Origin: an uncultured Candidatus Poseidoniales archaeon
Lineage (GTDB): Archaea > Thermoplasmatota > Poseidoniia > Poseidoniales > Poseidoniaceae
Direction: 5' to 3'
NCBI GenBank assembly: GCA_905182185.1
Contig: CAJJAP010000007.1
Location: 17,461 to 81,460 of the forward strand
Length of the DNA: 64,000 nucleotides
Positions 1-64,000 of the stretch are shown here, in pieces. The translations under genes and the position numbers were made by a program. A model generated the notes under the pieces. It saw only the letters and a program-made list of their open reading frames with translations. It searched no databases and had not been told where the DNA came from. Within the stretch, counting starts at the first letter, position 1, and the number at the start of each line of letters is the position of its first letter.

Positions 1-594
1 AATCTACGCGAAGTTGGATTCTTTGAAGAAGGCTGCATAGGAGCAGAAGATGTTGTCCTAGATGCTAAGATTCAACGTGCAGGCCACAAGATATTCATCG
101 ACCCATCAAATGTAATGCCACATCGCCGCAGACTTCCATTCAGACCATATATGAAACAAATGAGAAATTATGGCTATACCAGAATGGTAGCAAATAAGAG
201 ATGGCCGGAAATCTCAGAAAAATCCCACACAGCAATCGGTTTCTTCCCATGGCTAGTAGTTGCTTCAATCGCTGCTATGATTGGGGGGTTATCCACTGGA
301 GGCGCTGCTGATGAATATTGGCTAACACTTTCAGGTGAATGGACAATGTCTAGAATCGCATTCCACGTCCCAGGCGGATTGATGGCCTTTTACATCGGAC
401 TTTCGTGGTTTGGTGCTGCAACCGGAACTTCACCACACAGAAGTATTGGAACTGTTTTCTTTGCCCCTCTATTCGTATTTTTAGCGCACTGGGCCTATGG
501 ACAGGGTGTTAACAAGGCTTGGAGCGAGATCCGCAAGACCGGTGGTTCTGCTGGCGTTGGCGAGCAAATTGATGACAGAGTTAGAACTGCTTAA
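1..594 (+). CDS. Family-2 glycosyltransferase, C-terminal part with membrane helices (5'-truncated by window edge)
   Basis: Frame 1 is open from nt 1 (NLREVGFFEEGCIGAEDVVLDAKIQRAGHKIFIDPS...), which matches the GT2 C-terminal signature (GGFxE...EDxxL...R...G.KI...P). Several hydrophobic helices follow. A paralogous frame-broken GT2 lies at 44208..45303. Confidence 0.5.
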   Translation, partial: NLREVGFFEEGCIGAEDVVLDAKIQRAGHKIFIDPSNVMPHRRRLPFRPYMKQMRNYGYTRMVANKRWPEISEKSHTAIGFFPWLVVASIAAMIGGLSTGGAADEYWLTLSGEWTMSRIAFHVPGGLMAFYIGLSWFGAATGTSPHRSIGTVFFAPLFVFLAHWAYGQGVNKAWSEIRKTGGSAGVGEQIDDRVRTA

Positions 595-689
595 TCGCTA
601 ACACGGTTTAGTATCCCACCCTACAAAACAATCACTTTACACCCACTCAAGAGGGCAATGCCTTTGATGGGCACAGTTAGCCGAGGAGC

Positions 690-1013
690 ATGGCTGGCAA
701 ATCAATAGCAGAACGATTAGCCGGTCTTGAGAAGCCTGATGAAATAAGTGATTCACAGGAAATATGGGCTACTATCAAAAGTGTCATGGTAGTAACCAGA
801 ATATTATTATTTGTAGCAATCATCGTTATTTCGGAAATAATGGAGCAATATTTCTTCAAAGGATTGAGTCTATCGATTTGGTCATTGATAATCGGGATTC
901 CCCTGTTTATACTATTGTCCGTTGCAATAATCAGTGGGGATAGAAAGTTTGATGATAGTACAGATGAAGATCAATCTTCAGTACTGAAACACCCAATTCA
1001 TAAGCGGATATGA
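690..1013 (+). CDS. small membrane protein, hypothetical
   Basis: 107-aa ORF with two hydrophobic helices. No recognisable motif. Overlapped by an antisense ORF. Confidence 0.3.
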   Translation: MAGKSIAERLAGLEKPDEISDSQEIWATIKSVMVVTRILLFVAIIVISEIMEQYFFKGLSLSIWSLIIGIPLFILLSVAIISGDRKFDDSTDEDQSSVLKHPIHKRI

Positions 1014-1020
1014 GGCTCTA

Positions 1021-2940
1021 TCAATAAGTGCTAACATCGCCAGTTTGGATATTCCATTGGCTAGCGTAAACACCTGAGGCCTCGATTAGCCCATCGTGAT
1101 TTCCTCTCTCAACTACCGCTCCATCTACCATGGAAAGAATTTCATTAGCATTTCTGATAGTACTAAGGCGGTGTGCTACTGCAATAGTAGCCCTATCTGT
1201 GCCACTACTCAGCAGGTTCTCCTGAATTCTTTTTTCTGTTTCTGCATCCAAAGCACTGCTCGCTTCATCGAGAATTAGGAGACTTGGTCGCTTCAATAAT
1301 GCACGGGCCAAAGAAACTCTTGCCTTTTGGCCACCAGATAATTTAGCGCCTCTATCACCGACCATTGTATGGATTCCATCCTCCAACTTGGAGACGAATT
1401 CTGATGCGCCTGCCAAATCAAGAGCGACTGACAAATCATCATCGCTGGCTGTTTGGTTATAGACCACATTATCCTTTATTGAACCATAGAATAGGAAAGG
1501 GTCTTGGCTAACAAAACCTATCGCATCACGAACTGATTCTAAGGTGAATGCATTAATGTCAGTTCCATTGACTAAAACGTCACCAGAGTCTGGGACATAA
1601 TATCTCATTAACAATTTGAGAATAGTAGTTTTGCCAGCACCTGTGTGCCCCATTACTCCTAAGAATTCACCGCCAGTAACTTTGAAAGAAATTCCGCTGA
1701 GAACTTTAGTTGTAGTGTTTGGATAGGTAAAGTGGACATTCTTGAACTCAAGTGTTTGGATGCCTCCTTGTAGTTCAACTGAATCTTCAGAATCGACTAT
1801 AGTAGGCTTTAGGTCGATTGCAGCAAAGACTCTGCTAGCTGCTGCCTCTCCTTTTTGTAACTGGTTTACGAGAAGACCCAAGATGAACATAGGCATTGTC
1901 ATTCTTGTAGATATCAATAAGAATGTCACCAATTCTCCTGTTGAGATATCACCTGATTGTGCTAGATAGCCTCCCGCTGTTACAAGCAAGCCAAAAGCAA
2001 TACCTGCGACAGCATAGATCATCGGAACGAAGCGATTTCTATCCCTGCTTGCGGCCATTGCTTGGTCGCGATAAGAACCAGATTCTCTGTCGACTCGATT
2101 AGCTTCCCAATCTTGAGCATTGAACGCTTGAACAACTGAAATTCCTGAAATTAAGTTCTCAAGAACTGCATGGATATCTCCAGTTGATTCTCTTTGCTTT
2201 TTGTATTTCCTTTGCACTGTTGTGCTAAACCAGAATACTATTGGGATGATTAGCAAAACTGGCCCGAATAATACTGCTACAAGTTTCCAAGACATCAGCA
2301 CCAAGATTAGAAAAGCGGTAGAAAAGGTCATGACGATTCTAATTATTGAAGTTGAAGAATCTGAAACAACATCTTCTAATTGATTGACATCACTTGACAA
2401 TACTGCCATTATTTGCCCAGTTTGCCTCATATCATAGTAAGAGGCTTCCATAGCGATAAGAGACTTGGTTGCATCCATTCTCAAGTCGTGTTGAATATTG
2501 TATCCGAGTGTTTGCCAAGCATATTCAGATATTCCTTGGAAAATTGCTAAACAGAAAAATCCGAGAAATATTAGAAAACCGTATCCATAAGCAGGTTCCG
2601 GATTAATTGCAAGTATCAGATCTTGAAATATCTGTGGGCCAGCCATACTACCCGTTGTGAAATAATCAACAGCAAATCCGATTGCAACAAATGGCATTAG
2701 GTCAAAAACCCGTGCAATACCATTCGCCATGAATCCAGTAACAACTCTTTTCGGGTATTTTTTAGCATATGGTACTACTCTCCAAATCTGCTTACCGAGT
2801 ACTTGACGTTGGCTATTAATATCATCAGGCGTCATCAAATCAGAGGTTGAACTACCCTGTGCCATTCTGCTCATATCTTTGGCCAACCCCGCCGGCATTT
2901 CAACCCTCGTAGGACAAAACATTGCTGACACCTCAACCAA
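1021..2940 (-). CDS. ABC exporter, fused permease and ATPase (MsbA/MdlB-like)
   Basis: N-terminal six-helix TMD. Walker A GHTGAGKTT, ABC signature LSGGQKARVSLARALL, Walker B LLILDEASSALD. Confidence 0.9.
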   Translation of the reverse strand: MVEVSAMFCPTRVEMPAGLAKDMSRMAQGSSTSDLMTPDDINSQRQVLGKQIWRVVPYAKKYPKRVVTGFMANGIARVFDLMPFVAIGFAVDYFTTGSMAGPQIFQDLILAINPEPAYGYGFLIFLGFFCLAIFQGISEYAWQTLGYNIQHDLRMDATKSLIAMEASYYDMRQTGQIMAVLSSDVNQLEDVVSDSSTSIIRIVMTFSTAFLILVLMSWKLVAVLFGPVLLIIPIVFWFSTTVQRKYKKQRESTGDIHAVLENLISGISVVQAFNAQDWEANRVDRESGSYRDQAMAASRDRNRFVPMIYAVAGIAFGLLVTAGGYLAQSGDISTGELVTFLLISTRMTMPMFILGLLVNQLQKGEAAASRVFAAIDLKPTIVDSEDSVELQGGIQTLEFKNVHFTYPNTTTKVLSGISFKVTGGEFLGVMGHTGAGKTTILKLLMRYYVPDSGDVLVNGTDINAFTLESVRDAIGFVSQDPFLFYGSIKDNVVYNQTASDDDLSVALDLAGASEFVSKLEDGIHTMVGDRGAKLSGGQKARVSLARALLKRPSLLILDEASSALDAETEKRIQENLLSSGTDRATIAVAHRLSTIRNANEILSMVDGAVVERGNHDGLIEASGVYASQWNIQTGDVSTY

Positions 2941-2973
2941 TCATTAATTGGGGAGGCACTACAACCTCTAAAT

Positions 2974-5900
2974 ATGCCGAAGCACCATCGCCTTCATGCT
3001 ATGATTTTTACCGTGCTTTTATTGGTTCAGGTTTTCGCACCAATATCCTTTGCGGCTGAACCCAATACACCTAAAATAAATGCTGACACCAGTGTTGATC
3101 TAGACCTCCTTAACACAGTGGGAATCCAAAACTCCGGAGAAATTTCAAATGGTTGGTTTGACTCCGCAAATGGAGTCGGAAATATTGACCTCCTTTACAG
3201 AGATGCGGCTGTGATTGCTACTGAAAATTGGTCTGCTTGGACTGGCCAAAGCAATACTCTCGATGGCTGGTACATATTGACTCACACATACCCAGTGCCG
3301 ACTGAATGGTTTGGAGAACTCGCCGATTCGGGAATAGATTGTTTCTCTTTCCTACCACCAAATGGATTCCATTGTGAACTTGAAGGCCAAACTACTTCTG
3401 AACTTGAAGAATTAGATGTCCAAGGGATTGTGAAAATGGATTCCGTAGATAAAATTCGTGAAAACCTTGTTCGTGGAATTACTGGAATGGAGATGACATC
3501 AGTAAATCTCTATGTGACTGATGGTTATGCTTCTGTCAATTTGATCTTGAGTGGAACTGAATTACCGCAAGGAATAGAATTGCGAGATGACATTGTAGTG
3601 GAATACCACCAAGAGAGATACGCTACCGTGCTCATTCAAACTTCAGCACTACAATGGCTTGCCGCTCAGGATTCAATAGAATGGATCGAAGAGCGACCAT
3701 GGCATATTCTACATAACGATGTAGCAGATACTGTAATGGGCTCAGATTTAGTATGGAATTCAACGCTCATGTCGGGCATCGATGCCAATTGGAGTGGTTT
3801 AGATGGTTCAGGAGTCATTGTAACCGTTTCGGACACAGGACTGGACAACGGTGTCAACAACAGTAACATGCACCCCGACTTACGAGACCATATCGTTGAC
3901 ATCGTCTCTTTCCCTATGTCTGCTGGATCGACTACTTATTGTGGTGCATCAAGCAACGACGATGGTGCTGAAGACCTCGACAGTGGCCACGGTACGCACG
4001 TCGCTGGATCGGTGCTTGGAGACGGAACAAACACTGGTGGAGCCATCAAAGGTGCTGCACCAGAAGCTCGTCTTTTCATGCAAGCGACCGAGCAATATTG
4101 TGATAACGACAACGAGTACTATCTGTCGGGTATTCCTTCAGATTACACTACGATGTTTAAACAAGCGTACGACAACGGCAGCAGAGTCCACACAAATTCG
4201 TGGGGCTCTGATACTTCAGGCGCCTATAACTCGGGTTCGATGCAAGCAGATTCAAATTCCCGAACATATCAAGATATGATCATACTATTTTCAGCTGGAA
4301 ATAGTGGAACTGATGCAAGCGCTGATGGTGAGGTCGACTTAGATTCGCTTGGATCTCCGGCCAGTGGAAAAAATGTATTAGCCGTAGGTGCTGGAGAGAA
4401 TAACCGCCCTTCTCTAAACTCTATATGGGGAACTGGGCCGACCCCCTCCGGCGCAGTTTATAGTAGCCCAATCAGCACAGATAAACTTGCAAATAATAGT
4501 GAAGGAATGGCTGCATTTTCAAGCAGAGGGCCTGCTGATGATAACCGTTTAAAGCCGGATATTACAGCGCCTGGAACCTTTATTCTTTCAACTAAGTCAC
4601 GTTCAACATCAAGTAATGGATGGATGGCATATTCTACAAATTCAAATTATACCTACATGGGTGGAACGAGTATGTCCTGTCCTCTGACAGCAGGAGCAGC
4701 AGCACTAATTATTCAACATCTGATAGACAATGAAGGACATTCAGACCCGAATTCATCTTTGGTCAAAGCAATTTTTACTGCTAGTGCGCGTGATATGGCC
4801 GGACAATATGGTTCATCAACAAATGGTGCTGGTGAAGCCGCACCAAATAACCACGAAGGCTGGGGCATGGTAGACTTGCGTAGTGCAATGAATACTACTT
4901 GGATTGACGGTGACTCCGTATCAACATCAGATGAACGCGGTTGGAGTTTTACTATTCCAGCATCTTCTCCTGATTTACGAGTAGCCCTTTCTTGGACAGA
5001 CCCAGCCAGTACTCCTTCCGCAAGTACAAACCTCGTTAATGACCTTGATTTGGCAGTAAAAGACCCAAGCGGAACTTGGACTAATCTTTCAAACAACATT
5101 GATAATTTGCGAGGGTTATCATTCGCATCACCAGTTCAAGGTACTTGGGAAGTTCATGTTATTGGAACCAATGTTCCTACTGGACCGCAACATTTTGCTT
5201 TAGCACTCAACCTTGACACGACCCTCGTAAATTTGACACAGGATGCTGATTTCGATGGAATCGAAGATAGTCTTGATGATTGTTCAAGCGTATTTGGAAG
5301 TTCAACACAGGATAGAACTGGTTGCCCAGATTCTGATGCTGATGGCTATTCAAACCCGGATGCCTCTTGGACTGTAAACAATGGCGCTGATGCATTCCCT
5401 GCTGATATTAGCCAATGGGCTGATACTGACTTTGACGGCTATGGAGATAACCCTTCAGGAACTACTCCAGATGCTTGTACTACGGTAGCTGGCAATTCAA
5501 CTCTTGACCGATATGGTTGCCTAGATGGAGATGGTGATGGATTTTCAGATGCTCAAGTAACTTGGACAGTGTCGCAGGGCGCTGATGCCTGTGACACTGT
5601 TTCTGGTACAAGTTCTGCTGATAGAAATGGCTGCCCTGATACCGATAGCGATACATACTCCGATGCTGATTTGGGATGGACTATTGCCGCAGGTGCTGAC
5701 GCTTATCCGAATGACATTACACAATGGATAGATACAGATGGCGATGGTTATGGAGATAATCCACCACCTGCAACAGAAGGAGACTCTTGTTCTACTATTT
5801 CTGGTACTTCAACATTAGATCGCTTTGGTTGTCCAGACAGTGATAGCGATGGATATTCCGATGCGGACATGAGTTGGACTATCGCTTCAGGTGCTGATGC

Positions 5901-8595
5901 ATTCCCTACAGAACCAAGTCAGTGGTTTGATGGCGATAGTGATGGCTATGGTGACAATTCAACAGGAATTGAACCAGATGCTTGCCCTCTAATATTTGGA
6001 AACTCAACAGAAGCTGGAAGATTAGGCTGTTCTGATATTGATGGTGATGGATATGCTGATGTTGATGACTTATTCCCTAGTGAAAAATCACAATGGAATG
6101 ATAGCGATGCTGACGGCTTTGGCGACAATATTTCAGGAACTAATCCGGATATGTGCCCATCGGTAGCAGGTGACTCTTGGATAGACCGCTTTGGTTGCCC
6201 CGACTCTGATGGAGACGGAGCAAGTGATGCCGATAGCGCTGGAGCAAATGGGCCTATTTGGACAACAGCAGATGGTGCTGACCTTTGGCCTGCTGACTTA
6301 ACCCAATGGGCTGATTCTGATGCTGATGGATTTGGTGATAACTCATCTGGGACCAATGGAGATGATTGCCCAAGTGTAACTGGAAATTCAAGCGCTGATA
6401 GAAATGGTTGCCTCGATACAGATGGCGATGGTTATTCTGATGCGGACATGGGCTGGACTATCAACGATGGTGCTGATGCATTCCCAATGAATTCAGCAAG
6501 TTGGAGCGATTCCGATGGAGATGGAATCGATGATCAAGTCGATGATATGTGCCCTATGGTTTTCGGCAACTCAACCGTTGATAGAATTGGTTGCCCAGAT
6601 ACAGATGGCGATGGTTACTCGGATGTTGATTCTGGCTGGAATACCAGCGATGGTGCTGACGCATTCAAGACCGACCCAACTCAATGGGCAGATGGAGATG
6701 GAGATGGCTATGGTGATAATCCAACAGGTACTCTTGCAGATGATTGCCCTTCAGAAGTTGGTGATTCATGGCAAAACAATACATTGGGATGTCCTGATAT
6801 GGATGATGATGGCTGGGCAGATCAACAAGACTCATTCCCTAATGACATTACTCAATGGCATGATATTGACGGTGATGGCTATGGTGACAATGCTGGAGGA
6901 ACTACTCCAGATGCTTGTACAGGACTTTGGGGTAATTCAACCCAAGGAAATAGGAATGGTTGCCCAGATAGCGATGGCGATGGATGGGATGATGTCATCG
7001 ACCAATTACCTTCCACTCCAAGCCAATGGCTAGACCAAGATGGAGATGGCTATGGCGATAATGCTAGCGGAATATTCTCTGATGCTTGTCCTGGTGTTTT
7101 CGGCAACTCAACAATAGCCGGATATGGTTGCCCTGATACTGATGGAGATGGACTATCTGATGATAATGATGCATTCCCTAACGACCCGACACGTTCACAA
7201 GATTCAGATGGCGATGGCTTTGATGACCTCGAGGATGATTGTCGCTTTGCTGCTGGAAATTCTACAGAAGATAGGTTAGCTTGTCCTGATACTGATGCAG
7301 ACGGTTACTCCGATGTGACAATTGCAGCAGGTAATATCACTGGATGGAATACCTCTGATGGTGCTGATGCTTTCCCTACTGAACCAAGCCAGTGGAATGA
7401 TAGTGATGGGGATGGCTATGGTGATGAACTAAGCGGATTCCAAGGTGATGGTTGTCCAACAGAAGAAGGATATTCCAATATTGGTACATTCGGTTGCCCC
7501 GATGGCGATAACGATGGTGTATCACAAGACGGTGATGCATTCCCTGGTGACGACACTCAATGGGAAGACCAAGATGGAGATGGCTATGGTGATAATCCGA
7601 ATGGTACTACGCCTGATTCCTGTATTCTAATCGTTGGAGTTTCAACAATAGACCGATATGGCTGCCCTGATGAAGACGGAGATGGAGCAAGCGATTTGAA
7701 TGATTTATGGTTAGGAGATAGTTCACAGTACTTTGATTCTGATAATGACACATTTGGTGATTTAGTCGCTGGCACAGACGGTGATTATTGTCCTCAACAA
7801 TTTGGTACAGCAATCCAAGGTGTGATGAGAGGATGTCCTGATGCTGATGGCGATGGCTATGCAGATTCCGATGACGCCTTCCCAAGTGAACATAGTCAGT
7901 GGTTAGACAGTGACGGTGATGGATGGGGCGATAACCAAAGTGCGGGTTCATTCAAACCAGATCATTATCCAAATGACCCAACAAGAAATGCTGGTGAAGC
8001 ACAAATGACCTGTGATCCGAATTCAATTGAATTGGATATAGTTGGTGGAGATTACTTCACCTTCTCCTGTACTGTGACCACCGAGATGGTTGGAGATTTC
8101 ACTGTACGAGTGGAATGGCAAGCAATGACTACAATAAACGCTGCATCTCGTGTTCAAATCGTCAGTTTTTCTGCTACATCTGGACAAACTCAAACAGTTG
8201 TCTTCACTGGTGAAGCAAATATCTACGGCACCCATATACTGGTATTGAAAGCAACTGAACCTGGTTCTGATGTTGCACTTGATACGGTTACAATCAGTTT
8301 GAAAGCAATCGATTCCAGCATATATGCTGAACCATCTAACTCAAATGATAATAGTTACTTTGAGCAGGTACTCAATAATTCACTCGTTCAAGCTGCTATT
8401 GGTGCTTTATCCCTATTCTTTTTGATGGGATTATTGATAATTCGTGGCAAGTCAAACAAAGTAAAGGAAGCCGCTAATAGACAAATCCGAGCAGAGGAGT
8501 TAATTCGTGCCAGAATAGAGAATGGAATGAATCATCCAACCCGAAAGAATTTCGGTTTGGCTGGACAATTACCTCCACTACCGCCACAAAACTAG
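2974..8595 (+). CDS. Secreted subtilisin-like (S8) serine peptidase with about 25 thrombospondin-type-3 Ca-binding repeats and a C-terminal TM anchor
   Basis: Signal peptide MPKHHRLHAMIFTVLLLVQVFAPISFAAEP. S8 triad motifs VTVSDTGLD (nt ~3829), HGTHVAG (~3982), GGTSMSCP (~4663). Long array of DxDxDGxxDxxD repeats (DSDGDGYGDN). Hydrophobic segment AAIGALSLFFLMGLLII followed by a basic tail. Confidence 0.85.
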   Translation: MPKHHRLHAMIFTVLLLVQVFAPISFAAEPNTPKINADTSVDLDLLNTVGIQNSGEISNGWFDSANGVGNIDLLYRDAAVIATENWSAWTGQSNTLDGWYILTHTYPVPTEWFGELADSGIDCFSFLPPNGFHCELEGQTTSELEELDVQGIVKMDSVDKIRENLVRGITGMEMTSVNLYVTDGYASVNLILSGTELPQGIELRDDIVVEYHQERYATVLIQTSALQWLAAQDSIEWIEERPWHILHNDVADTVMGSDLVWNSTLMSGIDANWSGLDGSGVIVTVSDTGLDNGVNNSNMHPDLRDHIVDIVSFPMSAGSTTYCGASSNDDGAEDLDSGHGTHVAGSVLGDGTNTGGAIKGAAPEARLFMQATEQYCDNDNEYYLSGIPSDYTTMFKQAYDNGSRVHTNSWGSDTSGAYNSGSMQADSNSRTYQDMIILFSAGNSGTDASADGEVDLDSLGSPASGKNVLAVGAGENNRPSLNSIWGTGPTPSGAVYSSPISTDKLANNSEGMAAFSSRGPADDNRLKPDITAPGTFILSTKSRSTSSNGWMAYSTNSNYTYMGGTSMSCPLTAGAAALIIQHLIDNEGHSDPNSSLVKAIFTASARDMAGQYGSSTNGAGEAAPNNHEGWGMVDLRSAMNTTWIDGDSVSTSDERGWSFTIPASSPDLRVALSWTDPASTPSASTNLVNDLDLAVKDPSGTWTNLSNNIDNLRGLSFASPVQGTWEVHVIGTNVPTGPQHFALALNLDTTLVNLTQDADFDGIEDSLDDCSSVFGSSTQDRTGCPDSDADGYSNPDASWTVNNGADAFPADISQWADTDFDGYGDNPSGTTPDACTTVAGNSTLDRYGCLDGDGDGFSDAQVTWTVSQGADACDTVSGTSSADRNGCPDTDSDTYSDADLGWTIAAGADAYPNDITQWIDTDGDGYGDNPPPATEGDSCSTISGTSTLDRFGCPDSDSDGYSDADMSWTIASGADAFPTEPSQWFDGDSDGYGDNSTGIEPDACPLIFGNSTEAGRLGCSDIDGDGYADVDDLFPSEKSQWNDSDADGFGDNISGTNPDMCPSVAGDSWIDRFGCPDSDGDGASDADSAGANGPIWTTADGADLWPADLTQWADSDADGFGDNSSGTNGDDCPSVTGNSSADRNGCLDTDGDGYSDADMGWTINDGADAFPMNSASWSDSDGDGIDDQVDDMCPMVFGNSTVDRIGCPDTDGDGYSDVDSGWNTSDGADAFKTDPTQWADGDGDGYGDNPTGTLADDCPSEVGDSWQNNTLGCPDMDDDGWADQQDSFPNDITQWHDIDGDGYGDNAGGTTPDACTGLWGNSTQGNRNGCPDSDGDGWDDVIDQLPSTPSQWLDQDGDGYGDNASGIFSDACPGVFGNSTIAGYGCPDTDGDGLSDDNDAFPNDPTRSQDSDGDGFDDLEDDCRFAAGNSTEDRLACPDTDADGYSDVTIAAGNITGWNTSDGADAFPTEPSQWNDSDGDGYGDELSGFQGDGCPTEEGYSNIGTFGCPDGDNDGVSQDGDAFPGDDTQWEDQDGDGYGDNPNGTTPDSCILIVGVSTIDRYGCPDEDGDGASDLNDLWLGDSSQYFDSDNDTFGDLVAGTDGDYCPQQFGTAIQGVMRGCPDADGDGYADSDDAFPSEHSQWLDSDGDGWGDNQSAGSFKPDHYPNDPTRNAGEAQMTCDPNSIELDIVGGDYFTFSCTVTTEMVGDFTVRVEWQAMTTINAASRVQIVSFSATSGQTQTVVFTGEANIYGTHILVLKATEPGSDVALDTVTISLKAIDSSIYAEPSNSNDNSYFEQVLNNSLVQAAIGALSLFFLMGLLIIRGKSNKVKEAANRQIRAEELIRARIENGMNHPTRKNFGLAGQLPPLPPQN
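5239..7940 (+). repeat. Coding tandem array of TSP3-like calcium-binding repeats (about 25 copies, degenerate at DNA level)
   Basis: Repeated DADGDGYSD / DSDGDGYGDN peptide units encoded by recurring gatggngatggntatg DNA units inside the protease gene. Confidence 0.8.
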
Positions 8596-8680
8596 TGATT
8601 CACTAAATCAATTACTTACCCCATAGGTAATAACAAAACCGAATCACTCAAAGAGGAGTGGCTTTTGGAACGGATTACTA

Positions 8681-8751
8681 GCGGATATGGTGAAGTGGTA
8701 TCATAGGAGGTTTCCAACCTTTTGCCGGGGGTTCGACTCCCCCTATCCGCA
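8681..8751 (+). tRNA. tRNA-Gly (anticodon UCC)
   Basis: Manually folded cloverleaf. Acceptor GCGGATA/TATCCGC (7 bp). D-stem GTGA/TCAT, D-loop AGTGGTA. Anticodon stem GGAGG/CCTTT, loop TTTCCAA (U33, UCC, A37). 4-nt variable loop. T-arm GGGGG-TTCGACT-CCCCC. Discriminator A followed by CC only. Confidence 0.7.
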
Positions 8752-8921
8752 CCTAATTATGACTTATTGTGTTGTGGTGCGATAGGTCATCGCGTGAACG
8801 ATTGAACTTATTTTATCCTGTAAATCCTCTGAAATAACCCTATCAGCATCTCGATCAATTTGGTAATATGATTCCACATGGAATGAGAAGCCATATCAAG
8901 TAGTGAATAAGCCCCCAAATA

Positions 8922-10340
8922 GTGAGCATCATGTCAAAGTCAGTCAAATCCTTTGCAATTATCGCAATTATCTTCTTGGCACCTCTTGCTGGATGTTTTG
9001 GCGATAGCGAAACCTCCCCTGTTGATTTGAAAGAAATTATTCTAATTGACTACCTAGCTCCAGGTGAAGTTACTATCAAAACCGGTCAATGGCATGATAT
9101 TTTACTCGATGGTGATGGATATCGAATACAGGCACCGAGAGATGTATTATTATTCATCAATGGAAGCATAATAATCGATGGAATGATTGAAGTTGTTGGC
9201 GACGATATACTCAACGCAAAACTTCTCACTACGCCATATACAACCGATGCAAACCTAACTCTAATTCATCCAGATGGAACTTCTAGCAGAGTAATTCTTG
9301 AAATTGAAGAAGCCTTACCTATTGTAAACGGTGAAGACTGGTTCGATAAGATGGATTTCATCACAAGTATTTGTACCGATTCCACAGAATGTGGTGGATA
9401 TGTCAATCGTTGGATGGGAAGCCCTAATCCTGCATTCGAAAGAGCAGCATCCTTCTTCCAAGGTCATTTCGAAGGACTTGGATATGACACCCATATCCTC
9501 AGAGTTATCGATCATGGCAACCCTACAGAACCAGAGAGTCTGAATGTCATTGCTTGGAAACAAGGACGCAACGATAACTGCGTTCAAGGAATGGGTGCCC
9601 ACATGGATATCGCACCACCCGGCGGCCCACCCGGCGGTGGTACATACGAAGGTGCTTACGACAATACAGCAGGAACTGTTAGTATGATGTTATTTGCAAA
9701 AGCAATGGTTGACTTAGAATTTGAATGCGATACCTTCCTAGCATTATGGTCCAGCGAAGAAGAAGGGCTACGTGGTTCCAGTGCATTCGCCAACAACGAT
9801 TGTGACTACTGTCTTCCTAAAGACAAAGAACTTGAATTCTATATCAATATGGATATGATGGGAATGTCTTGGCCTGCACACAAGTCAAGCGGAGACCCAT
9901 TCCCTTACCATGCATGGTCAGGGCCTGATGCTGATCCGGAGGTACAAGATGTCGCCATTACCACTATTCTTGATGATGTCCACTTCAACATTCTAAAGGC
10001 GCCTAGAAATCTGACCATTGATGGTTCATATGGTGCAGGTTGTGACCAGCATTGGGATGAACACTCCAATTTAGTAATGGACGTTCACGAAGATACCTTT
10101 GGTCGTTCAGACCACGTTACATTCCGTGACCTAGGTGCTCAAACAATTTTCCACCTAGGTGCTTACGATGCAGATTATGATGCATATCATTCCCCTTCAG
10201 ATACTCTAGACAACATGGTGGCAGAAGTAGGTGGCCAACAGGAGTTGGAAAAGAGTATGGAGTTTGTAATGTGGGCTGCAATGCTTGAGTTCTTATTGGC
10301 CGACCAAACACCAGAAGTCCGCAATGTAGAATTTAACTGA
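8922..10340 (+). CDS. M28-family metallopeptidase (aminopeptidase-like), probable lipoprotein
   Basis: Signal with lipobox-like LAGC. M28 motifs GAYDNTAGTVSMMLFAKAM (GADDNASGVA-like) and SSEEEGLRGSSAFA (EExGLxGS), plus His/Asp metal ligands. Confidence 0.75.
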   Translation: MSIMSKSVKSFAIIAIIFLAPLAGCFGDSETSPVDLKEIILIDYLAPGEVTIKTGQWHDILLDGDGYRIQAPRDVLLFINGSIIIDGMIEVVGDDILNAKLLTTPYTTDANLTLIHPDGTSSRVILEIEEALPIVNGEDWFDKMDFITSICTDSTECGGYVNRWMGSPNPAFERAASFFQGHFEGLGYDTHILRVIDHGNPTEPESLNVIAWKQGRNDNCVQGMGAHMDIAPPGGPPGGGTYEGAYDNTAGTVSMMLFAKAMVDLEFECDTFLALWSSEEEGLRGSSAFANNDCDYCLPKDKELEFYINMDMMGMSWPAHKSSGDPFPYHAWSGPDADPEVQDVAITTILDDVHFNILKAPRNLTIDGSYGAGCDQHWDEHSNLVMDVHEDTFGRSDHVTFRDLGAQTIFHLGAYDADYDAYHSPSDTLDNMVAEVGGQQELEKSMEFVMWAAMLEFLLADQTPEVRNVEFN

Positions 10341-10362
10341 ATCGATAACAGGAGATTAGAAT

Positions 10363-10824
10363 ATGTCTGAGGCTGAAGAAAAGGAATCTTCTCATCAGGA
10401 ACAACTATCACTGCTTGATGAATCTAAATCTATGTGGAAGTTGATTTCTGGCTCTGCAGTACTTGCATCTATGTGTTGTCTTCCTTCGATAGTGTTGGTA
10501 CTATTCGGACTTGCTAGTGTCTCCTCTGCTGCAGCAATCTCCGACACTTTGTATTGGGGACTTGATGGATACCAATGGTTCAGACCAGCCTTATCGGCAT
10601 TATCTGTAATTCTGATAATCAGTGGATTGGTTCTATACTTCCGTTCCAAGGGAGTTTGCACTATTGAGCAAGCAAAGCGAGAGAGAAAGAGAATCATCAA
10701 TATTTCACTTACTGTTTTGATTTCATCCTACTTGCTATATCTTGTATTCAATTATGTAATTCTAACAGAGATCGGAATCGCTCTAGGATTACCTTGGCAA
10801 GAAAGTCGTTTTTGGACAAAATAA
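10363..10824 (+). CDS. Small membrane protein with a MerT-like CC motif in the first TM helix
   Basis: LASMCCLPSIVLVLFGLASVS resembles the MerT TM1 signature (ACCLGPLVLIALGFSGAW). 3-4 predicted helices. Only a single Cys in the loop where MerT has a Cys pair. Confidence 0.4.
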   Translation: MSEAEEKESSHQEQLSLLDESKSMWKLISGSAVLASMCCLPSIVLVLFGLASVSSAAAISDTLYWGLDGYQWFRPALSALSVILIISGLVLYFRSKGVCTIEQAKRERKRIINISLTVLISSYLLYLVFNYVILTEIGIALGLPWQESRFWTK

Positions 10825-10827
10825 GAT

Positions 10828-11622
10828 TCAACTATTATTCCTTGTTGAATTGCATCCGATTTGCCATTCTGTCCCAGATGCCATCGCTTCTCTCGTAGCA
10901 TCTAGGAGGTCATCTTCTTCACTACGTATTTGGCCATCACCTCTTAACCAAGAAAGACTAATATGAACCTCTTCATGTAGCCAATTTCTCAATTGCAAAA
11001 TTGATTTTTCAATTGAAATATCACATATCTCTTCCCCAATAGGAATTTCAATTTCACGTGGATTTAATTTCATCCCCATACGCATTGTTTTTTGCACAGA
11101 TTCTTTAGCGGTCCAACTACGAATTGCCATTTCAGGGTTGTTGCGAATCTGTTGTAATTCATCACCGCTTGCCATTAGATCTAATGCATTATCGGCAATT
11201 CCTCTAGCACTTGGTTCAGCATCGATTCCAACGGTCCAACCGGGTGCTATCAGCGCAACATAGGCCCAACCATTACCGTGGCCAATGGAGATACTAGGCA
11301 ATGGCTCATTTCTCCAGATGCCATGAATAAATTCTAAACTCGGCGCTCGAAGTTCATCGCGCCTAACTTCAATCTCATCGATTGAATTGATGCCCCATTG
11401 AATTAGTGAATAATGCAGTAACCAACGTCCGCTCAGATGCTCCATCCGCCTCTTATCAGTTACAAAGGTGGATACTTCATCAGCATCTGCAAGCATTACA
11501 TCCTCTACAGCAAAATCTTGGACCTCACACCTATAGCAGGTAATAACTGGAGCTTCTGGCAATTGAGGTGGTGTTAGTACCTCTACCTTCGGCTGCATAA
11601 TTAGTCCACTCACCCGAATCAA
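10828..11622 (-). CDS. 4'-phosphopantetheinyl transferase (Sfp/PfaE type)
   Basis: PPTase motif 2 GIDAEP and motif 3 WTAKESVQK (WxxKEAxxK). Lies 18 nt downstream of the PKS, on the same strand. Confidence 0.8.
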   Translation of the reverse strand: MIRVSGLIMQPKVEVLTPPQLPEAPVITCYRCEVQDFAVEDVMLADADEVSTFVTDKRRMEHLSGRWLLHYSLIQWGINSIDEIEVRRDELRAPSLEFIHGIWRNEPLPSISIGHGNGWAYVALIAPGWTVGIDAEPSARGIADNALDLMASGDELQQIRNNPEMAIRSWTAKESVQKTMRMGMKLNPREIEIPIGEEICDISIEKSILQLRNWLHEEVHISLSWLRGDGQIRSEEDDLLDATREAMASGTEWQIGCNSTRNNS

Positions 11623-11640
11623 TTCAAACCATGCCTTAGA

Positions 11641-14600
11641 TTATCTTGGCAAAGTGAATTGTTGGTATTCAGGGACTGGAGCCATCGCCTTCAGACGTAG
11701 CCCTTTCAATGCTAGTACAGGTGCATCATCATCACCTACGATAACGACATCATGAACAGTAACCCCTGCATCTTCAACTGCGGTACGAATACTACGCAAT
11801 CTCAAAACCTCATCCCTTTCAGGCACCCGCAGATTACAAGTCCAGTCAATACCCACAGGTAGGGAAGAGAAGTTTTCACTTTCCATTGCAACCAAACCGG
11901 CGTTTTGGAATCCTGCTTCAATTAACATTGGTAGTGCCTCTAAGAGAATAGACTCTCCTTGTGCTTCTATCGCCCATTGGTCACTTTGCGGCAATTGATG
12001 TCGCATCAATGCAATCCCATCTACACCAGGCGTAGAATCATTGCCAATGCCTCTAATAATCCCACCATGCGATTGGAATCTAGGTCCATGGAAATATCGA
12101 AGATAGATGAATGCTGGCGTATGTATTAATTGACCCATAGGCGGCGTTCCAATCGCTGGAATCATTGCAATCTCTGCTTCAAGGAATGGGCAAATATCAT
12201 CACAGTCTTCAACTAAGCGAACTGTCGCTTGATGATGTTCTCTTTCGCCGAATACTTCACCCTTTGAATTGGTTAAATCACTTACTAATCGACATTTTAC
12301 CCAAGAGATTTGGCCTTCTTGTTTATCCAAGAGAGATTCTACTCTAACGGTCATTTCACCTTTTAGTAATTTTACCGGCAATCCGAATTTAACATCTTCG
12401 AACCCTGCTAAACTGGTCTGAGGACGTAATAATAACGCATTTTCTGCAAACATTTCCAGTGCCATTACACCTGGGTGGTATGGGACGCCTTCTATTGCAT
12501 GGTCGATTAAGAATGGATGATCTGCTGCACTTAGAGTAGATTGTGTAGTCAAGGTTTGACCCTCGTCTATCCTGTTGACTTTGTCAATGAATGGGAATCG
12601 AGTAGGGTCAGCTATTAATGCCGCCATTTTTGCAGGAAGACGCAAAGGTGCATCTCTAAAAACATCAAAGCGATTCATTATTCCAAGACTACCACAACCG
12701 ATGACTCTTCTTTTACCACCAGCTAGTGCCTCATCAACAAAGATAGAAACTCCTTCTTCAACCGATAGTGTATCGATACCTGCTGCTTCAAAGACCGCTT
12801 CTATTGAACCTCTTGTGGCCATTCCAACATCTCTCCAGCCTGTCCAACCAATTGCAACCGCACGGCAGGTTCCACTTGCTGTCAAGCGCGACATTTCACT
12901 ATCCAGAACACAATTGGCTGCTGCATAATCTGTTTGACCACCGTTTCCAAAGCGGCCTGCTACACTGGTAAAACAGCAAGCGAAGTTAGGATTATCACTA
13001 CCACTTGCGTGGACTGCGCCCAATAATGCCCGCCATCCATCAACCTTGACACGAACTACATTGTTGAAAATTTGATGTGATTTATCATTGACTAATTTGG
13101 AGTCTTCAAGGCCTGCACCATGAAGAATACCGGTTATTTTTCTTCCGAGGTTGGCACCGAGTTCTGCCAAACCTTCTGCATCTGTCACATTGACCGAGCA
13201 ATACTGAGCAGAGTTTCCTGTGCTAGTAATCTGCTGAATTGTATTGTAAATATCAAGTGAGCGAGTATATTTTTGCCACTCCTTATTCCACTCTACCATT
13301 GTGACCTTTCCTTCTTCACTGGCATCGGTCATAGTTTGACGCAATGCCATTTTCTCATCAGTGAGTTGTTGTTGTGACCAGCCAATCCACGATTGACACT
13401 CTTCTATTAGGCTTGAGCGTCCTAGTAAAACAAAGTGTGCGCCTGCATCTGGACTCGCCTTAGAAACGCCGATTATAGATGCTGCTGTAACTCCAGAACC
13501 GCCACCGGATACTATCCAAGTATCCGCATTGGTTAGTGGTTCTCTTGGTGATTCTAAATCTTCAGCAAATGCGACTAGAGTCCACCTTCTCAAATCTCGA
13601 TCGATTGCAATTTCAATATCGCCACCAAGTTCAAACAAATCCTCGTCAATAATTTGAGCTGCTTGGTCTGCTTGCAAGATTAATTCAGGATGTAGGTCAA
13701 AGGCTCTACAACGCAAGTGTGGTTGTTCAAAGGAATATGACTTGGTAACGCCTGTTGCCGCACTTTGTAGTGAATTGAATCTCTCTCCACGATTGCCATG
13801 GCGGCCATCCAGTGCGGTGATTGAAGCAACTATTCCAGTCGATTGACTTGCAAGTTTACTATCCAACCCTTTCAACAATGAAAAGAAACCATGCGCTGAC
13901 ATAGCAATTTGGCTCGAAGGATAAGCGTCATCTGACCAAGATTCACTAGCCAATTTCAAGGAGGCCATATGGAGGACTGCTGTAATATTTTGTTGCTTTA
14001 ACTGCTCACATACTTCCTCAAGATGCTGGGAATTTTCTGGGTCGCATCTGTAAACAGTTCGACCCGATTCTTCTTGGGTTGACATATCTCTGATTGCAGA
14101 TTCAAAACCGATCAATACCGTTTTCAATCCACGTTGCTCCATTCTTTGAGCGAATGCTTCGGAGATCCCCCAGCCATCAACTGTGATGACAACTGTACCA
14201 TCAAGAGAAATCGGTTGGCTAGTCCCTAGGCATTCTTCAATTTCTATTTGCCATCTTCGCGTTGTTGAAACAATATCGCTGTTGGTTTGTTGTATTGCCG
14301 CCGTCTCCTCTACCTGTTGCGGTTGTGGCTGAGCCTCACCAACCACTGATTCAACAACACTATCGCCACCTACCATCTTGGTGATGTAGGCGCTAAAGTG
14401 ATTCAAAGTCGGGTGGTCGCTGAGTACGAAATCATCGTCGACTGGTAGTGAGAAAATTTCTCTAATATCCCCCATTATCTCTGCTTGCTTGACCGTATCA
14501 ATCCCCAATTCACCTTCTAGGTCTTGGTCCATTTCAATGAAATCTGCAGGATAGCCGGTGTGTTTGACTACGACTTCAACTAATTTCTCCACAATATCGG

Positions 14601-17600
14601 CTGAAGCGGCTGAAGAAGGAACTGAGGCTGGTACTGGAGATGGACTCGATTTCGCTGCGGCTTTCTGCTCTACAGGTTGTGGAGTTGGAACTGTAATTGG
14701 GGTTTGTGCAACCACTTCACCACCCATCATCCGAGAGATATAGGCAATCATGTGATTCAGAGTTGGATAATCAGATAAGACAAAGTCATCGTCGACTGGT
14801 AGGGAAAACTTCTCACGGATATCACCCATAATCTCTGCTTGCTTAACAGTGTCAATTCCCAATTCACCTTCGAGGTCTTGGTCTAATTCAATAAAATCAG
14901 CAGGATAACCAGTATGAGCGACTACAACTTCTACAACAAGTGGAGTTATTTCCGATGTTTCTAAATCAGTAGCTAATTTAACAGCCGATTGTGGCTTACT
15001 AATTTCGACTGGAGCTTGTGGTTGTGCTAGCGTCTCTATTGCTGCTTCTGCTGCTGGTGCGGCAATTACTGTTGCGGCACCTCCTGTCATTTTGTTGATG
15101 TATCCGATCATATGATTCAATGTTGGATAATCCGAAAGAACAAACTCGTCGTCAACTGGTAGGGAAAACTTTTCTCGAATATCGCCCATAATCTCTGCTT
15201 GCTTGACCGTATCAATGCCCAATTCACCCTCTAGGTCTTGGTCTAATTCAACAAAGTCTGCTGGATATCCTGTGTGATTAACCACTACTTCGATGACAGT
15301 GGTTACAATATCACCTGATACGGTTGCAGCGGCTACTGGAGCCGGTTTGTTTTGTTGAACGACTGGCTTTGAAACTGGCATTGATGCTACTGCAGGCGCT
15401 GAGATTGAAACTGGTACTGGATCTACGGCATTTACAACCACCGGAGCAGGGTTTGGTTTTCCTTCAAAATCGGCGGTAATAGGCCAACTTTCTCCTTGTA
15501 CACCGCCGTGCAATTTATCATCAGCATCAACATAGCAGACCAATTTATTTTGTAATACTCGGAATACTACGTCATCAGTCCCCGCTAATTCTCTATTCCA
15601 GGCAAGGAATTTGGCACCATCGATTCTCTCCCCCACAAACGGAGTTCTCTTTACTAGTGAAAGGGCTATTTGTGAGCCAAATCCTGCTGCAAAGCGAAGT
15701 CCATAGCGCAGATTTGGATATTCTCCACCTGTGGATAGATTCAAGTCTCCTAATTCCGGATCTTTTTCCTTGTGATTAGCGATAGGAGGAATTCTTCCTG
15801 TTTTCATCCCGTATAGCATGCTAGCATCTTCAATTCCAACTGCCATCGGATGTCCAGTGAACCCTTTAGTATTGGAAATTACAAGGGAATCCGTACTATC
15901 ACCGAATGTATCGCGTAGTGCTTTAACCTCGGATTGAGCGCTTCCTCCTCGGGCCGGAGTGAATGTTTCATGGCTAAAGAAGGCTGTATCAGATGCGAAT
16001 TCATGCCGGTCTATTCCCCAGCGCTTTTCCATATCTCCAACGAAATTATTGACAACTCCTGCGACGTGTTCAACATCTAAGCGAGTTCCATGGAAGGCTG
16101 AGTTTGCAGTGGTTGAACCTAATAATTCTGCAATAGGTTGAACTCCACGCTTAGCCGCTTCAGAACTTCTCTCCACTACGAAAGCAGCAGCACCCATCCC
16201 TAAGATGAGCCCATTGCGTCGACGGTCAAACGGTAATGCTGTTTCTTCTACTACATTGCCGGTTGCTGCTGCACCTGATGCTGCGAATCCTGCTCCGACC
16301 CATTCCCACATATCATCGCCGGTAACGTCGTCACCAGAGATGATTACCACTCGGTCTACGCGGTCTGCTGCAAGCCAATCTTCGGCAACACCAAACGCTG
16401 CAGTAGCTGATGCGCAGGCGAGATTGATTGTTGTATTTGGCCCACGAATGCCAGTATACTGTGCAAATTGTGAATGACCCATATTGAGGGTTTGGAATAG
16501 ATATCTGCGGTCAAATTGTCCGTCACCATCATCGCCATTATTCTTGGCATGTTTCTTGGCCATCTGCATTCCAGGGAAACAAGAGGAGAATACAATTCCA
16601 GTTCGGTCTCTCTGCACTTGAGGGATTTGCCAACTTCTGATCAACCTAAGTCCACCTTTGCCAACTTGCTCAACAGGAGTTAGTGGTATGGCAGCATCAC
16701 GGAGTGCTAGTAATCCGGCTGCTACGGCCAACTGTGTGGAAATATCCCATGCCAAAACTACCTTCGGGTCTATACCAAATTCTTCTGAGATGTCAAAGGC
16801 AGATTTGAGACCCGCTAATTGTGGAATATCACTGAATTCAGTTGCCTTTTCCATATTGACTGAACCATCTCTCCCTTTGATTAGACGAACTAAGTTCTTA
16901 TCGAGCAGTCTTTGTTTGTATTCATCTGAAACTTCGCTAATACAAGTTTCACCACGGACAAGGCGTTCAAATGTATCCTCGTCGAATACTTTCTTTCCAC
17001 CAGGAAGGCCAAGAGAAACACCTGTGATCACATATGGGTCTGCTCTACGGTTGGCCATGGTATCATTTCCAGTAGCGACTACTGTAGTTCCTTGCTGTGA
17101 AATATTGGCACTAGGCAATTTAGTTAAATTGGTCTTGGCAGTCCATTGAGAAGGGACTGATGCAATCCAATGCGCTATATCCTCTACAGTTTGTGCACTG
17201 CTGACATCCACATCCGCCATGGTTTGGCATTCACTGGCAATTGTTTGTAGCAGATTAGCAATGGCAGAATCTGCAAGACCAAGCCCAAGACGGAGATTGA
17301 CCATCCCATTACAGAACCTTGCTGGATAACCGCAAAGTGCTGATAGACGGTCTCCAAGGTAAGCATTCTTTGCTTCAGTAGCAATTTGCTCAGGGTCTTT
17401 TTGGGTGGAAACTGTTGTGGTTTGTGCTACTGTTGTAACGGTAGGTTGAGCCGCACCACTAGGAAGTGGGCGGGCTGCTGTACGCAAAGATTCCAAAGAA
17501 GAACTTGTTTGCGAGGTCGAAATTATTGCTGCTTGATGTGCTTCAATCGGTCCAGCACGGAACGCTTCTGTCAATACAGGAGAATCTCCAGTTGGCCACT

Positions 17601-20532
17601 GCGGCATCCTACCCGCAAGAGCAAGCATTCCTAGAGCGGAAATAAATGAGGCAATTCCTCCCTGTTTTGGATGGTTAGTCATTATTGGTAGCGATGGTTG
17701 GTCCTCAAGAATTTGAGTTGCAAACATACTCAATGCTCGCTTTGGCCCGACTTCAATGAAGACTCGTGCACCTGCTGAATACATTGTTTGAATTTGAGTT
17801 GTCCACTCGACCGCAGATGCCATTTGAGGTGCTAATTGAGTAAGTATTGATTGCTTAGCATCTCCTTCTCCGGACATTGGATAAAATTGGCCATCTACAT
17901 TTGCTGTTATTGGAATCGCTGGCCATCGTATTTCTAGCCCTTCTAAGAACCGGCGTAGCGGTTCATTGGCCGGTGCTACAATCTTGGAATGGAAGGCGTG
18001 ACTTGTTGCTAGGGTCACGGATTGGAACCCACGATTTTCAAATTCAGCCATAGCCGCCTTTACCGGTTCGGTTTCACCAGCGATGACCGTCATCTTTGGC
18101 GAGTTCTTATTGGCTGCGATGACATATCCATCGACCTCTTCAATAATTGCTGCAACATCATCGTATGGTGCGCTAACACTAGCCATCAAACCTTTGTCAA
18201 TTACTTCAACTGCGCCCATTTCAGTTCCTCTCGCTGCAGCTGCACGCAGTGCACCATCCATATCGAGAATCCCCGCTGCCATCAGTGCCGCATATTCTCC
18301 CAAAGAGTGTCCAGCAACCATATCTGGTTTGTGGCCATGGTCATTCAGCGCCTTCTCAATTGCCAGATCTGCAGTTAACATTGCAGGTTGAGTATATTCT
18401 GTTTGCTTCAATTTATGTTCCGCTTCAAGCAATTGTTGTTTATTCAATCCCGAACGAAGAATGAATGATGACAAACTTTCACCGTTCAAGACCTCGGTCA
18501 TGGTAACATCGGATTGCTTCCAAACCTCTTGCACAGAAGTATATCTCTGCCATAGGTCGTGTGTCATCCCAACATACTGACTTCCTTGGCCAGGATACAT
18601 GTGGGCAACCTTGGCTTGTGCTGGTAGCGCAGCATCATCGGTTAGTAGAATTCCTTGCGCTTGTAAGAATCCCCATTTCTCTTTATCATCCATCGCTTTT
18701 ACTGCAAGGGCACAACGTTTGTTGAATTCAGCCCACGAGGTTGCAATAAGTGCCATCCTAATCTTATCTGAAGATGAATAATCTCCACTGATTGATTCGA
18801 GCGCTTGTGAAAGACGAAGTCCTCTTGGGTCCTCATCGAAATTAGGACCTTGGAAAGAAATAGATTCTATTTGTTGCTTAATTTGGCCAATATCGCTGCC
18901 AGAAAGCAATAACATTCCACCTTCAATTTGCTTTAATTGTTGATGTGTCATTGAAGGTGTTGCCGTGGAATCCAATATAGAGGCTGCAACCGCCTCGCCT
19001 GTTTGTTTATTTTGCGAACCATCCAGAGGCTGAGAATATGCATCCCATCTCAGTTGCCACTGCTGTGCCAGTGGTGCGTGGAAATCCGGTTCATACCCTT
19101 CGAGAGCGACGTGAAAATTAGTGCCACCAAAACCGAATGCGGAAACTCCGGCTCGGCGCGGATTTGACTCTGGCCTAGGCCATTCCATTGCTTTGGTTGG
19201 TACGAAAAATGGTATGCTTCCCCAATCAACTGTTGGATTTGGATTTTCGAATCCTGCACTAGGAGGAATTGTTCTGTGGTGAAGTGCAAGAATGGATTTC
19301 ATAATTCCTGCGATTCCTGCTGCTGCCTTTAGATGCCCAATCTGTGATTTTATTGAACCGACTGCGATATGGTCGCCACCATCAAATCCAGTCCAAAGAC
19401 GTGATAGCGTTGATAATTCTGTAGCATCTCCAACTTTGGTAGAGGTCCCGTGAGCTTCAACCAACTGAACGCTGGATGCATCATATCCTGCTTGGTTGTA
19501 AGCACGTGCCATCGCTTGTACTTGCCCTCTTTGACTTGGAGCGGTAATACCCTTGCCTCGGCCATCTGATGAGCCACCGATTCCCCTGATTACCGCTTTA
19601 ATTTCATCACCATCACGGATTGCATCTCCTAGGCGCTTGAGAAGTAATACACCTGCGCCTTCACCCATTACGAATCCATTCGCCTTAGCATCAAAAGGAG
19701 TGGAATGTGTAGCGGATAATGCGCCAATGGCACTGAACTTAGCAAATGTAGCAGGATCCATTGTTCGGTCACTCGCTCCTGCTAGCATTGTATCAACCTG
19801 TCTTGTTTGCAGCAATCTACAAGCATCCAATACGGCTGCCATAGACGATGCACAGGCAGCATCCATTGCGTGATTCGGACCTTGTAAATCCAATAGATTT
19901 GCGACCCTTCCAGATACCACGTTAGCCAATTCTCCTGGCATAGTATCTTCGTCAATCCTCGGGGTACCTTTTACCACATCTTCAATGAATGAATCCATGT
20001 TTGAATCTGGTAAGCCGTATTGCGATGCCAATTGTTTGGTGTGGTTAGACCAAACACGGATATTTGACATATTACGATTTTCTCCGCCTAAGGCATTTGC
20101 AAAAACTACTCCGGTTCTAACTCGGTCAATATCTTTTGATTCCCCATCAAAGCCAGCATCTTCTATTGCATCGGCTGATACTGCGACTGCCCATTGCTGG
20201 CATATGTCAATCTGAGGAAGAGTTCCAGGTGGTTGCCTCCATCTCCTCCAATCAAATTCATATCCAGTGACCAATGCACCGATTTTTGAATAGGTGAAGC
20301 CTTCCTCCACAGCCCCGGGACCACCTTGTCTCCAGAAATGATTTGAAGGGCCCGGCCATCTCCCTTCTGGAATTTGTTTGATGCTGACTTTAGCATCGAT
20401 AATATTCTGCCAAAATTGGCCCGCATTTTCTGCATCTGGCATTATAGCGGCTAGACCTATTACTGCAATCGGTTCAAAGGGCCCTTGCTCAAGACCTTCA
20501 CATTCCTTTCCATCTGCAGTAGTAAGAGACAT
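11641..20532 (-). CDS. Type I polyketide / PUFA-synthase-like megasynthase (PfaA-like), domain order KS-AT-KS-ACPx3-KR-DH
   Basis: KS1: DAACASS (Cys aa 227), EAHGTSTKVGD, SIKSQIGH. AT: GQGSQYVGM and GHSLGEY. KS2: NLACASATAA (Cys aa 1373), AFHGT, NTKGFTGH. Three near-identical ACP repeats (GELGIDTVKQAEIMG). KR: GGGSGV Rossmann fold, YAAANCVLD. DH: HAIEGVPYHP (HxxxGxxxxP). Confidence 0.95.
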   Translation of the reverse strand: MSLTTADGKECEGLEQGPFEPIAVIGLAAIMPDAENAGQFWQNIIDAKVSIKQIPEGRWPGPSNHFWRQGGPGAVEEGFTYSKIGALVTGYEFDWRRWRQPPGTLPQIDICQQWAVAVSADAIEDAGFDGESKDIDRVRTGVVFANALGGENRNMSNIRVWSNHTKQLASQYGLPDSNMDSFIEDVVKGTPRIDEDTMPGELANVVSGRVANLLDLQGPNHAMDAACASSMAAVLDACRLLQTRQVDTMLAGASDRTMDPATFAKFSAIGALSATHSTPFDAKANGFVMGEGAGVLLLKRLGDAIRDGDEIKAVIRGIGGSSDGRGKGITAPSQRGQVQAMARAYNQAGYDASSVQLVEAHGTSTKVGDATELSTLSRLWTGFDGGDHIAVGSIKSQIGHLKAAAGIAGIMKSILALHHRTIPPSAGFENPNPTVDWGSIPFFVPTKAMEWPRPESNPRRAGVSAFGFGGTNFHVALEGYEPDFHAPLAQQWQLRWDAYSQPLDGSQNKQTGEAVAASILDSTATPSMTHQQLKQIEGGMLLLSGSDIGQIKQQIESISFQGPNFDEDPRGLRLSQALESISGDYSSSDKIRMALIATSWAEFNKRCALAVKAMDDKEKWGFLQAQGILLTDDAALPAQAKVAHMYPGQGSQYVGMTHDLWQRYTSVQEVWKQSDVTMTEVLNGESLSSFILRSGLNKQQLLEAEHKLKQTEYTQPAMLTADLAIEKALNDHGHKPDMVAGHSLGEYAALMAAGILDMDGALRAAAARGTEMGAVEVIDKGLMASVSAPYDDVAAIIEEVDGYVIAANKNSPKMTVIAGETEPVKAAMAEFENRGFQSVTLATSHAFHSKIVAPANEPLRRFLEGLEIRWPAIPITANVDGQFYPMSGEGDAKQSILTQLAPQMASAVEWTTQIQTMYSAGARVFIEVGPKRALSMFATQILEDQPSLPIMTNHPKQGGIASFISALGMLALAGRMPQWPTGDSPVLTEAFRAGPIEAHQAAIISTSQTSSSLESLRTAARPLPSGAAQPTVTTVAQTTTVSTQKDPEQIATEAKNAYLGDRLSALCGYPARFCNGMVNLRLGLGLADSAIANLLQTIASECQTMADVDVSSAQTVEDIAHWIASVPSQWTAKTNLTKLPSANISQQGTTVVATGNDTMANRRADPYVITGVSLGLPGGKKVFDEDTFERLVRGETCISEVSDEYKQRLLDKNLVRLIKGRDGSVNMEKATEFSDIPQLAGLKSAFDISEEFGIDPKVVLAWDISTQLAVAAGLLALRDAAIPLTPVEQVGKGGLRLIRSWQIPQVQRDRTGIVFSSCFPGMQMAKKHAKNNGDDGDGQFDRRYLFQTLNMGHSQFAQYTGIRGPNTTINLACASATAAFGVAEDWLAADRVDRVVIISGDDVTGDDMWEWVGAGFAASGAAATGNVVEETALPFDRRRNGLILGMGAAAFVVERSSEAAKRGVQPIAELLGSTTANSAFHGTRLDVEHVAGVVNNFVGDMEKRWGIDRHEFASDTAFFSHETFTPARGGSAQSEVKALRDTFGDSTDSLVISNTKGFTGHPMAVGIEDASMLYGMKTGRIPPIANHKEKDPELGDLNLSTGGEYPNLRYGLRFAAGFGSQIALSLVKRTPFVGERIDGAKFLAWNRELAGTDDVVFRVLQNKLVCYVDADDKLHGGVQGESWPITADFEGKPNPAPVVVNAVDPVPVSISAPAVASMPVSKPVVQQNKPAPVAAATVSGDIVTTVIEVVVNHTGYPADFVELDQDLEGELGIDTVKQAEIMGDIREKFSLPVDDEFVLSDYPTLNHMIGYINKMTGGAATVIAAPAAEAAIETLAQPQAPVEISKPQSAVKLATDLETSEITPLVVEVVVAHTGYPADFIELDQDLEGELGIDTVKQAEIMGDIREKFSLPVDDDFVLSDYPTLNHMIAYISRMMGGEVVAQTPITVPTPQPVEQKAAAKSSPSPVPASVPSSAASADIVEKLVEVVVKHTGYPADFIEMDQDLEGELGIDTVKQAEIMGDIREIFSLPVDDDFVLSDHPTLNHFSAYITKMVGGDSVVESVVGEAQPQPQQVEETAAIQQTNSDIVSTTRRWQIEIEECLGTSQPISLDGTVVITVDGWGISEAFAQRMEQRGLKTVLIGFESAIRDMSTQEESGRTVYRCDPENSQHLEEVCEQLKQQNITAVLHMASLKLASESWSDDAYPSSQIAMSAHGFFSLLKGLDSKLASQSTGIVASITALDGRHGNRGERFNSLQSAATGVTKSYSFEQPHLRCRAFDLHPELILQADQAAQIIDEDLFELGGDIEIAIDRDLRRWTLVAFAEDLESPREPLTNADTWIVSGGGSGVTAASIIGVSKASPDAGAHFVLLGRSSLIEECQSWIGWSQQQLTDEKMALRQTMTDASEEGKVTMVEWNKEWQKYTRSLDIYNTIQQITSTGNSAQYCSVNVTDAEGLAELGANLGRKITGILHGAGLEDSKLVNDKSHQIFNNVVRVKVDGWRALLGAVHASGSDNPNFACCFTSVAGRFGNGGQTDYAAANCVLDSEMSRLTASGTCRAVAIGWTGWRDVGMATRGSIEAVFEAAGIDTLSVEEGVSIFVDEALAGGKRRVIGCGSLGIMNRFDVFRDAPLRLPAKMAALIADPTRFPFIDKVNRIDEGQTLTTQSTLSAADHPFLIDHAIEGVPYHPGVMALEMFAENALLLRPQTSLAGFEDVKFGLPVKLLKGEMTVRVESLLDKQEGQISWVKCRLVSDLTNSKGEVFGEREHHQATVRLVEDCDDICPFLEAEIAMIPAIGTPPMGQLIHTPAFIYLRYFHGPRFQSHGGIIRGIGNDSTPGVDGIALMRHQLPQSDQWAIEAQGESILLEALPMLIEAGFQNAGLVAMESENFSSLPVGIDWTCNLRVPERDEVLRLRSIRTAVEDAGVTVHDVVIVGDDDAPVLALKGLRLKAMAPVPEYQQFTLPR
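11644..12585 (-). other. PKS domain: PKS-type dehydratase (approximate)
   Basis: HPFLIDHAIEGVPYHPG (HxxxGxxxxP hot-dog motif) at aa ~2678. Confidence 0.7.
12733..14235 (-). other. PKS domain: ketoreductase (approximate)
   Basis: VSGGGSGVTAAS NADPH fold; catalytic YAAAN motif (Tyr aa 2536). Confidence 0.7.
14374..15300 (-). other. PKS domains: three tandem ACP repeats, each with Thr at the Ser attachment position (approximate)
   Basis: Repeat HTGYPADF(V/I)E(L/M)DQDLEGELGIDTVKQAEIMGDIRE(K/I)FSLPVDD(D/E)FVLSD(Y/H)PTLNH. Thr codon acg confirmed on the DNA for all three copies (e.g. 15208-15210). The repeats are also near-identical at DNA level. Confidence 0.8.
15643..17040 (-). other. PKS domain: second ketosynthase retaining the Cys-His-His triad (approximate)
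   Basis: NLACASATAAFG, AFHGTRLD, ISNTKGFTGHPMAVG. It is not a CLF-type inactive KS. Confidence 0.75.
17683..18615 (-). other. PKS domain: acyltransferase (approximate)
   Basis: GQGSQYVGM; active site GHSLGEY (Ser aa 743); AFHS. Confidence 0.85.
19093..20475 (-). other. PKS domain: ketosynthase 1 (approximate)
   Basis: Cys codon at 19852-19854 (DAACASS). Both catalytic His motifs present. Confidence 0.85.
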
Positions 20533-20543
20533 AGAAACACCAC

Positions 20544-21338
20544 CTAGTTGTCCATAATACTTTGTGGAACCATCGTAATTGAGTAGCCAGCATCAACATA
20601 GATACATTGGCCGGTCACACCGCTTGAAAGAGGACTTGCTAACCAAATTGCTGCACCAGCAACATCGGATTGTGTCACATTGCGGCGCAAAGGCGCATTG
20701 GCCTCTACGTGGTCTAGGATTTTATCAAAGCCAGGAATTCCTCCAGCAGCTAGAGTTGGAATCGGGCCAGATGAAATTGCATTGATTCTGTGACCATCTG
20801 GGCCTAAGTGGCAAGCGAGTTCACGAGTCCAACATTCCAATGCGGCTTTGGCCATTGACATTATTCCATAATTTGGAACGAAACGATTTGCTGCTGCATA
20901 TGTTAGAGTAATTGTTGATGAATTTTCATTCAGATAAGGCAATGCAAATTTCAAACATCTTTGCAATGAATTCGCAGATATTGTCATCGCTGTGTTAATA
21001 TCTTGATCTTCAACGAATAATATCGGTCTGTCAAAACATGAACGAGGAGCGAAACCGATCGCATGAATCAAAATATCCGCCTTCAGGCCCGGATTCTCGG
21101 CGGAAAATGCATCGAAAAATTCTTGGGTATCTGCATCGGTTGCAACATCGAGAGGATAGAAACCTGCTATCTCTGGCAATTTATCCTTTAATTGGAAAAC
21201 ACGGCTCATAAATCTCTTCTGATAACCGAGATACAGCGTGACGCCTGACGCTGCTAAATGTTGGCATATCGCCCAAGCGATTGAATCCTCACTTGCTACA
21301 CCAAAAACAAATGCGGTTTTTCCTTGTAGTCCGAGCAT
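20544..21338 (-). CDS. FabI-like enoyl-[acyl-carrier-protein] reductase (SDR); candidate trans-acting ER for the PKS
   Basis: N-terminal GKTAFVFGVASEDSIAWAI (FabI SIAxGIA-type fold). Catalytic YGIMSMAKAALE (Yx6K). Lies 11 nt upstream of the PKS on the same strand. Confidence 0.8.
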   Translation of the reverse strand: MLGLQGKTAFVFGVASEDSIAWAICQHLAASGVTLYLGYQKRFMSRVFQLKDKLPEIAGFYPLDVATDADTQEFFDAFSAENPGLKADILIHAIGFAPRSCFDRPILFVEDQDINTAMTISANSLQRCLKFALPYLNENSSTITLTYAAANRFVPNYGIMSMAKAALECWTRELACHLGPDGHRINAISSGPIPTLAAGGIPGFDKILDHVEANAPLRRNVTQSDVAGAAIWLASPLSSGVTGQCIYVDAGYSITMVPQSIMDN

Positions 21339-21563
21339 AACAACACCTGTACATTGGGTAGGTGTTGCCCGCTACACCAGCCCTTTGACTGTTACCATTG
21401 ATTAGCACCACAATATGGAGATTTTAATACCTTTACAAATAGCCCGACGCACCCCGAATCATATGCCAAATAAGCAGTGCAATTGATGGTTTTCAACTAC
21501 ACAAGGTGTTAGCGCGGAAAATTTGATTGTATCGAGGTTACCGCGCAACTGCGAACTAAACAT

Positions 21564-22652
21564 TCACAGGTCATTTAGGAATGAATCTAAATCATCTTCT
21601 TCATCATTTAAATCGTCGAACATATCATCAAATTCATCTAAATCTTCAACAACTGGTTTAGTCACTTCTTCTATCTCTGGGAGATCGATAGCATGTACCG
21701 TTGCATCGTCAGAAGATCTCCTACTGATTACCTTTAGGCCCAACACTAGAATGAATATCCCGAGAATACCAGCGCCAATAATAGCGCCATATTTCTTCAG
21801 ATCCTCGCTACTAAGTTCATCAAGTCCACCCAATCCAGAGATTTCATTAGGTTTTTCTACTACCAGAGTAATTAATATTTCACTGAACTCCGCATTATCA
21901 TCATTGGCACTTTCTGCACGTATTATCATCTGAACTCTTATCTCTTCGGTGACTTTTGAAGGCGCACTTATTGTCAGGTCACGAATTGAAGAAACTCCTC
22001 CTGCGGCTACATCTTCAGCAACAAATGAGCCCAATGGGAAACTAAAACCACTTTCAATTAGTTCTGCCTCATTGGCAATGGATACTCTAATTTTATCTTC
22101 ATCATTACCATAGTTGGAAAATTGGAATGATATGACTCTCTGTTCATCCAATTCCAAAGTTCTAGCGCTTTTGTCGCTCATCTCTAATTCGACCATCCCA
22201 TAAGTAGAAACGGTGAAATCTCCTTCATATGAAGCGTTTACATTTAGTTGATCCATTGGGAAGATGCCACCCCATGTATCAACTTGAGCGTTAAGTGTAA
22301 ATGAATAACTGGTATCTGCCGATAATTTTGTCGGACCTGAAAAAGTGATGGTGAATTCCTCTTCCTCACCCGCTTCTATTTCGAACGAATCTTCTGACAA
22401 AATCATATCTATATTATTCGCATCCCACTCTTTTTCAACTGAAATTGTCTCCGCCAATGATGAAGGATTACTTACTATACAAATCAATTCCACCGGCTCG
22501 TAGTATGATGGGTGAACTTCCATTACCGGGTCAGTACCGCAATCAATCTCAACGCTAGGTCCAGTTGGCACATCTTGAGCCGAAGCCATTAAAGACAATG
22601 CTGGAAGCATAAAAAATGCCAGTGCAAAAGTTAGAATCTGACCCTTCCGCAT
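21564..22652 (-). CDS. Secreted single-pass membrane protein with an acidic C-terminal tail, hypothetical
   Basis: The ORF-track start at 22778 is GTG and overlaps the upstream TatD gene. The internal ATG at 22652 gives a classic signal peptide (MRKGQILTFALAFFMLPALSLMASAQD). C-terminal TM helix, then a D/E-rich tail. Confidence 0.5.
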   Translation of the reverse strand: MRKGQILTFALAFFMLPALSLMASAQDVPTGPSVEIDCGTDPVMEVHPSYYEPVELICIVSNPSSLAETISVEKEWDANNIDMILSEDSFEIEAGEEEEFTITFSGPTKLSADTSYSFTLNAQVDTWGGIFPMDQLNVNASYEGDFTVSTYGMVELEMSDKSARTLELDEQRVISFQFSNYGNDEDKIRVSIANEAELIESGFSFPLGSFVAEDVAAGGVSSIRDLTISAPSKVTEEIRVQMIIRAESANDDNAEFSEILITLVVEKPNEISGLGGLDELSSEDLKKYGAIIGAGILGIFILVLGLKVISRRSSDDATVHAIDLPEIEEVTKPVVEDLDEFDDMFDDLNDEEDDLDSFLNDL

Positions 22653-22720
22653 GCCTCTCACCGGTTGTGGGTTGAAGCACTCTTTCATCAATGTAGTGGG
22701 TAACAGAGCCCCAAAAACAC

Positions 22721-23626
22721 CTATGCACGCATAGTATCCCCATATAGCAGATTTGGCAAATCTTGGTGAGTTTTCCACATTATTTCCTCATCGACTCCAA
22801 GTTCCAACAGTTGTTTTGTTCTTTTTGGAACTGTTTTCGGACCCAATACTGCACCTGGGCGTTTCGGGTCATCCATATAATCGGTCTCTAGTAAGAATCC
22901 ATGACTTGATTTTGTTATAGTTTCCATCAATTCCTCAATAGCTCCTTTGCCTATCAGCACACTAGGAGTGATTCCTTTGGTAATTTCTGCATCGATATTG
23001 GCTGGAGCATAGTGCCTTACTATTTTCTTGCAATCCATTCCAGCCTTTATCGCCATTTGTGACAAATCTGAATATGTAGATTCCAATTCACCTTCAACGT
23101 GTAACTGCAAGGTAATACCTTCTTGACTAGCCAGATGCATTGTTTCCGATAATAACTGATTGGACATATCCCACACCTGCTTTGATACTGGCCAGTGTGG
23201 CCGCCCTACTTCTCCAATAGCGTGCGCTTTTCCTTCATGGACAAACTCTAATGCAGCATCAATGCTATCACGATAATTATTGGCAGCATTTTCGATTCCT
23301 TGTTCGTTTTCACTTTTAATTGCATTATCTAATTGATGCGCAAATGCAGCAGGATGAGGGCCCAATACAACTCTAACTCCTAATCCGACTTCCTTACGCA
23401 CTGCTTCGGCCATCGAAATAGTATCTGCATATGTGTCGCTATGGCCTTTTTTAGAAGTAGGTGGTGATGCGAAATCTGGACAATGAACTAGAACAAGATC
23501 AGTGCCCCCGAATCGTTCAAAATCACGAGCGGCCTCAAGAAATAAACCTTTACGGTTTAGATGGAAATGGTTGTCGGTAACCGGTCCATCCCATAATTTG
23601 GATAATTCACTCATCGCGTTCACCAA
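22721..23626 (-). CDS. TatD-family metal-dependent hydrolase
   Basis: N-terminal DNHFHL motif and further His/Asp/Glu ligands typical of the TatD/amidohydrolase TIM barrel. 301 aa. Confidence 0.7.
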   Translation of the reverse strand: MVNAMSELSKLWDGPVTDNHFHLNRKGLFLEAARDFERFGGTDLVLVHCPDFASPPTSKKGHSDTYADTISMAEAVRKEVGLGVRVVLGPHPAAFAHQLDNAIKSENEQGIENAANNYRDSIDAALEFVHEGKAHAIGEVGRPHWPVSKQVWDMSNQLLSETMHLASQEGITLQLHVEGELESTYSDLSQMAIKAGMDCKKIVRHYAPANIDAEITKGITPSVLIGKGAIEELMETITKSSHGFLLETDYMDDPKRPGAVLGPKTVPKRTKQLLELGVDEEIMWKTHQDLPNLLYGDTMRA

Positions 23627-23679
23627 TTATTGCCACGGAGTTATGGCTATTCTGTCTTGTGCTAAAACCAACGTTACAA

Positions 23680-24228
23680 TCAAATCCTTTGGATGAAATA
23701 ACCTTTTTCAGCGAATTTGTTTTTCCAATATACTGCTGCCATTGCAACCATATTAGGAGAATTTGCTCCAAGTGCAATACAGCGACCGTTTGGCCAGATG
23801 TTGAGGGTGATGTCGTGCCTTGAGTCCTCAACGATAGTGCAGCCAAGACGAGCATCATATTGCGCCTCTCCTGCCCCGACATCTCCGATTATAGATTCAA
23901 CTGCGATAGTTTCTTCAAAATTGAATGAAGCGACCATCGGGCCTAATTCAGTAGTAAGCCCAGAACTATCTAGACCCATTTGTAAAAGAAACTCCTTTGC
24001 AGCTGCCCGAGCAGTTTCAATGCGCTGAGTGCCATGAACTACTAACTTCCCATCCGCATCGATTACGATAGTTGCACGAGGTGCATCTAAGACTTTGATT
24101 ACTACTCCACCTGTTGCTGTTCCACCCAGTTGTGCAACAACTGCATCTTGGTCAACTGGTGTTCGCGTAATAAAACGAACCAGTTGATTTTCAACTCGCA
24201 CATCGATACCTTTTGGTGCCATAATCAC
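23680..24228 (-). CDS. Divergent TBP-like protein (two TBP-type repeats)
   Basis: 182 aa with an internal duplication. The repeat ends DGKLVVHGTQRIETARAAAKEF and NGRCIALGANSPNMVAMAAVY align to the archaeal TBP pattern SGK(L/I)V(V/C)TGAKS...A(V/L). The size is typical of archaeal TBP, but the DNA-contacting residues are poorly conserved. Confidence 0.4.
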   Translation of the reverse strand: MIMAPKGIDVRVENQLVRFITRTPVDQDAVVAQLGGTATGGVVIKVLDAPRATIVIDADGKLVVHGTQRIETARAAAKEFLLQMGLDSSGLTTELGPMVASFNFEETIAVESIIGDVGAGEAQYDARLGCTIVEDSRHDITLNIWPNGRCIALGANSPNMVAMAAVYWKNKFAEKGYFIQRI

Positions 24229-25094
24229 TCCTCCTCTGTATCATCCGAGTCAGGGGGGGATGAAGAAATCTCCTCAACCTCCTTTTGCTCATTCAACGCT
24301 GAATAAATTGCATTTCTCCACGGCATATGCATTGGTAAAATGAGTGTTGCATCATCACCATGTTGAATTCTTAAATCCGCCAATGCACCGCGTAATCTTG
24401 CTGCAAAGCGATTATCTCTTGATGAGGAGATGGATTCGTTTATTAGCCATTCAGAAAGTTGCCACCATGTCAATGCCAATACGCTTGCTGAAGCCATATT
24501 CTTTGTTACACCTTTAGGTGGTTCTCTCGCTTTAGAAACATTATTCTTCATTCGTTTGCGCCATTTTCCACCAAGGCTGATCATCCCCAGTAACTTCCTC
24601 CAATGGGATGCGGCTTTTGCTTCCTTACTCAGATATTCATACCACTCATCATCATCGGCCGTAGGTTCAATAAAATATACTGATCTTTCGTGACGTACAG
24701 CATTACGATGTAATCTACGTGGCTCAGGATCGGGGAATCTTCCTGAAATAACCCCTTCCAACTCTGTTACATCATCGAGGTAAATTGCCAATCCACCACC
24801 GGAAATAAGGCTGTAATTGAGATTAACCCCCGGCGACTCTGCTTCATCTATCTCTTCCTGCACCCACAAATCAACTACATCTGGTGATTCGAGCAAAGCG
24901 ATTCCATGCCATGATTCTCTTGGCCTCATTTTAAGAGGAAAAATCACCGTAGGCAATGTACCATGAAGGATTATTTTTCCGCCATCTGGGTCAGACCAAA
25001 CAAGATCGTCCCATGAAAGAATAGGCTGCAAGATTTCACCTTCACTGCCCTTTAACCCAGTCTTGTAAAGCTTCAATACTCCATCCTTGGTCAA
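24225..25094 (-). CDS. hypothetical protein with acidic C-terminus
   Basis: 289-aa ORF with no recognisable motif. Overlaps the neighbouring genes' ends by a few codons, operon-like. Confidence 0.45.
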   Translation of the reverse strand: MTKDGVLKLYKTGLKGSEGEILQPILSWDDLVWSDPDGGKIILHGTLPTVIFPLKMRPRESWHGIALLESPDVVDLWVQEEIDEAESPGVNLNYSLISGGGLAIYLDDVTELEGVISGRFPDPEPRRLHRNAVRHERSVYFIEPTADDDEWYEYLSKEAKAASHWRKLLGMISLGGKWRKRMKNNVSKAREPPKGVTKNMASASVLALTWWQLSEWLINESISSSRDNRFAARLRGALADLRIQHGDDATLILPMHMPWRNAIYSALNEQKEVEEISSSPPDSDDTEEE

Positions 25095-28000
25095 AGTAAC
25101 CCTGGATTTCTGCTTGATTCCATTGAGGGAATGTTGCGATCGCTCTAGCCATTTCCGGATCTACATCTGATGGATGAGAAGAATGAGTTGGTAATTCAGC
25201 ATAGACCTTGCCTTCTTCTTCATATTCACCATCACCAAAGAGGTCAGATGAATTGTCGTTATCTTGGCCGCGCTTGAACAATACTACAACGAGAACTGCT
25301 AATACTGCAGCAATAATACCAACAATAGCTAGTAATAATGCCATGCCATTACCGCCGGATTCTCCTTGAACCTTGACATTGAATTGATCACCTACTAGAG
25401 AACCATCGTACTCGAGGTCGCTAGATGAATTGTCAAAAATCATGTAATACATCCCAGTAGTAGCACTTGGGAACGCTTCAAGTTCAATCGTGAACCAAGC
25501 AGATTCCCCAATAGCTAACTCTTCAGTTTCGATCATTCCAACCTTTGATGGGATTCCATCATTGATTACTGATTTCACAATAAGACTTGCTTGACCTGCC
25601 ATTGTACCTGTATTCCTCAATTCAACTTCAAGAGTCATCTTTTGACCTACAGTAGGATTCAAAGGATTCATCTTTACATTTAATATGTCGAACTTTGCTT
25701 CTTCATGAATGAAATTGTAAATTGACTTGTGAGATAATTCTCCCGAAACCATATGGGCTATGGCAGAACTATCTTCTTGCGGTCCACCACCAAGTATAAT
25801 TTGTGAACCGGCTGAATCAACACCTTCAATCCAGAAAATTATTTCAACACCGCTAATATCCTCTGGAGATGGATCGAATTGGCCTTCTTCAAGTGGCCAT
25901 AAATCAATACAATCACCTGTAGCGAAATATGAACCACCTGTCGGCAATAAGTCTAGATTTGCTTTCATTGGGTCGCTTCCATGTGTAGACCTATAACTAC
26001 TCCATGCGATATCATTAGTTGGGTCATCAAAGAACTTCCAAGCAACTTGTACATCGCCTGGGAACAGCGCTTCTTGCTCTTCAATAATTACTTCAACATC
26101 TATACAGTGATAGTTTGATGTAGAGATATACCCTTCAAGTATTTCTCCAGTGGCTCCTTTCTTTGCCGTCCAAGAGTTGGTTGCAACGCGTGGAGAATTA
26201 CTGTCTACCTTTATGTTAAAGGAGGCACATCCAAAGGAAGTGGAACCCGTACAAAGTCCAGAAGTAGTATCGATTGCACCATTTGGTAAATCGACCAACT
26301 CAAATGTATATCTGTAGTCATTAGTTACAGGAGGTGCTGTAATGTTAATATTGAACTCTCCACCTGTGAAGTTATGATAGAATGTTTCACCAGGATATGC
26401 AATATATCCCTTAGCACCATTCATAACACCATCTTCACGTGTGACCTTCAAAGTCATTTCAACCTCAGGCTTGATGTAAACACTGTCATAAATTCCGTCA
26501 ACATATGCGTATTGTCCAGCAAATGAGACCATGTCACCAGGATAAACGAATCCTTTTCTAATATCAGAGGTAAATGGTTCACTCTCATCAGCAAAGATTG
26601 GAGTGACCATCAAGTCATTCGCTTCATCAGTTCTGAAATCTAGTTGGATTCCGTCACTATAGAACCAAGATTGGATGTGGCGGCCAGAAACTGGCAGCAT
26701 TCTATAACGTGGATTGTCCAAGTCTTGCATATAGAGGACTGGAGAGTTCAATGTATTTCCTTCACCCAGTACACCCCAATCGATCCTGATAGGTAAGTCG
26801 AGATAAAAGTCAGATTCAAAGGTGTTAACCAAATGCCCACCGTCCATTCTCAAAAGGCGTGGACCTTCGCTGTCTTCGCTTTCTGCGACGACTTCTATCC
26901 ATTCGCTGTCTGTCCAAGCAGTCTCATTACGTGGGAAATACCATAGTGTCAGATCCTCACGAGAGTCATCTAAATCGATTCGAATGTAATCAACATCACG
27001 CCATCCATTATCATCACCAGCCTCTACTATCAGATGATATTCATTTCCAGCATACATTGTTTGATTCCAATCTCCTTGCCATTGTTGTTGATTGGAATTG
27101 ATAAAGCGATTATCACTTGAATCATCGATGAAGAAGTTTCTGATAACTGGATTCTTTGATGACATTGAAACATATGTTACATGGTCATTGTCAAACCCAG
27201 GTGCGCCGCCATCAATTGGGTTGCCCGCTAAGTCAAATCCTTCAATCCACAAACTGACCTTTCCAACTGGGTCTTGACCCTCATTGGCATAATCGTTGTA
27301 TTCACCGGAGTAGTTTGCATTTGGCACTCCACCATCACTGGTTAATGTGATACTGGTATATTCATCAGCGGTTGCAAATCCGTCTTCATCTGCATCGTTA
27401 TCGTGTTGAACCCAAATGTATAATTCTAAAGTTGCAGGAGGATTTGGTAAATCTTGAGCTTGCATTCGAATCTTCTGGTTTGCTGAAGGAACCACCCATG
27501 TATCGTCTATCAGTGTTCTCCAATTGCTATCTACATTTTCATCCACTTGACCGTTCAATACTTGCAAATTGATTAAATTCGGGTCATATGTATCAATCGT
27601 CAAGTTGAATGGGATTGCACAATCTGCATCAGGGCGAAGTGAAAGGCTCGGGCAGAGAGTATCTCCGCCTTGGTAGCCATCTATCTTGAATCGATATGTT
27701 TCTTCTCCTGCTGCAGTTGAACCGAGGTCAACATTCCAATTGAAATCTCCACCGATCGCACCAGATTGATTTGCAACTTCTTCCCATTCAGTAGTCACGT
27801 TACCTTCTGTATTGTTGACATGGCGCAATTGTAAGACCATGTAGTAACTTGTCGGGTCAGGTGATGCATCAAGGCCCTGTAGTCGGATTGAACCTACTAA
27901 GTTGATTTCTTGATTAGACATTCCATTATCTAAATCTTGAATAGTCCCTATACTGTTCTGTAATGAGAAACTCGTGATTCCTGCATCATTTTCAACTGCA

Positions 28001-30930
28001 TTGCCTCCAACTGGAGCCATCAGTATTGCAGCTGGGAGACCGTTTACACCATTACCGGCTATCAAACCAGAATAGATTCGAACTGTTTCAGTATCTTCCC
28101 AAGTAGGATTAACTCTAAATCTCCATATTACTTCTTTACCATCGGTAATATCAGCATATGTTGATGATTCAAGAGTGAGTAAATTATCTTCATCACTTGA
28201 TTCGGAAAATCCTAAGAATTCAGAATATGACAAAACCACATTACCTGTATCCGACTCAAATGAAAGGGTTGCTTCCGCAAGCGTAGAACCGGTCAATGGG
28301 TCAACTGTATGCGTTGTTACGATTTCATAAATCTCACCGTTAGGGTATAGTCCAACTGGATTACCATTCATTGTGATGGTGTTGTCATATCCAGTGCTTG
28401 TTGAAAGTGAGAGGTCTGATAGTGTCACTCCACCACCTGTTGTAGAGATTACTGCAATTGGTACGCTAGCAGTTGCTCCGCCTCCATCCCAAAGTGCAAC
28501 ACCTTGGTTTAATTCAGAATCAAGTCCATCACCGTTGTTTATTACAGTTGAATAATCGTAAATAACATCTAACCCTTTAACGGTCATGGAAGTACCTGTG
28601 CTCGCATTTGGAGAGGTGGCCTTGAAGAAGAAAGTCATCCATTTATTGCCATATGCATCGTCATGGCTATGTGGGACCATTGGATTTGTCAACAATGAGT
28701 TTAATGCGTCTGTGAGACCGAGTGCATTTGGAAGTGCTTCAGGGATGATAAAAGAGGCATTGTCAATGCTACCAAGACTATACTCTTGTGAACCTGAAAC
28801 AAGATAAAGGTCAAATCCTTCTATTGGATCGGAATTAGAATGAATTGTGATATCATCAAATGCCACATCTGCAGCGGTGATAACCGAGCCCTTAGGTAGC
28901 ATGAAATGTCCACCGATTGCAGTACCAGACAAGTCAGTAGTCATTACTTTGCTATCCGCTCCGTAATTTATACCGTCCGCCTTATTATTCCAAAGAGTTG
29001 TTTGTCTGCCAAAGGAACCAAACGCAGGTTCATCAAAGCCCCAATCAATATCACCATCGTGGGCGACATCTATCTGAATCCTCTCAGCGTGGTGACCAAA
29101 TCCTAGGTCAAACCACATACCGCCAACGTTACATGGAGAGGTGTAGGAAAGAATTGTATTGAATCCGAATACTGGAGCTGTCATGTTTGTAGTGACATTA
29201 TTTGACAGAGTCTCGATACCCGTTACACCCGTGTAGGATACATCGATGGTCGGGTCTTCTAAGCAATCATCTTGAATCATTGGAGTAATACTTGTAATCG
29301 GGCGGTTGAACTTTTGTCTATCCAATGCAACTGTAAATGACGTATCTACAATACTTGGAGAATACATCATCAAGTCTGCCATACCAATGGATTCCCATAC
29401 TCCATTGACAATAGTATTCATACCATTTGATGTTTGGTTAAATCCAGTACCGACACGAGTCCCCATACCTAAGCCATGTAATACTGGCGTGCTTAGTTGA
29501 CTTGGACCAGAATCAAATCTAAATTTCAAGTTAATACTTGGATAAGTTGTTGAATTGACATCCCATAATTCAATGATTTTCCCTGAAAGTCCAGACATAG
29601 CAGCGCCATCGCTATCAATTACAATTTGACCATTGGTTGAATCGATAATATCGACTTCAATGGTTGCGCTGGAGGTAGTCTCGGATTCCAAATTAAGGAT
29701 TCCGAATCCATTCGGATGATTTTCTCCACCAAGAGTAGATGGTAGGAAACCGCGAATTGTCATTTCACCAGTTTGTGGTAATAAGTCGCCTAATCTAAAG
29801 TTATCAATATACCAACCCGATGTATTGAAATCTTGTACAGACCATCCAGCAGGAGGGTTGTATCCTTGATGCTCCATTACGAAACGGAGTTCAATATATT
29901 TACCGACATAATCTTTCAAGTCTAGGGCAACATCGGCCCACCCAGTTGGATTGGCTGCATATGTAGATTTACCAGCAAGACCATAATCGTTGTCAGAGAT
30001 TCCACCACATTGCGACGAAATCTTGTTATTTGCACCGGAATTACTCTTTTGCCAGTATCCATTTGAATAACTGATTCCACTAGAGTTCTGAATATCGATT
30101 GGAATATAATCAAAACCTGTAGAGGATAGGGGGTCGTATTGACCTGCTACCAAAGATGAACGAATTTCTACATATCCACAGTCCATCAGTTTACTTTGAA
30201 CAGGAGTTGCAGAGTTTCCAAAGCTTTCCAGGTTGTGCCATGAAGAGAAGTGTGCCGTATGAGTTTTCAACTGAGGGCTGACGAACATTTCAACAGAATT
30301 CATCTTTAGACTAAATGATTGAGCACCATTGTCATCGGTGTAATTATCATCATATAGATTTGTACCCCAGCAGTCAGAGCCAGATGCACAATTTGAATTT
30401 GTGATCATACCACCGAATAATGAACCATGCTCCCAGCCAACTCCACTCTGTGGTGGCGGGTTAGTCACGTCCATGAAACCGGCATTTGTGCCTTCAAAGT
30501 CGGTCAGAAATCCATCTGATTTCAAACTAACAGGAGTAGCTTGTGAACCATCTTCGATTTGAAAATCATCAATATTGGAGAAGATTGTCAATTGATTATT
30601 ATATGCAGGATTCCATACACGCGGTATTGTATCAATATCGATTCTGGCCTGAGATGAATGTTCAAGCATATTGGTTGCAATTTTCAAAGATGCACCGGTT
30701 ACAGTCTCCCCCGCAGGTATGTTGACCAATCCGTCAACTAGGTTCAAATATGCCGTTCCGTCTCTCAATTCAATATCTACTTCTGAATCGCCATTTGCGA
30801 ATGTAGTTACTGTCGATGATGCTGCCAATGGTGCAAATAACATCAATGCTACCAAGAACATTGATGTACTAATTTTTCTATTCTGTTGTGTCATAAAATC
30901 ACCTGCTATCCTTCGCGAAGGAGAAACCAC
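25042..30930 (-). CDS. Giant (about 1950 aa) secreted cell-surface protein with a C-terminal TM anchor and cytoplasmic tail
   Basis: Probable start at the internal Met (nt ~30894) giving the signal peptide MTQQNRKISTSMFLVALMLFAPLAASS. Long S/T/N/G-rich beta-type sequence. C-terminal LLLAIVGIIAAVLAVLVVVLF followed by a charged tail. Confidence 0.8.
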   Translation of the reverse strand: MVSPSRRIAGDFMTQQNRKISTSMFLVALMLFAPLAASSTVTTFANGDSEVDIELRDGTAYLNLVDGLVNIPAGETVTGASLKIATNMLEHSSQARIDIDTIPRVWNPAYNNQLTIFSNIDDFQIEDGSQATPVSLKSDGFLTDFEGTNAGFMDVTNPPPQSGVGWEHGSLFGGMITNSNCASGSDCWGTNLYDDNYTDDNGAQSFSLKMNSVEMFVSPQLKTHTAHFSSWHNLESFGNSATPVQSKLMDCGYVEIRSSLVAGQYDPLSSTGFDYIPIDIQNSSGISYSNGYWQKSNSGANNKISSQCGGISDNDYGLAGKSTYAANPTGWADVALDLKDYVGKYIELRFVMEHQGYNPPAGWSVQDFNTSGWYIDNFRLGDLLPQTGEMTIRGFLPSTLGGENHPNGFGILNLESETTSSATIEVDIIDSTNGQIVIDSDGAAMSGLSGKIIELWDVNSTTYPSINLKFRFDSGPSQLSTPVLHGLGMGTRVGTGFNQTSNGMNTIVNGVWESIGMADLMMYSPSIVDTSFTVALDRQKFNRPITSITPMIQDDCLEDPTIDVSYTGVTGIETLSNNVTTNMTAPVFGFNTILSYTSPCNVGGMWFDLGFGHHAERIQIDVAHDGDIDWGFDEPAFGSFGRQTTLWNNKADGINYGADSKVMTTDLSGTAIGGHFMLPKGSVITAADVAFDDITIHSNSDPIEGFDLYLVSGSQEYSLGSIDNASFIIPEALPNALGLTDALNSLLTNPMVPHSHDDAYGNKWMTFFFKATSPNASTGTSMTVKGLDVIYDYSTVINNGDGLDSELNQGVALWDGGGATASVPIAVISTTGGGVTLSDLSLSTSTGYDNTITMNGNPVGLYPNGEIYEIVTTHTVDPLTGSTLAEATLSFESDTGNVVLSYSEFLGFSESSDEDNLLTLESSTYADITDGKEVIWRFRVNPTWEDTETVRIYSGLIAGNGVNGLPAAILMAPVGGNAVENDAGITSFSLQNSIGTIQDLDNGMSNQEINLVGSIRLQGLDASPDPTSYYMVLQLRHVNNTEGNVTTEWEEVANQSGAIGGDFNWNVDLGSTAAGEETYRFKIDGYQGGDTLCPSLSLRPDADCAIPFNLTIDTYDPNLINLQVLNGQVDENVDSNWRTLIDDTWVVPSANQKIRMQAQDLPNPPATLELYIWVQHDNDADEDGFATADEYTSITLTSDGGVPNANYSGEYNDYANEGQDPVGKVSLWIEGFDLAGNPIDGGAPGFDNDHVTYVSMSSKNPVIRNFFIDDSSDNRFINSNQQQWQGDWNQTMYAGNEYHLIVEAGDDNGWRDVDYIRIDLDDSREDLTLWYFPRNETAWTDSEWIEVVAESEDSEGPRLLRMDGGHLVNTFESDFYLDLPIRIDWGVLGEGNTLNSPVLYMQDLDNPRYRMLPVSGRHIQSWFYSDGIQLDFRTDEANDLMVTPIFADESEPFTSDIRKGFVYPGDMVSFAGQYAYVDGIYDSVYIKPEVEMTLKVTREDGVMNGAKGYIAYPGETFYHNFTGGEFNINITAPPVTNDYRYTFELVDLPNGAIDTTSGLCTGSTSFGCASFNIKVDSNSPRVATNSWTAKKGATGEILEGYISTSNYHCIDVEVIIEEQEALFPGDVQVAWKFFDDPTNDIAWSSYRSTHGSDPMKANLDLLPTGGSYFATGDCIDLWPLEEGQFDPSPEDISGVEIIFWIEGVDSAGSQIILGGGPQEDSSAIAHMVSGELSHKSIYNFIHEEAKFDILNVKMNPLNPTVGQKMTLEVELRNTGTMAGQASLIVKSVINDGIPSKVGMIETEELAIGESAWFTIELEAFPSATTGMYYMIFDNSSSDLEYDGSLVGDQFNVKVQGESGGNGMALLLAIVGIIAAVLAVLVVVLFKRGQDNDNSSDLFGDGEYEEEGKVYAELPTHSSHPSDVDPEMARAIATFPQWNQAEIQGYFDQGWSIEALQDWVKGQ

Positions 30931-31047
30931 CTAAAACTTAGTCGCTTCATTGTCAATTTTAGATTTTCACTAGTACCCTCCTACGGAGGGTTGAAATCAT
31001 TGATTTTTACAGGGATTCGGGTTTTTATTTAGATAGTGCAATAAAAC

Positions 31048-31719
31048 TCACAAATCGACATAATTCCTTAGTTCCCAAGCTTCATCACAAATATTATCCA
31101 TGCCACCAACGCGCTCTTCGCTCTTTTCCAACCATTCTTGATTGGCCACTGTAGCTGGGTGTTTTGGCCCTAAAGCATCACAGACTTCAGGTCCTTTACT
31201 TATCTCAAAGGTTCCGATCTCATCAGCGATATGCATTATTGTAGTTTTGTCAAAACCCAATAATGGGCGCAGGAGATGTAATTTAGTAGCCTGTTCAATC
31301 GATCCCAAATTACCTAATGTTTGGCTTGATACTTGGCCTAAGTTTTCACCGGTTAAGACATGGGTTGCTGAGACCTCGAGAGCCGCTCTATCCGCTAATC
31401 TGTTAAACATCCTCTTCATATGAATAAAATACTCTTTGTGATTCCAGTCCTCTGTAAATAGAGATAATTGTTTAGAGACTGGCACTGTAATTAATTTCCG
31501 AGATAAGTTCTTTCTTGCCGCATCACCAATAGGCCCTTCCATTTGTAAAAAATGGCGTAATAATGCAATCGTTTTCTGTTCAGCGGCTGGACCTGTGATC
31601 TCCTCTTGAGTACAATGCAGAGGGTACACTTTCCATCCTTTCATCAACATTCGAGCAACTGCAACTGGTGAATCAATGCCACCAGATACCAAGCCTATAC
31701 AGACTTTGTCACCGCTCAT
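31048..31719 (-). CDS. ThiI-like PP-loop ATP pyrophosphatase domain protein (no THUMP domain)
   Basis: SGGIDSPVA PP-loop near the internal Met (MSGDKVCIGLVSGGIDSPVAVA). The longer ORF-track start (31845) would overlap the divergent thioesterase gene. Confidence 0.6.
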   Translation of the reverse strand: MSGDKVCIGLVSGGIDSPVAVARMLMKGWKVYPLHCTQEEITGPAAEQKTIALLRHFLQMEGPIGDAARKNLSRKLITVPVSKQLSLFTEDWNHKEYFIHMKRMFNRLADRAALEVSATHVLTGENLGQVSSQTLGNLGSIEQATKLHLLRPLLGFDKTTIMHIADEIGTFEISKGPEVCDALGPKHPATVANQEWLEKSEERVGGMDNICDEAWELRNYVDL

Positions 31720-31810
31720 AACCTGTCGACGCGCAAGGGTGTCATCAAACCACCCCTTGCCCCTTGCTTTGTTACATGGCTTCTTGAAGGAGAAAGATAT
31801 CCCATTGAAC

Positions 31811-32269
31811 ATGGAGCCATATACCAAGGAACCAGTTACCCTCATTGAAGAAGTATTTCCTCAAGATACAAACTCATACAATACCTTATTCGGTGGCCGT
31901 CTTTTGTCCTTAATGGATAAGGCAGGAGGAATCGCTTGCGCTAAATTCGCTCATCGGGAATTTGTAACAATTTCAATAGACACTCTGAAATTCATCGCTC
32001 CTGCTCATCAAGGTGACCTTCTAGAGGTTACTGGCCAGGTAGTGTTCACAAGTTTTCATACAGCATGTACCAAAGTAACCGCTTTTACTTTGAACAAATC
32101 AGATTGGAAAAAGAAGAAGATTTGTGAAGGATATTTCTTCTTCGTAGCAATAGATTCTATGATGCGCCCGATTCCAATCCCGCAATTTGTTGTTGAAAGT
32201 GATGAAGAACAAATTGAATATGATGCTGCATTGGCGATTCGCCAACACATGCTCAATAGTAAGGAATAA
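31811..32269 (+). CDS. Hotdog-fold acyl-CoA thioesterase (YciA/Acot-like)
   Basis: TLFGGRLLSLMDKAGGIACAKFAHREFVTISIDTLKFIAPAHQGDLLEV is a typical acyl-CoA thioester hydrolase hotdog signature. Start placed at the internal Met (MEPYTKEP). Confidence 0.7.
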   Translation: MEPYTKEPVTLIEEVFPQDTNSYNTLFGGRLLSLMDKAGGIACAKFAHREFVTISIDTLKFIAPAHQGDLLEVTGQVVFTSFHTACTKVTAFTLNKSDWKKKKICEGYFFFVAIDSMMRPIPIPQFVVESDEEQIEYDAALAIRQHMLNSKE

Positions 32270-32367
32270 TGTTGCAATTATCTGCAAAAGATCCTTACCC
32301 CGCACTACAGAACTGTAACTATCAATATATCGTCAGTTCCATAAACCATCGATAATTAGCCCGAGGC

Positions 32368-33294
32368 ATGGATGTAGTAATAGTTGGTAGTATCGCATAT
32401 GATTCGCTATCAACTCCAAGTGGCGAATCCAATGATGAATTAGGAGGTTCTGCAACGTATGGAGGGTTTTCATCTTCATTTCATGCCAAGAGATTGAATG
32501 GTGGAACCGTTGCTCTGGTAGGAGTTGTTGGCGAGGATTTCCTCTCTTCTGACATCGACAAATTAGTCAAATCAGGCCTTGACATAAGGGGTATAGAAAC
32601 CGCCAAAGGTGGAACTTTTCGATGGAAGGGTTCCTACCATGGAGATATGTCACAAGCTGAAACCCATGAAACTCATTTGAATGTCTTTGAACATTTCCAA
32701 CCAAAGGTGCCTGAAGACTATCGCTCACCAAAGGTACTGTTTTGTGCCAATTTGCATCCTGCATTACAAATGGCGGTCATCCAACAATCAAAACCAACTC
32801 GAATATCAATATTAGATTCAATGAATCTATGGATCGAAATAGCAAGAGAAGGATTACTGGAAGTCATTAAGCAAGTTGACTTGGTAGTTCTCAACGATGG
32901 TGAAGTTAGAATGCTCGCCAATGATGACAATCTGGTGCGAGCATCCCACAAAGTGCAGAAAATGGCCAATGGAGCAATACTAGTTGTCAAGAGAGGCGAA
33001 CACGGAGTTTTGGCTTTACACCCCGATGGTCTACTTTCAATGCCAGCGTATCCAGTTATGGAACTCGTTGACCCTACTGGTTGTGGTGATACTTTCGCTG
33101 GCGCATTAGCGACTTTTCTGGCACAAGGAAATGGCCACATTACGAAACAAGAATTAGCACAAGGGTTAGTTCATGCAACAGTTACTGCCTCATTTACCTT
33201 GCAAAGTTTTGGCACAAACAAGATTCGCAATTTAGAGACTCTAGAATATGAAACTAGATTGAAAGAGTATCGTTTGATAACTAGTACTTCTTGA
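32368..33294 (+). CDS. PfkB-family carbohydrate/nucleoside kinase
   Basis: N-terminal VIVGSIAYD and the C-terminal PfkB signature DPTGCGDTFAGALA. Confidence 0.8.
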   Translation: MDVVIVGSIAYDSLSTPSGESNDELGGSATYGGFSSSFHAKRLNGGTVALVGVVGEDFLSSDIDKLVKSGLDIRGIETAKGGTFRWKGSYHGDMSQAETHETHLNVFEHFQPKVPEDYRSPKVLFCANLHPALQMAVIQQSKPTRISILDSMNLWIEIAREGLLEVIKQVDLVVLNDGEVRMLANDDNLVRASHKVQKMANGAILVVKRGEHGVLALHPDGLLSMPAYPVMELVDPTGCGDTFAGALATFLAQGNGHITKQELAQGLVHATVTASFTLQSFGTNKIRNLETLEYETRLKEYRLITSTS

Positions 33295-33297
33295 ACA

Positions 33298-35124
33298 TTA
33301 AGAATCTAATCGGCGAAGACCGCTTTTTCCTACACTGGTTGAGAGATGTGCTTCACTATCAACTAGATCATCGAATGAGACTGATTCTAATTCATTTTGT
33401 TGACGTTGCTCAATTAGTGAATTTGCACGACTAATGTGTTGATGCATTCGGTCTACTTCGTTTTGAGGTAAATTCCCTCCTTTGTTTTCTGAAAGATTTT
33501 GAATGCTAGAAAGTGCTTCTTCTCTTAGATTCTGATGTGTGCGCGCACGGAGTGATTCAGTTGATTCACTAACCTCTTGACCTGAGCCAATACCAAGAAC
33601 TGTCCTAGTTGCATTTGTCGCAGCCCTAGAAGCGGATTTAGCGACAATTGTGGCTTTTTTTCCGCTACTTAGAGATAAATGAACGAGGCTACCGACCAAT
33701 CCACGCTCCTTCATTGGAGTTCTGCTTCGAACCACCAATCTAGAATGAGTCCCTAACCCACTGTCTCTCTTCTTCAAATGTGGAAACTTCTCTGCCCTAC
33801 TTTGCATCGAGTTCTCTTGAGAGTGAATTGAATGTGAGGTTGTGGCGTGATTATTGGAACGAGCACTTGCAATGATTGATTTTGCACCAGATCCTGCCAG
33901 TGAACCGGATAACGAATCAGGGGAATCAAAAGAAGCCATCGAATCCGTTTTTTGTTGTGTTTGATTCGTTTGAGGTATATGCGCTCCATCTTGATTCCAA
34001 AAGTTAGGTAGTGGAGCAGGTAATTGACTTTCACCTGCTTCGCGTTTCAAATGTGATTCGAGATGATTCTGTGGAGATCTTATTGGAGAATCACCAGACA
34101 TTGGTAAATTCATATTTTGCGCTACTGGCATCGGATGAGGAGTTCCAATCGGGTTGTATACTGGTTGCTGGTAATTAGTTGGGGTTTGATGCATTTGAGG
34201 AGAATGGTTGTGATTTTGTTGCGTACCGAATTGCTCTTGGTAGGACATTTGAGAAGGCATTTGCTGAGGGTGGATTGGATTTGGTTGGGCCCCATATTGA
34301 TACTGGCCTTGTTCGTGATTTCTTCTTGTGCCGAGATTACCTGAGGCTCTCTGAATTAATCCGTCTGCGGAAGAGAGTGGTAAACCGATATCTAATTCGG
34401 GCTCATCGTCCGCAAACCAATCGGGTAAGCCCATTTCTACTTCTTCCTCATATACAGGTTCTGCTTCTAAAACTTCATCTTCGTTAGAAGAAAACATTGC
34501 TGTGTCAAACATTGCCATTGGATCATCCTCCACAGCATTGGTAAGGAATTTGGTGATTGGTGTTGGAGTTTTAATATTTACAGTTGGAAGCATATCCAAT
34601 GATTCTTCAAGGATGGTAACCCCTGGATAATCGGTATCCCTCTCTAGCAATTCCAAGCCATCTCTTGCTTCTTTGAGAGTCATTCCTTGATTTATTCTTT
34701 GAACTAAGTGATTCATTCTCATTAGCCTTGCGTCGTTACCCATAATTGCAAAACATACATTGCCTTTTGTCTCAATTGTCAATGTCGGTCTTCCTGTGAG
34801 AATCCATGTACATATGAAAAGCCCACCAAGAGCCATTGCACCGAGTCTAAAATCCAGTGGATCGATAATACGATACCCAAACCATACAAAAATAACTCCT
34901 AGGAATGCAACCCAAAATGGCGCAAGGCGCGAATTATGATGATGTGTGTGGAGAATTTCTGATAAACGGATACTAGTAATGTGGCCTGCTTTTGTTTCAA
35001 ATGACAGCATGCGCTCATCAAGAACTGCTAGCACTTTGCCCGCAGTCCCATCCAACGTAAGTGAACCGAGAACCTCTAAGTTCTCCCCACTCGTTGGACT
35101 ATTTACATGTCCAATCGATTGCAT
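33298..35124 (-). CDS. Membrane protein with a long Q/N/P/S/H-rich low-complexity cytoplasmic region, hypothetical
   Basis: Two hydrophobic helices near the N-terminus, followed by about 350 aa of compositionally biased sequence (QYQYGAQPNPIHPQQMPSQMSYQEQFGTQQNHNHSPQMHQTPTNYQQ...). Confidence 0.5.
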   Translation of the reverse strand: MQSIGHVNSPTSGENLEVLGSLTLDGTAGKVLAVLDERMLSFETKAGHITSIRLSEILHTHHHNSRLAPFWVAFLGVIFVWFGYRIIDPLDFRLGAMALGGLFICTWILTGRPTLTIETKGNVCFAIMGNDARLMRMNHLVQRINQGMTLKEARDGLELLERDTDYPGVTILEESLDMLPTVNIKTPTPITKFLTNAVEDDPMAMFDTAMFSSNEDEVLEAEPVYEEEVEMGLPDWFADDEPELDIGLPLSSADGLIQRASGNLGTRRNHEQGQYQYGAQPNPIHPQQMPSQMSYQEQFGTQQNHNHSPQMHQTPTNYQQPVYNPIGTPHPMPVAQNMNLPMSGDSPIRSPQNHLESHLKREAGESQLPAPLPNFWNQDGAHIPQTNQTQQKTDSMASFDSPDSLSGSLAGSGAKSIIASARSNNHATTSHSIHSQENSMQSRAEKFPHLKKRDSGLGTHSRLVVRSRTPMKERGLVGSLVHLSLSSGKKATIVAKSASRAATNATRTVLGIGSGQEVSESTESLRARTHQNLREEALSSIQNLSENKGGNLPQNEVDRMHQHISRANSLIEQRQQNELESVSFDDLVDSEAHLSTSVGKSGLRRLDS

Positions 35125-35222
35125 CCCAATAGGACAAGCGGATGGCCGGGGTTATCAATCCACCGATGATTGGCCGGTTTTAGAGGCTAAAAATTGGACC
35201 CTTTTTTTACCACCATAGGTGA

Positions 35223-36242
35223 TTAATTTAATTCCAATATCGCATTGCCCATTATTCTTGGCTTAGAATCTAATTGGGCTATCAAGGTAGGTTGTGGGTT
35301 TTCTCTTCGGATGAATAACGGAGATTCCCAATTTACCACTGAATCTGCTCCATCAATAGATTCGATACGCCCAACGACGAATTGTAAATCTGCGCTGGCA
35401 TGAATAATATCTCCAACCGCCAAATCCCTCTTTTGGAAGGGTGAACGCGTCAAAGTCATTTTTGAAGAGTTATGCTGAATTACTGCAAGAGGATGGCTAA
35501 TTCCTGATTTTTTATCCTCTATTGCTGGGCGAACTAAAATGGTACCACTGCCCAAGTGGTCTTCCTTGGCATTACGAAGTGCAAGTCCAACTCTGTCACC
35601 AGCAACTGCTGATGAAACATCATCATCCATCACCTGTAGTGATTTTGTATTACCTGTTCCGTTTGCAGGAAGTAGAACTAATTCATCATGGACATTTACC
35701 GTTCCAGATTGAACATAACCAATAGCAACTAATCCTATTCCTTTGACATTGAAATGTTGGTCGACCGGTAGGACCAGTGGAGCTTGTTGAATCGCTTTCA
35801 AATCGGCAGATACTTGGTCCATCAGACCATACAGTTTTGCCCGTAAATCAATCCCATCATTTCCTTCAAATGTCCAGTTGCCTAAACCCGCTTGTTTGAA
35901 GATCATTTTAACTTGCTCCTCGTCAACCCATTCGCCTTGTGGCGGATTTATTATTACTAATCCCTTGTCAATTCCAGCACTAGCAAAAGCAACTACAACT
36001 TCGCCAAGAGTAGCATCTATTTTTGTGATCTCAACCATACCGACTACTGCCGCAGATAATGCATTGAGGAATGGCCTCAATCTTTCAGGGAATTTTGCAG
36101 GACGAATAATCGATAAGATTCTCGGACCATCTGCATCTGCTTCCTTGTGGGCATAGGTGTGAACGTCACGCTGGTCAGTCGCTTTGGCTATTTCTTTAGC
36201 CAACTCATCCGAGCCGAACATCGCTATATTGAGAACTGACAT
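35223..36242 (-). CDS. EF-Tu/EF1A-like three-domain paralogue with degenerate GTPase motifs (pseudo-GTPase)
   Basis: Collinear with EF1A. LNIAMFGSDELAKE stands in for G1 (GHVDHGKS). INPPQG stands in for NKxD. A clear domain-II beta-barrel is present (VKGIGLVAIGYVQSGTVNVHDELVLLP...AVAGDRVGLALRN), but there is no P-loop. Confidence 0.5.
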   Translation of the reverse strand: MSVLNIAMFGSDELAKEIAKATDQRDVHTYAHKEADADGPRILSIIRPAKFPERLRPFLNALSAAVVGMVEITKIDATLGEVVVAFASAGIDKGLVIINPPQGEWVDEEQVKMIFKQAGLGNWTFEGNDGIDLRAKLYGLMDQVSADLKAIQQAPLVLPVDQHFNVKGIGLVAIGYVQSGTVNVHDELVLLPANGTGNTKSLQVMDDDVSSAVAGDRVGLALRNAKEDHLGSGTILVRPAIEDKKSGISHPLAVIQHNSSKMTLTRSPFQKRDLAVGDIIHASADLQFVVGRIESIDGADSVVNWESPLFIRRENPQPTLIAQLDSKPRIMGNAILELN

Positions 36243-36303
36243 GAAACGCCGACTTGACGCGCCTTCTTGATATAATCGCTTAGCGAGTGAATCTTAAAAG
36301 TGA

Positions 36304-37644
36304 TCATCCGAGTAATTCACTGTGCATCTCAATATACTGTATTGTGATTTTTCTATTAGCAAAGTCCTCTTCATCCATTATTCTTCTGTGCAATGGAATT
36401 AGATGCTCAACTCCAGTGATAATTGTTTCATCGAGGGCCGTCTTCATCCTACGAATCGCATCTTCTCGGTCTCGCCCCCAGACCAATAATTTAGCCAAGA
36501 GTGAATCAAAACACCCCGGCATGTCGTAACCTGGGTAAGCGTGAGTATCGCATCTAACACCAAATCCAGAGGGGAAATGGCACTCCCATAATCGACCTGG
36601 GCTCGGTATGAAGTCTTTGGGATCTTCAGCATTAATTCTGCACTGAATAGCATGACCTCGTATGACAACATCCTCTTGCTTTAGCGGCAATTTTTCACCT
36701 TGTGCCACTCTGATTCCAAGTTCAACCAAATTATAACCGGTAATCAATTCTGTAACCGTATGTTCTACTTGCACTCTAGGGTTTACTTCGAGGAAGTAAA
36801 AATCACCTTTTGCATCTCGTAAAAATTCAAATGTTGCAAGACCTTTGTAGCCAACCGATTCCGCACCGCGGCAAACTAATTCACCTATCTCTGCTCGTGT
36901 CTTTTCATCTAACCAAGGACCTTCTTCAACCAACTTTTGGTGTCGCCTTTGAATAGAACAAAATCTCTCTCCAAAGTGAATTGCTGTCTCCCCATCCGCT
37001 AGAACTTGGAACTCAATGTGTTGAGCCTCTTGGATATATTTTTCAACGAAAACCCTCTCATCACCAAATGCAGATTTAGCACGGGATTGGCATAATTTCA
37101 ATGCACTCTCGAATTCATCTGATTTGGATACGATTTGCATCCCAATTCCACCGCCTCCAGCAGCAGCTTTGATAATAACTGGATAACCAATCTCTGTAGC
37201 CAATGTGCTAGCAACAGCAGCAGAGGATATTGGCTCTGAAGAACCCTTTGCCGTGGGTAGTCCTGCAGCCTCCATCGCCGCTCTTGCCTCAATTTTATCA
37301 CCCAATAATGTGATGACTTCAGCACTAGGGCCAATGAATGTAATTCCTTCTTCTGCACAACGTGCTACGAATGTTGCATTCTCTGCCAAGAAACCATAAC
37401 CTGGGTGAATCGCATCGCAGTGTAATTCTTTAGCGGCAGTAATTACATCTTCAATGTTGAGATAAGAATCTAGGGGGTTACTTTTGTAATTCGGATAAGC
37501 GAAATCGGAAAGGCGGACTGGGAGAGATAATCGGTCTTCTTTACCATGGATAATTGCTACTTCAATTTCCATATCTCTTAGCGCTCGCAATATACGCAAC
37601 GCTATTTCACCGCGATTAGCAATGAGAACACGTTTGAATCCCAT
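36304..37644 (-). CDS. accC: Biotin carboxylase (ATP-grasp) subunit of an acyl-CoA/pyruvate carboxylase
   Basis: N-terminal KRVLIANRGEIALRILRA; catalytic EVNPRVQVEHTVTE. 446 aa. Confidence 0.9.
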   Translation of the reverse strand: MGFKRVLIANRGEIALRILRALRDMEIEVAIIHGKEDRLSLPVRLSDFAYPNYKSNPLDSYLNIEDVITAAKELHCDAIHPGYGFLAENATFVARCAEEGITFIGPSAEVITLLGDKIEARAAMEAAGLPTAKGSSEPISSAAVASTLATEIGYPVIIKAAAGGGGIGMQIVSKSDEFESALKLCQSRAKSAFGDERVFVEKYIQEAQHIEFQVLADGETAIHFGERFCSIQRRHQKLVEEGPWLDEKTRAEIGELVCRGAESVGYKGLATFEFLRDAKGDFYFLEVNPRVQVEHTVTELITGYNLVELGIRVAQGEKLPLKQEDVVIRGHAIQCRINAEDPKDFIPSPGRLWECHFPSGFGVRCDTHAYPGYDMPGCFDSLLAKLLVWGRDREDAIRRMKTALDETIITGVEHLIPLHRRIMDEEDFANRKITIQYIEMHSELLG

Positions 37645-37669
37645 AATGCGCTCTAAGTGAATCTATCCT

Positions 37670-38296
37670 ATGATGCCAACGGTTGTGAAATTACACCACA
37701 AGCGGTTTGTCACGGATGTCCCATCCGCCATTAATGTCAATTGTACAGTAATTAACGCCCATAAATCAAGGAAACCGATGCAAAAATACAGCAATGTTTT
37801 TCTACTAGTAGATTGCTGTGCAATTATGGTGCGAGTCAAGAAAACAGGGGCAGAGGTCCTCGACGAATTAGCAGGAAAGGATTTGAACAAGAGTGGTCTT
37901 GTAGTAAATCTTGTAATATGTGGCAACTCTAAATTTTATGATTATTCATGGCTAGAGGAACAATTGGAAAACTGGGTCCTGTATAATGAGTACCCAGATC
38001 TAGTAATTCTAGGTGGAGCGAGTGGAGTTGATTTTATCGCCGAAAGATGGGCTGATAACAACAATATCCCGATTGCAGTATTCAGTGAAGCTTGGACAAC
38101 ACCACGGCCAAACAAATCAGATGATAGTGGACGCCCTGAAGCGGAAGCTAGCCTTGCCAAGAAGATGTTGAAGAGAGCAACACATATGCTTGCATTCCCA
38201 GGACCAGATTCGGTTTGGACTAAGCGCATGGAAGGAATTGCTCGGGCTCAGGGCATTCCTGTAGCAAGCATCCCTATTCCTGTATATGCAGAATAA
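37670..38296 (+). CDS. DUF2493 / SLOG-family Rossmann-like protein (YspA-related)
   Basis: LVILGGASGVDFIAERWADNNNIPIAVF...AWTTPRPNKSDDSGRPEAEASLAKKMLKRATHMLAFPG matches the DUF2493 pattern (GG.GAD...WA...G.p...f.AdW...G..AGp.RN..Ml...AFpG). True start may be the internal Met near 37826. Confidence 0.45.
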   Translation: MMPTVVKLHHKRFVTDVPSAINVNCTVINAHKSRKPMQKYSNVFLLVDCCAIMVRVKKTGAEVLDELAGKDLNKSGLVVNLVICGNSKFYDYSWLEEQLENWVLYNEYPDLVILGGASGVDFIAERWADNNNIPIAVFSEAWTTPRPNKSDDSGRPEAEASLAKKMLKRATHMLAFPGPDSVWTKRMEGIARAQGIPVASIPIPVYAE

Positions 38297-38362
38297 TCAA
38301 TAATATTTTGTTTGACAATACCGCTCAAAGACGATTTGAGCGAATGATGATAAACAAACGCC

Positions 38363-39628
38363 TTGTGGCTTTCAATATCAGCCTTGGCTGATGGTGGTAT
38401 TATGTCCAATTGGTCTCTAAAAAACCCGTATATGACTACTATTTCAGAGAATTATATTCTCAATGGTGAAGGGTCTCGGAAAGAGACCCGGCATGTCGTT
38501 TTTGAATTGGGCGATTCCGGCTTGGAATACAAAGTTGGAGATGCCCTAGGAGTTATCGCAGAAAACCCACCGCATATCGTTGAAGAACTTATTGAAATCC
38601 AAGGATGGGACCGAGATCAACTCGTCACCACCCACAATGGTGAAAGTGACTTGTATTCTGCATTAAAGAAGGATTTCGAAGTTCATTTGGCTAATAAGAA
38701 GTTTGTTAATTCATTAACTGAAAAAATTGTATCTACTGGGATGAAAATTTCTCTTTCTATCATTTCAAGAACGAGAAATGGTCAAGAAATCGATAATAAT
38801 CTCTCCCCTAGTTCTGCTTCAGATGACCCTGTTTCAAAGGTAGCTGCTATCACATCGGATGCAGATGCAATAGCAAATTACCTGTGGACAAGAGATTATG
38901 TTGACATTATGCGCGAATTTGATGTTCGCTATTCAGCGGCCGAGTTCATGAGTCTCGCTGACCGCTTGAAGCCTCGCCTATACTCGATTGCATCTTCCCT
39001 TGATGCCCATCCTGGAAAAGTCGAGTTGACTGTAGGAATTGTTCGTTTCACATACCACGATAGGCCTCGTGGAGGAATGTGTACACTGTACTTAGCAGAT
39101 GAGGTCGACATGACTGGGAAAGAGATTGGAGTATTTATGTCGCCAACAAAATCATTCATTCTTCCAGAAGATAAATCAGTTAATATCATCATGGTGGGGC
39201 CAGGAACTGGTATCGCACCTTTCCGTGCTTTCATGGAACAAAGAGTCCATGATAACAGCACTGGCAAAAATTGGCTATTCTTTGGAGACCAATCCGAAAA
39301 GACTGAGTATTATTACAAGGAACAAATTGAATCTTGGTTGAACGGAGGCGACCTCTACAAATTCACAACCGCATGGTCCAGAGACCAAGTCGAGAAGATA
39401 TATGTGCAAAATCGCCTAAAAGAAAACGGTGCCGAAGTTTGGCAATGGTTTGAAGAAGGCGCATATTTCTACATTTGTGGTGACAAGCAAAGGATGGCCA
39501 AGGATGTCCATCGTGCTTTGATCGAGATCGCAATGGAACATGGCGGCATGTCTGAAGAGGATGCTACCTTCTTCATTGAGAAAACTATGATGAGAGAGCA
39601 GAAGCGTTACCTACGTGACGTATATTGA
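38363..39628 (+). CDS. FNR-family FAD/NADPH oxidoreductase module (CysJ / cytochrome-P450-reductase C-terminal-like, no flavodoxin domain)
   Basis: RLYSIASS (FAD-binding RxYS), GPGTGIAPFRAF (NADPH-binding), FYICGDKQRMAKDV. Probable start at MSNWSLKNPY (38402). Confidence 0.8.
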   Translation: MWLSISALADGGIMSNWSLKNPYMTTISENYILNGEGSRKETRHVVFELGDSGLEYKVGDALGVIAENPPHIVEELIEIQGWDRDQLVTTHNGESDLYSALKKDFEVHLANKKFVNSLTEKIVSTGMKISLSIISRTRNGQEIDNNLSPSSASDDPVSKVAAITSDADAIANYLWTRDYVDIMREFDVRYSAAEFMSLADRLKPRLYSIASSLDAHPGKVELTVGIVRFTYHDRPRGGMCTLYLADEVDMTGKEIGVFMSPTKSFILPEDKSVNIIMVGPGTGIAPFRAFMEQRVHDNSTGKNWLFFGDQSEKTEYYYKEQIESWLNGGDLYKFTTAWSRDQVEKIYVQNRLKENGAEVWQWFEEGAYFYICGDKQRMAKDVHRALIEIAMEHGGMSEEDATFFIEKTMMREQKRYLRDVY

Positions 39629-39678
39629 TCATTACTTTTCTCCAATGACTTCAAGCGATAGTTGCTGCTAGAGGTTTT

Positions 39679-40461
39679 ATGGCGCATGAGATTTTGATGC
39701 TTGGCACAGGTAATGCATTCTTGCCACATGGCCGACATCACTCATTTTGCTGTATTGACCGGAAGCACATTATCGATGCACCACCGACTGCTTTAGCCAG
39801 TTTGAGAAGAGTTGGAATCTCCGTTTCAGAAATTGAAACTATCTTCGTGACCCATGTTCATGGTGACCATGTGTTTGGTTTCCCTTTCCTATTATTAGAA
39901 CGAAGATATATTTCAGATAGAGAGATGGTAAAACCGTTGACTATTGTTGGTTCTAAATTAGTTAAGGAGAGATTATGGCAACTTTGTCAATTAGCGTATC
40001 CTGGCTCCTTAGAAGAAATATTTCAAACAATTAATTGGGTTGAAGAAAATACTGGAACTGTCAATGATTGGACATTTGAGAGATTTAGAGTAAAACATGA
40101 TGCCTCTGTTGACCCTCACGGCTATCGTCTAGAGCATTCATCGGGTGCAAATCTAGTTCATAGTGGCGATACTGGGCCTTGCGAGGCCCTTTATGATGCG
40201 ATAGAGCGATCTAGTATTGCAATTATTGAAATGGGGATTCCTGAATGGGTCCAGAGTGAAGAACATCACAAACCATCGCATATTGAGGCACTATCTCATC
40301 AAGTTCCTAACACTAAATTACTATTGACACATACATATCTTGACATGAAGGATTCGCAATATGAAGTATTGATGAGTAATGAATACCCTCAGTTCTCTAG
40401 CAATGTCACTCACGCCCATGACGGAATCAGTTTAATCTGGAACGGTAATACTTGGAATTAA
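39679..40461 (+). CDS. Metallo-beta-lactamase-fold hydrolase
   Basis: HVHGDHVFG (HxHxDH) and downstream His/Asp ligands. 260 aa. Confidence 0.7.
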   Translation: MAHEILMLGTGNAFLPHGRHHSFCCIDRKHIIDAPPTALASLRRVGISVSEIETIFVTHVHGDHVFGFPFLLLERRYISDREMVKPLTIVGSKLVKERLWQLCQLAYPGSLEEIFQTINWVEENTGTVNDWTFERFRVKHDASVDPHGYRLEHSSGANLVHSGDTGPCEALYDAIERSSIAIIEMGIPEWVQSEEHHKPSHIEALSHQVPNTKLLLTHTYLDMKDSQYEVLMSNEYPQFSSNVTHAHDGISLIWNGNTWN

Positions 40462-40770
40462 TTTCGTATGCCTACACATGGTGAAACAATTTGCAAACAA
40501 TTTTCTCGAGTGGAACTGATGGTGTAGAAAAAATACTGAAAAATGGAACGATTTTATTTCAACTGTTATATCGGGAAAATTATTTGCAACATACAGTTTT
40601 TGACGGAAAACGGAAATAATAATGTGTTATTTTTTCCGAAAACAGGTGATTCCAATTGCGAGTTAATAAACTAACATTAAATTAGATTTAATATTCAAAT
40701 CCAGTGATAAATTTCACATTGGTGGGCAGGCCTATAAGGGGGCCTCGGACTCACCAATTATATCGCGCAT
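40462..40770. other. Candidate replication origin region (AT-rich, ORB-like repeats) upstream of orc1/cdc6
   Basis: A 309-bp non-coding AT-rich segment directly 5' of Orc1/Cdc6. Repeated TGGAAC(T/C)GA (40511-40519, 40544-40551) and GGAAAAC/CGAAAAC elements (40604-40617, 40636-40646). An A/T-only stretch at 40664-40702 could serve as an unwinding element. Confidence 0.35.
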
Positions 40771-42057
40771 ATGCCCCCTCGGCAAAAGGCACGAATACGA
40801 ACCGGTGATGCAACTATGTCCGACAATATCTTCGACGATATTATCAACAGAAAGACTCTATTTGTAAATAAGGATTTGTTGAGAGACAATCACACCCCTA
40901 ATGAACTACCACATCGTACCAAAGAAATCAAAGCACTTTCTATGAATTTGGTCGAAGCCCTCAATGGAAATATCCCATCTAACATGACCCTATACGGAGT
41001 GACTGGGGCAGGTAAAACTGCAGTTGCATCTTACGTCTGCAATCAATTGGAAACCAAGGGGTCTAGAATCGGCCGAAATGTCAATACAATAATGGTAAAC
41101 TGCAGGCAAATCGACACCCAATATCGAGTATTGGCTCACATTGGAAACTCTCTAACTGAATCGTACGAAATTGATGAGATCCCATTCACGGGTTGGCCAG
41201 TGGATAGAGTGTTCAGCGAATTGGTTAAAAGAATGGATTCGAAGGGCGGAGTGTTTATCATCGTACTCGATGAAATCGACCATCTTGTCAAAAAGGCAGG
41301 AGATGATCTATTGTACAATTTGACAAATCTTAATCAATCTTTGAAAAATTCCAGATCTTGTGTCATCGGAATTTCAAATGATTTGAAGTTCACCGAATTC
41401 CTTGACCCTCGTGTTCGTTCCCGTCTAGGTCAATTAGATGTCATTTTCAATCCATATGATGCTTCTCAATTACAAGATATTCTGCGCCAACGTGCTGCAA
41501 CTTCTATCAAACAAGGAGTTCTGAGCGATGGTGTTGTCCAATTATGTTCTGCACTAGCCGCTCAAGAGCACGGTGATGCTCGTTGTGCGCTTGAATTGTT
41601 GAGGGTTTCAACTGAAAAGGCGGATGAAGAAGGTAAAAACTCAGTCATGATAAAGCACGTACGCGTCGCTCAATCTCAAATTGAAGCTGACCAAATTACA
41701 CCGGTCATCTCATCACTTCCAAAACAACAAAAATTAGTTTTGGCCGCTATCCTAATCAATGAAAAGTATGGTTTGAAAAATATTGAAACTGGCCAAGTTC
41801 AAGACATCTATGCCCAGGTATGTTTGTCGGTCGGACAAAATGCACTGACTCAGAGAAGAGTAAGAATGCTCATCTCAAATCTAGACATGCTCGGGCTAAT
41901 TACTGCCCGCGTAATAAGTCGTGGTAGAATGGGTCGAACAAAGGAAATTAATTCATGTATTCCATCTAATGTTGAACCAATGGTAATCATGGGAGAGTCC
42001 GAACCAGAAATGGTGGGAATCTTTGATAAAAACTATCGCCATCAATCACGTCTGTGA
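40771..42057 (+). CDS. orc1: Orc1/Cdc6 replication initiator (AAA+ with C-terminal winged helix)
   Basis: Walker A GVTGAGKTAV, Walker B FIIVLDEIDHL, sensor regions, C-terminal wH. Possible internal start MSDNIF (40816). Confidence 0.9.
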   Translation: MPPRQKARIRTGDATMSDNIFDDIINRKTLFVNKDLLRDNHTPNELPHRTKEIKALSMNLVEALNGNIPSNMTLYGVTGAGKTAVASYVCNQLETKGSRIGRNVNTIMVNCRQIDTQYRVLAHIGNSLTESYEIDEIPFTGWPVDRVFSELVKRMDSKGGVFIIVLDEIDHLVKKAGDDLLYNLTNLNQSLKNSRSCVIGISNDLKFTEFLDPRVRSRLGQLDVIFNPYDASQLQDILRQRAATSIKQGVLSDGVVQLCSALAAQEHGDARCALELLRVSTEKADEEGKNSVMIKHVRVAQSQIEADQITPVISSLPKQQKLVLAAILINEKYGLKNIETGQVQDIYAQVCLSVGQNALTQRRVRMLISNLDMLGLITARVISRGRMGRTKEINSCIPSNVEPMVIMGESEPEMVGIFDKNYRHQSRL

Positions 42058-42149
42058 TTTTACCACCGGCTGTTTCCACCTGCAATTATTGTTGATTTGT
42101 TGTAGGGGATTGTTATTTCCGATTCGGTGTTCTTATATCCACATGGTAG

Positions 42150-42728
42150 GTGGCCACAGACATGAGCAGTGAACTAGGTGACAAACAAAGTGGAATTCTT
42201 TCCATGATTACCGACCCTTCAAGTGGCACCGCTAATTGGTTCATCGGTCTTTCAATGTGGGGTATAATTTTAGCAATCCTCAACATATTGGGACTTGCTC
42301 ACCCTAGCTACCATTACTCTTGGGCCGGATTGTTTTCTTTCGAAATGACAAACCTTGCTTATGAACTGAAATCTGATTCTGTGCAAGTTGTTGCATCTGA
42401 TGTGGTTTTCCTCTCTTTTTGTTCGCTATTCATGTTCTTTGGACTCAAAGCATATGCAAACACTGAAGGTGGAGTCGCAGGATTTTTCACTGGATTATTT
42501 GTAAATGATACTTGGCCTGCACTCGCTTCAATTGATGAGGGTGGTATCCAACGTACTCTTGCTGCCTGGTCTACATTGTTTGGATTCGCTTTCTACATCT
42601 ATTTTGGAATTAATCACATGGGATGGATGGACCCAGGTGTATATGCAGTAAGTATTGCATTGATCGCTTTTGGATTCGCATTGAATCATGCTTCCCGTGT
42701 ACCTGAAGGCGAAGATAACCTAGACTGA
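42150..42728 (+). CDS. Integral membrane protein, hypothetical
   Basis: 192 aa with 4-5 predicted helices. No recognisable motif. Confidence 0.5.
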   Translation: MATDMSSELGDKQSGILSMITDPSSGTANWFIGLSMWGIILAILNILGLAHPSYHYSWAGLFSFEMTNLAYELKSDSVQVVASDVVFLSFCSLFMFFGLKAYANTEGGVAGFFTGLFVNDTWPALASIDEGGIQRTLAAWSTLFGFAFYIYFGINHMGWMDPGVYAVSIALIAFGFALNHASRVPEGEDNLD

Positions 42729-42870
42729 GTTGAAACTTCAGTCTATTTTGATGTTTAGAACATCATCTAAGTGTTTACGGTGATGAACGATTCCTCCTAA
42801 TTAATGATTAATTCTGCAATTAGTATCGCACAACTTTAAGCGGACCATACCACTACAGACATTTGGTGAG

Positions 42871-44187
42871 ATGATGAAAGAAATGAATTCTTCAATCAAA
42901 AGTATTATTGTCAGTTGTTTGATATTAGCATTAATGTTGCCTAGCGCAGCTAGTTCTGAACTAATATTACCTACAGATACCAACCAATTCGTTATTGATG
43001 AAGCAGGTGTTTTGAGTGAAGCTGATGAGGACCTATTGACCATAGACCTGCGATGGTTGGCTGATGAATGGGGCACCGATATTGTGGTTGTAGTCATTGA
43101 ATCGACTGCTCATTATCAATCAAGTGATGATACTTCAGGAGATACTACCGACAACAATACCAACGATACTAGCAATGAATCAACCAACGACAACTAACGG
43201 TACTGACGATGGAACAACTACACACTGGTACTGACGATGGAACAACCAACGGTACTGACGATGGAACAACCAACAGTACTGACAATGAAACAACCAACGG
43301 CACTGGTAATGAAACAACTAACGGTACTGACGATGGAACAACCAACGGTACTGGTAATGAAACAACTAACGATACTGGTAATGAATCAACCAATCAAACT
43401 ATTGATGAACCAATGATGGAATTAAAAGAGTTCTCCGAGGCATTATTTGATGATTGGGGAGTGGGTAACCAAGAATGGCAAGATGGAATCTTGCTCGTTC
43501 TCTCAATTAATCAATCTAGTGATGATTCAAACTGGTGGTTTGTAACGGGTAATTTTTGGGAGGATTATTGGGTTTTTAACGGCGTTGGAGCAACTTCTGA
43601 TGACAGCAACGATGCTGGTAACTGGACAGATTTACTTCTCATCATTACAGATGATCTCGTCACAGCAGTTGATGAATTCTGGATTGAAAATGATGGCTAT
43701 GTTTACCCACCTGAAGATCAAAGTGATACTGGTTATACGGATTTTGAGGATATAGAGTGGGATGGAGAGATAATTCCTATCATCGGAGGCTTAGCAGTAT
43801 GTGGATTCGTTTTATTGATAATAATAATACTAGTTGGTAGAGGTGGCGGCGGATATTATGCGGCGGCGGCGGCGGATATTATGGCGGCGGCGGCGGCGGC
43901 GGTGGTCGCTGGTACAACAGAGGGGGAAACGGTGGATACGGATACAATAATGGACACCATGGTGGCCATGGAGATCATGGTCAATCTCACACTCCACCAG
44001 CGCCTAGTAGGAAATCTAGTCGTAGAAGTTCCCGTGGTGGAAGTTCTCGCGGCGGAGGAAGTTCAAGAGGATCTTCTGGCGGCAGTTCTCGCGGTGGCGG
44101 CGGTGGCAGTTCTCGCGGTGGCGGCGGTGGCGGTTCCCGGGTGGCGGTCGGTGGCGGTTCTCGCGGCGGTGGCGGAAGACGCCGTTG
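42871..44187 (+). pseudogene. TPM-domain (TLP18.3/YgcG-like) membrane protein interrupted by a tandem N/T/D/G-rich repeat and at least 3 frame changes
   Basis: Signal peptide plus the TPM N-half in frame 1 (FVIDEAGVLSEADEDLLTIDLRWLADEWGTDIVVVVIES). The 24-bp repeat array switches frame twice (frames 1 to 2 to 3). The TPM C-half follows in frame 3 (ALFDDWGVGNQEWQDGILLVL), then a TM helix. The expected Gly/Tyr/Ser/Arg-rich tail (GGGGYYGGGGG...SSRGGGG) is in yet another frame and ends at 44187. Confidence 0.5.
43141..43400 (+). repeat. Coding tandem repeat, 24-bp unit (ggtactgacgatggaacaaccaac; about 10 copies with variants)
   Basis: Direct reading of the DNA. Encodes GTDDGTTN / GTGNETTN units. 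Contains a 10-nt truncated unit (43189-43198) and a 4-nt expansion (acaactacacact), which cause the frame changes. Confidence 0.85.
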
Positions 44188-44207
44188 AAAATTCAACGGA
44201 TTTAGAT

Positions 44208-45303
44208 TCAATGACCGTTTTTACCGCGAATCGCATCAGACAGTCCCAATAGAATACCTTGCCATAATGCAATAGACCAACTAAAGGTTAATCTTCTCAC
44301 TTTGAAGATTGCAATAAGAATTCTTCTTGGGCTGCTTCTAATCGCTCCACGATTGACCACTCCGAGTGGACCTCTCCACAGCACTAACTCGTGGGCAAGC
44401 AGTAATGCTAGTGATAGTAGAAGGAATCTCGTCTGCCACCAATGTTGAGCAACTTGCCAAGAATATTCCGGATTGAGATAGAAATTGTAAATGAAAGGTA
44501 GTCCCGAGAGTATTGCTGCGACCCATAATGGAGCTATTGCAAGTACCATCTTCGAAGAACCTATGAAATCAAAACCAGGTCCGACTCTTTTTCTTCTTGG
44601 ATACTTACGAACGATTCTCAAATGTCCGCGAGCATCTCTTCGCCTCTTGGCCAGAAATCTCTTTTGTCCGATTTCAGCAACATGGCTTACAATCGCATCT
44701 GGTGCATAGACAATGGTACCACCCGATTCAATTAATTTCAGACTAACCTCCATGTCTTCAGCATGATACCACTGTGGATCAAAACTTCCAACATTGAGCA
44801 GGGCTTCACGGTTAAACATTGAGCAAGGGCCATTTGCAAGCGAGGTGCGTCGCGGACGTGAACGGTATTTTATGTGCGACCTCAACTGAACGAACTAGAC
44901 TCACTACATCTTCTGCTGACTCAAAAATAGTTCTCCCTGTAACCGCTACAACTTTTTCATTGGCACTAACTGGGTTTGATTCTGCGACTAGATTTGAGAT
45001 CCAGTCTCTCTCCGGGCGAACATCAATATCTGTAATAGCCACCCATTCTCCTTGAGCATTTTCAACTGCTAATTTTCTACCAGCAGATAATCCAAGTGCG
45101 TTTTGCGACATTACTCGGACTGGAATCCCATTTTCTCCTTCAGGATCGTGCCACTTGTGCAATGCCTCGCAAGATTGGTCGGATGAACCATCGTCTACAG
45201 CAATGATTTCTAAGGGCCGATAGGATTGATTGAGCAAGGCTTCTAAACAACCATCAATCCATTGCACCCCATCTCGGACACAAACAGTAATTGTAACAAG
45301 CAT
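44208..45303 (-). pseudogene. Family-2 glycosyltransferase split by a frameshift into two ORFs (44812..45303 N-part; 44208..44885 C-part)
   Basis: The N-part has IIAVDDGSSD and ITDIDV (DxD). The C-part has NGPCSMFNREALLNVGSFDP...YHAEDMEVSLKLIESGGTIVYAPDAIVSH plus TM helices. The two parts overlap by 74 nt in different frames. Confidence 0.5.
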
Positions 45304-45316
45304 ATTAGCACCTCCC

Positions 45317-46336
45317 TTACATTATTTCAAACATTGACAGTAAATCCCTGCATCTCTCTTTTGCAGCAACATCCGTGACCCTCATTACAACACCTAGACT
45401 TGGTTGTCCATACAATACAACTGTCCCCAAAGGCGCCACTAAATGAATCAATATTGGCGCTAAATCTTCTTCGCCATCTACTTCGATAACTACTGATTCA
45501 TCTGCATAGATTGCATTTTCTATTGCAACCCTAAGCGAAGGAGTTAGTACTCCTGGAGGATTAATCGCCGTAAGAGTGTGAGCGAATACTGTTGTGTTTA
45601 CGCAATCCTTTTGTGCCAATTTCTCCCTCTTGGTTAGGCCATCGATTATTGCAATCTCTGGAGTTAGCCCTATGTCGAGTAGGGTTTTTACAGTCACATC
45701 ACCAACAGCAACTATCGTTCCGCGAGGATTTGGCAATGCATCTAAAGTTGCAAGCATTGCAATTTCGGGGTCATCTTCTGGACCCATGAATAATTCCCCC
45801 ATTGGTATTTTTAATTCATTATCCAATGATTTAGCCATTTTTAAAGTAGATTCTAATTGTTCTCCGCTTATCCATGGATTACCATCTTGATCAATTATTC
45901 CATTACGTATTCTGGTTGAGGAAACGATTCCTCCAGCTCCATCCATCAGATGAGGAATTTCTATGATGTGTAGTGGTTCGAGTTCGTCATTTATTCGCAT
46001 TTCATTGATTATTTCGCACATTGCGCGGGTTTCAACTGTCGCTACAATAGCATCTGCACTAGGATGAGTCGGCGCAGGTCCCATTTCATCATCCAATTCA
46101 TGGATTGTCACTGGGCAATCACTATTTTCATCAGCCCATGCTAGAATTGATTCTAATCGGGTATCAAATGATTGAACATAAGGAGATTTGATAGAAGCCA
46201 TATTGTCGTTGGTCAAATGGACTTCAACGCGCACACTGTTACGACAAGCACCTTCCAATAACAATTTGTGGCCTGCGTGGAAGCGGTCAAATGTTCCACC
46301 GACTAAGCAACAGCGGTTGGTCACTTTATCTTCCAC
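45317..46336 (-). CDS. Phosphopantetheine adenylyltransferase-like nucleotidyltransferase fused to a DUF359-like (archaeal GTP-dependent dephospho-CoA kinase-like) domain
   Basis: N-terminal CLVGGTFDRFHAGH is the (H/T)xGH cytidylyltransferase motif of archaeal PPAT. The C-terminal ~170 aa has GTIVAVGDVTVKTLLDIGLTPEIAIIDGLTKRE, reminiscent of DUF359. Confidence 0.55.
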   Translation of the reverse strand: MEDKVTNRCCLVGGTFDRFHAGHKLLLEGACRNSVRVEVHLTNDNMASIKSPYVQSFDTRLESILAWADENSDCPVTIHELDDEMGPAPTHPSADAIVATVETRAMCEIINEMRINDELEPLHIIEIPHLMDGAGGIVSSTRIRNGIIDQDGNPWISGEQLESTLKMAKSLDNELKIPMGELFMGPEDDPEIAMLATLDALPNPRGTIVAVGDVTVKTLLDIGLTPEIAIIDGLTKREKLAQKDCVNTTVFAHTLTAINPPGVLTPSLRVAIENAIYADESVVIEVDGEEDLAPILIHLVAPLGTVVLYGQPSLGVVMRVTDVAAKERCRDLLSMFEIM

Positions 46337-46464
46337 ATACTAATGTGAAAAAACAAAGCCTTTGAGTGCATCGCAAGTATTTACCTTAAATGGATGGTTT
46401 CCGATAGAGGAGGGGATGTTACGACAGTGCTAATTAAAGCACTATTCGAGAAATCGGAATTGAT

Positions 46465-46794
46465 TCAATACTTGTTCAGAGATTCTGTGCCTGTAGTGAT
46501 AAGACCATTGTTATCAATAATGATAGCAGTGCCTTCGATCCATTCTGGGCAATTAGAGGAAACCCAATTACGAGTTGCCCATTCACATATATCATATCCG
46601 CCGGAAAGTATTCCAGAGCGCTTGATATATCCTACTTTGACAATGTCCTTATCTTTTGACAGAACATTACCGAGTTGTTGACTGGTAGTGCCATGACGCA
46701 TTGTGCTATTTATGTGCTCAAGAATTTCTGCAGTGTTACGTGGGCGGTCACCTAAGAACTTCTTGATCTTCTCTCTGATTCTTGTTGTTTTCAT
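46465..46794 (-). CDS. Small putative winged-helix DNA-binding protein
   Basis: 109 aa, basic N-terminus, HTH-like segment NTAEILEHINSTMRHGTTSQQLGNVL. Confidence 0.4.
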   Translation of the reverse strand: MKTTRIREKIKKFLGDRPRNTAEILEHINSTMRHGTTSQQLGNVLSKDKDIVKVGYIKRSGILSGGYDICEWATRNWVSSNCPEWIEGTAIIIDNNGLITTGTESLNKY

Positions 46795-47067
46795 TTATTT
46801 TTCCCTCCTGTCAATTGACCGATTCGCTTTGGTTGATGGCCAATATCCTCAATGACCGAGGCCACTCATATAACCATTCTCCCGACATTGACTGATATGG
46901 TTACAATTGAATACATAATTCAGTGCAATTTCCGCACTACAATATGTAATAAGTAAGTAAGAATGGACTCCTCCAGTGGAAATCTGTAACTTAATGTAAT
47001 AAGTTAGTGGAATAAAGGGCAAAGAATATGTAAGAGGTGCCACTGTGCCAAGTTTAGGTGACATGTT

Positions 47068-49572
47068 GTGTCTAAAGGACGTATTCGCAGCGGATATCAA
47101 CGCCGAATATTAGACTGGTTAAGCGATGGCGGAGGGACTGTCTCGGATATTAGTGAACAATTAGAGTTGAGAATGCCGCACGCATCTCTTGCCCTAAGAC
47201 AGCTGCGTGATAATGGGGATGTAATCAGGGAAGACCAGTCCGGTATTAGAGGCGCAGTGCACCGTATGACACCCATAGGGCTGGAACGCCTACAGCAAGA
47301 TTCAGTTCACAGAATTAGTAAATATGTCAAACACATACCCCCTGATGGTGAAATGATTTTACTATCGCGCGATGACTCTACACTGCTATTTGGTTATGTG
47401 AATAGCGCACCCCCCCCACTGATTCATCTACCAGATGAAGTAAATCTGAGAGAACTTACACCCCCCGATGATTCCAATGGAAATCAGGGGGGGCGTTGGG
47501 CAGTCACAAGAGGAAATAGTATTATTTGGTTCGATATAGATTCCTTACAACAAGTAGACCCACCCGTAAAAACCGATACTGGGACCTTGGTTGACTGGTC
47601 ACAACAAAGTCGAAAAATCGGATTGGTCAGTGCAAAACTTTTAGAAAATTCAAAACCATGGAAGATTACCGAAGGAACATGGCTCAAATCACCAATCGAT
47701 CACTCACAACTACCCCCAGTATTAGGTAATGGCGAGTATGTACTAGGACTAACTCCCGACGACATAGAGATATCACCCCCTCTTGGTATCCACGGGCACT
47801 TTTCCTCACAGCTTTTGCGGGGTTTAGCCCTATCCACTTTATCCAAGGATGCAATTGTAATCGGGGAATTAAGAGATATCGGATCTATGCGAGTACTACC
47901 AATTGAACTTCTCAGAGAATGGTTAATTCACAAGCACCCTCGATTAGATACCAACCGATTAGATGAAAAATGGAATTTACTCCACCAATACTACACAACT
48001 AACAATGGTTCAAGCCCTTCAATTTCAATGAAGAGAGAATTATTGGCAGACTTCGGAGAGGTTGAATGGAGCGACAATAATGTTCAACGGATTGAATTAA
48101 CTGGTGTTTCCGAAAATGGTGGAATTTGCATCTACAACTGGGTTCTATCCCAAGCAAAACAATTCGTTGGAGAATGGAATTGGCCGATTCAAGGCAATCT
48201 ACCCCTTTTGAAAAGAGTAATGGCAAGTGGTAACTGCAGAATCATGATAACTACCAAAGGTGAATTTTCTGAATTGACAAAATCCAATTTACTTTTATTC
48301 AAGGGCGATGGAATGGCGCGGGTTAATCTGCAAATCGAAAGAGGGATATTCTTGCCGCTTTCATTAGCCGGCAATAAACGAACTTCAAAATCACCCCACA
48401 GCAGCAGATTAGTACCTGCAAATGCTGATGAACTTAACCTATTTTTAGATGGGAGTAAAATAGAAAACACCTTTTCAGTAGAGAAGGATGTAGAAACTAG
48501 TTCCCAAATTTGGAAAGCGATTGATTCTCTACCAGAGGGCGATGCCGATTATGCAAACTCCATTGAAAGAAAAAATCCTCTTGCTGCTTGGATTTCATCT
48601 CCAAAACAAGATAGATTACGCTGCTGGCAACGTATTTCTAGCGAACTAGAAAATGGTTGGGCCGATCTTTTGCCGATTGAACTATGCGATGATAAACTAT
48701 TGATTACAGCCAGTGAAAAGGCAGGTATTGCTTGGAGAGAAGATGCAATTAATCATTTGAAATCTAATTTCATACGCCACAATCAATCTATTATTGAAGT
48801 GGAACATCTTCTCAAAGATAAAAAAACAAAATCCTTTTTGGCGGCAGCGATTCTGCTCTCCAGTGAAACATTTCCTCTAGAATTGCACGAAATCATTTCC
48901 GATTCATGTAAGATTTGGTTGGATGCCCCTCATTACAGTTGCGAGGTATTGGAAGCAATGTTCCCCTTGGGAAAGACTCTGGATGAGGAAAGGATGCTGT
49001 TGGCCGTGAAATGTGCAAAGGCATCTCGATCTCACCCGAGAGATTCGGTGCTAGCAGTTTGGGGAGAGTTATTACTGAGATTGGATAGTGGCGTTGCTAT
49101 ATCAATCGATTTAGTACGTAAAGCACTACAGATATTACCACATACGTGGTGGTCGGCATGGTCTGCCGAATGGTTACAAATGCAATTATCTGCTTCATCA
49201 TCACGCCACTGGTTATCTGAGAATTACAAACCTTGGCCAGCATTAATATGCCGTCCTAGTGGGGAAAATGTAGGGCTACCTGGACATCCAATAAAGCACA
49301 AGGGTTTTGCAATTGACAGTGAGTCACTACTGCATATTCTACTACTGGAGGAAGGACAAGGCAAAGCACCTTTATTAGATTTATATGATGCTATTATCAA
49401 TGCTGAAAATGGCAACCCAATCCACAATGGCAGAATTCACCCTCTAGTTGGATATTTGACAAAACCTGTTGAAACTTGGCCTTCCATTCCAATTCAGATC
49501 CTCCAACAAGGAGATTCAGAAGTCTCCGCATTACTGTTTGGTCGTTCATTTCGTAACCGGATTGAACAATAG
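47068..49572 (+). CDS. Large (834 aa) protein of unknown function with an N-terminal winged-helix DNA-binding domain
   Basis: YQRRILDWLSDGGGTVSDISEQLELRMPHASLALRQLRDNGDVI is an ArsR/MarR-like wHTH. No catalytic motif recognised in the remaining ~750 aa. C8/G7 homopolymer tracts lie in the coding DNA (47405-47475). Confidence 0.6.
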   Translation: MSKGRIRSGYQRRILDWLSDGGGTVSDISEQLELRMPHASLALRQLRDNGDVIREDQSGIRGAVHRMTPIGLERLQQDSVHRISKYVKHIPPDGEMILLSRDDSTLLFGYVNSAPPPLIHLPDEVNLRELTPPDDSNGNQGGRWAVTRGNSIIWFDIDSLQQVDPPVKTDTGTLVDWSQQSRKIGLVSAKLLENSKPWKITEGTWLKSPIDHSQLPPVLGNGEYVLGLTPDDIEISPPLGIHGHFSSQLLRGLALSTLSKDAIVIGELRDIGSMRVLPIELLREWLIHKHPRLDTNRLDEKWNLLHQYYTTNNGSSPSISMKRELLADFGEVEWSDNNVQRIELTGVSENGGICIYNWVLSQAKQFVGEWNWPIQGNLPLLKRVMASGNCRIMITTKGEFSELTKSNLLLFKGDGMARVNLQIERGIFLPLSLAGNKRTSKSPHSSRLVPANADELNLFLDGSKIENTFSVEKDVETSSQIWKAIDSLPEGDADYANSIERKNPLAAWISSPKQDRLRCWQRISSELENGWADLLPIELCDDKLLITASEKAGIAWREDAINHLKSNFIRHNQSIIEVEHLLKDKKTKSFLAAAILLSSETFPLELHEIISDSCKIWLDAPHYSCEVLEAMFPLGKTLDEERMLLAVKCAKASRSHPRDSVLAVWGELLLRLDSGVAISIDLVRKALQILPHTWWSAWSAEWLQMQLSASSSRHWLSENYKPWPALICRPSGENVGLPGHPIKHKGFAIDSESLLHILLLEEGQGKAPLLDLYDAIINAENGNPIHNGRIHPLVGYLTKPVETWPSIPIQILQQGDSEVSALLFGRSFRNRIEQ

Positions 49573-49933
49573 ATGGTTTCAAATGGGAAGCGTCGGTGGA
49601 ATTACTACCGCACCTGCAACATCTGGTGGAGCTACTGTGAAAAGAATCAGCTATGATATCTGATACCAATGGTGCGGAGTGCAATTCGAAGGCCAAATGG
49701 ATCCTTCGGGAAATGAAATTTGGTGCAAACGCACTTAAACCATCGGAAGGTTATGGGTCCTCTTGCGACCAATGGGATGACCAAGAGACAACCACCCTTC
49801 CGGACAGTACGCCCTGTCACCGAGGGTCAGGCCTTTGAGCAATGCAATGAAAAAGGCCGTTAGGTGACGGGGCACAGCTTTCTTTTCTAATATTGATTAT
49901 GCAATCGATGCAAATCAATTCAATTGATGTAAA

Positions 49934-50863
49934 TCAATTTCCTTCAAAAATCGCAAGTGCTTGTTCTGCTGTAGCGCCTTGACAAATGATTGCGTCACAC
50001 GCAGCGGTCATTCTCACTGCTTCTTCTGTTCCTTTTTGGTGAATATTTCTTCCAGTTGCAGCACCTCTACATTTTGAGATATTGATTTGTCCCCAAAGAC
50101 GCTCTAGGAACTCTCGGGGTGGGAGAGAACCGCCACCAGAACAAATTATTCCTGTTCTTCCTGCTGCTTCAACCGCTACTCGCAATGATTCAAATCGATC
50201 CATTCCGTCAAAACTGTTTGGATAATTGACTTTAGCGAAATCGGCTCCAATACATGCTGCAACCCCTGCTGCACCCGAGATTAATTGTGCATCCATCTCA
50301 TCTGCAACCGCTTTACCACGTGGATACATCCATACGACTGAAATCATTCCAAGTTCGTGTGCTTGGCGGATGAAAGTTGCCGCCTCTCTTAGCATCTCAT
50401 GCTCAAATTCACTTCCAATGTACACGGTATAGCCAATTCCAACAACATTAACGCCGTTAGAGACTAATGCCATTACATCGTCCAAATCCCACATTGCTTG
50501 AGAAACAGGATCACGCTGCGAAGTCTTGACCATAGAAGATTTTGAGTTCAACTTTACCAGATATGGAATATTCGGGTAGTCTCTAGCGTATTGTGAAATT
50601 AATCCAAGTTGTCCTGCCATAACTCCAATGGTCCCTGCATCAGCAGTTGCTTGTCCGATTTTGAAAAAGTGTTCTGGGTCATTTGAAGATAATGGAATAT
50701 TTTTGCCACCATCATAAAAATCATCGTTTAAATGCTCTATTTTTTGGTCGCAAGCAAATAGATTCATGTGACCTGTACCTGCTGTAGCCGCATCCATGTT
50801 TTGGATATAGATATCTTGTAGTTCATTTGGAACATCTGCTGGAACATTATACTTGGCCATCAT
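49934..50863 (-). CDS. Class I (Schiff-base) aldolase of the archaeal DhnA/FbaB family (fructose-bisphosphate aldolase or ADH synthase)
   Basis: TIM-barrel aldolase pattern (VKLN...; GADFAKVNYP; ICSGGGS) similar to archaeal FBPA/AroA-prime. Start placed at MMAKYNV. Confidence 0.65.
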   Translation of the reverse strand: MMAKYNVPADVPNELQDIYIQNMDAATAGTGHMNLFACDQKIEHLNDDFYDGGKNIPLSSNDPEHFFKIGQATADAGTIGVMAGQLGLISQYARDYPNIPYLVKLNSKSSMVKTSQRDPVSQAMWDLDDVMALVSNGVNVVGIGYTVYIGSEFEHEMLREAATFIRQAHELGMISVVWMYPRGKAVADEMDAQLISGAAGVAACIGADFAKVNYPNSFDGMDRFESLRVAVEAAGRTGIICSGGGSLPPREFLERLWGQINISKCRGAATGRNIHQKGTEEAVRMTAACDAIICQGATAEQALAIFEGN

Positions 50864-50998
50864 AATCACCCTATATCTGCGGCCACACCCATTCTTCATT
50901 TCAAGACTACGGAGAATCATAACTGCAAATTATGGTAAATTTTTTGATAAATCGGACATATGTGGACAGTATATTGATTATTAATTACTCCTCTAATG

Positions 50999-51010
50999 TT
51001 ATATTATAAA
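50999..51010 (+). promoter_or_regulatory. TATA-box-like element about 23 nt upstream of the zinc-knuckle gene ATG (probable leaderless transcript)
   Basis: ttatattataaa, centred ~23 nt upstream of the ATG at 51027. The divergent intergenic region is strongly AT-rich. Confidence 0.3.
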
Positions 51011-51026
51011 TCCTCAATGAGATTGT

Positions 51027-51710
51027 ATGGGCCGAACATGTGCTAGTTGTGGCCAGTCAGGTCATAATCGCAGAACATGTATACTGCGCCGTGATAGCAA
51101 TGATGATTATGCCACGTTAAAGGTTGAACATAGAATCTGTTCTCTCTGCGGAGAGCATGGGCATAATGTATTAACTTGTCAACTAACTAATCCCAAAAAG
51201 GCTGCAATTAGAATTTTAAAAATATCTGCAAAGGGAAGTCGGGTCTGTAGTGCATGCGGGAAGTACGGCCATAACAGCCGGACATGTATTGTTAGCAACC
51301 CAAACCGCCACCATAGAAGAGAAAGTGATGATGGTAGACGCCATTGCAAACAATGTGGAAAGGTTGGCCATAACACTCGAACATGTCCGATAATCAATCC
51401 AGAAAGAAAAGATAGGAAAAACCGGATTGATGGAAAGAGAATTTGTAGTGAATGTGGAAAAATCGGACACAATACTAGAACTTGTTCAGTTCTATTTCCG
51501 AACCGTGTTCAAAGAAACTCTCAGGCTAGAAAAAGAATCTGCGGACAATGTGGAGACGGGGGGCACAATAAGAGAACTTGCCCCACAATCAATCCACGAG
51601 CTGCTGCTGCGAGAAGATTGAGAAAAGGAAACAATAAAGATCAACGTCGATGTAAAATTTGTAACATCGTCGGACATAATTCAAGGACATGCTCTCAAAG
51701 AGCATTGTAA
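51027..51710 (+). CDS. Protein with seven tandem CCHC zinc knuckles (CX2CX4HX4C), CNBP-like nucleic-acid-binding architecture
   Basis: CASCGQSGHNRRTC, CSLCGEHGHNVLTC, CSACGKYGHNSRTC, CKQCGKVGHNTRTC, CSECGKIGHNTRTC, CGQCGDGGHNKRTC, CKICNIVGHNSRTC, separated by basic linkers. Confidence 0.75.
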   Translation: MGRTCASCGQSGHNRRTCILRRDSNDDYATLKVEHRICSLCGEHGHNVLTCQLTNPKKAAIRILKISAKGSRVCSACGKYGHNSRTCIVSNPNRHHRRESDDGRRHCKQCGKVGHNTRTCPIINPERKDRKNRIDGKRICSECGKIGHNTRTCSVLFPNRVQRNSQARKRICGQCGDGGHNKRTCPTINPRAAAARRLRKGNNKDQRRCKICNIVGHNSRTCSQRAL

Positions 51711-51738
51711 GTCCTTGATGAATGATGCCGGTTTCGTT

Positions 51739-52605
51739 TCACTGACCAGTGAAATGCGGCTGGCGCTTTTCAACATAGGCTGCAATTCCTTCTTTAGCAT
51801 CGCTGCTATTGAATAGAGACGCTTGTAATTCTCGCTCAAGTGCCAAGTGGTACTCGAATGGAATCTCTGGCCCAGTTTGGCATGAACGCTTGATGTTGCC
51901 AACTGCCTTGACCGCCTTATTAGGCAAAGTGAATTGGCTGCAATAGTCCAGAACATCTTCGCGGAAACCTTCAGGTGAACCTTCAAAGATGTCATTTAGG
52001 AGATTGAGGTTTTCTGCATCCTCGAAAGAAATTAAGTTGCCGGTAACCATCATTTCTAGGGCTTTTGCCTTACCGATGAGGCGGGTTAGACGAGCAGTAC
52101 CACCAGTTCCTGCAAGTACACCGAGGTTGATTTCAGGAAGTCCCAACTTACCCGAGTTCTTACGAGCGATACGGATATCAGCTGCCATAGCGATTTCAAG
52201 ACCGCCACCAACTGCATGACCGTTAATAGCGCAAACGACTAACTTGGAAGTTTGTTCAAGTCGAGAAAGTGTTTCATTGGCGTGAAGACAGAAGTTGTAT
52301 TTGAAGCCTGGAGTGACACTGTTCAACATTTGAATTGAAGCACCAGCGGAGAAGAAAGATGCTCCATTTCCGGTTAGGACAATTACTGTTACATCATCAT
52401 CAAAACGTGCCTTCACAATTGCTTGGTCGATATCCCTCATCATTTCATGAGTGTAAGTATTAGGAGAACGGTCATTTTCACTGGTCAAAGGTGCACCAGC
52501 AGAGTCTGAAGTTAATTCAATAACTGCGATCCCATTATTGGTTGTACCATAGTTGACAAGACGGTTTTCCATCGCTTCGAATTTGAGTTCATATGAGTCG
52601 CTCAT
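51739..52605 (-). CDS. Enoyl-CoA hydratase/isomerase (crotonase fold)
   Basis: VIVLTGNGASFFSAGASI, AINGHAVGGGLEIAMAADIRIA, and oxyanion-hole glycines. Confidence 0.85.
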   Translation of the reverse strand: MSDSYELKFEAMENRLVNYGTTNNGIAVIELTSDSAGAPLTSENDRSPNTYTHEMMRDIDQAIVKARFDDDVTVIVLTGNGASFFSAGASIQMLNSVTPGFKYNFCLHANETLSRLEQTSKLVVCAINGHAVGGGLEIAMAADIRIARKNSGKLGLPEINLGVLAGTGGTARLTRLIGKAKALEMMVTGNLISFEDAENLNLLNDIFEGSPEGFREDVLDYCSQFTLPNKAVKAVGNIKRSCQTGPEIPFEYHLALERELQASLFNSSDAKEGIAAYVEKRQPHFTGQ

Positions 52606-52657
52606 ATACCGCCCAAAGGTGATAGCATTATGAACAAACCGCCACTAATATCATTGT

Positions 52658-53908
52658 TTATTTTGGACTTATTGGCGATTCTGCGTCATTTGAAAAAGAT
52701 GTTTTCGCCCCACTGCGGCGCACATTACTCCACTTTTCACCAACGGCCTTCGCTTCCGAACTCTGTTCCCACCAATCTCGCTTAAATGCTGGCCGGAATG
52801 GCATTCTCCGAACTCCGCGACCCATTGCTTTCGGGTCAGACTTTAGCATGAAGGGTGATACAATCGGGTAAAGTATTCTTTTCAACAATGTCGGGCGGAA
52901 TAATTTGGAAATCCAAATCAATCCGTCTCCATGCTTTTTCTGACTCCTCATCCAATTATTGCACATTAATTTGAATGTTCTATCACCGACTCGATTCATT
53001 AGCCATCTATTGACAACACTGGTCTTGACATATGGCATCAATTTATTGCGAACTTCAGTTTCATAATCACATTCTCCGAGTATATCCTTAGCGGCTAATG
53101 TCCCACTCCAAACAGCCATTCTCATTCCAAAGCCCCACATAAAGTCCTGCAAACCTCCTGATTCTCCGACATAGTATCGCCCATCTTGCTTGTAATTGCG
53201 ATTGATTGTAAAATCTCCTTTGCCACCAACCCTTTTCACAGGCTTCATATCAATATTTGGATACTTATTCTGATACCAAGCGATCGTTTCATTGAGAAAA
53301 CGCTCAGATTTCTTTTGTTTGCGCCATAAACAGGTACATATCAGACCAACGCCATCTACTATAATCATGTAAGAATACGAACCTGGTGCTAACTTATCAT
53401 TTAATTGAAATGAAATATGATTCGGATGCGATGTATGAAAAATCTCCCCGTATGCAACTGCTGAAGTTCCTTTAGGACCACAAGCAATTATCGTGCAGTC
53501 CTCTTCTTTGACTCGTGAGTTATAATGTATTTTAGCACCTGCTTCCAGAGCCATTTGCTTGAATCCTTGATCGATGGTATGTTCACTAGTCCCCCGCTCA
53601 ACAATTCTATACGCCACTCTATCAGAACTTGGATTGGTTATTTTATCATCGGGATGAATTAAATCAAGAACTTTAAACTCGGTTGACTTAAATCGTTTGG
53701 AATCAAAACCCCATTCCTCTAACTGGTCAAAAAAATCGTCATCCATTGACCAATTTTCTAACGCTTGGAAATCACCATCAAAACGGGCACCTGAGTCATC
53801 ACGGATATCATGAACGTGAACTTCTCTACCCGCTCTTGCCAACAATATAGCAGATGCTAATCCAGACAGCCCTGCCCCCATAATATGGATAGCCGCCTCA
53901 CCGCTCAT
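52658..53908 (-). CDS. FAD-dependent oxidoreductase (possibly geranylgeranyl-reductase-like)
   Basis: IMGAGLSGLASAILLARAG dinucleotide-binding motif and GESGGLQDFMWGFGM. Start placed at the internal Met (MSGEAAIH) to avoid a 5' overlap with moaE. Confidence 0.6.
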   Translation of the reverse strand: MSGEAAIHIMGAGLSGLASAILLARAGREVHVHDIRDDSGARFDGDFQALENWSMDDDFFDQLEEWGFDSKRFKSTEFKVLDLIHPDDKITNPSSDRVAYRIVERGTSEHTIDQGFKQMALEAGAKIHYNSRVKEEDCTIIACGPKGTSAVAYGEIFHTSHPNHISFQLNDKLAPGSYSYMIIVDGVGLICTCLWRKQKKSERFLNETIAWYQNKYPNIDMKPVKRVGGKGDFTINRNYKQDGRYYVGESGGLQDFMWGFGMRMAVWSGTLAAKDILGECDYETEVRNKLMPYVKTSVVNRWLMNRVGDRTFKLMCNNWMRSQKKHGDGLIWISKLFRPTLLKRILYPIVSPFMLKSDPKAMGRGVRRMPFRPAFKRDWWEQSSEAKAVGEKWSNVRRSGAKTSFSNDAESPISPK

Positions 53909-53939
53909 GGTAGCCCTATTGAGGGGTGAGGTTTGAATC

Positions 53940-54386
53940 ATGCGTTTGCCTCGCATCTACATGGGCGGCAATATTATCATTGAGGAAGCGCCAGTTTTTC
54001 TCGATGCAAATGCCCTATTAAATAAATTACCAAAACAAGGTTGTGGAGCAGTTGTGTCTTTTTTAGGAATCACCAGAGGCAAAGATGGTGATGCTGAAGT
54101 TTTACGCCTCGAATTCGATGCATGGCAAGATAAATTGACATCTGTATTGGAAGGATTAGCACAGCAAGCGATAGATGACTTCTCTGTAACTGCAGTAGCG
54201 ATGGCGCATCGTACTGGAAGTGTTGGCCCAGAACAGCCGATTGTTGCAATTCATGTCGCTAGCCCTCATCGAAAAGAAGCATTTCATGCTTGTCAATGGT
54301 TGATAGACGAACTCAAAAAGCAAGCACCCCTATGGAAGAAAGAAGTTACCAATAAAGGTGAATCTTGGAAGGCTGGATTAGGCTGA
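53940..54386 (+). CDS. moaE: Molybdopterin synthase catalytic subunit
   Basis: GAVVSFLGITRG, VAMAHRTGSVGPEQPIVAIHVASPHRKEAFHACQWLIDELKKQAPLWKKE. Confidence 0.85.
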   Translation: MRLPRIYMGGNIIIEEAPVFLDANALLNKLPKQGCGAVVSFLGITRGKDGDAEVLRLEFDAWQDKLTSVLEGLAQQAIDDFSVTAVAMAHRTGSVGPEQPIVAIHVASPHRKEAFHACQWLIDELKKQAPLWKKEVTNKGESWKAGLG

Positions 54387-54422
54387 ACCGGACCAAAGCA
54401 ATCTAATAATGGAGAGATAACA

Positions 54423-54884
54423 ATGGAAAAAAGTATTCAAGGAATTGTAGAAATCGGCACGAAGCCAGTAGTAGAGAGAAGAGCCACTGCAAGGGGAATA
54501 TTGCACCTAGGCGTGCAAACTGGAATCGAAATTCAAAGTGGTAATATCAACAAAGGAGATGTTATCGAAGCTTCGACCATCGCTGCGATTCAGGCAGTAA
54601 AAGATACTCCGAGAATAATTCCCCACTGCCATCCGATTCCACTTGAAGGATGCAAAGTTGATTGGTCTTGGCAGGAATACGCCAACGGTTGGGGTTTGGT
54701 CTGTGAAGTTCATGTCAGTGCTCATTACAAAACTGGAATAGAAATGGAAGCTCTAACAGGAGTTTGTGCTGGTTTATTATGCGCATTGGACATGGTCAAA
54801 TCATTAGAAAAGGATGAACAGGGCCAATACCCTAGCACCAGAATCACCGATATTGAAGTTGTTGAGAAATTCAAAGGCCAGTGA
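54423..54884 (+). CDS. moaC: Cyclic pyranopterin monophosphate synthase MoaC
   Basis: KGDVIEASTIAAIQAVKDTPRIIPHCHPIPL and GIEMEALTGVCAGLLCALDMVK. Confidence 0.85.
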   Translation: MEKSIQGIVEIGTKPVVERRATARGILHLGVQTGIEIQSGNINKGDVIEASTIAAIQAVKDTPRIIPHCHPIPLEGCKVDWSWQEYANGWGLVCEVHVSAHYKTGIEMEALTGVCAGLLCALDMVKSLEKDEQGQYPSTRITDIEVVEKFKGQ

Positions 54885-54951
54885 AAAGCCACCATTTGTA
54901 GAGGGAAACTCAACCGCTTTGTTCATCAATTGGGCGCGCCCGCCAGTGTAC

Positions 54952-55905
54952 ATGGGCAGTGTCTCCGACCTCCAAAAGCACTTTCTTGAAGCGGTGGACC
55001 AAGCGGCAATCGCTAGCGCTGAATGGCGCGGCAAGGGTGATAAAATGGCTGCTGACGCTGCTGCTGTTGAAGCGATGCGCCGTACCTTTGACAATGTTCC
55101 TTTTGATGGAAGAGTTGCAATTGGTGAAGGTGAACGAGATGAAGCACCTATGCTTTACATTGGTGAACAATTAGGAAATATGATCGGAGTTGCAGGTGCT
55201 GCAAAGATTGATATTGCTGTTGACCCGCTCGAATGCACAAATAATTGTGCAGATAATACTCCAAACTCAATTGCAGTTCTTGCTGCCGCCCCTAGAGGAA
55301 CACTTCTTCATGCTCCTGATTGTTATATGGACAAAATTGCTGCAGGACCTGCTCTTGCCGGCCACATTAGTCTCGATGGTAGCGTACTGTACAATCTTGA
55401 ACAGGCTGCCAGTGTACTTGACAAACCAATTAGCGAAGTAAAGGTAGTCGCTTTGGATAGAGAACGCCACGCTCAGTTGTTCAAAGAAATTCGTGCCGCT
55501 GGTGCTGACTTGAGCCTAATGGGTGATGGTGATGTTTCTGGAGCGATTTGGGCTGCTCGCCCCGATGGTCCATATGACCTGCTAATGGGAATTGGTGCCG
55601 CTCCTGAAGGAGTTATTTCTGCAACCGCAATTCGTGGTCTTGGTGGAGTATTCGAAGGAAGGCTAGTATTCAGAAATCCACAGGAAGAAGCACGTGCTGA
55701 AAACATGGTTGGTGACGATTTGACACGACTCTGGGAAGCAAATGACCTATGTAAATCAGATGATGCTATCTTTGCAGCATCTGGCGTTTGTGATGGATAC
55801 TTGCCAGGAGTAATTGTTGGTGATAAAACAACTCAAACCTTCTCAGAAATCATTGATGTAGAATCGGGAACTGTACGCAGAATGGATACTATTCGTCCAC
55901 TTTGA
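54952..55905 (+). CDS. glpX: Fructose-1,6-bisphosphatase class II (GlpX type)
   Basis: DKMAADAAAVEAMR, RVAIGEGERDEAPMLYIGEQLG, DIAVDPLECTNN, LHAPDCYMDKIAAGP. Start at the internal Met (MGSVSDLQ) removes the overlap with moaC. Confidence 0.85.
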   Translation: MGSVSDLQKHFLEAVDQAAIASAEWRGKGDKMAADAAAVEAMRRTFDNVPFDGRVAIGEGERDEAPMLYIGEQLGNMIGVAGAAKIDIAVDPLECTNNCADNTPNSIAVLAAAPRGTLLHAPDCYMDKIAAGPALAGHISLDGSVLYNLEQAASVLDKPISEVKVVALDRERHAQLFKEIRAAGADLSLMGDGDVSGAIWAARPDGPYDLLMGIGAAPEGVISATAIRGLGGVFEGRLVFRNPQEEARAENMVGDDLTRLWEANDLCKSDDAIFAASGVCDGYLPGVIVGDKTTQTFSEIIDVESGTVRRMDTIRPL

Positions 55906-55943
55906 TGAAGACATTGAAGAAAGAGTGACCTTTCAACAAAATT

Positions 55944-56570
55944 ATGTCGCCTCACCAAGTACGTCTGGAAGTTAGACTTCCAGAAGGACATTGGTCCGGA
56001 GATGTGACCAGAGCAAACCCTTCTGCCATTTTACGCATTGAGAAGCATATGCCCTTGAGCAGAGGAAGAGGAACTGCTAGGATTTCATGTAGTGAAGATA
56101 TTTCTAAATCAATCGCTGGACATCCAGGTATTGAAGATTATAAAATAATGCAAAACAATTGTTATGACATTACTATCGAAGCAGGGGGTGGTGGCTTCCT
56201 CAAACCATTAGTTGATGTAGGCGTTATACCGCATACTCCATTTGAAGTGCGAGATGGATGGGTAGATTGGACAATTGAATGTTCACAGAATAAATCTAGA
56301 GAACTTATCGAATCGTTCAAAATGCAATCTATCCCACACCGCCTAGTTTCGACGAGGAGTGTCACTACAAGATTACTAACACCTCGCCAGCGTCAAGTTT
56401 TTGATATTGCCATCAGGGAAGGTTTCTATGACATTCCAAGAAGAATATCCTTAACAGAACTCGCACAATTATTAGGAGTTGCAAAATCAACATTATCCGT
56501 TCAGTTACAAAGGGTTGAATCTACAATCGTAAATACGTTTTCCGAAGAGATTAGAAGACTCTCTCCTTGA
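55944..56570 (+). CDS. HTH_10 (bacterio-opsin-activator-type) transcriptional regulator
   Basis: C-terminal LTPRQRQVFDIAIREGFYDIPRRISLTELAQLLGVAKSTLSVQLQRVE is the archaeal HTH_10 signature. Confidence 0.7.
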   Translation: MSPHQVRLEVRLPEGHWSGDVTRANPSAILRIEKHMPLSRGRGTARISCSEDISKSIAGHPGIEDYKIMQNNCYDITIEAGGGGFLKPLVDVGVIPHTPFEVRDGWVDWTIECSQNKSRELIESFKMQSIPHRLVSTRSVTTRLLTPRQRQVFDIAIREGFYDIPRRISLTELAQLLGVAKSTLSVQLQRVESTIVNTFSEEIRRLSP

Positions 56571-56643
56571 GAACAGCCGATTGTATCAAAACATGTTCGT
56601 GCGAACATGTTCGCAGACATCATAAGGGAGTGCTTCCCATAGC

Positions 56644-57813
56644 ATGCCCATGGACAACCTACCTACAACTTGGGATGATTGGATTGCAAACTTTTCTGAC
56701 TGGCAAGACCGAGTCGGATATGATCGCAGTTGGCTCGGTGATTTTGACCTCTCGATTCAATTTGATTGGGACCGTGCTGGTGACGTCATTGAATTTGGGG
56801 ATTACGAGGGTAAAGCAAAGTGGGAACGTTCACTACAAATTCCTCAGCAAAGTATGCGCGATGCTCTGATCTCAATGATCACTGTTCAGGGTGATACAGA
56901 ATTCGCTTCTGTTGAACAACAACGCCACCTTCTCGCATCTGCACCTACTGCATATGACAGATACGCTGCTGCCCGCATTATGGCTGAAGAGCAAAGACAT
57001 GGATGGCAAATGGCCTACTTGTTGATGACCTACTTCGGACAACAAGGCCGAAGAGAAGCCCAGAAACTATTGGAACGCAATGCACAAGATGGAGATAGAC
57101 TTCTCGGTGCTTTCAATAGACCTATGCCACATTGGTTGGACTTTTTCTGCTACACAATGTTCGTTGACAGAGATGGTAAATTCCAACTTGGGATGTTATC
57201 AACTTCAGCTTTCAAACCTGTTGCAGCCTCCATGGGCCCAATGTTAAAGGAAGAATCATTCCATCTCGGAACCGGTTCAAATGGATTACGCCGCGTCATT
57301 AAGGCAGGAATAATCCCTCTGGATATGCTTCAAAGATACTTCAACAAATGGGTTTCAACCGCACACGATTTATTCGGTGTTGATGCTTCTTCAAGCGCAC
57401 ACTGGGCTTATGTGTGGGGAATAAAAGGTCGTTGGGATGAACGTGCAAAACTTGAGGCCGGAATCGAAGTTAACAAAGAAGTCTTGAATGAAGAAGCTCG
57501 TGGACATTACCATGAAGAGATTGCAACCGAAGTGGAAAAACTTTCAGGGTATCTACCTGAAGGTGCTGCCCCTTTAACAGTGCCACATGAGAACTTTAAT
57601 CGCGGTATTGGAACTACAAAGCGTGGTCGCTATTTGACTAATGGAGAAGAATTCTCTGGTTCAGATGAAGAATGGGATGCCTACCTAGCATCTGTGCTCC
57701 CTTCTGACCAAGATGAAGAAGATCTCAAATCATTATTTGAACTTGAATGGGTTGCAGAAAAGAAAATGTCTGAAAGACAAATCTCTTCTAAAATCGGTGG
57801 CGCTTCTGCATAA
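56644..57813 (+). CDS. Ferritin-like diiron-carboxylate oxygenase (BoxB/PaaA-like acyl-CoA oxygenase family)
   Basis: Two E...ExxH iron-binding motifs: VEQQ...AEEQRHGW and DRDG...KEESFHLG. Confidence 0.5.
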   Translation: MPMDNLPTTWDDWIANFSDWQDRVGYDRSWLGDFDLSIQFDWDRAGDVIEFGDYEGKAKWERSLQIPQQSMRDALISMITVQGDTEFASVEQQRHLLASAPTAYDRYAAARIMAEEQRHGWQMAYLLMTYFGQQGRREAQKLLERNAQDGDRLLGAFNRPMPHWLDFFCYTMFVDRDGKFQLGMLSTSAFKPVAASMGPMLKEESFHLGTGSNGLRRVIKAGIIPLDMLQRYFNKWVSTAHDLFGVDASSSAHWAYVWGIKGRWDERAKLEAGIEVNKEVLNEEARGHYHEEIATEVEKLSGYLPEGAAPLTVPHENFNRGIGTTKRGRYLTNGEEFSGSDEEWDAYLASVLPSDQDEEDLKSLFELEWVAEKKMSERQISSKIGGASA

Positions 57814-57824
57814 GCAGGAAATAA

Positions 57825-58370
57825 GTGAGTGAAATGATTCCTGTAAGCCTTTATGGCATTGATTCACAGATGTGTGAAAGATTCTATGTAGAATTGTCTA
57901 GTTTGATTTCTGTGTCTGATGAGCATTCAGATTATTCAAATGCACTTTTCTCTATTGAAGCAGATTCGTTAATGCAAAATCTTGAAGTGGCAGAAAATTG
58001 GTCAGGCCGAGACATCATTGAATGGTCCGAAGAAATTGCAATTGAAATTGAGATGTCTATTCGGGCTGCTAATTACCCGGAAGTGTCGATGTTGGAGCAT
58101 TTGCTGACCTTGGAAAATATGGATGCTGTAAGGATTTCTCAATGGGTTCATTTCTACTATCGCGTCTACCCAATCTATTCCGAAGATGCTTGTAAGACTT
58201 TGACTAAAATGGGACTGAATACACCATTTAAACCCGATGACATGGCAAGTTACGGCCTATATGTGACCCGATTGGAAGGATTGAAGATTCATTCTCCACA
58301 TTGGGGGTTGCCTGAAATTGGACTTCCCCGAAGTCGATTATTGCAACTCGGATTGGAGCGATTTAATTGA
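57825..58370 (+). CDS. hypothetical protein (possibly partner of the diiron oxygenase)
   Basis: 181-aa ORF 11 nt after the oxygenase. Its 3' end overlaps the following transporter gene by 4 nt. No recognisable motif. Confidence 0.4.
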   Translation: MSEMIPVSLYGIDSQMCERFYVELSSLISVSDEHSDYSNALFSIEADSLMQNLEVAENWSGRDIIEWSEEIAIEIEMSIRAANYPEVSMLEHLLTLENMDAVRISQWVHFYYRVYPIYSEDACKTLTKMGLNTPFKPDDMASYGLYVTRLEGLKIHSPHWGLPEIGLPRSRLLQLGLERFN

Positions 58371-59284
58371 AAGATGCATTAATCCATCTAAAATTACTAT
58401 TTGTTGCGATAGTATGGGGCTTTAGTTGGTCTGCAGGGCGTATTTTGGCTCAAGATATTGCACCGATAAGTGGTGCGTGGATGAGATATGTAATCGCCCT
58501 AGCCTGTTTTTTTCTCTATCTGAAAATGACTGATAATTGGCGGATTCCGACAAAAATGGAATGGAAGAGAATTATCATTATTGGCTTCTTTTCAACATTT
58601 GTCTATCAAGCACTATTCATGTATGGAATGAAATTTACTGCTGCTGGAGATGCTTCATTAATGATTACCTTCAATCCAATTTTCACAGCATTACTAGCAG
58701 TTCCATTCCTAGATGAAAAGATGAATTGGCGATTAGCAACTGGATTGATTTGCGGATTGATTGGAGTCATCATCTTATTCCTTTATTCACCTAATGTCGA
58801 TATTCCATTTGAGACTCGATTGAAAGGAGACCTGATGATCGCTGGTGCTGCTCTAGCTTGGGCAACAACTTCAATATTACAAAAGAAAGCAATGACCTCT
58901 ACCGCTATCGATTCTCAAACCCCACTATCACCGCTTCATTTGACCGTATGGTCATCACTGATTGGATTACTATTCCTCACACCCTGGGCTGCCTATGAAT
59001 CATATCTGTATGGAATGCCACAACCGAGTGGTGGAGGATGGCTGGCAATTCTATTCCTAGCAATACTATCAACGGTATTTTCTTATGTTTGGTTCGCAGA
59101 TGGTATTGTAACCATCGGTGCTGGAAAAACTGCATTATATGTCTACCTAGTTCCTCCATTCGGCATTATTAGTGGATGGTTTATTCTTGATGAGAAATTG
59201 GGATGGTCACTCTTAGTATCGTTTTCATTGATATTAATCGGAGTGATGTTAGCCCAGTATAGCCCAAAAACCAGCGAATCTTAA
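58367..59284 (+). CDS. EamA/DMT-superfamily transporter
   Basis: Ten predicted helices with two EamA-like repeats (FVAIVWGFSWSAGRI...). Confidence 0.7.
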   Translation: MKDALIHLKLLFVAIVWGFSWSAGRILAQDIAPISGAWMRYVIALACFFLYLKMTDNWRIPTKMEWKRIIIIGFFSTFVYQALFMYGMKFTAAGDASLMITFNPIFTALLAVPFLDEKMNWRLATGLICGLIGVIILFLYSPNVDIPFETRLKGDLMIAGAALAWATTSILQKKAMTSTAIDSQTPLSPLHLTVWSSLIGLLFLTPWAAYESYLYGMPQPSGGGWLAILFLAILSTVFSYVWFADGIVTIGAGKTALYVYLVPPFGIISGWFILDEKLGWSLLVSFSLILIGVMLAQYSPKTSES

Positions 59285-59410
59285 GCACAACATTCTCGTA
59301 CGACCTTCGCACTTCCTTCTGATTTCCATTAATACAAACAGTCCAGTGCTCAGGTCTCAAACCACATCCATATTGGTGCGTAATTCACCCTTCATTTGAT
59401 GAATAAGTAG

Positions 59411-60310
59411 TTGTTCGCCTTTGCTATGGAGATTCGTAGTGTAGCCGTTATCGGCGCTGGAACTATGGGTGCGGGCATCGCTCAAGTTTGCGCCCAAGCA
59501 GGCTGGAAAACAAATCTATTCGATGCCTTTCCAGAAGGATTAGAACGTGGCATGAAAACAATTGATGCGTTTTGGGACAAAGGCATTGCTAGAGGCAAGA
59601 CCACTGCTCAACAAAAACAACAATGGGCAGCAAATCTTCACCCGGTATCCGATATGTCTGAAGCGGTTGGGGATGTGGATTTGGTTATTGAAGCAGTTCC
59701 AGAAATTCCTTCTCTAAAACATCAAATTTTTGCAGATCTCGGTAAGATGACTAAGCCAGATTGTATTCTCGGAACAAATACCTCCTCACTTTCCATAGAA
59801 GCGATCGCTCAAGCATCAGGCCGGGCTGAAAATGTGATTGGTATGCACTTTTTTAATCCAGTTCCAATTATGAAACTACTTGAATTGGTCAAACATGATT
59901 CTTGTTCAGAACAAACAGTTGCGTTTGCACAAGCGGCAGGAGTGGCTATGGGTAAGACCACTATTTTGGTCAAAGATATTCCTGGCTTCGCCACTTCTAG
60001 GTTGGGTGTCGTACTCGGCAATGAAGCGATTAGAATGCTCGCAGATGGAGTTGCAAGTGCAAAGGATATCGATACTGCAATGGTACTGGGCTACAAACAT
60101 CCAATGGGACCACTTGCATTGTCAGATTTGGTCGGCCTTGATGTGCGTAGAGATATTCTGCTAAATCTAAAACAATCATTTGATGATGACTCTTACACCC
60201 CTCACCCACTTCTTGAGAAGTTAGTTGCAGAAGGTAGGTTGGGCAAGAAATCCGGAAAAGGAATCTATGATTGGTCTTCAGGTTCTGCTGAAGAAACAGA
60301 ACTTCCTTGA
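59411..60310 (+). CDS. 3-hydroxyacyl-CoA (3-hydroxybutyryl-CoA) dehydrogenase
   Basis: VAVIGAGTMGAGIAQV, GTNTSSLSI, GMHFFNPVPIMKLLE, GFATSRLG. Confidence 0.9.
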   Translation: MFAFAMEIRSVAVIGAGTMGAGIAQVCAQAGWKTNLFDAFPEGLERGMKTIDAFWDKGIARGKTTAQQKQQWAANLHPVSDMSEAVGDVDLVIEAVPEIPSLKHQIFADLGKMTKPDCILGTNTSSLSIEAIAQASGRAENVIGMHFFNPVPIMKLLELVKHDSCSEQTVAFAQAAGVAMGKTTILVKDIPGFATSRLGVVLGNEAIRMLADGVASAKDIDTAMVLGYKHPMGPLALSDLVGLDVRRDILLNLKQSFDDDSYTPHPLLEKLVAEGRLGKKSGKGIYDWSSGSAEETELP

Positions 60311-60325
60311 AGGTGGTGTAACTAA

Positions 60326-61012
60326 TCAATTTCTTGACTCGTTCCACGCTAAGTCTAACAAATGCTGGATTTTTTTGACATCATCTTTGACCCTTGTCGG
60401 GTCAACTATTGGCCAATTCGCAATCTTTGCCTTCTCAATCAATCCATCTTGTATTCTCCTAATACGAGAGAATGAAGCAATATATCTATCCGCTCGCCTG
60501 TAAGAATGTGCATCTCTACTTTTCAGCATATTCTGGTGTTCTAGTTCGGTATCAACACACATCACAACTCCAACTGCGATTCCACCCGATTCTCTCCACG
60601 CTCGTAATAATCTCTCATTTGGCAAAATGTGAACCCCTTCTATCAACAGATCAATTCCTTCACGGCGGGCTCTTCCTATCGTCGCAGCAATCCCTGGTTC
60701 AACCGAATTACATGTTTCTAACCAATCTAGTACTGGGTCGCCAGAATCTCCTTTTGAAAAGGATGAACGGTGCAAGGAGGGATTGCTTTCATCCTCGTCA
60801 CATACTCGCATGATCTCCCTGATAGCATCTGTACTCAACAGACGAGAGAATTTGGATTCATGAGCCAAACGAACTGAGGCTGTTGACTTTCCAACTCCAG
60901 TTGCACCTGCGATGACCAGCAAACGGGGAGCATTACCCGATATGGTCCGAGCGCTCGTTTGAGCCAAGCCTACGCTACGAGTCATAACATGACGTAAAAG
61001 TGCCCGCTTCAA
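60326..61012 (-). CDS. P-loop NTPase/kinase (2-phosphoglycerate-kinase-like domain)
   Basis: LLVIAGATGVGKSTASVRLAHESKFSRLLSTDAIREIMR resembles the 2PGK P-loop domain. Confidence 0.5.
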   Translation of the reverse strand: MKRALLRHVMTRSVGLAQTSARTISGNAPRLLVIAGATGVGKSTASVRLAHESKFSRLLSTDAIREIMRVCDEDESNPSLHRSSFSKGDSGDPVLDWLETCNSVEPGIAATIGRARREGIDLLIEGVHILPNERLLRAWRESGGIAVGVVMCVDTELEHQNMLKSRDAHSYRRADRYIASFSRIRRIQDGLIEKAKIANWPIVDPTRVKDDVKKIQHLLDLAWNESRN

Positions 61013-61105
61013 GAACTCTCGCTATACAAAATGCTAGATATTCTCTTTTCAAGTGAAGATTGTTCAACCGATGTGCATTTCAATGGCCGCCATCTCGCTT
61101 AACAC

Positions 61106-62542
61106 ATGAGCGCAGAACAAATGCTGATCGCCGGTGAATGGGTGGATTCTGAAAATGGAGAAACCGCTGAAATTTTGAATCCTGCTAATGGAGAAGTAAT
61201 CGCTACAACTCCAAAGGCGACTCTCGCAGATGTTGAGCGATGCGTAACCGCTTCTCGCGCTGCATTTAACAACCCTGAATGGAAGAATATCGACCCTGCT
61301 CAGCGTGGAAGAATCCTCAATAAAATGGCTGCTGCAACATATGCAAATGCCAAGACGTTGGCCGTTCTTGAGTCAACAAATAATGGAAAAACATTCCGTG
61401 AAGCATTATCTGAAATTAGATTTGGTGCTTGGACTCTAGAATATTTTGCTGGTCTTGCTGACAAGAACGAAGGCTCAACTATTCCAGTTCCTGGAAATAG
61501 ATTGAATTACACATTAAGGCAACCATTGGGAGTTACTGCACATATAATCCCATGGAATTTCCCATTACAACTCGCTATTCGCTCAATCGCACCTGCACTG
61601 GCCTCAGGATGTACAGTAATAGCAAAACCAGCATCTTGGACTCCTCTATCTCTAATCGCTTGGGCAAAGGCAATGCAGGAAGCAGATGTTGGACTTCCAA
61701 CCGATGTATTGCAGGTCATCACTGGCTCTGGTGGGCTGATTGGTGATGCTCTTGTTGGGCATAGCGGTGTTGACGGAGTAGTCCTTACCGGTGGAGTTCC
61801 AACCGGTCAAGCAGTAATGGCAAAGGCCAGCGGTAATCTAACACCCGTCACCTTAGAACTCGGTGGAAAAGGTGCAAATATTGTATTCTCTGATGCGAAT
61901 CTAAGATATGCTGCAAAGGCAATCTGTTTTGGAATTTTCATGAATGCTGGACAAATGTGTTGGGCTGGTTCTCGTCTAATCGTACACGAAGATGTGCATG
62001 ATGAATTGGTTGAAGCAGTTTGTGCTGAAGTCTCCAAATGGACTGTTGGAGAAGGTATGGCAGAAGGTGTTCGCATCGGAAGTCTAGTTCACAAAAGCCA
62101 CCGTGCTGAGGTATTAGACAAACTATCTCGAGGACTTGCCCAAGGTGGCGAAGTGGTACTCGGCGGAAATGCAGTAGAAGGTGAAGGGGCTTTCATGGAA
62201 GCAACTGTGATCACTGGAGTTTCAACAGACAATTTATTATTCCAAGAAGAATTGTTTGGACCTGTACTTTCTGTAACAAAGTTCAGTGAAGACTCAGATG
62301 CTCTGGCTATGGCTAACGACACTCCATTTGGATTGCTCAATGGTATATGGACACAGAATCTTAGCAGAGCCCATAGCTTTGCAAGAGATTTAGAATGCGG
62401 TATGGTTTCAATCAATGAATATCCAATTACTTTCCCTCAAACCGCCTTCACCGGTTGGAAGCAATCTGGTATTGGTATCGAGCAAAGCAAAGATGCAATG
62501 AGATTCTACACCAAGGTAAAGAATGTCAACATCAAACTTTGA
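61106..62542 (+). CDS. NAD(P)-dependent aldehyde dehydrogenase
   Basis: ELGGKGANIVF, catalytic Cys in GQMCWAGSRL, IPWNFPL, GxGxxG. 478 aa. Confidence 0.9.
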   Translation: MSAEQMLIAGEWVDSENGETAEILNPANGEVIATTPKATLADVERCVTASRAAFNNPEWKNIDPAQRGRILNKMAAATYANAKTLAVLESTNNGKTFREALSEIRFGAWTLEYFAGLADKNEGSTIPVPGNRLNYTLRQPLGVTAHIIPWNFPLQLAIRSIAPALASGCTVIAKPASWTPLSLIAWAKAMQEADVGLPTDVLQVITGSGGLIGDALVGHSGVDGVVLTGGVPTGQAVMAKASGNLTPVTLELGGKGANIVFSDANLRYAAKAICFGIFMNAGQMCWAGSRLIVHEDVHDELVEAVCAEVSKWTVGEGMAEGVRIGSLVHKSHRAEVLDKLSRGLAQGGEVVLGGNAVEGEGAFMEATVITGVSTDNLLFQEELFGPVLSVTKFSEDSDALAMANDTPFGLLNGIWTQNLSRAHSFARDLECGMVSINEYPITFPQTAFTGWKQSGIGIEQSKDAMRFYTKVKNVNIKL

Positions 62543-62551
62543 GGTGATTAA

Positions 62552-63334
62552 TTGCCAATAGAGAATAGCGACTTAGGAGATGGAATACGTCTTATAAAAA
62601 TGTCTGGAAAAACAGCAACACAATCTTTTTCTCGAGAGTTTCTACCAGAAATTGCCAATGCCATTAAATCTGCACTATCTGATAATCAAGTAAAAGCAAT
62701 CATCCTAACCGGTGATGGTAAATTTTTCTCAGCAGGTGCAAATATTGATGATTTCAAGAAATCTATTGATGAAGGAAATGCTACAGAACTAATACGTGAA
62801 TTAACTGGAATCTTACACCCACTAATTGTCAGAATGCGCCAATCTGCAACTATTTGTGTTGCTGCTCTTAATGGAGCAAGTGCCGGTGGTGGCCTTGGTT
62901 TAGCACTTGCCTGTGATGCCCGAATAGCATCACCTCAAGCAAAGATGGCTGCCTCATATTCTGGAATGGGTTTGTCACCTGATGGTGGCACGACTTGGCT
63001 ACTTCCACGCCTAGTCACAGACCAAGTAGCAAGACGTTTCTTTTTAGAAAATGAAATCTGGAGTGCTCATCAGGCAGCACAATTAGGAGCCATAGATGCT
63101 ATTGTTGAAGATGATGAATTAATCTCTGCCGCTCAACAACTAGCAAAACGCTGGAGTAGTTGGGGCGCACATAGTAAAGAATCTATCAAGCACCTATTGG
63201 ATGTACAATCAACAAATGATTTTGAGACACAACTCAAACATGAAAGGACATTGATCGAAGCTGCTGGACAAACTGCTGAATTCAAAGAAGGAGTTAGTGC
63301 ATTCCTAGAAAAGAGAGAAGCAAAGTTCCACTGA
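62552..63334 (+). CDS. Enoyl-CoA hydratase/isomerase family protein
   Basis: AIILTGDGKFFSAGANIDDF, AALNGASAGGGLGLALACDARIA. Confidence 0.85.
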   Translation: MPIENSDLGDGIRLIKMSGKTATQSFSREFLPEIANAIKSALSDNQVKAIILTGDGKFFSAGANIDDFKKSIDEGNATELIRELTGILHPLIVRMRQSATICVAALNGASAGGGLGLALACDARIASPQAKMAASYSGMGLSPDGGTTWLLPRLVTDQVARRFFLENEIWSAHQAAQLGAIDAIVEDDELISAAQQLAKRWSSWGAHSKESIKHLLDVQSTNDFETQLKHERTLIEAAGQTAEFKEGVSAFLEKREAKFH

Positions 63335-63786
63335 TTAGGCTACAATTGTATAATTGACTTGGGTAGTCAACATTGAATTGCCATCAGAAACTCCTAATTC
63401 ACCTGTTACACGAATACTTTGCCCATCTATATCGGTAACTGTTAATCCAATTAGTTTGACCTCAACGCCCCTAATTTCTCCATGGTGTAAAAGGTCATCA
63501 TGAATACTTTGAACAGCGTATTGACAGGATTCGATTCGATCCAATCCGCCGTTGATCCAATTCTCAGTTCTTTGTTGTGTTAGACCCGGCATTACGTCTA
63601 TTACATCATGGGTGGTGACAATAACTGCATCACTTGAAGAGTCATAAGGAATTGTCATTCCTGCGACTTTAACACCAAAAATAGCCATTGATAACAAAGA
63701 CATCAACAGCACAATGCCCGTTGCTAATAGCATTTGAGCCGCATCGCGTTGTTCATCATGGGTAACACGCTTGCTATACTGCATCA
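63335..63786 (-). CDS. hypothetical membrane-anchored protein
   Basis: N-terminal hydrophobic segment LLATGIVLLMSLLSMAIFG followed by a beta-rich domain. An ATGATG start at 63786 overlaps the stop (63783-63785) of the upstream partial ORF. Confidence 0.4.
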
Positions 63787-64000
63787 TGCACCACCTCCAC
63801 GAGCCCATACATCCATCGTAACCGTCCATGCTACAGAATCAACAGCAATCAATTTGTGAACAGTAACAGTTCCTCCCGCAGGAGTTCCTACCTGTCCGTG
63901 TGGCGAGGAGACACCGCTATCGCGAGCCAACCAACAATTAGCCTCTTTACCATTAGCAATTGCACTTTGTAATAATTCACAAGCGCTATCTAAATCATCA
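63783..64000 (-). CDS. partial ORF (5' end beyond window), hypothetical
   Basis: Open frame from the window edge to TGA at 63783-63785 (...TVTVHKLIAVDSVAWTVTMDVWARGGGA*), apparently translationally coupled to the next gene. Confidence 0.3.

What the first reader, a model, noticed from the sequence alone, without database searches (positions are those of the whole stretch)
51027..51710. Archaeal-context protein made of seven tandem CCHC zinc knuckles (CNBP-like)
A CX2CX4HX4C zinc knuckle recurs seven times, separated by Arg/Lys-rich linkers. Seven knuckles is the architecture of eukaryotic CNBP and retroviral nucleocapsid-type ssRNA/ssDNA chaperones, and is rare in prokaryotes. The gene sits behind an AT-rich divergent promoter with a TATA-like box suited to a leaderless mRNA. 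It could be a single-strand nucleic-acid chaperone or regulator. Its origin is open: eukaryote-like signature protein or convergent invention.
Basis: seen in the sequence. Interest (0 to 1): 0.6.

Follow-up and report, generated by a model that had tools for sequence, protein, structure and literature searches.

The report
Seven-zinc-knuckle protein of marine archaea
This is a real, conserved gene of the abundant ocean archaea Poseidoniales (Marine Group II) that encodes a very basic protein built from seven retrovirus/eukaryote-type CCHC zinc knuckles, most likely a single-strand nucleic-acid binder, and it always sits back-to-back with a fructose-bisphosphate aldolase gene.

Summary
Window 51027-51710 (+) is a 227-aa ORF with exactly seven CX2CX4HX4C motifs. 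These are the only seven in all six frames of the 64-kb window; shuffles give 0.12.

It is a real gene. About 60 orthologues in Poseidoniales MAGs and marine metagenomes are 41-94% identical. Among the five closest, all 28 zinc ligands are invariant and dN/dS is 0.15-0.32. Among 42 complete orthologues, 29 have seven knuckles, 12 have six and 1 has five.

Zinc-knuckle Pfam profiles match: PF14392 above cut-off here, and PF13696 and PF00098 well above cut-off in orthologues.

It is not a CNBP orthologue.
- No unit (0/280) has the aromatic residue after Cys1.
- The linkers are about 20 residues long.
- There is no RGG box.

The unit is a distinct R-x-C-S-x-C-G-x-x-G-H-N-x-R-T-C-P-x-L/I-N/H-P module. 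Its nearest relatives are uncharacterised plant, giant-virus and phage proteins.

In 57 of 57 loci with enough upstream DNA, the gene is divergently paired with an aldolase gene, even where the aldolase type has been swapped.

The most likely function is a zinc-dependent, multivalent single-strand RNA/DNA binder or chaperone. A regulatory link to the aldolase is possible. I found no paper describing the family.

The parts
51027..51710 (+). CDS of the seven-zinc-knuckle protein (227 aa plus stop; pI 10.4, net charge about +36)
   Evidence: ORF. About 60 orthologues. dN/dS 0.15-0.32. Pfam zf-CCHC_4 38.9 bits against a cut-off of 27.
51039..51080 (+). Knuckle 1, CASCGQSGHNRRTC
   Evidence: Six-frame motif scan. 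Ligands invariant in the five closest orthologues. In some distant lineages this unit is degenerate, e.g. CERCAKTGQKCEQC.
51138..51179 (+). Knuckle 2, CSLCGEHGHNVLTC
51246..51287 (+). Knuckle 3, CSACGKYGHNSRTC
51345..51386 (+). Knuckle 4, CKQCGKVGHNTRTC
   Evidence: Modelled with knuckle 5: pLDDT about 81-83 in the knuckles.
51444..51485 (+). Knuckle 5, CSECGKIGHNTRTC
51540..51581 (+). Knuckle 6, CGQCGDGGHNKRTC, followed by the conserved linker NPxAAAAR
51651..51692 (+). Knuckle 7, CKICNIVGHNSRTC (C-terminal)
50999..51012 (+). Conserved TATA-like element TTATATTATAAATC, 15-28 nt upstream of the ATG. Putative archaeal promoter for a leaderless or near-leaderless mRNA.
   Evidence: Invariant apart from one A/C position in 15 loci. 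Similar AT-rich boxes lie 20-35 nt upstream of the start in distant lineages. The TSS was not measured.
50861..51026 (.). Divergent intergenic region shared with the aldolase gene (166 nt)
49934..50860 (-). DeoC/LacD-family (archaeal class I type) aldolase gene, divergent partner. The likely start is the ATG at 50860, preceded by GGTGAT.
   Evidence: Pfam PF01791, E 6e-36. Adjacent in 57/57 loci, as the DeoC type in 33 and the class I 'Glycolytic' type in 24.
50861..50925 (-). Near-invariant 5' leader of the aldolase gene. Possible regulatory element and a candidate target of the knuckle protein (speculative).
   Evidence: Nucleotide-level invariance across 15 loci, exceeding that of the coding regions. 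No Rfam hit and no excess folding energy.

Best explanation
The gene encodes a 25-kDa, strongly basic protein of Poseidoniales (Marine Group II archaea). It consists of seven Cys2-His-Cys zinc knuckles, each expected to hold one Zn2+, strung together by flexible Arg/Lys-rich linkers of about 20 residues.

It most likely works as a multivalent, zinc-dependent binder of single-stranded nucleic acid, probably RNA. That would make it a chaperone or post-transcriptional regulator in which the small knuckles and cationic linkers each contact a few nucleotides and avidity comes from the array.

It is probably transcribed from a TATA-box promoter as a leaderless mRNA. The intergenic region is shared with a divergently oriented fructose-bisphosphate aldolase gene. 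Co-regulation with that gene, or regulation of it, is a secondary and weaker inference.

Shown here:
- the gene is real and under purifying selection;
- it has a zinc-knuckle sequence signature and a knuckle-like predicted fold;
- the family is spread across Poseidoniales-type loci;
- the aldolase pairing is conserved.

Inferred: zinc binding, nucleic-acid binding, strand preference, the leaderless transcript, and any link to aldolase expression.
For: - Seven canonical motifs, far above chance.
- All 28 ligands are invariant in the five closest orthologues. dN/dS is 0.15-0.32 with dS up to 1.27.
- About 60 orthologues at 41-94% identity keep 5-7 knuckles across contig GC of 0.40-0.64.
- Pfam zinc-knuckle models match. 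PF14392 scores 38.9 bits here. In orthologues PF13696 reaches 78.5 bits and PF00098 reaches 42.7 bits.
- The best solved-structure sequence matches are RNA-binding knuckles: TUT4 (E 7.6e-4) and RSV nucleocapsid.
- The two-knuckle AF2 model has pLDDT 76.8. Its seven best Foldseek PDB hits are all CCHC-knuckle RNA-binding proteins (T. brucei RNase D, HIV-1 NC, RSV NC); Air2 and Lin28 rank lower, after unrelated C2H2 zinc-finger (CTCF) hits.
- pI 10.4, 50 R+K in 227 aa.
- Divergent pairing with an aldolase gene holds in 57/57 loci, despite a swap of aldolase type and varying downstream neighbours.
- A conserved TATA-like box lies at -28 to -15, with no SD.
Against: - The aromatic and hydrophobic residues that retroviral NC, CNBP and Lin28 knuckles use to stack on unpaired bases are absent: 0/280 and 1/280 units. 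The binding mode, if any, must differ and may be mostly electrostatic.
- Some CCHC knuckles mediate protein-protein contacts, e.g. Air2 knuckles 4-5 with Trf4 (established knowledge).
- There is no binding, expression or TSS data.
- The Foldseek E-values are weak (5e-3 or worse) and the full-length single-sequence model is poor (pLDDT 48.5).
- The conserved synteny could simply be inherited gene order.
- The aldolase leader has no detectable structure (z = 0.01).
Confidence: 0.6

Rival explanations
1. It is a DNA-binding regulator or nucleoid-associated protein. The basic knuckle array would bind double-stranded or locally melted DNA, for example the shared intergenic promoter, and would control transcription of the adjacent aldolase and gluconeogenic genes or compact the chromosome.
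For: - The divergent arrangement with the aldolase gene is conserved in 57/57 loci. This is the classic regulator-target layout in prokaryotes.
- GlpX FBPase lies nearby, and is immediately downstream in several lineages.
- The charge is very high.
- The same GHNSRTC knuckle sits at the N-terminus of plant CCA1-like MYB transcription factors (PMC5666722).
Against: - CCHC knuckles characterised so far bind single strands or proteins, not duplex DNA (established knowledge).
- No helix-turn-helix or other dsDNA-binding domain is present.
- No repeated operator-like motif was identified in the intergenic region.
Confidence: 0.18
2. It is a protein-protein adaptor or a zinc-handling protein. The knuckles would serve as docking modules for a partner, in the manner of the TRAMP subunit Air2. 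Alternatively the protein buffers or stores up to seven Zn2+ per chain in zinc-poor surface water.
For: - Base-stacking residues are absent.
- Air2 is among the fold hits, and a faint AIR2-like_ZnK4 Pfam hit lies on orthologue P0075.
- Surface-water Poseidoniales carry zinc uptake genes (PMC6461757).
Against: - A net charge of about +36 and Arg/Lys linkers are not needed for zinc storage and are typical of polyanion binders.
- No conserved partner gene is known apart from the aldolase.
- Known zinc buffers such as metallothioneins have different Cys patterns (established knowledge).
Confidence: 0.1
3. It is a remnant of a mobile element or virus, such as a Gag/nucleocapsid-like gene or a recently transferred viral gene, with no host function.
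For: - CCHC knuckles are typical of retroelement Gag.
- GHNxRTC knuckle proteins occur on a giant-virus-like contig and a phage-like contig.
Against: - The chromosomal synteny is stable across lineages with contig GC of 0.40-0.64, so the gene tracks host composition.
- The gene's GC is 0.424 against 0.432 for the window.
- Purifying selection acts on it.
- There is no capsid, protease, RT or integrase nearby; the neighbours are metabolic genes.
- Viral hits are only 26-59% identical over partial lengths.
Confidence: 0.02

Closest known systems
CNBP / ZNF9 (vertebrates), Gis2 (yeast)
   Same: Small protein made almost only of seven CX2CX4HX4C knuckles with G at positions 5 and 8. Basic. Believed to act on single-stranded nucleic acid.
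   Different: - CNBP knuckles carry an aromatic residue after Cys1 and a hydrophobic residue after His. This family has none (0/280, 1/280).
- CNBP has an RGG box and short linkers. Here there is no RGG and the linkers are 18-23 residues, with a conserved C-P-x-L/I-N/H-P extension.
- BLASTP similarity is scaffold-only (26% identity, 34% gaps, CNBP sequence from memory).
- The knuckle number varies from 5 to 7 within the family.
- It is archaeal rather than eukaryotic.
Retroviral nucleocapsid proteins (HIV-1 NCp7, RSV NC)
   Same: Same zinc-knuckle motif and predicted fold. The second RSV NC knuckle (CQLCNGMGHNAKQC) even shares the G-H-N signature.
   Different: NC has 1-2 knuckles, is cleaved from Gag, and uses aromatic residues for guanine recognition. 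Here there are seven knuckles, no Gag context and no aromatics.
Uncharacterised GHNxRTC multi-knuckle proteins of plants, algae, marine giant viruses and some phages. Examples: plant 'CCHC-type domain-containing protein', the N-terminal knuckle of CCA1-like MYB factors, and metagenomic P0001/P0088/P0222-type proteins.
   Same: Same knuckle subtype, C-x2-C-G-x2-G-H-N-x-R-T-C. These are the best non-archaeal database hits at 31-55% identity.
   Different: They have 1-5 knuckles combined with other domains. They lack the archaeal C-P-x-L/I-N/H-P linker motif: only 3 of 215 retrieved proteins have it, and the two placed on syntenic contigs are truncated calls of archaeal orthologues (the third lies on a 763-nt contig). 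None is functionally characterised with respect to the knuckle.
TRAMP subunits Air1/Air2 and TUT4/7 knuckles
   Same: Arrays of CCHC knuckles in RNA-metabolism proteins. TUT4 is the best PDB sequence hit (E 7.6e-4). Air2 is among the fold hits.
   Different: These act inside eukaryotic poly(A)/uridylyl-transferase complexes. No such partner was identified next to the archaeal gene, and the similarity is at motif level only.

Membership tests
CCHC zinc knuckle (Pfam zf-CCHC clan) | CX2CX4HX4C ligand spacing | tested here: met
   7/7 units in the window protein. 280 units in 42 orthologues.
CCHC zinc knuckle (Pfam zf-CCHC clan) | Profile HMM score above the curated cut-off | tested here: met
   - Window protein: PF14392 38.9 against 27 (passes), PF13696 26.7 against 27, PF15288 21.9 against 22, PF00098 12.2 against 20.8.
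- Orthologues: PF13696 up to 78.5, PF00098 up to 42.7, PF15288 up to 40.8.
CCHC zinc knuckle (Pfam zf-CCHC clan) | Conserved Gly at positions 5 and 8 (C-x2-C-G-x2-G-H) | tested here: met
   G in 62% of units at position 5 and in 91% at position 8.
CCHC zinc knuckle (Pfam zf-CCHC clan) | Knuckle fold resembling solved structures | tested here: inconclusive
   The two-knuckle AF2 model has pLDDT 76.8. The top Foldseek PDB hits are all CCHC knuckle proteins, but at E 5e-3 or weaker and TM below 0.4.
CCHC zinc knuckle (Pfam zf-CCHC clan) | Stoichiometric Zn2+ binding | not testable with these tools
   Needs metal analysis of the recombinant protein.
CNBP/Gis2 family | Seven tandem knuckles | tested here: met
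   Seven in the window protein. Family distribution: 7 in 29 proteins, 6 in 12, 5 in 1.
CNBP/Gis2 family | Aromatic residue after Cys1 and hydrophobic residue after His (base-stacking platform) | tested here: not met
   0/280 and 1/280 units. Position His+1 is Asn in 96%.
CNBP/Gis2 family | RGG box between knuckles 1 and 2, and short linkers | tested here: not met
   Linker 1 is ILRRDSNDDYATLKVEHRI, with no RGG. Knuckle starts are spaced 32-37 residues apart.
CNBP/Gis2 family | Sequence similarity beyond the Cys/Gly/His scaffold | tested here: not met
The best database hits are GHN-type proteins, not CNBP-type.
Retroelement Gag nucleocapsid | Embedded in or next to capsid, protease, RT or integrase genes | tested here: not met
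   The neighbours are aldolase, enoyl-CoA hydratase, a NAD-binding oxidoreductase, MoaE, GlpX and PPAT/DUF359.
TRAMP Air1/Air2-like adaptor | Partner non-canonical poly(A) polymerase or helicase, and a Trf4-binding knuckle pair | not tested
   Only a faint AIR2-like_ZnK4 hit on one orthologue and a weak fold hit to 3nyb_B. No genome-wide partner search was possible.

The most novel reading that the evidence does not exclude
Poseidoniales, among the most abundant archaea of the surface ocean, would have acquired a eukaryote/giant-virus-type zinc-knuckle module early in their history. They would have expanded it into an order-wide 5-7-knuckle protein that acts as a dedicated post-transcriptional (or single-strand DNA) regulator of the adjacent fructose-bisphosphate aldolase and gluconeogenic genes, binding the near-invariant aldolase leader. 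That would be a CCHC-knuckle-based gene-control system in a prokaryote, using a base-recognition mode without aromatic stacking.
Probability: 0.15. Interest if true: 0.75.

Novelty: new variant of a known kind. Interest (0 to 1): 0.55.

Why it matters
CCHC zinc knuckles are regarded as a eukaryotic and retroelement invention. Here an array of them is a conserved, vertically inherited chromosomal gene across every Poseidoniales-type locus recovered, and this order is globally abundant and uncultured.

The family is nearly invisible in protein databases, partly because gene callers truncate it. I found no paper describing it.

It offers three things:
- a tractable recombinant target for learning how a knuckle without aromatic residues recognises nucleic acid;
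- a possible handle on gene regulation and RNA biology in Marine Group II archaea;
- a test case for domain exchange between archaea, algae and giant viruses in the plankton.

Its strict pairing with the aldolase gene gives a concrete, testable regulatory hypothesis.

Tried and rejected
- **NCBIfam:** only noise. **PHROGs:** only noise.
- **Rfam** on 49800-52000: only chance-level hits.
- **TRF:** no DNA-level repeat.
- **Sigma-70 promoter and terminator scan:** nothing above shuffles, and not appropriate for archaea anyway.
- **Full-length single-sequence AF2:** uninformative, pLDDT 48.5.
- **Protein-database searches**: almost no full-length orthologues, only truncated calls (P0071, P0073, P0075, P0080). 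Orthologues had to be recovered from DNA.
- **Strict unit-to-unit orthology across the family:** tested and not supported beyond the closer lineages, because best partners are ambiguous.
- **The aldolase leader as a structured RNA:** no excess stability (z = 0.01). A C/D-box reading by eye was unconvincing and was dropped.
- **Magrovirus origin:** the viral-contig hits are weak and partial. The best 'viral-looking' relative is on a giant-virus-like contig.
- **L092-L094 (11-12 knuckles):** these are CNBP-type proteins from an unrelated, eukaryote- or giant-virus-like context, not family members.
- **Literature searches** for zinc knuckles in archaea, Poseidoniales or MGII: nothing relevant.

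Full report
**Observation**

Window 51027-51710 (+) is an ATG-initiated ORF of 227 codons. An in-frame TGA lies two codons upstream of the ATG, so the start is fixed.

The translation contains seven CX2CX4HX4C motifs:
- CASCGQSGHNRRTC
- CSLCGEHGHNVLTC
- CSACGKYGHNSRTC
- CKQCGKVGHNTRTC
- CSECGKIGHNTRTC
- CGQCGDGGHNKRTC
- CKICNIVGHNSRTC

A six-frame scan of the whole 64-kb window finds exactly these seven and no others. Fifty shuffles give a mean of 0.12 and a maximum of 1.

The protein has 33 Arg and 17 Lys against 14 Asp/Glu. Its pI is 10.4 and it has only three aromatic residues. Tandem Repeats Finder sees no DNA repeat, so the repetition is ancient and exists only at protein level.

**Is it a gene, and whose?**

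The exact protein is encoded on several marine metagenome contigs. A scan of one genome per prokaryotic species found four full-length orthologues, 70-85% identical. All are on MAGs labelled Poseidoniaceae, Poseidoniales or 'Euryarchaeota'.

In the five-way alignment all 28 Cys/His ligands are invariant and mean column identity is 89%. Pairwise dN/dS is 0.15-0.32 with dS up to 1.27. The gene's GC (0.424) matches the window (0.432).

A profile scan of metagenome contigs recovered about 60 further orthologues at 41-94% identity, on contigs with GC from 0.40 to 0.64. Among 42 complete, non-identical proteins, 29 have seven canonical knuckles, 12 have six and one has five. In some lineages the first unit is a variant, CERCAKTGQKCEQC.

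Gene callers often truncate the gene:
- P0073 is called as 146 aa inside a 233-aa, seven-knuckle ORF.
- P0075 is called as 110 aa inside a 218-aa ORF.

This helps explain why three protein-database searches returned almost no full-length orthologues.

**Domain assignment**

The window protein passes the Pfam cut-off for zf-CCHC_4 (38.9 against 27 bits). It is borderline for zf-CCHC_2 and zf-CCHC_6 and below cut-off for the canonical PF00098. Orthologues pass PF13696 (up to 78.5 bits), PF00098 (up to 42.7), PF14392 and PF15288.

The best sequence matches among solved structures are the TUT4 knuckles (E 7.6e-4) and the Rous sarcoma virus nucleocapsid. The second RSV knuckle is CQLCNGMGHNAKQC.

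A single-sequence AF2 model of the whole protein is a low-confidence beads-on-a-string (pLDDT 48.5). A model of knuckles 4-5, built with an alignment of the window protein's own paralogous unit pairs, reaches pLDDT 76.8, with 81-83 in the knuckles. Its seven best Foldseek PDB hits are all CCHC-knuckle RNA-binding proteins: T. brucei RNase D, HIV-1 NC and RSV NC. Air2 and Lin28 appear further down the list, after unrelated C2H2 zinc-finger (CTCF) hits. The E-values are weak, 5e-3 or worse.

The knuckle assignment stands.

**What kind of knuckle**

The consensus from 280 units is R-x-C-S-x-C-G-x-x-G-H-N-x-R-T-C-P-x-(L/I)-(N/H)-P. This is a module of about 21 residues that extends beyond the 14-residue knuckle.

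No unit has an aromatic residue after Cys1, and only 1 of 280 has a hydrophobic residue after His. In 96% of units that position is Asn. From established structural work on HIV-1 NC, Lin28 and CNBP-type knuckles, those two positions form the platform that stacks on unpaired guanines.

Knuckle starts are 32-37 residues apart, and there is no RGG box.

The protein therefore resembles CNBP in knuckle count and general design, but it is not a CNBP family member.

**Relatives outside archaea**

An exhaustive HMMER search of 1.84 billion cluster representatives gives 376 hits at E <= 1e-3. Only one reaches E <= 1e-30, and it is a fragment of the same protein.

Only three of the 215 retrieved proteins share the archaeal C-P-x-φ-N/H-P linker motif. 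Two of them, P0073 and P0075, are truncated calls of syntenic archaeal orthologues. The third, P0080, lies on a 763-nt contig too short to show synteny.

The rest carry the same GHNxRTC knuckle subtype in other architectures:
- uncharacterised plant 'CCHC-type domain-containing proteins';
- proteins on a giant-virus-like contig that also carries mitochondrial-carrier and rhodopsin genes;
- a protein on a phage-like contig;
- weak hits on IMG/VR contigs.

The same GHNSRTC knuckle heads plant CCA1-like MYB factors (PMC5666722).

The subtype is thus widespread in eukaryotes and their viruses. Among the prokaryotic sequences I could examine, it is an array only in Poseidoniales. This is compatible with an old inter-domain transfer, but the direction was not tested.

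**Genomic context**

The gene is flanked by a divergent DeoC/LacD-family aldolase gene (49934-50860, minus strand) and a convergent enoyl-CoA hydratase gene.

Across all loci with enough upstream DNA (57 of 57), the knuckle gene is divergently adjacent to an aldolase gene. That gene is the DeoC type in 33 loci and the non-homologous class I 'Glycolytic' (PF00274) type in 24.

Other parts of the neighbourhood do change:
- The downstream neighbour varies between enoyl-CoA hydratase, a NAD-binding oxidoreductase and the GlpX fructose-1,6-bisphosphatase.
- The upstream 834-aa gene flips strand.

The pairing has therefore survived several local rearrangements and an in-situ replacement of the aldolase. 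This suggests that the shared intergenic region matters. It does not prove a functional link.

**Promoter**

In 15 close loci the sequence TTATATT(A/C)TAAATC lies 15-28 nt upstream of the ATG and is essentially invariant. No Shine-Dalgarno-like sequence is present. Distant lineages also have AT-rich boxes 20-35 nt upstream of starts that lie 2-7 codons before the first knuckle.

Archaeal TATA boxes usually sit about 26 nt upstream of the TSS (established knowledge). This geometry therefore fits a leaderless or near-leaderless mRNA. No transcript data were available.

**Mechanism**

My best reading (confidence about 0.6) is a zinc-dependent, multivalent single-strand nucleic-acid binder: a chaperone or post-transcriptional regulator. 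The many weak knuckle and linker contacts would add up. The binding chemistry must differ from NC and CNBP because the stacking residues are missing.

The rivals are:
- a DNA-binding regulator or nucleoid protein acting on the shared promoter (about 0.18);
- a protein-protein adaptor or zinc-handling protein (about 0.1);
- a mobile-element remnant (about 0.02), which is contradicted by synteny, composition and selection.

**Novelty**

Searches of the paper library for zinc knuckles in archaea, Poseidoniales or Marine Group II returned nothing relevant.

The domain is known and so is the tandem-array design. The new points are the archaeal, order-wide family, the distinct extended unit without aromatic residues, and the strict aldolase pairing. 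I rate it a new variant of a known kind, with moderate interest.

Noticed in passing
window 50861-50925 (minus strand): The 5' leader of the aldolase gene is almost invariant at nucleotide level in 15 loci. The flanking proteins in those loci are only 70-99% identical, so the leader is more conserved than the coding sequence. It has no Rfam match and no excess folding energy (z = 0.01). A different conserved leader occurs in the more distant DeoC-type lineages.
   Followed up: partly
window 49934-50860 versus L007 4583-5593 and 23 other loci: The aldolase gene paired with the knuckle gene is the DeoC/LacD family in 33 loci and the non-homologous class I 'Glycolytic' PF00274 family in 24 loci. 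This is an in-situ non-orthologous replacement at a conserved position.
   Followed up: partly
window 11641-20532 (-): A 2963-aa multidomain protein with KS, AT, ACP, KR and DH domains, resembling a type I PKS or PUFA synthase. It is unusual for an archaeal genome.
   Followed up: no
window 25042-30930 (-): A 1962-aa ORF with no Pfam match at E <= 1e-5.
   Followed up: no
window 47068-49572 (+): An 834-aa protein with no Pfam hit. Its N-terminus looks like a winged helix-turn-helix by eye. It is present next to the aldolase in all lineages (24-39% identity in distant ones), but its strand flips.
   Followed up: partly
L007 5740-6441; L011 1428-2084; proteins P0071, P0073, P0075, P0080: Automatic gene calls truncate this family (146 aa called in a 233-aa ORF; 110 aa called in a 218-aa ORF). 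Full-length orthologues are almost absent from the two large protein collections searched, so the family is under-represented in protein databases.
   Followed up: yes
L104 8001-8639; L010 6001-6468: Proteins with the same GHNxRTC knuckle subtype lie on two viral-looking contigs. One is giant-virus-like (mitochondrial carrier, rhodopsin, NUDIX). The other is a 75-kb phage-like contig (MazG, ClpP, Cpn60, amidase).
   Followed up: partly
L035 3995-4561: An orthologue otherwise identical to L006 ends prematurely inside knuckle 6 (…GHNKRREN*). This is either a frameshift in the assembly or a pseudogene.
   Followed up: no
L092 3998-4858 (also L093, L094): A 286-aa protein with 11-12 CNBP-type knuckles (aromatic or hydrophobic residues present) on eukaryote- or giant-virus-like contigs. 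It is unrelated to the archaeal family.
   Followed up: partly
window 8681-8753 (+): tRNA-Gly (TCC), the only tRNA gene in the window.
   Followed up: no
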